From NCBI GenBank assembly GCA_951406725.2, contig OX597843.1, forward strand, positions 8,990,001 to 9,054,000: a DNA stretch of 64,000 nucleotides. The letters run 5' to 3'. A program made the translations under genes and the position numbers. Source of the DNA: Octopus vulgaris. Taxonomy: Eukaryota. A model generated the notes under the pieces. It saw only the letters and a list, made by a program, of their open reading frames with translations, did no database searches and was not told where the DNA came from. The stretch's first letter is position 1. Every line of letters starts with the position of its first letter. Below are positions 1 to 64,000 of this stretch, piece by piece.

Positions 1-329
1 GCCACCACCACCGCCACCACCACAACCCGCTTCCTCCAACTTCCACCCTCGGTCTCTCTACTCATCACTCCTACGACCCCCCTTCCATTCTCTCTCTCTC
101 TCTCTCTCTCTCCTAATTCTTATTATACTCTTACCATCACTCTGTATTCAATTACTTTGCGGCTTTTCGTCGGTGACATTGCCTGTCTGTCTGTAGGTCT
201 GTCTGTAGGTCTGTCTGTCTGTAGGTCTGTCTGACTGCAGGTCTGTGTGTCTGTGTGTCTGTCTGTTCCCCGTTCCCGCTTTCGTCTTCTTCCGCTTCTC
301 TTGGTCGGTCATTCAGGTTGACATCTATC

Positions 330-373
330 GCCTTCTCTTATTTTTTCGTTATGAACGTGTGTGTGTATGTGTA

Positions 374-405
<32 letters not shown>

Positions 406-700
406 TGTGTATGTGTGTGTATGTGTGTGTCTGTGTGCGTGTCTGTGTATGTGTATTTATGTGTGTGTATGTGTGTATGTGTGTATGATGTATGTGTGCG
501 TGTCTGTGTATGTGTGTGTGTATGTGTATGTGTGTGTATGTGTGTGCGTGCCTGTGTATGTGTATATATGTATGTGTGTGTATGTGTGCGTGTCTGTGTA
601 TGTGTGTGTGTATGTGTTTGTATGTGTGTGTATGTGTGTGTATGTGTATGTGTGTACATGTGTATGTGTGTGTATGTGTGTGTATGTGTGTGTGTGTGCA
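330..700. repeat. (TG)n/(TATG)n compound microsatellite
   Basis: Directly visible TG/TATG runs. Confidence 0.9.
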
Positions 701-835
701 GATAAGTAACAGGCACGTTCTCATTTACACTCTCTTCGCCTAAACTGGAGTTGTGCGTACTTTACCGAACGGTGCTTCAAATTAAGTATCTAACTCAACT
801 GAATCTTAATTATATTCTATGTTTTATATATAAAA

Positions 836-1089
836 ATAAATGCGCCCTTTTAAAGCCTAGTCAGGCTCACAGGCCAGGTTTCCCGGTTTCAATGGCGTAT
901 GTGTTCCCCAGCTGGACGGGACGCCAGTCCATCGCAGCGTTACTCAGTTTTGCCAGATGAGTGTACTAGAGCAACGTGAAAGGAAGTGTTTTGCTCAAGA
1001 ACACAACGCGTCGCCCGGTCCAGGAATCGAAACCACAATCTTACGGTCATGATGCTGACACCATAACCACTAAGCTACGCGCATCCACT
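836..1089 (-). mobile_element. tRNA-derived SINE, family A
   Basis: Minus strand starts agtggatgcgcgTAGCTTAGTGG (A box) ... GTTTCGATTCC (B box); related copy at ~7490-7680. Confidence 0.75.
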
Positions 1090-1105
1090 TATATACATAT
1101 ATATA

Positions 1106-1510
1106 AGTGGCTGTGTGGTAAGTAGCTTGCTTACCAACCTCATGGTTCCGGGTTCAGTGCCACTGCGTGGCATCTGGGGCAAGTGTCTTCTGCTATAGCC
1201 TCGGGCCGACCAAAGCCTTGTGAGTGGATTTGGTAGACGGAAACTGAAAGAAGCCCGTCGTATATATGTATATATATATATATATATGTGTGTGTCTGCG
1301 TGTGTGTATATGTTTGTGTGTCTGTGTTTGTCCCCCTAGCATTGCTTGACAACCGATGCTGGTGTGCTTACGTCCCCGAAACTTAACGGTTCGGCAAAAG
1401 AGACCGATAGAATAAGTACTAGGCTTACAAAGAACAAGTCCTGGGGTCGATTTGCTCGACTAAAGGCGGTGCTCCAACATGGCCACAATCAAATGACTGA
1501 AACAAGTAAA

Positions 1511-1515
<5 letters not shown>
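1106..1515 (+). mobile_element. tRNA-derived SINE, family B (abundant, octopus-type, internal (TA)/(TG) tract)
   Basis: Head gtggctgtgtggtaagtagcttgc...gggttcagt; tail ctaaaggcggtgctcca..catggcc..aatgactgaaacaagtaaa; more than 10 copies or fragments in the window. Confidence 0.85.
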
Positions 1516-1545
<30 letters not shown>

Positions 1546-1837
1546 GTATACAATGAGAGAGAGAGAGAGAGAGAGAGTCAGAGAGAGAGACAACAAGCCA
1601 CACATGTACGCACATACTTACACACATAGAACTACGCACACACACGCACTCTAACGTGGATCTGCAGACATTTTTTTATCAAAATGAAAAACAAGAAATG
1701 CTAATTAAAATTAAAGTAAACAACTTCAAAAAAAAGACATAGATTAAAAGACACATACACACAACATAAAAGACACATAATCACGCTCATAGATCTCCTT
1801 TCACATATACACGCATACACACCGCCACACACACACG

Positions 1838-1994
1838 ATCTCAAAAGCACACAAAACGCACAGACATATCTCCATACACACATACACACTTCACAGCATC
1901 TCAAATACACACACACACACACACATACACACACGCACACAAAACGCACAGACATATCTCCATACACACATACACACTTCACAGCATCTCAAAT

Positions 1995-2029
<35 letters not shown>

Positions 2030-2248
2030 AAACGCACAGACATATCTCCATACACACATACACACTTCACAGCATCTCAAATACACACACACACACACAC
2101 ACACGCACACAAAACGCACAGACATATCTCCATACACACATACACACTTCACAGCATCTCAAATACACACACACACACATACACACACGCACACAAAACG
2201 CACAGACATATCTCCATACACACATACACACTTCACAGCATCTCAAAT

Positions 2249-2279
<31 letters not shown>

Positions 2280-2493
2280 AAACGCACAGACATATCTCCA
2301 TACACACATACACACTTCACAGCATCTCAAATACACACACACATACACATACACACACGCACACAAAACGCACAGACATATCTCCATACACACATACACA
2401 CTTCACAGCTCAAATACAAACACACACACACACACGCACACAAAACGCACAGACATATCTCCATACACACATACACACTTCACAGCATCTCAA

Positions 2494-2538
<45 letters not shown>

Positions 2539-2589
2539 AAACGCACAGACATATCTCCATACACACATACACACTTCACAGCATCTCAA

Positions 2590-2634
<45 letters not shown>

Positions 2635-2712
2635 AAACGCACAGACATATCTCCATACACACATACACACTTCACAGATTCTCAAATACACACACACACA
2701 CATACACACACG
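1838..2712. repeat. Minisatellite, ~10-11 units of ~82-96 bp with a variable (CA)n core
   Basis: Constant caaaacgcacagacatatctccatacacacatacacacttcacagcatctcaaatac repeated, separated by (CA)n of varying length. Confidence 0.9.
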
Positions 2713-3449
2713 TATCACATATCCCACAAGTACTCTTTCAATCCTTCAACTTATATCACCGAACCCCTCTCTTCCCTTCCCTAATTCTCCCTACTTTTGT
2801 TTTGTTTTGTTTTTTTTTTTGTTTTTTTTTTTATATTTAACTTTCCCCCCCCCCCAAACATTATTTACATAAGTTTCTTTGATTCATTCTTGTTAAAATT
2901 TTTTTCAAAAACGCCAAAAAATTCGCTGAAATAAAGCATAGAAAATAATACGTTAAACGAATGTTTACGTAGGTTTTTTTTCGCGCTGTTTCATTTAGCA
3001 TTTTTACGTTTTTCTCAAAAGTTTCATTTTTTACGTGTTTTTATTATTACATTTTTCTGTTTTATTAGGGAGTTTTTACAGGGTGCTTTTTTTTTTTTCA
3101 GGTTTTGCTTCTGCTGTGTGTCAACTTTTGTTGTTTTTTGTTTTTCGTATAGTGTTGTTGTATTTGTTGTTATTTTTATGGCGGAGTGGGTGGGGAGTAT
3201 TTTTGTTTTTGCTAAATATATTGTAGTTTCGCGTTGCTAATTGTCGTGTTGTTTTGAAGGGGTTTTTTGTTGTTTTTTTGCAAAAGAATAGGAAAATCTT
3301 AGAAGCCTTTTAATCATTGCCGATACAAACCCCACTCTTTTTTCTTTCTTTTTTTTTATTTATTTAGTCATACACCCACCCACACCCTACACACAACTCA
3401 CACACACTCACACACACTCACGCACATATACACGCTCACGTTCGCACAC

Positions 3450-3780
<331 letters not shown>

Positions 3781-3999
3781 CTCACATTATGTTGCTATAG
3801 CATTTCTTATTTCATTCGTTATCATCATCATCATCATCACCATCATCATCATTATTATTGTTTAATATGGCTTCTGATATTATAGTTGTTGTTGACGATA
3901 TTGTTGTTACTATTCATGACGTAACTTATTGTTGTTGTTGTTGTTATTGGCAATACTAATAATGGTAGGATTCGCAGGTGCAGCAGTAACTAAAACATC

Positions 4000-4228
4000 A
4001 ACAACAACAACAGTAGTAGTAGTGGTGGTGGTGGTGGTGGTGGTGGTAGTAGTAGTAGTAGTAGTGGTACTAGTTGTAATAGTGGTGCGGGTGGTTGTGG
4101 TAGTGGTTGTGGTGCTGGTGGTCGTCGTCGTGGTAGTAGTGTGGTGGTGGTGGTGGTGGTGGTGGTTGTAGTAGAGGTAGTACTAGTAGTAGTAGTGGTA
4201 CTAGTTGTAGTAGTGGTGGTAGTAGTAT

Positions 4229-4259
<31 letters not shown>

Positions 4260-4311
4260 GGTGGTAGTTGTAGTAGTGGTAGTACTAGTAGTAGTAGTGG
4301 TACTAGTAGTA

Positions 4312-4353
<42 letters not shown>

Positions 4354-4428
4354 CTTCATTCTACTATAGTCACAATGCATAAAGATGATAGTGATAATAA
4401 TGATGACGATGATGATGACGATGATGAC

Positions 4429-4460
<32 letters not shown>

Positions 4461-4461
4461 C

Positions 4462-4505
<44 letters not shown>

Positions 4506-4542
4506 CGATGATGACGATGATGATGATGATGACGATGATGAC

Positions 4543-4580
<38 letters not shown>

Positions 4581-4629
4581 CGATGATGATGATGACGATG
4601 ACGATGATGATGATGATGATGATGATGAC

Positions 4630-4670
<41 letters not shown>

Positions 4671-4728
4671 CGATGATGATGATGATGATGATGACGATGA
4701 TGATGATGATGATGATGATGACGATGAC

Positions 4729-4769
<41 letters not shown>

Positions 4770-4779
4770 CGATGATGAC

Positions 4780-4817
<38 letters not shown>

Positions 4818-4857
4818 CGATGATGACGATGATGATGATGATGATGATGATGATGAC

Positions 4858-4898
<41 letters not shown>

Positions 4899-5113
4899 CG
4901 ATGATGATGATGACGATGATGATGATGACGATGATGACGATGATGATGATGATGACGATGATGATGATGATGATGATGACGATGATGACGATGATGATGA
5001 TGATGACGATGATGATGATGATGATGATGACGATGATGACGATGATGATGACGATGATGATGACGATGATGACGATGATGATGATGATGATGATGATGAC
5101 GATGATGAGGATG

Positions 5114-5144
<31 letters not shown>

Positions 5145-5513
5145 CGATGATGACGATGATGATGACGATGATGACGATGATGATGACGATGATGACGATG
5201 ATGATGACGATGATGATGACGATGATGACGATGATGATGATGACGATGACGATGACGATGATGATGATGGTGATGATGATGATGATGATTTCATTAGCCA
5301 GAGGTCTGAGACGAGGAGGACAATAATGACTCTTTGTCATCAGAGGAAGAATAATAAACTATGAAATAATGAGAATAAGGATAAGAACAACAACAGCAAC
5401 AACAACAACAACATTCATAATGGCAACAACAACAACAATAATAACAATAATAACAATAATAAATGCGAAATTAAGATTGATAATCGTGGTTTCTTTCATT
5501 TGCCAAGGGGTCG

Positions 5514-5550
<37 letters not shown>

Positions 5551-5748
5551 TAGTAGTAGTGTTAGTTGTAGTTGTTGTAGTAGTAGTAGTAGTAGTAACA
5601 GTAGTTAGTAGTTGTAGTGGTGGTGTTGGTAGTGGAGGTTGTAGTAGTAGTAGTAGCAGTAGTGATGGTAGTAGTAGTAGTGTTAGTTGTAGTTTTTGTA
5701 GTGTTTGTAGTCGTAGTAGTAGTAGTGGCAGTGGTGGCAGTAGTAGTC

Positions 5749-5789
<41 letters not shown>

Positions 5790-5844
5790 TACTGTTGGAG
5801 TAGGAGTAGCGGTGGTTGTAGATCTAGTGATGGTGGTGATTGCT

Positions 5845-5875
<31 letters not shown>

Positions 5876-6338
5876 AACTTGTAGTAGAGTAGTAGTAGTA
5901 GTAGTAGTAAGAGGAGGCGGAGGAGTGAGGAGGAGGGAAGAGGACGACGACGGCGACGGCTGCGAGGAGTTGTAGTGGTTGTAGAAGAGGCGGCGGTGGT
6001 GGTGGTAGTGGCGGCGGCGGTGGTGGTGGTGGTGGTAGTGGCAGCGGCGGTGGTAGTGGCGGCGGTGGTGGTGGTAGTAGCGGCGGCGGTGGTGGTGGTG
6101 GTGGTGGTAGTGGCGGCGGCGGTGGTAGTGGCGGCGGTGGTGGTGGTAGTGGCGGCGGCGGTGGTGGTGGCGGCGGTGGCGGTGATGGTGGTGGTGGTGG
6201 TGGTGTTTGTTTTGCTCTCTGTTTACGGAGGAGTGTTGATAGTTTTGGTGAACAAGGGCCCCTATTATTAAATATCAAACAGCGAACGTAGGGAACACGA
6301 GAAAGAAAAAAGGGGCCAACACGAAGACGATAATAATA

Positions 6339-6369
<31 letters not shown>

Positions 6370-6810
6370 CAAGGGGCTGGTTGAAAGATGGAGAGGAAGG
6401 TTAGAGGAGAAGGGTGGGGGGTAATTAGGAGTGGATCAAGGAGGGTTCAGCAGAAGGGAGTAAGGGGGGTTTTATGTAAGAAGGAAAAAAAAAAAAAAAA
6501 GGGGAATTAGGGAGATGTTACTTAATGGCTGACACTGAAGAACAAATTGCCTGCAAGGGGATGATTATTGACGGTGGCGGCGGTGGTGGTGGTGGTGGTG
6601 GTGGTGGTGGTGGTGGTGGTAGGTAAGGTAGTGGTGACGCTTGTAATAGTAGTATAGACGCAGTGGTGATGGTAACGGTGGATATGGTGGACATGGTGGT
6701 GACGGTAGACGGTAGTAGTAGTAGTAGTAGTAGTAGTAGTAATGGTGGTGGTGGTGGTATTAGCAGTATTAGTAGTAGTAGTAGTAGTCGTCGTCGTCGT
6801 CGTCGTCGTC

Positions 6811-6854
<44 letters not shown>

Positions 6855-7075
6855 GGTAGTGGTGACGGTAGTTACTTGTAGCGTTAATGATGATGTCGAT
6901 GATGATGATGATGATGATGACGATGATGATGATGATGACGACTACGACGATGATGATGATGATGATGACGACACGACGACGACGACGACGATGATGATGA
7001 TGGTGATTATGATGAGGATGATGATAATGATCTTAATGATGATAATGAAGATGATGATGATGATGATGATGACAG
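4000..7075. repeat. Cluster of trinucleotide arrays (GTA/GTG, ~900 bp GAT/GAC at ~4395-5290, GGC/GGT)
   Basis: Directly visible; explains the poly-V/D/S/P ORFs. Confidence 0.95.
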
Positions 7076-7187
7076 TAACCCCAGCCAGATATATGGGCTG
7101 AGATGAAGCTATCCCTTAAAAGGTATGACAGAGGCGGCCATCATATGAATTGCCCGTCTACCGATTGATATTCCTGCTCCACAACTC

Positions 7188-7349
7188 CCTGCTCTGCCCT
7201 GCCCTGCTCTGCCCAGCTCTGCCCTGCTCTGCCCTGCTCTGCCCTGCCCTACCCTGCCCTGCTCTACCCTGTTCTGCCCTGTTCTGCTCTGCCCTGCCCT
7301 GCTCTGCCCTGCCCTGTTCTGCTCTGCCCTGCCCTGCCCTGTTCTGCCT
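7188..7349. repeat. Degenerate pentamer repeat (GCCCT/GCTCT/GTTCT)n
   Basis: Directly visible 5-bp periodicity with substitution variants. Confidence 0.9.
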
Positions 7350-7489
7350 GGTCGGCCGTGTCCTATGTTACATGACCCCTCTGATCAGGTTTCAGTCTTT
7401 AAATGTTTCGTTTCTTGCAGAAGAGACATCATTTTTTTAATCTACTGACAAGTCCCTTAAACCCTTCGGGGTGGTTGTGGCGCGGCTGT

Positions 7490-7680
7490 CCTGCAACGTA
7501 TCCAGGGCGATTAAGCCCGGTGGAGCCCGTCCTTCTCCAGGCTAAACTCATTTCTACGGCTGAGTGAACTGGAGCAACGTTAAATGAAATATTTTACTCA
7601 TCGTCCCAGTCCAGAGATCGAAACAACAATCTTACGCTCGTAGGTGCAACACCGTAACCACTAAGCCACGCGCCTCCACT
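7490..7680 (-). mobile_element. tRNA-derived SINE, family A, degraded copy
   Basis: gatcgaaacaacaatcttacg...aaccactaagccacgcgcctccact matches 1025-1089. Confidence 0.65.
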
Positions 7681-7794
7681 ATCCTTTGGTCGAGTGTTTC
7701 TCAATCCCTTTTTTGCCCATGGAGCCCTTTCATTTCTATCTTACTCTATTGGATCCTCATAACCATTCGAAGTTTAAACATAGTTTTATAATTA

Positions 7795-8500
7795 AACTAG
7801 CAGTATCGCCCGGCGTTGTTCGGGTTTGTAAGGGAAATAACTATATAAGCATTTTTAGAGAGTTATAGCAAAAAAATAGCAAAAAATGCATTAAAAATGG
7901 AAAAAAAATTATGGTAAATTTTTTTAATAATCGTAGACTCATCGTAGACATTTTTACAGAGTTACTTCCCTTATATAATAGCGAAAAAATACATTAAAAT
8001 GGGAAAAAATGATGGTAAATTTTTTTTAAATCGTTGACTCATCGTAGACATTTTTAGCGCCTAATACTTCCAGAAGGCTCATATGAATCACGAATATAAG
8101 ATACCCGCTTTTGGTTAAAATGGCAAAATGAATGATGGTAGGAATTTTTTTAAATCGTTGACTCATCGTAGACATTTTTATATAGTTACTTATTTGAATA
8201 TATTAGCGAAAAAATGCATTTAAAATATTTCGGTATTGCAAAAATTAACCGGTAATTTTTTTAGCAAAATAATCTTATAAGGACTCATCGTAGACGCGCG
8301 CTAATACCCGTTGAAGGGCCACTTTTGATTTGAAAATCACTTCTTCTACCAACACCCTCTGTGTTAGAAGCACCAGAGGAGCAAACGTGAACACAGGTAG
8401 GTAGGGTCAGTGTTTGCCAAGGACTGGTCTAAATTCGATAGACCTACCGCAATTCAGGCTCAAACACAGACCAACATCTCACTTTTATATATAACAGATA
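7795..8500 (+). mobile_element. Non-autonomous Helitron/Helentron-like (HINE/DINE-type) element with internal ~100-125 bp tandem units
   Basis: Starts aactagcagtatcgcccggcgttgttcggg (short hairpin) and ends cacttttatatataacagat; gactcatcgtagac recurs at ~7936, 8036, 8160 and 8282. Confidence 0.55.
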
Positions 8501-8565
8501 TTATTTGACGCCATTTTATTCAAACAATTATTTAAAATATTTCTGTGTATCCTTTCTGTAAAACA

Positions 8566-8830
8566 CTAGCGAAACAAATGGTAGTCTGAAGGAGCAAGGT
8601 CAGGAGAATAAGGTGGATGGGGAATTTTTCTCAACCAACCTCTTCGATCTTCTATGATGTGATCTTTGCAGTGTGGGGTCGCGCATTGTCCTGATGAAAC
8701 ATCACTCCTTTCCGATGCACTAAAGCAGGTTTTTATTTTCTTCAAAGTTTGGTTCAAACGTTCTAATTGCTGACAGTAAACTTGAGCATTGATTGTTGCA
8801 TTAGGTGGTAACACATTCAAAGTATAATTA
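8566..8830 (-). pseudogene. Mariner transposase catalytic-domain fragment (frameshifted)
   Basis: TINAQVYCQQLERLNQ...PHPPYSPDLAPSDYHLFR contains the diagnostic mariner YSPDLAP.D motif. Confidence 0.9.
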
Positions 8831-8951
8831 CTCTTTTGCAATCCCGCCAGATAGAGAAAAGAACATTTTTCCCATGAAGTTCCTATTGGTGTGTGTGTGA
8901 GCTTTTTCTCTTTTAACAAGCCACTGTTTACGACGTTTAACATATACATAT

Positions 8952-9025
<74 letters not shown>

Positions 9026-9149
9026 ATATATACTTTTACATCTTATAAGGCTATACAACGAAACCTTTCTGCTATTTTCAAGGCTATACTGTGTTCTAAA
9101 AACTACCTTGTCTGTATAATAATAACAACGAAGAAGAGGGCGGTGACGA

Positions 9150-12340
<3,191 letters not shown>

Positions 12341-12398
12341 GTTACGGCTGTTTTTGTTTTAATTTCTTCTAATTACTATCGCTGTCTTGTTCACTGTA

Positions 12399-12432
<34 letters not shown>

Positions 12433-12708
12433 ATTATTAATATTTGAGGGAATAAAATCCAAAACTTACAAGGAAAAAAAATTCAATTTAGAAATACTAA
12501 ATCAAATTTCACACAATATAATATATATATAAAAAATTAGAAAAAAACCCACCTTTTATCAATTCAAAATGAACAATTAAATTACACCATCCAGAAAAAA
12601 TACATATAATAGAAATATTAACATTAAAAATAACAATAAAAATGTCAAAGATTAAGTAAAATGCAAAATAATAATAATAATAATAACTAACCTATATAAA
12701 TTGTAGAA

Positions 12709-12797
12709 TAACGATGCATGTTTCGTGGCTATATTTAAGAAGTGGTAATAGTGGTAGAGAAATCACTTCGATATAAATATAGTCACTCATCAGGTTA
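12709..12797 (-). ncRNA. Minimal type I hammerhead-ribozyme-like motif (Penelope-type)
   Basis: Minus strand: taac CTGATGA gtgactatattta...taaatatagccac GAAA catgca TC gtta; core boxes, long stem II and 4-bp stem I are visible. Confidence 0.55.
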
Positions 12798-12864
12798 AAA
12801 ATAAACTAGAATAATAAAACAATGGTTAAAAATGCATGCGTCCTCAAATACCTTCCCCCTCTTT

Positions 12865-12896
<32 letters not shown>

Positions 12897-13097
12897 TGTG
12901 ACCTCGTGAGCACCGCCAGCAATTTTTTTTCCTCTGTCTTCCCTTCTCGGGATCTTTCCTACTCCTTTGTTTCCGACGAAGAGCTCCGTTATAAACGTTA
13001 AACCCTCCTTCTTTCCTTCTTTCCTGAGCGTCCAATAATACTTCATTTGTTCCACGTCCTCGCGTTGCTGTGTTTTTTTGTGTTTTCTTGTTTGGAT

Positions 13098-13138
<41 letters not shown>

Positions 13139-13144
13139 TTACTA

Positions 13145-13193
<49 letters not shown>

Positions 13194-13208
13194 GTGTGGG
13201 TGTGTATG

Positions 13209-13239
<31 letters not shown>

Positions 13240-13657
13240 ATTTATGGTCATTTTGCCAGTTTAGCCAGCAAGCAACCTTGCCTAAAGCTCAACACGCAGC
13301 TCACTGCCTATGACTAATTTCAAAATGGTGTAAGAACCATCTGCTTGTATGGCCCAACGTTTCATACAACGGGAAAAACATGCAAATATTAATTAGCATC
13401 CACTCGAGGGCTATAAAGAATATCAAACACACACACACAAGGTCTGTGTTTTGCGATTTAGCAAAGGGCAGGAATTTGGCAACAACGAGCCTTGAACTTT
13501 GAACTCAAAATGCAAACTGCAGGAATGACACAGCAAAGTATTGTATCAAACGCTCAAGTGATTCTGAAGATTTAACGATGTATTTCTAAAGAACTCAATC
13601 AACGTCATTAGATTATCATTCACACACAAACACACACATATATATAAATATATATGT

Positions 13658-13950
13658 AGGCGCAGGGGTGGCTGTGTGGTAAGTAGCTTGCTAACCAACC
13701 ACACGGTTCAGTCCCACTGTATGTGTGTGTGTGTGTGTGTTTGTGTGTCTGTGTTTGTCCCTCTAGCATTGCTTGCCAACCGATGCTGGTGTGTTTACGT
13801 CCTCGTCACTTAGCGGGTCGGCAAAAGAGACCGATAGAATAAGTACTGGCCTTACAAAGAATAAGTCCCGGGGTCGATTTGCTCGACTAAAGGCGGTGCT
13901 CCAGCATGGCCGCAGTCAATGACTGAAACAAGTAAAAGAGTAAAAGAGTA
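13658..13950 (+). mobile_element. SINE family B copy with internal deletion
   Basis: ggcgcaggggtggctgtgtggtaag head and family B tail; a further 3' fragment at 14240-14388 lies in a local duplication. Confidence 0.8.
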
Positions 13951-14627
13951 ATATATATATATACAGTATACGCGTAAGCGCTCCTTCTATCATTACATTC
14001 ATACACACACGTACATACACACATATATGTATGTGTGTATGCATGTATGTATGTATGTTTGTATGTGCGTTCATACATACACATGTATATATATATATAT
14101 ATATAGATATGCATATATATATATATACATACACACCCCCACACACACACACACACACACACACATATGTATACATGCACAAAGTCAGATACACAAAGAT
14201 AGCCATACACATGTATGTATGTGCTATCTTTGTGTATCTCACTTAGCGGTTCGGCAAAAGAGACCGATAGAATAAGTACTGGGCTTACAAAGAATAAATC
14301 CGGGTCGATTTGCTCGACTAAAAAAAAAGGCGGTGCTCCAGCATGGCCGCAGTCAAATGACTGAAACAAGTAAAAGAGTAAAAGAGTATATATATATATA
14401 CATTATACGTGTAAGCGCTCCTTCTATCATTACATTCATGCACATACGTACACACACATATATGTATGTGTGTATGTATGTTTGTTTGTATGAACGTTCA
14501 TACATACACATGTATGTATGGTTATCTTTGTGTATGTGACTGTGTGCATGTATATATTCGTTTATATATACGCATTCTTTCTCTTCTCAGCAGTAGCTTC
14601 TGTTGTTCTCTTTCCATCTGCAACTCC

Positions 14628-14697
<70 letters not shown>

Positions 14698-14743
14698 TAA
14701 TACATTCATATATGATACACACTCAAGTATAGGCATATATATA

Positions 14744-14805
<62 letters not shown>

Positions 14806-14806
14806 C

Positions 14807-14840
<34 letters not shown>

Positions 14841-15022
14841 TTGTTATTTATATATATATACACACACATATATATTTATATATATATATACATATGTACA
14901 TACTTATATACATATATAATATATACATTATATATACATAATATATATAATATACATATAACATATATATATTTATTATATATACATATATATATATATA
15001 CCATATATATATATATATAAGC

Positions 15023-15066
<44 letters not shown>

Positions 15067-15068
15067 CC

Positions 15069-15138
<70 letters not shown>

Positions 15139-15804
15139 CATAAATATATATATATAACCATATCCACCACTCCCTTTCACACCACATACACATATATATA
15201 CTCGCAGAAGTTCAATAAAAATTTGTTAAAACTCAAAAAGCCACATAACGACGTCTAAGTTAACCATATTGAATGATTAACAGTCGTTTTAAGAGAGGTT
15301 TGTTACAGAGATATTGTAATGGCGGAGCTTCCGGTATGTCTACTGACGGTTAATGGCGGGGAGAATGTGAGCTGATGTGTGAATGATTGCGTGAGAGGAT
15401 TTAGCTGTGTGGAGGCGACAAATGTTTCTGTCTGTGTATGTATGTATGCATATGTGTGGCTTGTGTGTGTGTGTAGTGCGTTTCTGTGGGGGCGTGTGCG
15501 TGTATCGTAGACAAGGAGAAAACCGTTTTTGTCTTGTACCAGCGAAGATGTGAGAAGCTTTAAAAATTCTACAATGGCGAATTTACAAGATGTTGGTGTT
15601 TTTGTGTGCGGTATTATTTCTCAGTATTAATATCGAGCTCAATCTTTCTATCTGTCCGAAAATCTCTCGGTATATACAGTCGCGCAAACACAAACACACA
15701 CACACACACACACACACACTAATATCCACGTAATACAGAATAAATATAGGTCTTTACGGTTATGTTGGTACAGAGACACTTGTGAATAGTGGTATGTAAA
15801 TGTT

Positions 15805-15904
<100 letters not shown>

Positions 15905-15981
15905 TATATACATATATATACATATATATATATGCATATATATATATATACATACACACCCACACACACACACACACACAT

Positions 15982-16036
<55 letters not shown>

Positions 16037-16063
16037 TAGATATATATATACATATATATATAT

Positions 16064-16281
16064 TTCTTTACTACCCACAAGGGGCTAAACACAGAGGAGA
16101 CAAACAAGGACAGACAAACGGATTATGTCGATTACATCGACCCCAGTGCGAAACTGGTACTTAATTTATCGACCCCGGAAGGATGAAAGGCAAAGTCGAC
16201 CTCGGCGGAATTTGAACTCGGAGCGTAACGGCAGACGAAATACGGCTACGCATTTCGCCCGGCGTGCTAACGTCTCTGCCA
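16064..16281 (-). mobile_element. tRNA-derived SINE, family C
   Basis: Reverse complement of the element at 18910-19139. Confidence 0.8.
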
Positions 16282-16318
16282 TATATATATATATGTATGT
16301 GTATATGTATATATATAT

Positions 16319-16449
<131 letters not shown>

Positions 16450-16608
16450 GTGGTGCCCCAGCATGGCCGCGGCCTTCGGGCTAACACATTTTTAACGATT
16501 TATATATATATATATATAAAAATATATATATAATATATATATATATGTATATATATAGATATATACAAGTGTGTGTATTTACATTTTAAATACACACACA
16601 CTGCACAG

Positions 16609-16645
<37 letters not shown>

Positions 16646-17457
16646 GTGTGTGTGTGTGCATATATATATACACACACACATTTATATGAACATATATTTA
16701 TCTTTGTGTGCTTATATGTACATAGCTGTATGTATATATATGCATATGTATACATATATGTATATATTTATACATGTATATATATGTATGTATGTGTGTT
16801 TAAATATATATATATATATATACACACATGCAAATATCTATATGTACATATACGTAAATAGTATATGCATACATACACACACATGCACACACTAACACAC
16901 AGACAGACACACACAGACAACGGCAGACAATTACGACCGACAATTGTCTCTAAACGCTAATATTATTGCGGCCATATTCCGTTATATAATATACTATACA
17001 CACTTGTCGAGTAATTCAGGTGTATGTACATCAATCTAGCTATATATGTACACAAAGATATACACACATAAACACGCACAAATATTCATATGTGTGTGTG
17101 TATTTTTACTAGATTTTTATATCATCTAAATTCGAGAATTATATACGACGTTAAAATAGTCGTGTGTATATATCTAGGTGTGTGTTTAAAATATAAATAC
17201 ACAAAAAATCTATACGTGCTTATATACATTTATATAAGTATATATGTAATAGATATGCATGCGTGTGCGTGTACACAGTTGTATATACAAACGTATACGT
17301 ATATACATGTGTGTGAGTGTATGTATGTTTATATATGTATTTACACGTATGTGTATAAAATAACTTTTATATATAAGTAAATATATATGAATATGTATGT
17401 ATATATGTAAATTCGTATATATATATATATATATATATATATAATCATATAAATTCG

Positions 17458-17531
<74 letters not shown>

Positions 17532-18354
17532 CATATAAATTCGTATATATATATATACACACACACACAGACATATATATATATATACATATATATATAT
17601 ATCTTCAAATAACACACATATCCACACAGCCACACATCACGTATATATATGCACACCTCACGAACACGCTCACACACTTACACACAGACCAAACATATTT
17701 ACAAATATATTAGATATAAAAAACAAATCAAAATACACCAATTATTACGAAAGCTCTCCACCCTCGCCACCTTCTCCTCAACACTGCAAACCATTCGATC
17801 ATCCAGCCATCACCCACCACAGTTTACCAAAGCCAGACCGCACAGGCAATTAAACGACAACCAATACTATTTAACTGTATCATTCTCAAAGCTATATAAT
17901 TCCTACTTATGGCCGAAATTTGCCGGCATATCCATCAACCAAATAGAAATTTGTCCGCACTTAAAACCGTTCGCCGCCATGACAGAAGAAGCAGACGATC
18001 AGATAGAGAGAGAGAGCGGTCTAGATAGAGAGAGGGAAAGGATGGTGTATATAGAGAGAGGGGTAGAGAGGTATCAATAGAGAGAAAGGAAGGCATAGAT
18101 TGAAAGAGGGCGTAGTGAGAAAGAGAGATAATGCGAGAGAAAGAGAGTGAGGTAGAGAGAGGGTTTGATTAAGAGCGACGGAGAAATGGTGAGAATGGTG
18201 AATGAAAGAAATGGTGTATCTGAGAGACAGATAGACAGAGGGAATAGGTACAAAGAGAACGACAAAGAGAGAGAGAGAGAGAGAGAGAGGGCGAAGGGTG
18301 ATAGGCTTAGAAAGAGATAGATGTATAGAATGATAGAGAGAGAGAGGGAGAGAG

Positions 18355-18580
<226 letters not shown>

Positions 18581-18909
18581 CCGGCAATTCCCGAAAAAGC
18601 AAGGTTTATTTCTTGGTTCTGTTCTCATAATTGTTTCGCTAATACAATAACAACGATAAGAAGTATGTAGCCCTTAAAACAGTTTTTGTGCATTTACAGA
18701 GAAAACCCAACTGTCTTGCATAGGGTCTTGTTGTTAGGAATTCCCAATAAGTTATGAATACCCAAATTGTGAAGTCAATTATGTAATAACAGGAAATTAG
18801 TTACCTGGTAGTAAGAATTCAAATGAAGTATCCCTGAAAAGGGCTTTAATGCGTTCCCAGAGTATATAGAACTTAGGAGGAAATACCAATAAGGTATGTA
18901 TACCAATAA

Positions 18910-19321
18910 GGCGGCGAGCTGGCAGAAACGTTAGCACGCCGGGCGAAATGCTTAGCGGTATTTCGTCTGCGTTACGTTCTGAGTTCAAATTCCGCCGAGG
19001 TCGACTTTGCCTTTCATCCTTTCGGGGTCGATAAGTTAAGTACCAGTTACGCACTGGGGTCGATGTAATCGACTTAATACCTATGTCTGTTTTTGTTTGT
19101 CCCCTCTGTGTTTAGCCCCTTGTGGGTAATAAAGAAATAGGTATTTCGTCTGCGTTACGTTGTGAGTTCAAATTCCGCCGAGGTCGACTTTGCCTTTCAT
19201 CCTTTCGGGGTCGATAAGTTAAGTACCAGTTACGCACTGGGGTCGATGTAATCGACTTAATACCTATGTCTGTCCTTGTTTGTCCCCTCTGTGTTTAGCC
19301 CCTTGTGGGTAATAAAGAAAT
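18910..19321 (+). mobile_element. SINE family C with 15-bp target-site duplication and internal 183-bp tandem duplication
   Basis: A box tggcagaaacg, B box gttcaaattcc; aggtatgtataccaa at 18892-18906 and 19322-19336. Confidence 0.85.
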
Positions 19322-19439
19322 AGGTATGTATACCAAGTATGCTATGTCAAGAGCTTCAAAGGACAGTTTATGGGGCTCATTGTCGCTTCGTCCCAGATGA
19401 TGAACCTGGATTCACCAAGAAATTTGCCTTTTATAGGAC

Positions 19440-19670
19440 CACGAGTGATGTTGCAGTTTGCCTTCTCTTTCGTGGACAGGTCCAAAAGGAGTTTGAAACA
19501 AGGACCTTAGAAGAAGACGAGAGACGAGAGCTGAGGAGGGATGCGTGAAGAAGAAAGATGTCAGAACATCAAAGCTAGTTGAGAAAATTCGCAGCTTTCT
19601 GGATAAAGATCGTCGTGTGTCTATAAAGACACTAAGCAGGCAGTTTGGAGTTGATCTAACAAATGTACGG
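19440..19670 (+). pseudogene. Mariner-like transposase HTH fragment
   Basis: VRTSKLVEKIRSFLDKDRRVSIKTLSRQFGV resembles the second mariner HTH (..DRR.T.R.LA..LG.S). Confidence 0.55.
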
Positions 19671-20094
19671 ATTTACAAAGGTTTTTCCCAGGTGGGAAGC
19701 ACTCCGTCAGTTACGACAACGAGGGTTCCGGTTGATCCGAATCAACGGAACAGCCTACTCGTGAAATTAACGTGCAAGTGGCTGAGCACTCCACAGACAC
19801 GTGTACCCTTAACGTAGTTCTCGGGGATATTCAGCGTGACACGGAGAGTGACAAGGCCGGCCCTTTGAAATACAGGTACAAAAATTGTCGAAGGGTCTTT
19901 CTTGGGCTTCAAAGTAAGGGATAAGAGAAAATATAACGTGGACGAACATAAGGTTTGGTGTCAGCAAGAGCACCCAGGTATATATGATATTAACAATATT
20001 ATATACCTAGGATATCCAGGCCTATGATAAACATCACTTCTTTGAGTTTGAAGACCATTAGGAAGAATGGCATTCCCTCAAGAGGCTATGGATG

Positions 20095-20463
20095 GTTACG
20101 ACGACGAGGGTTCCGGTTGATCCGAATCAACAGAACAGCCTGCTCGTGAAATTAACGTGTAAGTGGCTGAGCACTCCACAGACACGTGTACCCTTAACGT
20201 AGTTCTCGGGGATATTCAGCGTGACACAAAGAGTGACAAGGCCGGCCCCTTGAAATACAGGTACAACAGAAACAGGAAGTAGGAGTGAGAGAAAGTTGTG
20301 GTGAAAGAGTACAGCAGGGATCACCATCATCCCCTGCCGGAGCCTCGTGGAGCTTTAGGTGTTTTCGCTCAATAAACACTCACAACGCCCGGTCTGGGAA
20401 TCGAAACCGCGATCCTATGACCGCGAGTCCGCTGCCCTAACCACTGGGTCATTGCACCTCCAC
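20095..20463 (-). mobile_element. tRNA-derived SINE, family D (3' part also at ~19690-19880)
   Basis: Minus head gtggaggtgcaatgacccagtggttagggc...ggtttcgattccc; ~170 bp near-identical second copy at 19711-19880. Confidence 0.75.
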
Positions 20464-20634
20464 CACAACACATACAACTACGCCATGATACAAGGACTAT
20501 ATGACACTCAGCATACCATCACAGTATACTACCACTAATACACTACATTGCAAACACCACACTACACTACAACAACCGCGCAAAACCACTCTACTAATTC
20601 AAAGACACTACAACCTCTACGATATACTACACTG

Positions 20635-20910
20635 CACTAAACATACTACAACACAACACTGAAACCACCACACAACATTGTAACCATCACAAGAGTAATC
20701 CGCTCATACAAACACACTACAACCGCTACATTATAAAACACTACACTAAACATACTACAACACAACACTGAAACCACCACACAACATTGTAACCATCACA
20801 AGACTAATCCACTCATACAAACACACTACAACCGCTACATTATAAAACACTACACTAAACATACTACAACACAACACTGAAACCACCACACAACACTGTA
20901 GCCATCACAC
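20635..20910. repeat. ~110-bp tandem repeat, ~2.5 copies (plus a ~73-bp duplication at 21168-21307)
   Basis: cactaaacatactacaacacaacactgaaaccac at ~20635, 20744 and 20853. Confidence 0.85.
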
Positions 20911-21665
20911 AGCATTAAAACCACCACACGGCTCCACACCGCATTTACAAACTCACTACAAACACCGCCGGAAACACACCACATATAACACAGCGCTATA
21001 CCACATCGCACACTTATGTTAACGAGACACTGGAAAACGCCGCCTCCACACAGAAACTGTACACCACACTACGACCACGACCGCAACAACCACCACATAT
21101 TACAGCCACTACACCGTACAGCAACCCCACACACACTCACACACACACACGCACGCACTCACACAACACACGCAAGCCCGCTCAAACGCTTACCGAACCA
21201 ACCCTCACAACACGACTAACACAACACACACAAACACTCACACGCAAGCCCGCACAAACGCTCACCGAACCAACCCTCACAACGCGACTAACACAACACA
21301 CACAAACACACACAAGCCATTCATTATTTTCTTATGTCTAACAACAAAGCTATTTAAACGTAACACAAGCAAAACCCGCCATTAGATGTCGCTAGCGCGT
21401 TAGTCCCCCATTAATCTCTTACGATGTTTCACCAAAGCAGTTTAGGCCATACTTATAAGCATAATGAATGCCGGCAGATTCTAACAACATCCCAAATACT
21501 TTCGCTACTGTTATTGATGGCGATTGAGCAATTTTGAGGCCCCATTCAATAAGTGTTTAACAGTTAAAATCTGTCTGTGCATTCGTCAAAAATCACTTTA
21601 TGAAAATAAAATAATTATGGCGGACATTCCGTAGTAATGGCGTCGCGCGGTTAAGTGTTTAAGAA

Positions 21666-21705
<40 letters not shown>

Positions 21706-21757
21706 ATATATATATATATATATGTATGTATGTATGTAGGTATGTGTATGTATGTAT

Positions 21758-21811
<54 letters not shown>

Positions 21812-21814
21812 TAC

Positions 21815-21848
<34 letters not shown>

Positions 21849-21873
21849 GTACACACACATATATATATGTGTG

Positions 21874-21915
<42 letters not shown>

Positions 21916-21947
21916 TATACATATATATATATATGTACACACATACA

Positions 21948-21981
<34 letters not shown>

Positions 21982-22137
21982 TCTGTGTGTATGCAATTAT
22001 GTAGGTATGTATATATAGATGCGTGTATGTATGTGCGTGTTTGTGTTTATATATATTTATGTACGAATGTTTGAATATATGCATGTATGAATAAATATGT
22101 ATATGTAAGTATGTGTGTGTATGTGTGTGTATTTATG

Positions 22138-22237
22138 NNNNNNNNNNNNNNNNNNNNNNNNNNNNNNNNNNNNNNNNNNNNNNNNNNNNNNNNNNNNNNN
22201 NNNNNNNNNNNNNNNNNNNNNNNNNNNNNNNNNNNNN
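22138..22237. other. Assembly gap, exactly 100 N
   Basis: A round-number N run, typical of a scaffolding join of unknown size. Confidence 0.98.
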
Positions 22238-25200
22238 CTGGCCTGGCCTGGCCTGGCCTGGCCTGGCCTGGCCTGGCCTGGCCTGGCCTGGCCTGGCCTG
22301 GCCTGGCCTGGCCTGGCCTGGCCTGGCCTGGCCTGGCCTGGCCTGGCCTGGCCTGGCCTGGCCTGGCCTGGCCTGGCCTGGCCTGGCCTGGCCTGGCCTG
22401 GCCTGGCCTGGCCTGGCCTGGCCTGGCCTGGCCTGGCCTGGCCTGGCCTGGCCTGGCCTGGCCTGGCCTGGCCTGGCCTGGCCTGGCCTGGCCCTGGCCT
22501 GGCCTGGCCTGGCCTGGCCCTGGCCTGGCCTGGCCTGGCCTGGCCTGGCCTGGCCTGGCCTGGCCTGGCCTGGCCTGGCCTGGCCTGGCCTGGCCCTGGC
22601 CTGGCCTGGCCTGGCCTGGCCTGGCCTGGCCTGGCCTGGCCTGGCCTGGCCTGGCCTGGCCTGGCCTGGCCTGGCCTGGCCTGGCCTGGCCTGGCCTGGC
22701 CTGGCCTGGCCTGGCCTGGCCTGGCCTGGCCTGGCCTGGCCTGGCCTGGCCTGGCCTGGCCTGGCCTGGCCTGGCCTGGCCTGGCCTGGCCTGGCCTGGC
22801 CTGGCCTGGCCTGGCCTGGCCTGGCCTGGCCTGGCCTGGCCTGGCCTGGCCTGGCCTGGCCTGGCCTGGCCTGGCCTGGCCTGGCCTGGCCTGGCCTGGC
22901 CTGGCCTGGCCTGGCCTGGCCTGGCCTGGCCTGGCCTGGCCTGGCCTGGCCTGGCCTGGCCTGGCCTGGCCTGGCCTGGCCTGGCCTGGCCTGGCCTGGC
23001 CTGGCCTGGCCTGGCCTGGCCTGGCCTGGCCTGGCCTGGCCTGGCCTGGCCTGGCCTGGCCTGGCCTGGCCTGGCCTGGCCTGGCCTGGCCTGGCCTGGC
23101 CTGGCCTGGCCTGGCCTGGCCTGGCCTGGCCTGGCCTGGCCTGGCCTGGCCTGGCCTGGCCTGGCCTGGCCTGGCCTGGCTGCCTGGCCTGGCCTGGCCT
23201 GGCCTGGCCTGGCCTGGCCTGGCCTGGCCTGGCCTGGCCTGGCCTGGCCTGGCCTGGCCTGGCCTGGCCTGGCCTGGCCTGGCCTGGCCTGGCCTGGCCT
23301 GGCCTGGCCTGGCCTGGCCTGGCCTGGCCTGGCCTGGCCTGGCCTGGCCTGGCCTGGCCTGGCCTGGCCTGGCCTGGCCTGGCCTGGCCTGGCCTGGCCT
23401 GGCCTGGCCTGGCCTGGCCTGGCCTGGCCTGGCCTGGCCTGGCCTGGCCTGGCCTGGCCTGGCCTGGCCTGGCCTGGCCTGGCCTGGCCTGGCCTGGCCT
23501 GGCCTGGCCTGGCCTGGCCTGGCCTGGCCTGGCCTGGCCTGGCCTGGCCCTGGCCTGGCCTGGCCTGGCCTGGCCTGGCCTGGCCTGGCCTGGCCTGGCC
23601 TGGCCTGGCCTGGCCTGGCCTGGCCTGGCCTGGCCTGGCCTGGCCTGGCCTGGCCTGGCCTGGCCTGGCCTGGCCTGGCCTGGCCTGGCCTGGCCTGGCC
23701 TGGCCTGGCCTGGCCTGGCCTGGCCTGGCCTGGCCTGGCCTGGCCTGGCCTGGCCTGGCCTGGCCTGGCCTGGCCTGGCCTGGCCTGGCCTGGCCTGGCC
23801 TGGCCTGGCCTGGCCTGGCCTGGCCTGGCCTGGCCTGGCCTGGCCTGGCCTGGCCTGGCCTGGCCTGGCCTGGCCTGGCCTGGCCTGGCCTGGCCTGGCC
23901 TGGCCTGGCCTGGCCTGGCCTGGCCTGGCCTGGCCTGGCCTGGCCTGGCCTGGCCTGGCCTGGCCTGGCCTGGCCTGGCCTGGCCTGGCCTGGCCTGGCC
24001 TGGCCTGGCCTGGCCTGGCCTGGCCTGGCCTGGCCTGGCCTGGCCTGGCCTGGCCTGGCCTGGCCTGGCCTGGCCTGGCCTGGCCCTGGCCTGGCCTGGC
24101 CTGGCCTGGCCTGGCCTGGCCTGGCCTGGCCTGGCCTGGCCTGGCCTGGCCTGGCCTGGCCTGGCCTGGCCTGGCCTGGCCTGGCCTGGCCTGGCCTGGC
24201 CTGGCCTGGCCTGGCCTGGCCTGGCCTGGCCTGGCCTGGCCTGGCCTGGCCTGGCCTGGCCTGGCCTGGCCTGGCCTGGCCTGGCCTGGCCTGGCCTGGC
24301 CTGGCCTGGCCTGGCCTGGCCTGGCCTGGCCTGGCCTGGCCTGGCCTGGCCTGGCCTGGCCTGGCCTGGCCTGGCCTGGCCTGGCCTGGCTGGCCTGGCC
24401 TGGCCTGGCCTGGCCTGGCCTGGCCTGGCCTGGCCTGGCCTGGCCTGGCCTGGCCTGGCCTGGCCTGGCCTGGCCTGGCCTGGCCTGGCCTGGCCTGGCC
24501 TGGCCTGGCCTGGCCTGGCCTGGCCTGGCCTGGCCTGGCCTGGCCTGGCCTGGCCTGGCCTGGCCTGGCCTGGCCTGGCCCTGGCCTGGCCTGGCCTGGC
24601 CTGGCCTGGCCTGGCCTGGCCTGGCCTGGCCTGGCCTGGCCTGGCCTGGCCTGGCCTGGCCTGGCCTGGCCTGGCCTGGCCTGGCCTGGCCTGGCCTGGC
24701 CTGGCCTGGCCTGGCCTGGCCTGGCCTGGCCTGGCCTGGCCTGGCCTGGCCTGGCCTGGCCTGGCCTGGCCTGGCCTGGCCTGGCCTGGCCTGGCCTGGC
24801 CTGGCCTGGCCTGGCCTGGCCTGGCCTGGCCTGGCCTGGCCTGGCCTGGCCTGGCCTGGCCTGGCCTGGCCTGGCCTGGCCTGGCCTGGCCTGGCCTGGC
24901 CTGGCCTGGCCTGGCCTGGCTGGCCTGGCCTGGCCTGGCCTGGCCTGGCCTGGCCTGGCCTGGCCTGGCCTGGCCTGGCCTGGCCTGGCCTGGCCTGGCC
25001 TGGCCTGGCCTGGCCTGGCCTGGCCTGGCCTGGCCTGGCCTGGCCTGGCCTGGCCTGGCCTGGCCTGGCCTGGCCTGGCCTGGCCTGGCCTGGCCTGGCC
25101 TGGCCTGGCCTGGCCTGGCCTGGCCTGGCCTGGCCTGGCCTGGCCTGGCCTGGCCTGGCCTGGCCTGGCCTGGCCTGGCCTGGCCTGGCCTGGCCTGGCC

Positions 25201-28200
25201 TGGCCTGGCCTGGCCTGGCCTGGCCTGGCCTGGCCTGGCCTGGCCTGGCCTGGCCTGGCCTGGCCTGGCCTGGCCTGGCCTGGCCTGGCCTGGCCTGGCC
25301 TGGCCTGGCCTGGCCTGGCCTGGCCTGGCCTGGCCTGGCCTGGCCTGGCCTGGCCTGGCCTGGCCTGGCCTGGCCTGGCCTGGCCTGGCCTGGCCTGGCC
25401 TGGCCTGGCCTGGCCTGGCCTGGCCTGGCCTGGCCTGGCCTGGCCTGGCCTGGCCTGGCCTGGCCTGGCCTGGCCTGGCCTGGCCTGGCCTGGCCTGGCC
25501 TGGCCTGGCCTGGCCTGGCCTGGCCTGGCCTGGCCTGGCCTGGCCCTGGCCTGGCCTGGCCTGGCCTGGCCTGGCCTGGCCTGGCCTGGCCTGGCCTGGC
25601 CTGGCCTGGCCTGGCCTGGCCTGGCCTGGCCTGGCCTGGCCTGGCCTGGCCTGGCCTGGCCTGGCCTGGCCTGGCCTGGCCTGGCCTGGCCTGGCCTGGC
25701 CTGGCCTGGCCTGGCCTGGCCTGGCCTGGCCTGGCCTGGCCTGGCCTGGCCTGGCCTGGCCTGGCCTGGCCTGGCCTGGCCTGGCCTGGCCTGGCCTGGC
25801 CTGGCCTGGCCTGGCCTGGCCTGGCCTGGCCTGGCCTGGCCTGGCCTGGCCTGGCCTGGCCTGGCCTGGCCTGGCCTGGCCTGGCCTGGCCTGGCCTGGC
25901 CTGGCCTGGCCTGGCCTGGCCTGGCCTGGCCTGGCCTGGCCTGGCCTGGCCTGGCCTGGCCTGGCCTGGCCTGGCCTGGCCTGGCCTGGCCTGGCCTGGC
26001 CTGGCCTGGCCTGGCCTGGCCTGGCCTGGCCTGGCCTGGCCTGGCCTGGCCTGGCCTGGCCTGGCCTGGCCTGGCCTGGCCTGGCCTGGCCTGGCCTGGC
26101 CTGGCCTGGCCTGGCCTGGCCTGGCCTGGCCTGGCCTGGCCTGGCCTGGCCTGGCCTGGCCTGGCCTGGCCTGGCCTGGCCTGGCCTGGCCTGGCCTGGC
26201 CTGGCCTGGCCTGGCCTGGCCTGGCCTGGCCTGGCCTGGCCTGGCCTGGCCTGGCCTGGCCTGGCCTGGCCTGGCCTGGCCTGGCCTGGCCTGGCCTGGC
26301 CTGGCCTGGCCTGGCCTGGCCTGGCCTGGCCTGGCCTGGCCTGGCCTGGCCTGGCCTGGCCTGGCCTGGCCTGGCCTGGCCTGGCCTGGCCTGGCCTGGC
26401 CTGGCCTGGCCTGGCCTGGCCTGGCCTGGCCTGGCCTGGCCTGGCCTGGCCTGGCCTGGCCTGGCCTGGCCTGGCCTGGCCTGGCCTGGCCTGGCCTGGC
26501 CTGGCCTGGCCTGGCCTGGCCTGGCCTGGCCTGGCCTGGCCTGGCCTGGCCTGGCCTGGCCTGGCCTGGCCTGGCCTGGCCTGGCCTGGCCTGGCCTGGC
26601 CTGGCCTGGCCTGGCCTGGCCTGGCCTGGCCTGGCCTGGCCTGGCCTGGCCTGGCCTGGCCTGGCCTGGCCTGGCCTGGCCTGGCCTGGCCTGGCCTGGC
26701 CTGGCCTGGCCTGGCCTGGCCCTGGCCTGGCCTGGCCTGGCCTGGCCTGGCCTGGCCTGGCCCTGGCCTGGCCTGGCCTGGCCTGGCCTGGCCTGGCCTG
26801 GCCTGGCCTGGCCTGGCCTGGCCTGGCCTGGCCTGGCCTGGCCTGGCCTGGCCTGGCCTGGCCTGGCCTGGCCTGGCCTGGCCTGGCCTGGCCTGGCCTG
26901 GCCTGGCCTGGCCTGGCCTGGCCTGGCCTGGCCTGGCCTGGCCTGGCCTGGCCTGGCCTGGCCTGGCCTGGCCTGGCCTGGCCTGGCCTGGCCTGGCCTG
27001 GCCTGGCCTGGCCTGGCCTGGCCTGGCCTGGCCTGGCCTGGCCTGGCCTGGCCTGGCCTGGCCTGGCCTGGCCTGGCCTGGCCTGGCCTGGCCTGGCCTG
27101 GCCTGGCCTGGCCTGGCCTGGCCTGGCCTGGCCTGGCCTGGCCTGGCCTGGCCTGGCCTGGCCTGGCCTGGCCTGGCCTGGCCTGGCCTGGCCTGGCCTG
27201 GCCTGGCCTGGCCTGGCCTGGCCCTGGCCTGGCCTGGCCTGGCCTGGCCTGGCCTGGCCTGGCCTGGCCTGGCCTGGCCTGGCCTGGCCTGGCCTGGCCT
27301 GGCCTGGCCTGGCCTGGCCTGGCCTGGCCTGGCCTGGCCTGGCCTGGCCTGGCCTGGCCTGGCCTGGCCTGGCCTGGCCTGGCCTGGCCTGGCCTGGCCT
27401 GGCCTGGCCTGGCCTGGCCTGGCCTGGCCTGGCCTGGCCTGGCCTGGCCTGGCCTGGCCTGGCCTGGCCTGGCCTGGCCTGGCCTGGCCTGGCCTGGCCT
27501 GGCCTGGCCTGGCCTGGCCTGGCCTGGCCTGGCCTGGCCTGGCCTGGCCTGGCCTGGCCTGGCCTGGCCTGGCCTGGCCTGGCCTGGCCTGGCCTGGCCT
27601 GGCCTGGCCTGGCCTGGCCTGGCCTGGCCTGGCCTGGCCTGGCCTGGCCTGGCCTGGCCTGGCCTGGCCTGGCCTGGCCTGGCCTGGCCTGGCCTGGCCT
27701 GGCCTGGCCTGGCCTGGCCTGGCCTGGCCTGGCCTGGCCTGGCCTGGCCTGGCCTGGCCTGGCCTGGCCTGGCCTGGCCTGGCCTGGCCTGGCCTGGCCT
27801 GGCCTGGCCTGGCCTGGCCTGGCCTGGCCTGGCCTGGCCTGGCCTGGCCTGGCCTGGCCTGGCCTGGCCTGGCCTGGCCTGGCCTGGCCTGGCCTGGCCT
27901 GGCCTGGCCTGGCCTGGCCTGGCCTGGCCTGGCCTGGCCTGGCCTGGCCTGGCCTGGCCTGGCCTGGCCTGGCCTGGCTGGCCTGGCCTGGCCTGGCCTG
28001 GCTGGCCTGGCCTGGCCTGGCCTGGCCTGGCCTGGCCTGGCCTGGCCTGGCCTGGCCTGGCCTGGCCTGGCCTGGCCTGGCCTGGCCTGGCCTGGCCTGG
28101 CCTGGCCTGGCCTGGCCTGGCCTGGCCTGGCCTGGCCTGGCCTGGCCTGGCCTGGCCTGGCCTGGCCTGGCCTGGCCTGGCCTGGCCTGGCCTGGCCTGG

Positions 28201-31200
28201 CCTGGCCTGGCCTGGCCTGGCCTGGCCTGGCCTGGCCTGGCCTGGCCTGGCCTGGCCTGGCCTGGCCTGGCCTGGCCTGGCCTGGCCTGGCCTGGCCTGG
28301 CCTGGCCTGGCCTGGCCTGGCCTGGCCTGGCCTGGCCTGGCCTGGCCTGGCCTGGCCTGGCCTGGCCTGGCCTGGCCTGGCCTGGCCTGGCCTGGCCTGG
28401 CCTGGCCTGGCCTGGCCTGGCCTGGCCTGGCCTGGCCTGGCCTGGCCTGGCCCTGGCCTGGCCTGGCCTGGCCTGGCCTGGCCTGGCCTGGCCTGGCCTG
28501 GCCTGGCCTGGCCTGGCCTGGCCTGGCCTGGCCTGGCCTGGCCTGGCCTGGCCTGGCCTGGCCTGGCCTGGCCTGGCCTGGCCTGGCCTGGCCTGGCCTG
28601 GCCTGGCCTGGCCTGGCCTGGCCTGGCCTGGCCTGGCCTGGCCTGGCCTGGCCTGGCCTGGCCTGGCCTGGCCTGGCCTGGCCTGGCCTGGCCTGGCCTG
28701 GCCTGGCCTGGCCTGGCCTGGCCTGGCCTGGCCTGGCCTGGCCTGGCCTGGCCTGGCCTGGCCTGGCCTGGCCTGGCCTGGCCTGGCCTGGCCTGGCCTG
28801 GCCTGGCCTGGCCTGGCCTGGCCTGGCCTGGCCTGGCCTGGCCTGGCCTGGCCTGGCCTGGCCCTGGCCTGGCCTGGCCTGGCCCTGGCCTGGCCTGGCC
28901 TGGCCTGGCCTGGCCTGGCCTGGCCTGGCCTGGCCTGGCCTGGCCTGGCCTGGCCTGGCCTGGCCTGGCCTGGCCTGGCCTGGCCTGGCCTGGCCTGGCC
29001 TGGCCTGGCCTGGCCTGGCCTGGCCTGGCCTGGCCTGGCCTGGCCTGGCCTGGCCTGGCCTGGCCTGGCCTGGCCTGGCCTGGCCTGGCCTGGCCTGGCC
29101 TGGCCTGGCCTGGCCTGGCCTGGCCTGGCCTGGCCTGGCCTGGCCTGGCCTGGCCTGGCCTGGCCTGGCTGGCCTGGCCTGGCCTGGCCTGGCCTGGCCT
29201 GGCCTGGCCTGGCCTGGCCTGGCCTGGCCTGGCCTGGCCTGGCCTGGCCTGGCCTGGCCTGGCCTGGCCTGGCCTGGCCTGGCCTGGCCTGGCCTGGCCT
29301 GGCCTGGCCTGGCCTGGCCTGGCCTGGCCTGGCCTGGCCTGGCCTGGCCTGGCCTGGCCTGGCCTGGCCTGGCCTGGCCTGGCCTGGCCTGGCCTGGCCT
29401 GGCCTGGCCCTGGCCTGGCCTGGCCTGGCCTGGCCTGGCCTGGCCTGGCCTGGCCTGGCCTGGCCTGGCCTGGCCTGGCCTGGCCTGGCCTGGCCTGGCC
29501 TGGCCTGGCCTGGCCTGGCCTGGCCTGGCCTGGCCTGGCCTGGCCTGGCCTGGCCTGGCCTGGCCTGGCCTGGCCTGGCCTGGCCTGGCCTGGCCTGGCC
29601 TGGCCTGGCCTGGCCTGGCCTGGCCTGGCCTGGCCTGGCCTGGCCTGGCCTGGCCTGGCCTGGCCTGGCCTGGCCTGGCCTGGCCTGGCCTGGCCTGGCC
29701 TGGCCTGGCCTGGCCTGGCCTGGCCTGGCCTGGCCTGGCCTGGCCTGGCCTGGCCTGGCCTGGCCTGGCCTGGCCTGGCCTGGCCTGGCCTGGCCTGGCC
29801 TGGCCTGGCCTGGCCTGGCCTGGCCTGGCCTGGCCTGGCCTGGCCTGGCCTGGCCTGGCCTGGCCTGGCCTGGCCTGGCCTGGCCTGGCCTGGCCTGGCC
29901 TGGCCTGGCCTGGCCTGGCCTGGCCTGGCCTGGCCTGGCCTGGCCTGGCCTGGCCTGGCCTGGCCTGGCCTGGCCTGGCCTGGCCTGGCCTGGCCTGGCC
30001 TGGCCTGGCCTGGCCTGGCCTGGCCTGGCCTGGCCTGGCCTGGCCTGGCCTGGCCTGGCCTGGCCTGGCCTGGCCTGCTGGCCTGGCCTGGCCTGGCCTG
30101 GCCTGGCCTGGCCTGGCCTGGCCTGGCCTGGCCTGGCCTGGCCTGGCCTGGCCTGGCCCTGGCCTGGCCTGGCCTGGCCTGGCCTGGCCTGGCCTGGCCT
30201 GGCCTGGCCTGGCCTGGCCTGGCCTGGCCTGGCCTGGCCTGGCCTGGCCTGGCCTGGCCTGGCCTGGCCTGGCCTGGCCTGGCCTGGCCTGGCCTGGCCT
30301 GGCCTGGCCTGGCCTGGCCTGGCCTGGCCTGGCCTGGCCTGGCCTGGCCTGGCCTGGCCTGGCCTGGCCTGGCCTGGCCTGGCCTGGCCTGGCCTGGCCT
30401 GGCCTGGCCTGGCCTGGCCTGGCCTGGCCTGGCCTGGCCTGGCCTGGCCTGGCCTGGCCTGGCCTGGCCTGGCCTGGCCTGGCCTGGCCTGGCCTGGCCT
30501 GGCCTGGCCTGGCCTGGCCTGGCCTGGCCTGGCCTGGCCTGGCCTGGCCTGGCCTGGCCTGGCCTGGCCTGGCCTGGCCTGGCCTGGCCTGGCCTGGCCT
30601 GGCCTGGCCTGGCCTGGCCTGGCCTGGCCTGGCCTGGCCTGGCCTGGCCTGGCCTGGCCTGGCCTGGCCTGGCCTGGCCTGGCCTGGCCTGGCCTGGCCT
30701 GGCCTGGCCTGGCCTGGCCTGGCCTGGCCTGGCCTGGCCTGGCCTGGCCTGGCCTGGCCTGGCCTGGCCTGGCCTGGCCTGGCCTGGCCTGGCCTGGCCT
30801 GGCCTGGCCTGGCCTGGCCTGGCCTGGCCTGGCCTGGCCTGGCCTGGCCTGGCCTGGCCTGGCCTGGCCTGGCCTGGCCTGGCCTGGCCTGGCCTGGCCT
30901 GGCCTGGCCTGGCCTGGCCTGGCCTGGCCTGGCCTGGCCTGGCCTGGCCTGGCCTGGCCTGGCCTGGCCTGGCCTGGCCTGGCCTGGCCTGGCCTGGCCT
31001 GGCCTGGCCTGGCCTGGCCTGGCCTGGCCTGGCCTGGCCTGGCCTGGCCTGGCCTGGCCTGGCCTGGCCTGGCCTGGCCTGGCCTGGCCTGGCCCTGGCC
31101 TGGCCTGGCCTGGCCTGGCCTGGCCTGGCCTGGCCTGGCCTGGCCTGGCCTGGCCTGGCCTGGCCTGGCCTGGCCTGGCCTGGCCTGGCCTGGCCTGGCC

Positions 31201-34200
31201 TGGCCTGGCCTGGCCTGGCCTGGCCTGGCCTGGCCTGGCCTGGCCTGGCCTGGCCTGGCCTGGCCTGGCCTGGCCTGGCCTGGCCTGGCCTGGCCTGGCC
31301 TGGCCTGGCCTGGCCTGGCCTGGCCTGGCCTGGCCTGGCCTGGCCTGGCCTGGCCTGGCCTGGCCTGGCCTGGCCTGGCCTGGCCTGGCCTGGCCTGGCC
31401 TGGCCTGGCCTGGCCTGGCCTGGCCTGGCCTGGCCTGGCCTGGCCTGGCCTGGCCTGGCCTGGCCTGGCCTGGCCTGGCCTGGCCTGGCCTGGCCCTGGC
31501 CTGGCCTGGCCTGGCCTGGCCTGGCCTGGCCTGGCCTGGCCTGGCCTGGCCTGGCCTGGCCTGGCCTGGCCTGGCCTGGCCTGGCCTGGCCTGGCCTGGC
31601 CTGGCCTGGCCTGGCCTGGCCTGGCCTGGCCTGGCCTGGCCTGGCCTGGCCTGGCCTGGCCTGGCCTGGCCTGGCCTGGCCTGGCCTGGCCTGGCCTGGC
31701 CTGGCCTGGCCTGGCCTGGCCTGGCCTGGCCTGGCCTGGCCTGGCCTGGCCTGGCCTGGCCTGGCCTGGCCTGGCCTGGCCTGGCCTGGCCTGGCCTGGC
31801 CTGGCCTGGCCTGGCCTGGCCTGGCCCTGGCCTGGCCTGGCCTGGCCTGGCCTGGCCTGGCCTGGCCTGGCCTGGCCTGGCCTGGCCTGGCCTGGCCTGG
31901 CCTGGCCTGGCCTGGCCTGGCCTGGCCTGGCCTGGCCTGGCCTGGCCTGGCCTGGCCTGGCCTGGCCTGGCCTGGCCTGGCCTGGCCTGGCCTGGCCTGG
32001 CCTGGCCTGGCCTGGCCTGGCCTGGCCTGGCCTGGCCTGGCCTGGCCTGGCCTGGCCTGGCCTGGCCTGGCCTGGCCTGGCCTGGCCTGGCCTGGCCTGG
32101 CCTGGCCTGGCCTGGCCTGGCCTGGCCTGGCCTGGCCTGGCCTGGCCTGGCCTGGCCTGGCCTGGCCTGGCCTGGCCTGGCCTGGCCTGGCCTGGCCTGG
32201 CCTGGCCTGGCCTGGCCTGGCCTGGCCTGGCCTGGCCTGGCCTGGCCTGGCCTGGCCTGGCCTGGCCTGGCCTGGCCTGGCCTGGCCTGGCCTGGCCTGG
32301 CCTGGCCTGGCCTGGCCTGGCCTGGCCTGGCCTGGCCTGGCCTGGCCTGGCCTGGCCTGGCCTGGCCTGGCCTGGCCTGGCCTGGCCTGGCCTGGCCTGG
32401 CCTGGCCTGGCCTGGCCTGGCCTGGCCTGGCCTGGCCTGGCCTGGCCTGGCCTGGCCTGGCCTGGCCTGGCCTGGCCTGGCCTGGCCTGGCCTGGCCTGG
32501 CCTGGCCTGGCCTGGCCTGGCCTGGCCTGGCCTGGCCTGGCCTGGCCTGGCCTGGCCTGGCCTGGCCTGGCCTGGCCTGGCCTGGCCTGGCCTGGCCTGG
32601 CCTGGCCTGGCGGCCTGGCCTGGCCTGGCCTGGCCTGGCCTGGCCTGGCCTGGCCTGGCCTGGCCTGGCCTGGCCTGGCCTGGCCTGGCCTGGCCTGGCC
32701 TGGCCTGGCCTGGCCTGGCCTGGCCTGGCCTGGCCTGGCCTGGCCTGGCCTGGCCTGGCCTGGCCTGGCCTGGCCTGGCCTGGCCTGGCCTGGCCTGGCC
32801 TGGCCTGGCCTGGCCTGGCCTGGCCTGGCCTGGCCTGGCCTGGCCTGGCCTGGCCTGGCCTGGCCTGGCCTGGCCTGGCCTGGCCTGGCCTGGCCTGGCC
32901 TGGCCTGGCCTGGCCTGGCCTGGCCTGGCCTGGCCTGGCCTGGCCTGGCCTGGCCTGGCCTGGCCTGGCCTGGCCTGGCCTGGCCTGGCCTGGCCTGGCC
33001 TGGCCTGGCCTGGCCTGGCCTGGCCTGGCCTGGCCTGGCCTGGCCTGGCCTGGCCTGGCCTGGCCTGGCCTGGCCTGGCCTGGCCTGGCCTGGCCTGGCC
33101 TGGCCTGGCCTGGCCTGGCCTGGCCTGGCCTGGCCTGGCCTGGCCTGGCCTGGCCTGGCCTGGCCTGGCCTGGCCTGGCCTGGCCTGGCCTGGCCTGGCC
33201 TGGCCTGGCCTGGCCTGGCCTGGCCTGGCCTGGCCTGGCCTGGCCTGGCCTGGCCTGGCCTGGCCTGGCCTGGCCTGGCCTGGCCTGGCCTGGCCTGGCC
33301 TGGCCGCCTGGCCTGCGGCCTGGCCTGGCCTGGCCTGGCCCTGGCCTGGCCTGGCCTGGCCTGGCCTGGCCTGGCCTGGCCTGGCCTGGCCTGGCCTGGC
33401 CTGGCCTGGCCTGGCCTGGCCTGGCCTGGCCTGGCCTGGCCTGGCCTGGCCTGGCCTGGCCTGGCCTGGCCTGGCCTGGCCTGGCCTGGCCTGGCCTGGC
33501 CTGGCCTGGCCTGGCCTGGCCTGGCCTGGCCTGGCCTGGCCTGGCCTGGCCTGGCCTGGCCTGGCCTGGCCTGGCCTGGCCTGGCCTGGCCTGGCCTGGC
33601 CTGGCCTGGCCTGGCCTGGCCTGGCCTGGCCTGGCCTGGCCTGGCCTGGCCTGGCCTGGCCTGGCTGGCCTGGCCTGGCCTGGCCTGGCCCTGGCCCTGG
33701 CCTGGCCTGGCCTGGCCTGGCCCCTGGCCCCTGGCCTGGCCCTGGCCTGGCCCTGGCCTGGCCTGGCCTGGCCTGGCCTGGCCTGGCCCTGGCCTGGCCT
33801 GCCTGGCCTGGCCTGGCCCTGGCCTGGCCCTGGCCTGGCCTGCCTGGCCTGCCCTGGCTGGCCTGGCCTGGCCTGGCCTGGCCTGGCCTGGCCTGGCCTG
33901 GCCTGGCCTGGCCTGGCCTGGCCTGGCCTGGCCTGGCCTGGCCTGGCCTGGCCTGGCCTGGCCTGGCCTGGCCTGGCCTGGCCCTGGCCTGGCCTGGCCT
34001 GGCCTGGCCCTGGCCTGGCCTGGCCCCTGGCCTGGCCTGGCCTGGCCTGGCCTGGCCTGGCCTGGCCTGGCCCCTGGCCTGGCCTGGCCCTGGCCTGGCC
34101 CTGGCCCCTGGCCCTGGCCCTGGCCTGGCCTGGCCGGCCTGGCCCTGGCCCTGGCCTGGCCTGGCCTGGCCCTGGCCCTGGCCCTGGCGCCTGGCCTGGC

Positions 34201-34260
34201 CCTGGCCCGCCTGGCCTGCCTGGCCTGGCCCTGCCGCCCTGGCCGGCCCTACCCTGGCCC
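22238..34260 (+). repeat. ~12 kb (CCTGG)n array in telomeric position, grading into CCCTGG variants
   Basis: Near-perfect pentamer; interruptions are mostly single-C indels; CCCTGG/CCCCTGG density rises after ~33300. Confidence 0.97.
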
Positions 34261-34483
34261 CCCTACCCTAACCCTAACCCTACCAACCCAACCCCAACCC
34301 AACCCACCCCCACCAAACCCTAACCCTCCTGCCCCCCCGCCCTACCCCCTAACCCTAACCCTACCCTAACCCTAAACCTAACCTCCCCCTAACCCTAACC
34401 CTAACCCTACCCCTAACCCTACCCAACACCCCTAACCCAAACCCCAACCCCAACCCCAACCCTAACCCAACCCTTAACCCTAA
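34261..34483 (+). repeat. Degenerate telomeric (CCCTAA)n, the C-strand of TTAGGG
   Basis: ccctaaccctaaccc runs with CCCTA/CCCCAA variants; TTAGGG is the ancestral metazoan repeat and is reported in molluscs. Confidence 0.9.
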
Positions 34484-34494
34484 TTTAATAATAT

Positions 34495-35172
34495 GCGAGA
34501 GGAGTAACTCTAGAAAGGGAGATAACTAAAAAAAAATCTGCCAGGGTTACCGCCCTTACATCTAGTTAATTTACTATTATGTATTATTAATTTGAAATGT
34601 TCAAGGGAAGTAACTCTAGAAAGGGAGATAACTAAAAAAAAACTCTCCCAAAAACCTCCCTTACATCTAATTCAATTACTATTATTTGTTATTAAATTGA
34701 TGTATTCAAGGGGAGTAACTCTAGGAAGGGAGAGAATTACTACCCTTGAATACTTCAATTTAATAACACAATACTAATTTAATTAGATGTAAGGGAGATA
34801 ACTCTGGAAGATTTTTTTAGTTATCTCCCTTCCTAGAGTTACTCCCCTTGAACATTTCAATTTAATAATACATAATATTAGTTTAATTAGATGTAAGGGA
34901 GATCTTTTTGTTCTCTACAAAGGAAGATAACTAAAAATCTTCCAGAGTTACCTCCCTTATATCTAATTAAATTACTATTATGTATTATTAAATTGAAATG
35001 TTCAAGGGAGTAACTCTAGAAAGGAGATAACTAAAAGATCTTCCAGAGTTACCTCCCTTACATCTAATTGAATTACTAATATGTATTATTAAATTGAAAT
35101 ATTCAAGGGGAGTAAATCTCCTAGAGATATATAAAAAAATCTTCAAAAGTTACCTCCCTTACATTTAATTAA
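34495..35172. repeat. Telomere-associated ~105-120 bp repeat in forward/inverted/forward arrangement
   Basis: gtaactctagaaagggagataactaaaa...cccttacatctaatt at ~34501, 34608 and 35007; reverse complement at ~34737-34910; related pieces near 37965, 44510 and 46180-46340. Confidence 0.85.
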
Positions 35173-35504
35173 ATAACGACTATTATCAAAATGTGTCATG
35201 GAAGCTAATTAACTCTACAATATACTGTTCAGACGTAACACTTTTACTCCTTTCCTTGTTTAGTCATTTCAATCTGCCCATGCTGGAGCACAGCCTTTTC
35301 TAGAGCAAATCGACACTAGGACTTTTATCTACGTCAGTCTAGTATTTATTCTGTTGGTCTTCTTTTCCCGAACGGATAGGTTAATGGAGTGTAAAATTCA
35401 CCGACATCGCTTGTGAAACGGTTTTGGGGACATCGAAACACACACATATATACATATATATAAACATCTATATGTATATACATGTTTCTCTCTATATATA
35501 TATA

Positions 35505-36358
35505 TTGCAGAAACAATACTGCTGTCTTTAGTGTTCCCACTGATATTGACGTAAGAGAAGCGAACGAAGTTGACTCCCAACACAAAATTGCAGACATAAC
35601 CTTCACTCCCTCTGACATCGTAGCAGCAATAAATGAGGTCAAATACTACTCTGCTGTAGGCCCTGATAGATTCCCCGTTAGTCTCCTGAAGGAATGTAAA
35701 CACCAACTTGCAGTCCCACTGACCAACCTCTGGAGAAATTCGTTAGATGCAGGTATATACCAAAACAGTTTCTATCCCAGTCAGTCAACCCGGGTTTCAA
35801 ACAGGGAAACGGATCCCTCGCACTCAACTATCGCCCAATGTCACTCACCTCCCACATCATCAAAGTGTTTGAAAGAGTGTTAAGATCAAGGATGGCTGAC
35901 TTCCTGGAGACCCAGAAACTACTAAATGCAAATCAGCATGGCTTTCGCTGTGGCAGGGACTGTCTAACACGGCTCTTACACCACATTGAAGATGTACTCA
36001 AAGCCTTGGGAACAGGTTCGAACACTGATGTCATATATCTTGACTTCAGTAAAGCGTTCGACAGGGTAGACCATAATATCCTACTCTCAAAATTGGCAAA
36101 TGTTGGAATCCATGGAAAAGTTCTACACTGGATCAAGTATTTCCTGGCGAATACAACACAACATGTTGTAGTTGATGGAGTCCACTCAAGCCAAGCAAAA
36201 GTCACCAGCGGTGTCCCTCAGGGGTCTGTCTTGGGTCCGCTACTCTTCATAATCTACATAAACGACCTTTCCAGTGTCGTACATTACTGCAAAGTGAACA
36301 TATTTGCTGATGACACCAAGCTCCAGCAAATCGTCAATGAAGAAGCAGACCGATCCAG
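35505..36358 (+). pseudogene. CR1/L2-group LINE reverse transcriptase fragment
   Basis: SAVGPDRFP, SLTSHIIKVFER, QHGFR, YLDFSKAFDRVDH, SGVPQGSVLGPLLFIIYINDL, FADD; frameshifted and truncated. Confidence 0.92.
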
Positions 36359-36473
36359 GTATGTAGATACGGGGTGCTTAACACTCGCAAATCTGGAGTC
36401 ACTAAAGGTGCAATTGAACTTCTTTTCATTTAGAACTTAGGGATCTGCAAATGTCGGTATCTTAGAGATGCTT

Positions 36474-37312
36474 AAAGTGTTTGTTCTAGCTGTAATTGTC
36501 GCATACAAACAGACGCTCACACACGTATACACAGAAATAAAAACATTCACACAAACACAAACACTGAAATGAAAACAGTTACATACCTACACATGCACAC
36601 ACACAAATAGAAATGAAAATAGTCACACACAAACATACGCACCCACACAGAAATGAAAACGCAGTTACACATTCACACAAAACCCTAACTAGCATAAACA
36701 TACAATTTATTCAGAATGTAGAGGGGCATTGGGTGCTTTGCACTCGCAGTTAGAATATCAGCTCCCTCCACGCCAGAATTAGAATTTCTGTCATCCACTT
36801 GTGAAATTAATACATTGACGACACATGGGAAAAATATGAGCAACATCTGAAGCCACTAAAGGTGCACGACGTAGGAATGGCTGTTGTAAATAGTTTGCTT
36901 ACGAACCACATGGTTTCGGGTTCATTCCCACTGCCTGTCATCTTCTGCAATTGTTACTATTGTAGCCCAGGGCCTAGCTAATCCTTGTGATGGGATTTAG
37001 TGGAAGGAAATTGATAGAATCTCGTCGTATATACGTTTAAATGTGTGTGTGTGTGTGTGTGCATGTGCGTGTGTGTGTGTGTGTGTGTGTGCGTGTGTGC
37101 GTGCGTGTGTTTGTGTGTGTCTGTGTATGTTCGCACTCGAAGGGCAAACGAGAATGCACGCACGTACTATCACACATACAGATGCAAGTTTTCTTAATAA
37201 AACGGAATGAACTCCCATTCCATCCTTTACAGTTTCTTTTTTGTTTTAGATACTACATATACGTGTGTTGGTATATTCACGTATATCTGTATGTATATAT
37301 TTATATATATAT

Positions 37313-37358
<46 letters not shown>

Positions 37359-37415
37359 TATATATAAATATATATACGACGCTATGTACGACATATAAAT
37401 ACACAAACACATACA

Positions 37416-37447
<32 letters not shown>

Positions 37448-37990
37448 AAGGTGCAATAAATTGACTTATTTTGATTTAGTATTTAGTGATCACCAATGTG
37501 GGTATCTTACAAATGGTCAAAGTGTTTGTTGTAGTTGTAAGTGACGTACACACAAATAGAAAAACTCAGTCGCTCACACACTCGCGCACACAGAAATAAA
37601 AACACTCTCACACACAAACACTGAAATGAAAATACCCACTCACATAAATAAAAACAGTCCCACACACACAAGGAGCCCCAATAGGTCTATCAAAAAAGTT
37701 TCTAGTATTTTTCCTAACCCTAACCCATAATTTATGATAATTGAAATTCTTACAATAAATAAATAACTACTAAATAAGTATATCGAACATTACGTCCCCG
37801 TAACTTATCGGTTCTGCAAAAGAGACCTATACATTAAGTAATAGGCATACAAAGAATAATTTCTGGGCTTGATTTGCTTCACTAAAGGCGGTGCTCCACC
37901 ATGGTCGCAGTGAAATAACGGAAAGAGTCTAAGAGAGACAAAGCGTATATTACGATAACTACATACTTAAGGGAGATAACTACTTAAGGG
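36474..37990. repeat. Subtelomeric duplicated block, rearranged paralog of ~44600-46205
   Basis: 36700-36865 matches 45510-45675; 37449-37985 matches 45668-46205; 37134-37290 matches 44604-44765. Confidence 0.85.
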
Positions 37991-38000
37991 AGGTAATTAC

Positions 38001-41000
38001 GTGGCCCTGAATTACATGCACCTGAATGTCCTGCCCCTTAATTACATGGCCCTGAATTACATGGCCCTGAATTACATGACCCTGTATTACCTGCCCTTGA
38101 ATTACCTGTACCTGAGTTACATGTCCCTGAATTACATGCACCTGAATTACCTGCCCGCCAATTACCTTCCCCTGAATTACATATCCCTGAATTACATGTC
38201 CCTGAATGACATTCCTCTAAATTACCAACCGCTGCATAACCTGCCCCTGGATTACATTACCCCTGAATTACCCGCCCCTGAATTACATGCCCGAATTACA
38301 TGCCCCTGAATTTCATGCCCCTGAATTAACTGCCCCTCAATTACCTGCTCCTTAATTACATGGCCCTGAATTACATGGCCCTGAATTTCCTGCCCCTTAA
38401 TTACATGCCCCTGTATTACCTGCCCTTGAATTACCTGCCCCTGAGTTACATGTCCCTGAATTACATGCACCTGAATTACCTGCCCCTCAATCACCTTTCC
38501 CTGAATTACATGTCCCTAAATTACATGCATCTGAATTACCTGCCCCTGAATTACAAACACCTGAATTAGATGCCCCTGAATTACCTGCCCCTCAATTACA
38601 TGCACATGAATGACCTGACCCTGAATGATATGCCCCTCAATTATCTATCCCTAAATTACCTGCCCCGGAATTACCTGCCCGTGAATGTCATGCCCCTGGA
38701 TTAACTGCCCCTGAATTACATGCCACTGAATAACATACACCAGAATAAGATACACCTGAATTACCTGACCCAAAATTACATACCCCTGAATTACCTGCCC
38801 CTAAATTACATGCATCTGAATTACCTGCCCCTGAATTACATGACCCTGAATTATCTGCCCCTCAATTACATGCCTCTTAATTACATGCACCTGTATGACC
38901 TGACCCCGAATTATCTATCCCTAAATTTCCTGCCAATGAATTACCTGCCCGTGAATGACATGCCCCTGAATTACCTGCACCTAGATTACCTGCCCCAGAA
39001 TTACATGCACCTGGATTACCTAACCCAGAATTACATGCCCCTGAATTACCTGCCCATGAATGACATTCCTCTAAATTACCTGTCCCTGAATTACCTTCCC
39101 CTGAATTACATTCCTCTGAATTACCCACCCATGAATTACATGCCCCTGAATTACATGCCCCTGAATTACCTACCCCTGAATTAACTACCCCTCAATTACA
39201 TGCCCCTGGATTACCTAACCCAGAATTACATGCACCTGGATTACCTAACCCAGAATTACATGCCCCTTAATTACATGCCCCTGAATTACCTGCACCTGAA
39301 TGACATGCCCCTGAATTACGTGCCCCTGAATTACCTCCCCCTGAATTACCATCCCCTGAATTTCATGCCCATGAATTACCTGCCCCTGAATTACCTGCCC
39401 CTGAATGACCTGCCCCTTAATTACATACCCCTGGATTACCTGTCCCTGAATAACCTATACCTGAATAACCTGACACTCAATAATCTGCCCCTGAAGTTCC
39501 TGCCCCTAAATTACCTTCCCCTGAATTACATGCCCCTGAATTACCTGCCCATGAATTACATGCACCTGAATTACATGCGCCTGAATTACATACACCTGAA
39601 TTACCTGCCCCTGAATTACCTGCATCTGAATTACCTGCTCCTGAATTACATACACCTGAATTACCTGCCCCTAAATTATGGGCCCCTGAATTACCTGTCC
39701 CTGAATGACATGCCCCTCAATCACAAGCCCATGAATGACATTCCTATAAATTACCTGTCCCTGATTTACCCCTGAATTACCTTCCCCTGAAAAACACTCC
39801 TCTGAATTACCTGCCCGTGAATTACCTGCCCCTGGATTACCTTCCCCTGAATTACACTCTAAATTACCTGCCCCTGAATTACCTGCCAATGAATGACATT
39901 CCTCTAAATCACCTGCACCTGAACTACCTGCCCCTGGATTACCTTCGCCTCAATTACCCGCCCATGAATTACATGCCCCTGAACTACCTGCCCCTTAATT
40001 ACATGTCCTTGAATTATTTGCCAATATTCCTCTAATTTACCTGCACCTAAATTACTTGCCCCTAAATTACATGCCCCTGAATAACCTGCCCATGAATTAC
40101 ATGCCCCTGAATTACATACACCTGAATTACCTGACCCTGAATTACATGCCCCTGAATTATCTACCCCCGAGTCCCTGAATAACCTGCACCTGAATTACCT
40201 GCCCCTGAATTACATACACCTGAATTACATGCTCGTGAAATACGTGCCCGTGAATTTCCTGCCCCAAAATTACGTGCCCCTGAATGACGTGCCCCTGAAT
40301 GACATGCCCCTCAATTACCTGCCCATGAATTACATACACCTGAATTACATGCCCGTGAATTACCTGCCCGTGAATTACCTGCCCCTATATTACATGCCAC
40401 TCAATTACCGACCCATGAATTACCTGCCCCTGAATAACATACACATGAATTAACTTCCCCTCAATTACCTGCCCCTGAATTATATACCCCTGAAGTACCT
40501 GCCCCTAAATTACATGCATCTGAATTACCTGCCCCTGAATTACAAACACCTGAAATACATGGCCCTGAATTACCTGCCTCTTATTTACATGCACCTGAAT
40601 GACCTGCCTCTGAATTATCTATCCCTAAATTACCGGCCCCTGAATTACCTACCCGTGAATGACATGCCTCTGAATTACCTGCACCTAGATTACCTGCCCC
40701 TGAATTACATGCCCCTGAATCACCTTTCATCTGAATTACATGCCCCTCGATTACCTGCCCCTAAATTACCTGCCCATGAATGACATTCCTCTAAATTACC
40801 TGTCCCTGAATTACCCCTGAATTACCTTCCCCTGAAATATATTGCTCTGAATTACCCACCCACGAATTACATGCCCCTGAATTACCTACCCCTGAATTAC
40901 ATACACCTGAATTACATGCCCCTCAATTACCTGCACCTGAATTACATGCCCCTGAAATACATTGCTCTGAATTACCCACCAACGAATTACATGCCCTTGA

Positions 41001-44000
41001 ATTACATGCCCCTGAATTACCTTCCCCTGAATTACATACATCTGAATTACATGCCCCTCAATTCCATGCCCCTGAATGACATGCCCCTTAATTACTTAAC
41101 CCTGAAGTACCTGCCCCTGAATTACCTGCCACTAAATTACATGCATCTGAATTACCTGCCCCTGAATTACAAACACCTGAATTACATGACCCTGAATTAC
41201 CTGCCCCTCAATTACATGTCTCTTAATTACATGCACCTGAATGACCTGCCCCTGAATGACATGTCTCTGAATTGTCTATCCCTAAATTATCTGCCCCTGA
41301 ATTACCTGCCCGTGAATGACATACCCCTGAAATACCTGCACCTAGATTACCTGCCCCTGAATTACATTTCATCTGAATTACATGTCCCTGAATGACATTC
41401 CTATAAATTACCTGTCCCTAAATTACCCCTGAATTACATTCCTCTGAATTACCTGCCAATGAATGACATTCCTCTAAATCACCTGCTCCTGAATTACCTG
41501 CCCCTGGATTACCTTCCCCTCAATTACCCGCCCATGAATTACATGCCCGAATTACATGCCCCTGAATTACCTGCCCCTGAATGAAGTGCACCTGAATTAA
41601 ATGCCCCTGAATTACATACACCTGAATTATCAGCTCCTGAATTACATGCCCCTGAATTATCTGCCCCTGAGTCCCTGAATTACATGCCCGTGAATTACCT
41701 GCCCCTAAATTACATGCCCCTCAATTACCTACCCATGAATTACATACACCTGAATTACATGCCCTGTGAATTACCTGCCCCTGAATGACATGCCCCTCAA
41801 TTACCTGCCCATGAATTACATGCCCCTGAACTACCTGCCCCTTAATTACATGTCCCTAAATTATCTGCCAATGAATGACATACCTCTAATTACCTGCCCT
41901 GACATACCCTCTAAATTACCTGCCCCTGAATTACATACCCCTGAATTACCTGCCCCTCAATTACATGCCTCTTAATTACATGCACATGAATGATCTGACC
42001 CTGAATGATATGCCCCTGAATTATCTATCCCTAAATTACCTGCCCGGAATTACCTGCCAGTGAATGACATACCCCTGGATTAACTGCCCCTGAATAACCT
42101 GCCCCTGAATAACATACACCTGAATTACCTTCCCCAGAATTACATGCCCCTGATTTACCTGCCCCTGAATTACATGGCCTTCAATAACCTGCCCCTCAAT
42201 TACATGCACCTAAATGACCTGCCCCTGAATTATCTATCCCTAAATTACCTGCCCGTGATTGACATACCCCTGAATTACCTGCACCTAGATTACCTGCCCC
42301 TGAATTACATGCTCCTAAATTACATGCCCCCTGAATTACATGCCCCTGAATTACCTGCCCCTGGATTACCTAGCCCTGATTTACCTGCCCCTGAATTACA
42401 TGGCCTTCAATAACCTGCCCCTCAATTACATGCACCTAAATGACCTGCCCCTGAATTATCTATCCCTAAATTACCTGCCCGTGATTGACATACCCCTGAA
42501 TTACCTGCCCCTGAATTACCTGCCCCTGAATTACATGCCCCTGAATTACATGCCCCTGAATTACATGCCCCTGAATTACCTGCCCCTGGATTACCTAGCC
42601 CTGAATTACCTGCCCCTGAATTACCTTCGCTGAATGACATGCCCCTGAATGACATGCCCCTGAATCACCTGCCCATGAATTACATGCACCTGAATTACAT
42701 GCCCCTGAATTACATGCAACTGATTTACATGCCCCTGAATTACACTCCCCTGAATTATTTACCCCTGAGTCCCTGAATAACCTGCACCTGAATTACCTGC
42801 CCCTCAATTACCTGCCCATGAATTAAATGCCCCTGAAGTACCTGCCCCTAAATTACATGACCCTGAATGACCTGCCCCTGAATGACATGCCTCTGAATTA
42901 TCTATCCCTAAATTACCAGCCCGTGAATGACATGCCCCTGAATTACCTTTCATCTGAATTACATGCCCCTGGATTACCTGCCCCTAAATTACCTGCAGAT
43001 GAATGACATTCCTCTAAGGTACCTGTCCCTGAATTACCTTCCCCTGAATTACATGCCCCTGAATTACATTCCTCTGAATTACCCACCCACGAATTACATG
43101 CCCCTGAATTACATACACCTGAATTACAGACACCTGAATTACAGACACCTGAATTACATGCCCCTCAATTACATGCCGCTGAATTACCTAACCCTGAATT
43201 ACCTGCCCCTGAATTACCTTCCCTGAATGACATGCCCCTGAATTACATACCCATGAATTACATGCACCTGAATTAAATGCCCCTGAATTAAATGCCCCTG
43301 AATTACATGCCCCTGAATTACCTGCCCCTAAATTACATGCCCGTGAATTACCTGCCCCTGAATGACATGCCCCTCAATTAACTGCCCGTGAACTACCTGG
43401 CCCTAAATTACATGCCCCTCAATTACCTGCCCATGAATTAAATGCCCCTAAAATATCTTCCCTGAAGTACCTGCCCCTAAATTACATGCATTTGAATTAC
43501 GTGCCCCTGAATTACAAGCACCTGAATTACCTGCCTCTTAATTACATGCACCTGAATGACCTGCCCCTGAATTTCATGCATCTGATTTATCTATCCCTAA
43601 ATTACCAGCCCCTGAATTACCTGCCCGTGAATTACATGCCCCTGAAATACATGCACCTCGATTACCTGCCCCTGAATTACATGCCCCTGGATTACCTGCC
43701 CATGAATGATATTCCTCTAAATTACCTGTCCCTGAATTACGCCTGAATTACCTGCGCCTGGATTACCTTCCCCCGAATTACATTCCTCTGAATTACCCAC
43801 CCACGAATTACATGCCCCTGAATTACATACACCTGGATTACGAGCCCCTCAATTACCTGCACCTCAATTACATGCCCCTGAATTAAACATGCCCCTGAAT
43901 TACAAGACCCTGAATTACCTGTCCATGAATGACATTCCTATAAATTACCTCCCCCTGGATTACCTTCCCCTAAATTACATTGCTCTGTATTACCTGCCAA

Positions 44001-44058
44001 TGAATGACATTACTCTAAATCACCTGCACCTGGATTACCTTCCCCTCAATTACCCGCA
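38001..44058. repeat. ~6 kb 15-bp satellite, consensus CCCTGAATTAC(A/C)TGC, ~400 diverged units
   Basis: Clear 15-bp periodicity (LNYMP/LNYLP in translation) with substitutions and occasional indels. Confidence 0.97.
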
Positions 44059-44189
44059 CAACAATCTATCTTCTTCGAGCACATCGTCAGCAGCACTTAT
44101 TCTTTCTAAGCCTAGTATTTATTCTAACTTATTCTTTTCTGCCGAGCCGCTGAAATACAGGGCGAAAAACACACCAGCATCGTTTGAAA

Positions 44190-44490
44190 AATCTACTATA
44201 GCCCCGAGCCGACCAAAGCCTTGTGATTGGATTTGGTGGAAGGAAACTGGAAAACTCCAGTCATATATATGTTTATGTGTGCGTGTGTGTCTTTGTTCCC
44301 AAACATTGCTACACAACGGATATTAGTCTCTTTACGTCCCCATAACTTAGAGGTTCAGCGAAAGAGACTGATAGAATAAGCACTAGGCCTACAATGAATA
44401 AGTCCTGGGGTCGGTATGCTCGACTAAAGGTCGTGCTCCAACATGGCCACAGTCAAATGACTGAAACAAATGAGAGTAAAAGAGTAAATA
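44190..44490 (+). mobile_element. SINE family B, 5'-truncated, preceded by an inverted fragment (44105-44185)
   Basis: ctactatagccccgagccgaccaaagccttgtg...aaatgactgaaacaa. Confidence 0.7.
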
Positions 44491-46467
44491 ACGAGAAAAG
44501 TCCATGTTCACTAGGGAGATAGCAGAAAATATCTCCTAGAGTTACTTCCCTAACGTCATATAATACGTTTCATGTTGTAATATCTGTAATAAAGTAATAA
44601 TGACACTCGAAGGGCACACGAGAATGCATTCACGTACTATCACACATGTAGATGCAAGTTTTCTTAATAAAACGGAAAGAACTCACATTCCATCCCTTAG
44701 CTTCTTTTTTGTTTTAGACACTACATATACGTGCGTGGGTATATACACGTATATCTGTATGTGTATGTCTGGGTAAAACAGACTTTCGCGGTTGGGTCAC
44801 AGCTGATGCGACAACCTTGGGTATGTGTGAACTGTGCTCACACACGAACAAATACCCACACTTCCGCACTCATGCACATAGATACATGCAAAGCTATTTT
44901 ATGTTTTCAATAAGTTGTGCCCTTCGAGTGCGAACAAACGCACAGACACACACGCACACATTTAAACATATATACGATGGTATTTTATCAGTTTCCTTCC
45001 ACTAAATCCAATCACAAGGATTAGGTCGGCCTTGGGGTACAGTAGTGTTTGTTGTAGCTGTAATTGTCGCACAAACAAACGAATAAAAACACAGTCGCTC
45101 ACACACACGTACACACAAAAATAAAAACATTCACACAAACACAGATACTTAAATGAAAATAGCAACACACACACATATAAAAAGTCCCACGCACACAAAC
45201 ACTGAAAAAAAAATTCTCACAAAAACACTCACATACACACAAAGACAAACACACAAATAAAAATACAGATACATATTCACACACTCAAACACGCGGACAA
45301 ACACAGAAATGAAAACAGTTACATACCTACACATGCACAAACACAGACACACACAAATACAAATGGAAAATACGGTAACACATCCAAACTCTCACACACT
45401 AACATACGCACAAACACACACACACACACAAACATAAGCACCCACACACAGAAATGAAAACGCAGTTACACACTCACACATAAAACCCTAACCGTAACTA
45501 GCACAAACATACAATTTATTCAGAATGTAGAGGGGCATTGGGTGCTTTGCACTCGCAGTTAGAATATCAACTCCCTCCACGCCTATATTAGAATTTCTGT
45601 CATCCACTTGTGAAATTAATACATTGACGACACATGGGAAAAATATGAGCAACATCTGAAGCCACTAAAGGTGCAATAAATTGAACTTATTTTGATTTAG
45701 TATTTAATGATCTCAAAAGTGGATATCTTACAAATGGTCAAAGTGTTTGTTGTAGTTGTAAGTGTCGCACACACACAAACAAATAGAAACACTCAGTCGC
45801 TCACACACTCGCGCATGCAGAAATAAAAACACTCTCACACACAAACACTGAAATGAAAATACCCACACTCACATAAATAAAAACAGTCCCACACACACAA
45901 GGAGCCCCAATAGGTATATCAAAAAAGTTTCTAGTATTTTTCCTAGCCCATAATTTATGATAATTGAAATTCTTACAATGAATAAATACCTACTAAATCA
46001 GTATATCGAACATTACGTCCCCGTAACTTTTCGGTTCTGCAAAAGAGACCTATGCATTAAGTAATAGGCATACAAAGAATAATTCCTGGGGTTGATTTGC
46101 TTCACTAAAGGCGGTGCTCCACCATGGTCACAGTGAAATAACTGAAATAGTCTAAGAGCGACAAAGTGTATATTACGATAACTACATACTTAAGGGAGAT
46201 AACTACAAAGTATCTTCTACAGTTACTTCTCTTGAATATTATAATTTAACAATAAAAAAATATGAAGGGAAATTAACTCTCGGAAGGGAGATAACTAGAT
46301 AACATCTTCCAGAGTTACTTTCCTTACATATAATTATATTACTTTTAATAAATTATAATGAGCAAGATAACTGCTCTCTCTAGTGAGTCGGATGTCCCAT
46401 TATGGCCATCCCATATATGTTTAAATATCTATATGTATATACATATATCTATCAATATATACCTATG

Positions 46468-46500
<33 letters not shown>

Positions 46501-46503
46501 GTG

Positions 46504-46552
<49 letters not shown>

Positions 46553-46617
46553 TTTATTTTAAGCAGCAGGAAATTCAGTACTCTTTTTTCCACCTTGTTT
46601 CACATTTTGTGTTTACT

Positions 46618-46660
<43 letters not shown>

Positions 46661-46824
46661 ATCTATATACCACGGGCTACTTTCTGTTTCGGTGTACAAA
46701 ATCTACTCAGAAACGTTGGTCTGTCTGAGGCTATATTGGAAGACACTTGCCCATGGGGCCACGCAGTTGGACTGAACCAGAAACACCGTGTTTGGAAAGC
46801 AAGCTACATAGCCACTCTTACTGC

Positions 46825-46862
<38 letters not shown>

Positions 46863-47508
46863 CGACAGTCTTTTTTTTAGTTTCCGTCTCCCAAATCCAC
46901 TCACAAGGCTTGGGTCGGCCCGAGACTATAGTAGAAGACATTTGCCCAACATGCCACCCAGTGGGACTGAACTCGGAAACATTTGTTAGGTAAGCAAGCT
47001 AATTCCTATTCAGGCACTACTGTTTGGTAACCGGACAAGTTCAAGTCGAACCCTAATTGTTTGTATGCAAATGCGTTCATTAATGTGGTCCGGAACTTTC
47101 ACGGCTGTTTCTTATGAGACGATGCAACCAGCTTGGGTATAGGTGGACTGTGCTCACACACGCACAAACACTCACACGTCCACACCCACGAATATAGATA
47201 CATGCAAAGACGCAATCTCGTACCTATTTATGTTTTAAATATGTTGACTTTAAAACTGAGACATTCTGAAAACACGTCCGCACTCATGCACATAGATACA
47301 TGCATATACACAAACTCGTAGCTATTTATGTTTTAAACATGTTGACCTTTAAACCATGACATTCTGTGTCTGTTTGTGCACGCATTTCTGTGAGAATGAT
47401 TGATCACGAACGGTAAATTTTGGAGTCAATCCGACGGGATGTAGTGGTCTTTAAACCATTCCAGACAAACAAACAAACAAACTTTTCGCATTTCAGTTTT
47501 ATAAATAG

Positions 47509-47558
<50 letters not shown>

Positions 47559-47561
47559 TGC

Positions 47562-47995
47562 TAGGCGTAGGAGCGGCTTTGTGATAAGTAGCTTGCTTAC
47601 GAACCACTGTGTTCTGGGTTCAGTCCCACTGCGTGGAACCTTGGACAAGTGTCTTCAACTATAGCCTCGGGGTGACCAAAGCCTTGTGAATAGATTTCGT
47701 AGACGGAAACTAAATGAAGCCCATCGTGTGTGTATACATATATATATATACATGCATACATATATATATATATACATACATACATACATATATATATATA
47801 TATACATATACGTTTTGTATGCCTCTTTATCCATCGAACAGTGCTTGACAAACGATGCTGCTGTTTTCACGCACCCGTAACTGAACGGTTCGGCAAAAGA
47901 GAATAGGTCCTGGGCTCTATTTGTTTGACTGAAGGCGGTGCTCCAACATGGCCGCAGTCAAATAACTGAAAGTAGCAAAAGTGAGTGAAAGAGTA
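47562..47995 (+). mobile_element. SINE family B, diverged full-length copy
   Basis: Head aggcgtaggagcggctttgtgataagtagcttgc and family B tail. Confidence 0.8.
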
Positions 47996-48089
47996 ATTAG
48001 CGAAAACAGTGTATATTCTGTTGTGTCTGGGGATAGTCTTTCTCTTTTAGTGCCTTATTATTAAATACACACTCACCAGTAAAAATTCA

Positions 48090-48520
48090 AGGAGTGATAT
48101 TAGTAGAGGCCAGAGCCCATGGAGAACTAGCCCGTAGATTTAGAAAAGCTCTGAAAGAGACCAAACTCAACATTAAAATTGTTGAAAAGCCAAGGAACTC
48201 CGTCAGGTCACAATTATGAAGGACATGCCCGTTTAAGAATACCATATGCACAATTGATAACTGCATGGCATGTAGAATTAGCCCTGGTATTAACTGTAGA
48301 ACTCGAAATGTAGTTTACAATATAAGATGCATAGAAGGTGCTTGTAAGGACATGAACATGATGTACATAGAGGAGACGTCTATGAGCATTGCGGAACGAT
48401 AAATGAACATTTAAGACAACTTGACGACAGAAAACAGTCTTCTATACTCTACCAACATGCCAAAGACCACCATGGAGATAACTTGGATCAACCTGACATC
48501 CGCATCTTATCCAAGCACCC
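48090..48520 (+). pseudogene. Penelope-like element GIY-YIG endonuclease fragment
   Basis: Hand translation: CMAC...CRTRNVVYNIRCIEGAC...MYIEETSMSIAER*, frameshift, EHLRQ...SILYQHAKDHH. Confidence 0.75.
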
Positions 48521-48766
48521 AGCCCCCATCCCTGCTTTTCAATGCTAAACCCGATATAAAACAGTCATCAACACTATAAATAAACCTGTTCAATCTCTAC
48601 TCTCCTCATCACCCCAAATCCCAACCTCTAGTTCAAACTTTGATCTCTTACTTGACTATTCTCTCTAAAAACCCTTCACAAATCCTCAAGCTGACCCTAA
48701 TATAGACTAAACTCTGAAAACCAATCCTAACAGTAAACCCACACCAAAATAAGAAAGACCACTTAC

Positions 48767-51700
48767 CTTTGGCCATTTGGGATCTATAATACAAGGCATG
48801 ATATGCAAACAACAAGCAAAATATCAACCAACATTTGAAAGTCAAGTTTTATCTGTGTCGAATCATGATATACACTTGTTTAATAAATACAGTTGTCCTT
48901 ACATTTACACAGTACATTGCTTCCACAAGTCATCAAACTAATCATTCTCATGCGAAATCAATTGTTTTTATTTATAAATAGAAACAAATTAATTATTGAA
49001 ATTAATATAAGAAATACAATTAACGTGTATGTGTGTCATCATCATTTAACATTCGTTTTTCATGTTGTCATGGGTTGGACTATTTCACACTATCTGAGAT
49101 GAATTACTACACGTACATCTAATGTCTGTTTTCACATGGTTTCTATGTCTGAGAAAAGTTTTGGTAACACTGACACTAGTAAAATTAAAAAGTAAATTTC
49201 AAGGATGAGTGGACTGCTAGTAGTGAGAGAGGTGGCTTCATCCTAACCTGTAGTATGATAGAGAGACAGGCAGAGGTGTGTCGCTGTAGAGAAAGTACAT
49301 GGCTACCCTGCATATATGTATGTATATAGGTAGACATCGATTAGAGCGCTTTCTCATTGCTAATATGTTAACATATGTCTGATGTGTGCTTTAAAAATAA
49401 AGTGCTTGCACTGGCACTAATTTCTTCAGATGATGAAAATCACGGAGAGGATCATAGCCCAACTTATTAGGAAAAGACTTAATCTAGATGAGATGCAATT
49501 TGGTTTTGTATCAGGAAGAAACACCAGTCATGATATATTTCTGGTAAGAAACCCCAGGAGAAGTACCTAACCAAGTATAAACCTATGTACTTGACTTTTG
49601 TTGGTATCATAATCATTCAGGTAATAACAGATAAATATAAAACAGGCAGACCCTAGCAACTCCTCTATGCTGATTACAGGATTACAACTAAACACACATA
49701 TATTACAATTTATTACATTACATTCAATTCGCCATATATTATTCATTTTATTATCCATCATCTTTCCCTTCACATTTCAGGTATACTGAAGACCCTTTAC
49801 TCATTGCTTCAGACTGCATAAAATATTGGTGAAAGCAAACAGTTGTCAGACTTATTTATGACAAAAAGCGAGTCAGTATGACCAACGTACCCTGTCCTGC
49901 ACCTGATTGTGCCATGAGTTGGCCTGTAAACAATCCATGGGAGAGAGTACTGACAAGCCTCATCGATCATCTGCAACAATGACACAGAATGTATGCACCT
50001 GCCACCTACAACAAATACAACCCCCTCCTCCAACTACACTACCATTCCCAGCCACTGAGGAAAAACGTTGTCGCCTGAGGAAGTAGCTGCTACAATACTA
50101 CAGCTCCAGCACATTCAACGTCTGCAACCATCGGCAATTCTCCAAGATGTCTGACCAACCGATCCGCTTAATGCTAAACCAGTCGCCCACCATACGCCCA
50201 TACCAGTCCTGGTTCATTGGCAAGAGGAAGTAAAAGCAGGTCTCGACCGGAATGTTCCACTTGGAGTTATCAAGCCTATTCCCATTGGTACATCTGTCAA
50301 TTGGTGACAGACAATGGTGGTATGTCCTAACAGGTCTGGAAAACCATCTTAAAGGAGCATCGAATGGCGCACAGGCACTTAACACTGCCCTATCAGCTAT
50401 GAGCTGACATTGTACCTTCTTCCACAATTGGGGAGAATCACCGCCATTGCATTTCCCCATGACAACTGCCGCGCCAAGTCGGTATTGAGACAATAAAGGG
50501 CCTCGTTACAGACAACACTGACAGTTTCCAGTGCACAATGCTACAATAAAGAAATACACCTGACTGGGACACACACTTGTCCCCAGCCATGTGCATCTTT
50601 GGCAGCCCTATACAATACTTTATTCCCATCCATCCCGGCAAGTACAAGCTACATTCCACATGGCATGAAACTATGACTTATTGAAAAGAAGACCTGCGTA
50701 AACACAACATGAGTGCTACTGAACGGTTGTCAAAACACACATGCTCACTTCTTTCGAACTATGTCCTAATCCAGAGCCAAGTTTGACCCAATCCTACAAA
50801 TGGGGGGAAAACTGGTGCCATTTAGATGTACGTCATTTCGATCTGTACATGTTGAGAGTGGATGGATCAGGCCAAGTCACACTGTGCAACAAAATTCCTC
50901 TGGAAGTATCTACTGCTTCTTCCCCATGGCCCACTGCTCATGGTGTCTGGACCACATGCGTTCCCTACGCCAACACCAGTGATGAGACTACCTTCTCAAC
51001 CGACTTTAACAGCACCTCATGCAGCTGCAACACCAATGCCCACTTCCCGATTCCAAAATTACCATGACCAGAAAAGCATCTCACCGCCTACCCACAGAGC
51101 CACGCCAACTTACCCCACCTTTACCACAAGTGGTCATACCCCAACACCCCTTGAAACCCCTGCTTTCCAAAAGTGACCCTTGCCTGATGCAGTTTATCCT
51201 CCATCCAGCAATTGTCCTGTTTGTCGCTCTGCCAGACTCGCAAAGACTGACACAAAAGCCTGATGCACAACTGACACGTTGCTCCTTGATCGTCACACCG
51301 TCAATATTGATTAAGGGTCTCTTGCACTAATTATTATTTTCGTTAATCATTTAATACATATTATTAGTCTTCTTTGCTTCTCTCAAAGGAATTGGGGAGG
51401 GCATAGAGGATGACAACTGAACACTCATATATTATCATTTATTACATTACATTCAATTAGCCATACATTATTAGTTTCATTATCAAAATATTTTCCTTCA
51501 CGTTTCATGTATACCGAGGACCTTCTTTTTCATTGCTTCAATCAGTGTACATAAAGTGTTTGTGAAAGCAAAGAGTTTTCACACTTATTTACTAATGAGC
51601 TTCTTCTTATAGCTAAATCACTACCAGAACTAGAGAACAAATTGTGCGTACGGAAGCAAGGTCTAGAATTGAAAGGTCACAGAATTAACCTACCCAACCC

Positions 51701-54700
51701 TAACACAAAGTCTTAGTAAGTAGGAAAACAGATAAATCGTAAAGCCCTTCAGGTACATGGCCATCCTCAATATGAAGGAAACAGGTAGGTAGATGTACTC
51801 TGTATAACACATAATAGGTGTAGCAATATCAGAGGAAGGTAAACTGGGAAAATATTTTTTGCATGTGGAAGGTGCACATGTACAGTAAACACTAAAAGTG
51901 TACAGAAAATGGGCTTCATCAAATACCAGAGGAGTACGATAAAGATTGTTGAGCAACAAAGTCAGTAGCAGAGGTGGATGAACCAAGAGTGAGGCTGCAA
52001 GAATAAAAATAGGCTGAGCAAATTCAGAGAGCTCCTTCCTCTGTTTAGTAACTAAGGGTCTCTCCTTCAGAGTGAAAGCCAGATTTATTATACCTGTGCA
52101 GACAACTATGCTACATGGCAGAAGAAGTAGACATAAGAAGGCATTGGACAAGGTGGTAATGCATGATCTTTGACTGTTGGAACTTATAAAGGCAATGACT
52201 AATGACTGACACCTTTCATGACATGCCGTGCCTTAGAAGACAATATATTGTAATTAATTTCCCATCAATTAATTTTTTCACAACCCCTGCCCACAACACT
52301 CATGGAGTGCTTGATGTTAAGAAGGGCATCCAGCCATAGAAACAATGACAAATCAAGACTGGAGTCTGCTGCAGACCCTCAGCTTACAGCCCTGATGAAA
52401 CTGTCCAACCCAAGCCAGCATAGAAAATGGACATTAAATGATGATGATGATGATGAGGACAATTCTTTTTGTAAAACTTTTGCATTTTATGCTGAACATC
52501 TAGTTTAAAGTTAATTTTATACATTGAATTTTCATTTCCAGTGAAATCAATTTTAATATTTCAAATTCAAAAATATTTAACAAAATATTATGAGAAACTG
52601 AAGCAGGTACTACTTCTATATTTGTAAAAACAAAAAGAAACAAATAGAGGAAAATGAGCAAAATTGTGCAAAAGTGAACTAAGAAACAGAATACTGTGTA
52701 AGGCAAGAGACAACTGTATTTTATGAAAGTACCATATTGCATAAACACAAAAAAAAGAAACTATTGCAGAGGGAATTAAACTGAAACAGATATCAACATG
52801 ACACACACAACCCATGCTAGTATGGATAAAATGATTAGATATTTCTGTCGAGAGAAAATTCAGTGACAATCTTATGCAACCAACAATAACCTCAAATTTA
52901 TCAGATTATTGTAGATGAGCAACAACTCAAGAAAACCTGTCAAAATTCTATGTTCTTACAATGAATTAATTGCAAGTATTTAAGTATGTAGACAACATAA
53001 TTTCATGTTTTATATGCATCAATACATGTGTAAAAATAAGTCTCATACCTACGTTCATTTTTCCATCCTAGCATGAGTTTGAAAAATATAAGATTTAATA
53101 GTTGGGTAACGTTGTCGTAGCTAATGCTAATTTTCTACTAAAGGTTTTCTTTTTCTTTCAAAGTGCAGTTGTAACAAATGATACATTTGTACACAAACAT
53201 GACAAAAGTAAATAGATACCCATTAACACATTGTTATTATAACTTGAAGAGGTTTATATTTTTTTTATTAATTGACATTTATATGTTTCAGGTTCTATAT
53301 GTAACTGTTTAATCATGCCATGTACAAAAGAAGCCTTAAAAATGTCCAATTTACAAAGAGGCCATATGCTGCACCTATTTCAAGGCTGACTTAGCCTAAA
53401 ACCACAGAAAACATTGTGATTCTACTTTCTACAGTAAATAGAGTAATTTTTCAATTCACTAAACGGGAAAGTAGTCCATATCACCTTACCCAGGTAGACT
53501 AAGGCCCTCTGACAACACTTTGCTTTCTTAAGAGAAGTGTGTAAGATAATCCTCATTGCAAGGCCTCCAATATAGCAGAATAAGTTGATGTCAGTCCCAG
53601 AATAGCTGTCAGTTATCTCCGCAAAATTGGCTATTATGGCAGAGCAGCAAGAAAGAAGACACTGCTTCGACCAGCCAATATCAAATGGAGAAAAGATTGG
53701 ACAAGTGAAATGGTAGAGAGGTCACTAGCACTTTGGGACACAGTCAAATCCTCTGATGAATCCAGATTTGCTGTATTTTCTGACACTGATCGAATGTGGG
53801 TCTGGAGAATCAGTCACCAATATTTTCACGTGAATATATTGCAGCCAACAATGAAACATGTGATGGTCTAGAGAGCAGTTTGGAGCAATAGTCAATCAGA
53901 AATGGTGGAATGTGAGGGATACATAAACTCAGATAAATATGTGTCCATATTATAGAAAAATCTTCTTCCTATAACCTCCAGGAGTAAAATGATTAAATAA
54001 CACTATTTATGGAAGATAGGGCTTTCTTGCACAACTAAAAGACCCAGGATTGGTTGGAAGAGAATGGCATTAAAAAGCTTCCATAGCTAAGCCAATCACC
54101 AGATATGAACCCTACTGAACACATCTGAGGCATGATGGATGGGATACTTCCTAAAAAGAAAAAGAAAGCATCCTTAAAGCCAGATCTTTTGATATTACTG
54201 CAAGAAACTTGGCAAGAAAATCATGAAGAGAATATTCATCAGATCAGTAGCATGCCTGCTAGGGTCCTTGCATTCAAAAATGCAAGGAGCCTGTCTACTA
54301 AATATTAGATATTCACATTATAATAATTAATAAATAATTTAAATAAATTTTAACAATTATAAGGATGTCTATTTAATTCTGTCATGTCTATGTAGTTTTT
54401 GAAGCAAAACACAATGGAAACATTAATATTAAGACCTTTTCAAAAATCTCTCTCAAGCTTTTCATGCACACTAAGATTTTATTGACATTCATTCAAATTC
54501 ACTCATTCCAACATGAAACAATTTTTTCCATCAAAAACTTAGTGATGTTTTCACTGTCTCTAATTTGATCTAGATCCTCTAAGTGTCTCTAATGCATTCA
54601 TGCCTTAATTTCAATTTGTTCCCTAGATTTTTCCTCAGGGCCAACTCACCAAACAGAAATTAATGAGACCTAATTGCCTTTCATCTTGATCACATAAATA

Positions 54701-57050
54701 CTCCCACATATTTGGTGCTCAAATACAGCATGCTCCACACTAGGAGATTGACAGTTACCCAGTATATGCAAAAATCGAACACATTTGCAGTACTAAACAA
54801 GCCATTACTATTGCATTTTCTGGCTTCATGTTTCCCAATTATATCCCAATTTTTTTTATCTCTGAAATCACCAAGTATGAAGATTTTATAAGCAGAAAGA
54901 ATACTGCACAGAAGCTTTTTTCATGAAAGATAAAATATTAGTCCTTTTTTTCTCTTCAGAGGAACACATGGTTGGAGGGTAGACACTTACTAAGGTAACA
55001 AATCTCTTGTTTGACAATGGCAATCTCACTGACATCAAGGTAATCAGTAAATCCAAAGAGTTCATAATCTTAGATGCCAATATTTCACAAACATTCAATG
55101 GTCTGTACTCTCTTGCAGTAGCAAGATGACACATAGGCCCAGGCAGCAATACTGTGGGACACCTTCCAAGCCAGACCTTTCACTATCCATTCCACATCCC
55201 TTCTTGACATTACTCTAAATTATTTTGATTTTTCAATGAGTATTTTGCACTTTTTGTCAACAGTTACCTATAACATGCATCACATAATTGATATGGTGTA
55301 TACACACACATGCAATAAGCTTCATATAGTTCCCATCAACCACTTTCACTAAAAATGCATTTGTTGGTCCCTACCTATAGTCGAAGACTCTTGCCCAAAA
55401 TGCCACACAGTAGAACTAGACCCTAAACCATGGCATTGGGAAACAAACATATTTTAAATTTGCAAACATATATGTCTTATGGAAATTGTTCAATATACAC
55501 AGAGAAACAGTTGTTCAATTTACAAACAGCTATGGTTAACTAACAGAAAACTTAATTTAACAAAAAAATTATGTACTTACATATAGGTGAAGCTTCGCAT
55601 GGGCTACTTGCTTGGTAAAATCTACATGTATAAAGAAAAGTCTACATGTATAAACTGTTGTAGTGAGAGTCATTGGCACCCCTATGGGATTGGAAGAATG
55701 GACTAGCAAAACTCTTATAAAAAAATTAGCATATTGGTTGAGACAAAGAGAGTCATTGGGAGTTCATGGAAGTTGTTGACATTGTTCAGAGTTTATATTT
55801 ATTAGAAGTATTGTGTTTAGTAGAGTAATCTGAAGTGGGTTGTGTGAAGACAGTTGTGTCTATCCCCGCTTCGTGAAATTTGCATATCCAACATATAGAA
55901 GGATATAAAATAAACAAAAGTTCGCATGTAAACAAATAAGTGTAATCATTCATTTTTTAACTCTGAAAGTAAAAATGAAAAACTTCCTAATAGTAGCGAA
56001 AGGAAAATTTTGGCTTTAATATCAGTTCAATACTCTTTATTTGAAGTGACAAGCAGCCAAGTATTATGCAAATGGAAACTTTTACATGTCTCATGTTACA
56101 TGCATATATATGCATGCTTGCACCCAGTTTCTGTGCACATCTATAGACTTAACTTTTTTTTTCCTTTGCATGCAACTCTTTTCTCATGAGAAGAATATCT
56201 CCTCCTCATTTTATAACTCTCCCGTCTTTTTCTTACCATATCACCATCGTCACATCAACAGAGACATTAAGGCTGCACAATAGCAGTCGACAAGGCATGT
56301 ATAACGATTAAATAAAAAAAAATGTGTCTATATCTTCGATCACTGTCATTATTCCATTGAGTCAACCTCATTGTTTTCTACATAGCAGACCGTTACATAA
56401 ACAGGCAAAGGTAATCTCTCGTTTTAACTCGAAATAATGTAAACACTGAATCGGCCATACATACATACACACACACACACATACATAGATAGATACATAC
56501 ATACACACACACACACATACATGCATACATACATATACACATACACCGAGTAAAAAATTTCAGTTATCTCTCTCTGTCTCTTCACACACACTAACAGAAG
56601 CACTTCACTTACACAACATACTTTCTGTCTCGCACACCCCATCAAACACACACACACACACATGTACATCAAAGCTTCCCATTCGCGGTAACTTCAAAAA
56701 GAAATTCCCTCCTCATACAATCGCTTCCTCTTAGTCTCTTTCGCTCTCATTACTTCAAAAGTTCCCGCAAACCCATATGTAAAAAAAAAATAAAAGTTTT
56801 TTACGGAAATCGACGGAAAGGTCTACTAGAAACGAAAGATAATCTTTCGTTTTAACCAACATCTTAATTATGAACCTCAACTCCAAACTTTTTATACATT
56901 TTGCCACTAAATAAAATGAAAACCGAGCGGCCTTCCGTCACAACAGACTTCCTTCAGCTTTTCTCTTTACATCGTCACCAACTACTCTCACTTATTTTTT
57001 CTAGATATTAACAATAACAATAATAATAATTTCTTACCTACTTCTTTCAT
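48767..57050 (-). CDS. Candidate spliced micro-exon gene, 5' part (exons 57050-57038, 55621-55581, 53067-53049, 48783-48767) giving [30 protein letters not shown]
   Basis: Each exon has an AG acceptor with a pyrimidine tract and a GTAAG/GTAAGT/GTATGA donor; phases 1,0,1,0 join without a stop; no homolog recognised. Confidence 0.35.
49440..49605 (+). pseudogene. RTE-type LINE RT fragment (continues at ~51596-52150)
   Basis: [29 protein letters not shown]; the downstream part has [14 protein letters not shown] and ARIKIG*AKFRELL. Confidence 0.65.
49680..51595 (+). mobile_element. Old, internally deleted Gypsy-type LTR retrotransposon
   Basis: Diverged direct repeats at ~49680-49863 and ~51410-51595; purine tract near 51386-51401; [23 protein letters not shown] (RT N-terminus) and [18 protein letters not shown] (integrase C-terminus). 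Confidence 0.75.
53340..54310 (+). pseudogene. Degenerate Tc1-family transposase
   Basis: [21 protein letters not shown]...[12 protein letters not shown]...WVWR...[10 protein letters not shown]...[11 protein letters not shown], with several stops. Confidence 0.85.
54886..55200 (-). pseudogene. RTE-type LINE AP-endonuclease fragment
   Basis: [31 protein letters not shown] resembles the RTE APE motif (..RL.L.....T.IS.YAPT). Confidence 0.65.
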
Positions 57051-57099
57051 AATTGTTAGCTGCAGGAAAAACATTCAAAGACGAAAATTCAATAAAAAA

Positions 57100-57190
57100 A
57101 CAGAGACCGTCGCCATTGAAAAGCATACGACAACAATCCCACAATGCTTTGCGAAAAGTCAGACACCAGTTTTTAGCCGCCATAGTTTCG
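57100..57190. promoter_or_regulatory. Candidate promoter with a Staf/ZNF143-like site and YY1-like motifs
   Basis: acaacaatcccacaatgctttgcg (~57130-57153) is close to the Staf consensus; cgccat at 57111 and gccgccat at ~57176; locally CpG-enriched. Confidence 0.4.
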
Positions 57191-57345
57191 TATTTGCTTG
57201 GTTCATAAATTGTAAAATAGATACATTTACAGCTTATTTTCTTCTGTTTTTTTTTTTTTGCGGAACACGTACAAAAATACGGAGTTTATGATTCATGTGT
57301 GAGTGTGTGTTCTTGATAATCGTTTAGAACAAGTATTCTATAAGC

Positions 57346-57347
<2 letters not shown>

Positions 57348-57381
<34 letters not shown>

Positions 57382-59892
57382 CATGTAGTAATCCATGCAT
57401 AAATGTTGAAACGCATGGTACTAAAATACATATATGCAGTTATATATAACCGTGCGAGCGTACATTGTTTGATACGTATGTACATATGTGTAGATGTATA
57501 TGTGTGTACACGTGTCTGTGTATGTGTGTGCCGTATGTTGTGTATATTTGTGTATAAATATGTACATGCATGCACATATGAGCATGTGTAAATATACATA
57601 TGTATTATATATGTATGCATACTCTTTACTCTTTTACTTGTTTCAATCATTTGACTGCGGCCATGCTGGAGCACCGCCTTTAGTCGAGTAAATCGACCCC
57701 GGGACTTATTCTTTGTAAGCCCAGTACTTATTCTATTGGTCTCTTTTGCCGAACCGCTAAGTGACGGGGACGTAAACACATCAGCATCGGTTGTCAAGCA
57801 ATGCTAGGGGGACAAACACAGACACACACACATACATACATATATACATATATACGACAGGATTCTTTCAGTTTCCGTCTACCAAATCCACTCACAAGGC
57901 ATTGGTCGGCCCGGGGCTATAGCAGAATACACTTGCCCAAGATGCCACGCAGTGGGACTGAACCCGGAACCATGTGGTTGGTTAGCAAGCTACTTACCAC
58001 ACAGCCACTCCTGCGCATGTAAAATATATTAAAAAAAAAACAATAAAATAAAACAAGTTTGAATTTTAACCATTGTCCTTGGAAAAATTGTCATATATAT
58101 GTATAGAAAGAGCCATATACATCGATGACATAGTTTTCCGATCGGTCACGGTTGGAACGTCTCTCCGATCACCCATAATCCACCTACTGGTTCAGTAAAG
58201 ACTGTAGAAGTAGGGGTTTTAAACATGATCGACAACGCGGATTTCAGCAAAAACCACGCACCATAAGGAAACAAACTAAAACCGTGTTGTTTACAATGTT
58301 TATATGTATTTAAATGTGTAATATACTGACCTTTTCATTGTCCAAGGTGGAGGTAAGGGACTGGCCTAAGGCTTCATTCAGTGTGGGGGTGATCGTAAGT
58401 CCACGACAGGGTGACCATTTGGACACACGAGCGGAAGAGATAGCAACATAATAATCCTTGTAGTGAGTTTGATAATGGCTTTTAAACATTGCACTAAGAG
58501 CTGCTGCTGATGGTGGTGGTAGTAAAAGGTAAAAAGTGCGTCGTGGTGAGAGGAAGTCACTCTGTACTGATGGTGGTGACGGTGTTGTGGTGTGGTGAGA
58601 GATAATGTCGTGATAGAACACTCTGTACCGATGAGGGTGGTGATGGTGACTGTTGTGGTTGTGGTGAAAGTTACTCAGAACTGATGTGGGGGTGGCGGGA
58701 GATACCGGTGTACCGATGATGGTGATAGTGGTGGGGAGAAGTTACTCTACTGATGGGGTGGTGATAGCGACTGTATAATGATGGTGGGAGTGGTGGTGAG
58801 CGGTTACAGTGTACGAATGATAGTGGTGGTGGTAGAGAGAGAGAGAGAGAGAGAGAGAGATAGGTAGACTGTAGTAGTAGTAGGAGGAACACAAACGCAC
58901 ACACTCGAACACATAGAAATAAATACATTCACTCACACACAAACGTATGCGCACACAGTACCTGGATCTGTAAAACAGATCAAAAATAAAATACAAGAGA
59001 TCGTAAGATCATTTCCAGTTTTCCACACGCACATATCAACACTTGTCAATGAATGTAGTGCACCAAATTACCAAACTCCCAACAGGTCAGGGGTCACTTC
59101 AACGTATCCTGATTGATATTGCTATCTGACCTATTTCCAACACAGAAATGAAAACACTCACTCACACACACGCACAAACACAGAAATGAAAACACACAGT
59201 TACACACTCACAAACGCACAAACTCGAACACATAGAAATAATTACATTCACTCACACACACGCACGGAAATGAAAATAATCACACATACTCACACACAGA
59301 AATGAAAACACAGTTACAAACTCACACACCTAGCAATGAAAACACACATGTACACACTCACTCATTCACACACACACACACACACTCAGGCACAAACATT
59401 GAACCGGAAACACTCTGTCACACAGGTGCGCGCAAACACAGACACAGAAATTAAAGCACACACACACACATATTGGCTTACAAACACACTCATTTAATTT
59501 CTTCAGAATGTCAAAGTTTTAAAGTCAACATATTTAAAGCATAAATACCTACAAGTGTGCATCTTTGCATGTATCTATGTGTGTGTGTGTTCGGACGTAT
59601 GTGTGTTTGTGCGTGTTTGAGCACAGTCCACACATACGCTGCCGTAACGTAACGGTTAGAATGAGTACTAGCATTCCACAGAATAAGTCCTAGAGTACGT
59701 TTTGTTTGACTAAAGACGGTGCGCGGGCATAAATATATATATATATGAATACATAATAATAATAATGGCCGTCCACTCGTGACCGAGGAAAACCATTGCC
59801 GACCTTCATGAACATTGTGCGCTCTAGGACTAACTTATATTTTGCATTTGCGGCTCCGTTGGTGGCTAATGAGCCCTGCTCTTGACAAGCAT
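57348..59892. repeat. Tandem segmental duplication, copy 1
   Basis: Near-identical to 61651-63844 apart from the SINE and microsatellite lengths. Confidence 0.95.
57621..58016 (-). mobile_element. Full-length young SINE family B, present only in duplication copy 1
   Basis: Complete head and tail; the empty site atgcat|gtaaaa is at ~61909-61920 in copy 2. Confidence 0.9.
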
Positions 59893-61650
59893 TCACCATT
59901 GTTCGTGTGGATCGCACAGACCGAAATAAGGGAGGGACAGCCATCTTTATCCATGACTCCTTTTCACTTGATGCCAAAGACATATTTTCCAATGGCTATT
60001 GTGAATCTGTATCACTATTCAGCAAGGCCAAGGACATAATCATTGTTGGTCTTTACAGGCCTCCCCAAGCACCTCTAAAGTGCTTTGAAGAGTGCCTTAG
60101 TAAAGTCAAGTCCTTCATTCGGAAGTACAACTCCGGAAACATACTAGTGATGGGTGATTTTAACCTTCCTTATGTGTACTGGCCCACAAATACTCTGAAG
60201 TTAGGCAAATGCTCTACATCAGATAGAGCAGCAGCAGAACTGCTCTTTAATCGCATGGATGAATACTTGCTGACTCAGCTAGTGCTCGAACCAACGAGAC
60301 AGAATAAAACGATCTTGGATCTGGTATTGACCAATCACTCTAGCTTCGTTCACAGTATTTCAGTTGAAAAAACTATCCTCTCAGACCACGACATGATACT
60401 CTGCAATTTCAATTCCCGACATATAAAAACCAAACCAGCCAATACCACTCCATGGCACTCATTTGACAACATAAACTTCCACAAAGCGGACTGGGGAGCA
60501 ACCAGAAAGGATCTGTCTTGCATCGACTTGTCTTTCACTCTCAATTCCATCCATACTGAGACCGCATGGCAGCACTTTGAAAACATTGTCACCTATACAT
60601 GCGCTAAACACGCTCCCATGAAATCTACTAACACAAACAGAAACCGGCTCCCTAAAAAGAAAAAAACACTCATCAGGCGCATCAAAAGACTCAACAAACA
60701 AAATCAACCAATTAAAATATTCCCACATACAACATCCAAATTCAACAACAATGAAAAGGCTAGAGCTGGAAAAACTTCATCTACAGAACGACATGAAAAC
60801 CTCCATTGAAAATCAAAGAGCTGTGGAGGAACAGTGGGTAATCAAAAACATCAAACAGAACCCAAAAGTGTTCTATTCTTATGCAAATAAGCATAGAACC
60901 ACTGTCTCACCCATTGGGCCATTGATTGATGAAAACGGCATTCCCCAACACGATGCTAAAGAAATGGCAGAAATACTGCAGAAACAATATTGCTCTGTCT
61001 GATATTGACGCAAGAGAAGCGAACGAAGTTGACCCTCAACATAAAATCTCAGACATAACCTTCACTGCCACTGACATCACAGCAGCAATAAATGAGATCA
61101 AATACTACTCTGCTGTAGGCCCTGATAGATTCCCCGCTAGTCTCCTGAAGGAATGTAGACACCAACTTGCAGTCCCTCTGACCAACCTCTGGAGAAATTC
61201 GTTAGACGCAGGTTATATACCAAAACAGTTTCTATCCCAGCCGGTCATCCCGGTTTTCAAACAGGGAAACAGATCCCTCGCACTCAACTATCGCCCAATC
61301 TCACTCACCTCCCACATCATCAAAGTGTTTGAAAGAGTGTTAAGATCAAGGATGGCTCACTTCCTGGAGACCCAGAAACTCCTAAATGCAAATCAGCATG
61401 GCTTTCGCTGTGGCAGGGACTGTCTAACACAGCTCTTACACCACATTGAAGATGTACTCAAAGCCTTGGGAACAGGTTCGAACTCTGATGTCATATATCT
61501 TGACTTCAGTAAAGCGTTCGACAGGGTAGACCATAATATCCTACTCTCAAAATTGGCAAATGTTGGAATCCGTGGAAAAGTTCTACACTAGATCAAGTAT
61601 TTCCTGGCGAATATAACACAACATGTGGTAGTTGATGGAGTCCACTCAAG
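59893..61650 (+). pseudogene. CR1/L2-group LINE ORF2 fragment (AP endonuclease plus RT N-terminus)
   Basis: DR...KGGTAIFI, LYRPP, MGDFNLP, EPTR, ILDLVLTN, SDHD; then NYRPISLTS, QHGFR, DFSKAFD; frameshifts; same family as 35505-36358. Confidence 0.93.
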
Positions 61651-63624
61651 TCTCTCTCTCTCTCTCTCTCATTTACATGTAGTAATCCATGCATAAATGT
61701 TGAAACGCATGGTACTAAAATACATATATGCAGTTATATATAACCGTGCGAGCGTACATTGTTTGATATGTATGTACGTATGTGTAGATGTATATGTGTG
61801 TATACGTGTCTGGGTATGTGTGTGCCGTATGTTGTGTATATTTGTGTATAAATATGTACATGCATGCACATATGAGCATGTGTAAATATACATATGTATT
61901 ATATATGTATGCATGTAAAATATATTTTAAAAAAATAATAAAATAAAACAAGTTTGAATTTTAACCATTGTCCTTGGAAAAATTGTCATATATATGTATA
62001 GAAAGAGCCATATACATCGATGACATAGTTTTCCGATCGGTCACGGTTGGAACGTCTCTCCGATCACCCATAATCCACCTACTGGTTCAGTAAAGACTGT
62101 AGAAGTAGGGGTTTTAAACATGATCGACAACGCGGATTTCAGCAAAAACCACGCACCATAAGGAAACAAACTAAAACCGTGTTGTTTACAATGTTTATAT
62201 GTATTTAAATGTGTAATATACTGACCTTTTCATTGTCCAAGGTGGAGGTAAGGGACTGGCCTAAGGCTTCATTCAGTGTGGGGGTGATCGTAAGTCCACG
62301 ACAGGGTGACCATTTGGACACACGAGCGGAAGAGATAGCAACATAATAATCCTTGTAGTGAGTTTGATAATGGCTTTTAAACATTGCACTAAGAGCTGCT
62401 GCTGATGGTGGTGGTAGTAAAAGGTAAAAAGTGCGTCGTGGTGAGATGAAGTCACTCTGTACTGATGGTGGTGACGGTGTTGTGGTGTGGTGAGAGATAA
62501 TGTCGTGATAGAACACTCTGTACCGATGAGAGTGGTGATGGTGACTGTTGTGGTTGTGGTGAAAGTTACTCAGAACTGATGTGGGGCTGGCGGGAGATAC
62601 CGGTGTACCGATGATGGTGATAGTGGTGGGGAGAAGTTACTCTACTGATGGGGTGGTGATAGCGACTGTATAATGATGGTGGGAGTGGTGGTGAGCGGTT
62701 ACAGTGTACGAATGATAGTGGTGGTGGTAGAGAGAGAGAGAGAAAGAGAGGTAGACTGTAGTAGTAGTAGGAGGAACACAAACGCACACACTCGAACACA
62801 TAGAAATAAATACATTCACTCACACACAAACGTATGCGCACACAGTACCTGGATCTGTAAAACAGATCAAAGATAAAATACAAGAGATCGTAAGATCATT
62901 TCCAGTTTTCCACACGCACATATCAACACTTGTCAATGAACGTAGTGCACCAAATTACCAAACTCCCAACAGGTCAGGGGTCACTTCAACGTATCCTGAT
63001 TGATATTGCTATCTGACCTATTTCCAACACAGAAATGAAAACACTCACTCACACACACGCACAAACACAGAAATGAAAACACACAGTTACACACTCACAA
63101 ACGCACAAACTCGAACACATAGAAATAATTACATTCACTCACACACACGCACGGAAATGAAAATAATCACACATACTCACACACAGAAATGAAAACACAG
63201 TTACAAACTCACACACCTAGCAATGAAAACACACATGTACACACTCACTCATTCACACACACACACACACACACTCAGGCACAAACATTGAACCGGAAAC
63301 ACTCTGTCACACAGGTGCGCGCAAACACAGACACAGAAATTAAAGCACACACACACACATATTGGCTTACAAACACACTCATTTAATTTCTTCAGAATGT
63401 CAAAGTTTTAAAGTCAACATATTTAAAGCATAAATACCTACAAGTGTGCATCTTTGCATGTATCTATGTGTGTGTGTGTTCGGACGTATGTGTGTTTGTG
63501 CGTGTTTGAGCACAGTCCACACATACGCTGCCGTAACGTAACGGTTAGAATGAGTACTAGCATTCCAAAGAATAAGTCCTAGAGTACGTTTTGTTTGACT
63601 AAAGACGGTGCGCGGGCATACATA

Positions 63625-63703
<79 letters not shown>

Positions 63704-63844
63704 AATACATAATAATAATGGCCTCCACTCATGACCGAGGAAGACCATTGCCGACCTTCAGGAACATTGTGCGCTCTAGGACTAACTTATATTTTGCATT
63801 TGCGGCTCCGTTGGTGGCTAATGAGCCCTGCTCTTGACAAGCAT
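61651..63844. repeat. Tandem segmental duplication, copy 2
   Basis: Near-identical to 57348-59892. Confidence 0.95.
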
Positions 63845-64000
63845 ACACGACTGCAAACATTGCAGACCAAGCTTTCCCCATTCACTATACGAGCCGTGTG
63901 CTTTCGCGCAGCTCGCTTAAGTTCTTCATGCTGGATACGTGCTCTCTCAAAAGTGTCCTCCATCTGTGGCGATGACAGGTATTGCTCTCCCAGTCAGTGT
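63708..64000 (-). pseudogene. 3' end of an RTE-type LINE with C-terminal zinc finger and (TTA)n tail
   Basis: Minus translation DWESNTCHRHRWRTLL...LVCNVCSRVCLSRAGLISHQRSRKCKI*; truncated duplicate at ~59755-59892. Confidence 0.75.

Follow-up and report, generated by a model that had tools for sequence, protein, structure and literature searches.

The closest described system to the repeat considered here is a set of base-calling errors in nanopore reads of telomeres. As described in the main text of Tan et al. 2022 (PMC9414165), TTAGGG is written as TTAAAA, and CCCTAA is written as either CTTCTT or CCCTGG. These errors are strand-specific, absent from HiFi data and occur alongside true repeats, with the C strand being worse affected. 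They are put down to the similar current profiles of CCCTAA and CCCTGG, and 6-mer to 5-mer miscalls are also reported for variant repeats. A human telomere preprint that cites this work (PMC10769321) includes CCTGG and TGGCCTGGCCTGGCC among Guppy telomere patterns, and in the sections drawn on here Guppy lengths agreed with current-peak counts. Fold-back long reads form a second system. In the text consulted (PMC12870357) they are described as near-perfect palindromes, half per strand, that can disturb assemblies. For cephalopods, the only determined telomere motif is TTAGGG (Amphioctopus areolatus), as cited second-hand in the part of PMC13218726 used here.

The window, meaning the whole stretch of 64,000 nucleotides analysed, corresponds to C30:8,990,001-9,054,000. 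Scaffold C30 is 21.16 Mb long, in an assembly of 2.8 Gb and 227 scaffolds. The presence in this assembly of a CCTGG array of the kind originally described is confirmed. This array is very likely a known sequencing artefact written over an ordinary TTAGGG-type telomere repeat, and the genome itself probably lacks it. The array and its surroundings consist of the following features:

22138..22237, no strand: 100-N scaffolding gap; the first base of the array follows directly
22238..33680, forward strand: core (CCTGG)n without A, from unit and indel counts; likely a C-strand miscall of (CCCTAA)n
33681..34257, forward strand: transition zone of CCTGG with CCCTGG/CCCCTGG, from unit counts; the 6-mer is the one named by Tan et al.
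34258..34483, forward strand: noisy (CCCTAA)n with CCCCAA/CCCAA variants; the sole part called as canonical repeat
34484..35200, no strand: telomere-adjacent sequence in units of ~101-105 bases; copies 85-96% identical border telomere-repeat tracts on other scaffolds
35464..36440, forward strand: broken LINE reverse-transcriptase fragment (RVT_1, E 3e-27)
37995..44054, forward strand: diverged 15-mer satellite, 407 copies with 73% matches (TRF); abuts TTAGGG at C17:~3.1 kb

The array comprises 2,440 units between 22238 and ~34484, of which 2,328 are exact CCTGG. TRF reports a 5-mer in 2,398 copies (22238-34259, 98% matches), in good agreement with the ~2400 units of the original prediction. 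The rarer units include 41 CCCTGG, 9 CTGG, 5 CCCCTGG and 8 CCCTAA, with the remainder rarer still. The base A is absent from 22238-34250, and perfect runs of CCTGG extend for up to 235 units. CCCTGG accounts for 0-3 of every 100 units until 33737 and rises to 19 of 98 units at 33738-34237. Next come noisy CCCTAA/CCCCAA runs that continue to 34483 (~230 bases at the end of the array), so the grading from CCTGG through CCCTGG to CCCTAA is as predicted. Aligned with perfect (CCTGG)n, the core shows 31 indels and no substitutions in 11,381 aligned bases. By comparison, the 15-mer satellite in the window carries 841 substitutions and 63 indels (5,967 bases) and a GAT array carries 54 substitutions and no indels (900 bases), which bears out the claim that the errors of the array are almost all indels, unlike those of natural satellites in the window. 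The expected lack of strand skew is also seen, with 4,393 C and 4,380 G in 22238-33200; this is not the G-rich strand of a telomerase-made repeat. As to the miscall to which the array had been attributed, Tan et al. name the 6-mer CCCTGG, but a term search of their main text does not find the 5-mer CCTGG, which is listed in PMC10769321.

Elsewhere in the assembly, (CCTGG)x10 has 3,983 forward and 8,189 reverse matches. The total of 12,172 compares with 53 for the reversed control pattern and is thus far beyond chance; (CCCTAA)x8 has 6,731 matches. Eleven telomere-repeat regions hold 12,062 of the 12,172 matches (99.1%), the other 110 being not located, and in all 11 the CCTGG is oriented as CCCTAA. 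Blocks of CCTGG and CCCTAA alternate within tracts. Loci were picked by means of the 717 bases beside the array (135 matches; 40 of 161 candidates scored) and two motif patterns, and 50 stretches were examined, in which CCTGG-type sequence adds up to about 84 kb and TTAAAA-type sequence to 34 kb. The published error motifs matched in these tracts are CCCTGG, CTTCTT, TTAAAA, CCTGG and TGGCCTGGCCTGGCC. As in a miscall, the CCTGG-type motif stands where telomere repeat would be, and true repeats are found alongside it. Copies of the adjacent sequence are followed by plain CCCTAA at the C22 start, C42 and C48, by TTAGGG broken by TTAAAA blocks at C5, C27, C52 and C53, and by CCTGG at C7, C10, C13, the C22 end, C28, C31 and C42. 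An identical junction is present in seven copies; it continues as CCTGG/CCCTGG in four and as CCCTAA in three. Scaffold C22 opens with pure CCCTAA. The length of the proximal zone of canonical or noisy repeat differs between loci, with none at C6 and C28 and about 350 b at C31 and C10; an effect of context explains this better than a fixed layer of biological origin would.

This distribution bears on the possibility of a real GC-rich 5-mer satellite, expanded without telomerase inside subtelomeric or interstitial blocks of telomere repeat. Interstitial CCCTAA blocks do exist, at C48 and C42, where they share a common distal flank (95% over 260 b), and CCTGG tracts at C17, C42 and C7 pass into non-telomeric DNA at either end with no intervening gap. 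However, a satellite would have to have accumulated no substitutions in 11.4 kb, unlike its natural counterparts in the window, and to have kept 99.1% of its matches, in a single polarity, inside tracts of telomere repeat. One and the same LINE end (98% over 1,086 b) is found beside a tract called as CCAGG at C17 and beside one called as TTAGGG/TTAAAA at C27, and the mirror locus at C6, described below, is equally hard to reconcile with a satellite. Such an origin is considered very improbable.

If each tract represents reads of one strand, then no tract should contain both TTAAAA and CCTGG/CTT. Among 33 tracts of at least 200 b (29 regions), CCTGG/CTT is present in 13, TTAAAA in 9, neither in 11 and both in none. 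C4 and C20, picked by adjacent sequence, carry no tract and the C1 tract is shorter than 200 b; all three lie outside the 33. Fisher's test gives p = 0.005 over all 33 tracts, and 0.025 when three C33 pieces are merged; this significance is inflated by the selection of loci by motif. For the 20 tracts picked by adjacent sequence alone p = 0.094, and for the 14 tracts of at least 1 kb picked in this way p = 0.015 (both hand tallies). Exclusivity is accordingly regarded as supporting, not decisive. CCTGG, CCCTGG and CTT go with the C strand and TTAAAA goes with the G strand, a strand specificity seen on assembled tracts, not on reads.

A switch of the telomerase template, or a second template, could instead have produced, on some chromosome ends, real (CCAGG)n beyond the ancestral TTAGGG. 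The polarity and the layering of proximal TTAGGG and distal CCAGG, seen here and at the C10, C13 and C22 ends, would suit this origin, and perfect runs of up to 235 units would suit fresh synthesis. At these three scaffold ends a short zone of proximal TTAGGG gives way to CCTGG that continues to the final base, but this layering is equally expected from a C-strand read. A template switch also needs the new repeat to be outermost, and it is contradicted by the return of CCCTAA distal to CCTGG in 5 of 13 tracts, over 4.5 kb at C31 and over shorter distances at C17, C42, C28 and C7. In addition, the equivalent ends C5 and C27 carry 8-10 kb of TTAGGG/TTAAAA without CCAGG (long tracts without CCAGG are found at C5, C8, C27, C33, C52 and C53), the arms of C6 differ in their repeat, and the TTAAAA and CTT blocks are left unexplained. 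The CCAGG unit, read directly from the sequence, has zero G/C skew and no three-G run. Searches of the assembly for telomerase with RF00024 (RNA) and PF12009 returned nothing, and no positive control scored above the cut-off; 21 mollusc telomerase RNAs have been reported (PMC8480181), in a paper whose main text does not contain the word 'octopus'. In the titles and abstract openings searched, no report was found of CCAGG as a real telomere motif. Taken together, the switch put forward as an alternative in the original prediction is hardly credible, given the returning canonical repeats and three fold-backs with CCTGG on one arm only. A broader version, in which real multi-kilobase blocks of the strand-symmetric repeat (CCAGG)n are interleaved with TTAGGG through a second template or recombination, is likewise judged very unlikely.

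The first of the fold-back loci is C6:34,933,700-34,968,000, a 12,166-base inverted duplicate (99.3%) that extends from an N gap around a head-to-head telomere-repeat centre. Arm 1 (5,055 b) contains 739 CCAGG and 178 CCAGGG among 968 units. Arm 2 (4,927 b) contains 594 TTAGGG among 861 units, and its junction is the same as that of arm 1. Had one end truly been fused or formed a palindrome, the two arms would share their repeat, which those of C6 do not. The inverted duplication is likely a fold-back read assembled as genome, with the G strand read on the way out and the C strand on the way back, and any gene located there would be falsely duplicated. At C5, 10.3 kb of TTAGGG interrupted by TTAAAA blocks come after a copy of the adjacent sequence (96%), and the tract then flips to CCTGG, then to about 380 b of CTT, and then to CCTGG again until a gap. 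At C7, TTAGGG flips to mixed CCCTAA/CCTGG; a mirrored flank of C7 was looked for and not recovered. At all three loci CCTGG appears on one arm only. The C6 arms roughly keep their base count (5,055 versus 4,927), a property measurable in this one case only, and the window tract therefore likely represents ~12 kb or more of repeat.

The preference of the original prediction for a miscalled telomere is supported by these strand controls within the assembly (the C6 mirror, the C5 and C7 flips and the exclusivity of tracts), and motif identity and polarity are likewise observed there. Under this reading, a (CCCTAA)n/(TTAGGG)n tract of ~12 kb or more would have been written as (CCTGG)n by a nanopore base-caller, the C-rich strand being the one read when CCTGG is called. 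The error motifs and the mirror locus suggest that the tracts of this assembly derive from nanopore reads. The window contig may have been extended by one long read of the C-rich strand, and if each tract comes from one or a few reads of one strand, polishing could not have corrected it. The base-caller would have been stuck in a CCTGG state through pure repeat, regaining first CCCTGG and then CCCTAA near non-repetitive sequence. Context given by this nearby sequence may be why the final ~230 bases are called correctly.

A related possibility is that the bases are indeed CCCTAA, but that an octopus-specific modification of or damage to the C strand, instead of a generic base-caller fault, drives the CCTGG call. 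Miscalled and correct blocks alternate within one tract at C31, and strand-specific nanopore errors from modifications are known (PMC11610603, consulted in part). However, human cell-line telomeres, in the partial texts available, give the same motifs, and these shift with the base-calling model, so no special modification is needed. A modification particular to the octopus seems extremely doubtful, and a generic miscall is preferred. The underlying telomere repeat is biologically ordinary.

The array had been predicted to occupy a distal telomere, starting from the contig edge. It does start right after a gap, but this edge is a 100-N gap in mid-scaffold (9.01 Mb; the tract lies at 9.0 of the 21.2 Mb of C30), making a terminal position a matter of deduction. 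No telomere tract is seen in the first and last 10 kb of C30. The sequences to the left and right of the gap have only short and dispersed matches in common, of up to about 440 b. It seems fairly probable that the window contig is a chromosome end that scaffolding put in an internal position; that the tract is a long interstitial block is less likely, and is suggested tentatively. A distal telomere is plausible but unproven, given the mid-scaffold location and the fact that, of comparable tracts in the assembly, some sit at scaffold ends and others run into non-telomeric DNA. Eight long (5-13 kb) tracts, including that of the window, occur in mid-scaffold, most of them beside or near 100-N gaps, and are candidates for misplaced or inverted chromosome ends:

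C5:55.06 Mb
C6:34.95 Mb
C7:59.57 Mb
C8:17.87 Mb
C27:22.58 Mb
C28:20.94 Mb
C30:9.01 Mb
C31:9.78 Mb

Several tracts are bordered distally by sequence that they share. The interstitial CCCTAA blocks of C48 and C42 (L004:6900-8570, L005:1-1320) are ~1.1-1.3 kb long. Their common flank (95% over 260 b) interleaves short runs of CCCTAA with a non-telomeric spacer that recurs, and is likely a real subtelomeric repeat unit. The 17-kb tract of C17 and the 8.5-kb tract of C27 are joined on their distal sides by the same LINE 3' end, which contains RVT_1 and a CTAA-like tail:

C17:~20,140 (L023:130-1230): shared LINE end
C27:~22,585,300 (L008:9820-10000 / L028:1-900): shared LINE end; the proximal flanks of the two differ

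These two junctions may stem from a single insertion that was assembled twice because repeats had collapsed, or from the duplication of an interstitial block. Because distal flanks are shared in both pairs (C48/C42 and C17/C27), adjacent sequence is no proof of terminal position. A LINE that targets telomeres was considered for C17 and C27 but discarded, since the family, dispersed in at least 2,537 copies, is not telomere-specific and the pattern of a tail followed by CCCTAA occurs at one locus only (C27). At the C42 end (L026:4620-5442), a 13-kb tract called as CCAGG is closed directly by non-telomeric sequence. By eye, we take this sequence to resemble a Tc1/mariner transposase; the boundary is either a real junction or a read chimera.

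Public reads were compared with 34484-35450, beside the array, using 4 (X1 and X21-X23) of 24 runs. The raw Illumina runs X21-X23, with ~3% of each sampled, gave 0 reads on this interval, which says nothing either way about the repeat. Run X1 gave 574 short contigs, which bear out the adjacent sequence only, and none among those listed displays the repeat side of the junction.

Other repeats in the window were also noted. The 15-mer satellite (37995-44054) is 3.5 kb from the tract, and is likely subtelomeric since the same satellite directly adjoins TTAGGG at the C17 start (L016:2800-3140). CCCCAA/TTGGGG blocks recur by the edges of tracts of both strand types (window 34442-34459; L016, L024, L026). 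Either real variant repeats or one more miscall may account for them, the latter because a similar current profile is predicted in the main text of Tan et al. At the far end of the window, a direct duplication of 1,756 bases (98.4%; ~58015-59765 and ~61910-63660) lies on either side of a broken LINE with an endonuclease at 59886-60809 and a reverse transcriptase at 60926-61591.

For practical use, CCTGG-type and TTAAAA-type sequence marks telomere-repeat tracts that are missed by a TTAGGG search, and, since many tracts are in mid-scaffold beside gaps, it flags likely misplaced chromosome ends. The tracts give rough lengths of 5-17 kb for this animal. Given an assembly like this one, motif-discovery tools would put forward CCAGG as a novel telomere repeat. 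The 12-kb inverted duplication at C6 is likely false.

Compared with the fold-back artefacts of PMC12870357, the C6 mirror and the flips of C5 and C7 are alike, but telomeres are not treated in the text consulted, and the window's own array has no fold-back. The proximal edge of the window tract carries the same TTAGGG/CCCTAA repeat as the (TTAGGG)n telomere cited for cephalopods in the part of PMC13218726 used here, and nothing different is apparent. TTAAAA, CTTCTT and CCCTGG, as given in the main text of Tan et al. (PMC9414165), are all found here in the expected orientation. The octopus case differs in that the dominant unit is a 5-mer, that the error is fixed in an assembly and not in reads, and that it concerns a group not tested there. 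TeloNP (PMC10769321), in the sections drawn on here, concerns human reads and uses its patterns as filters, and assemblies are not described. Its C-strand entry is 'CTTCTT|CCTGG|CCC...', and it filters telomere reads with TGGCCTGGCCTGGCC, so that the exact unit of the array is among its patterns.
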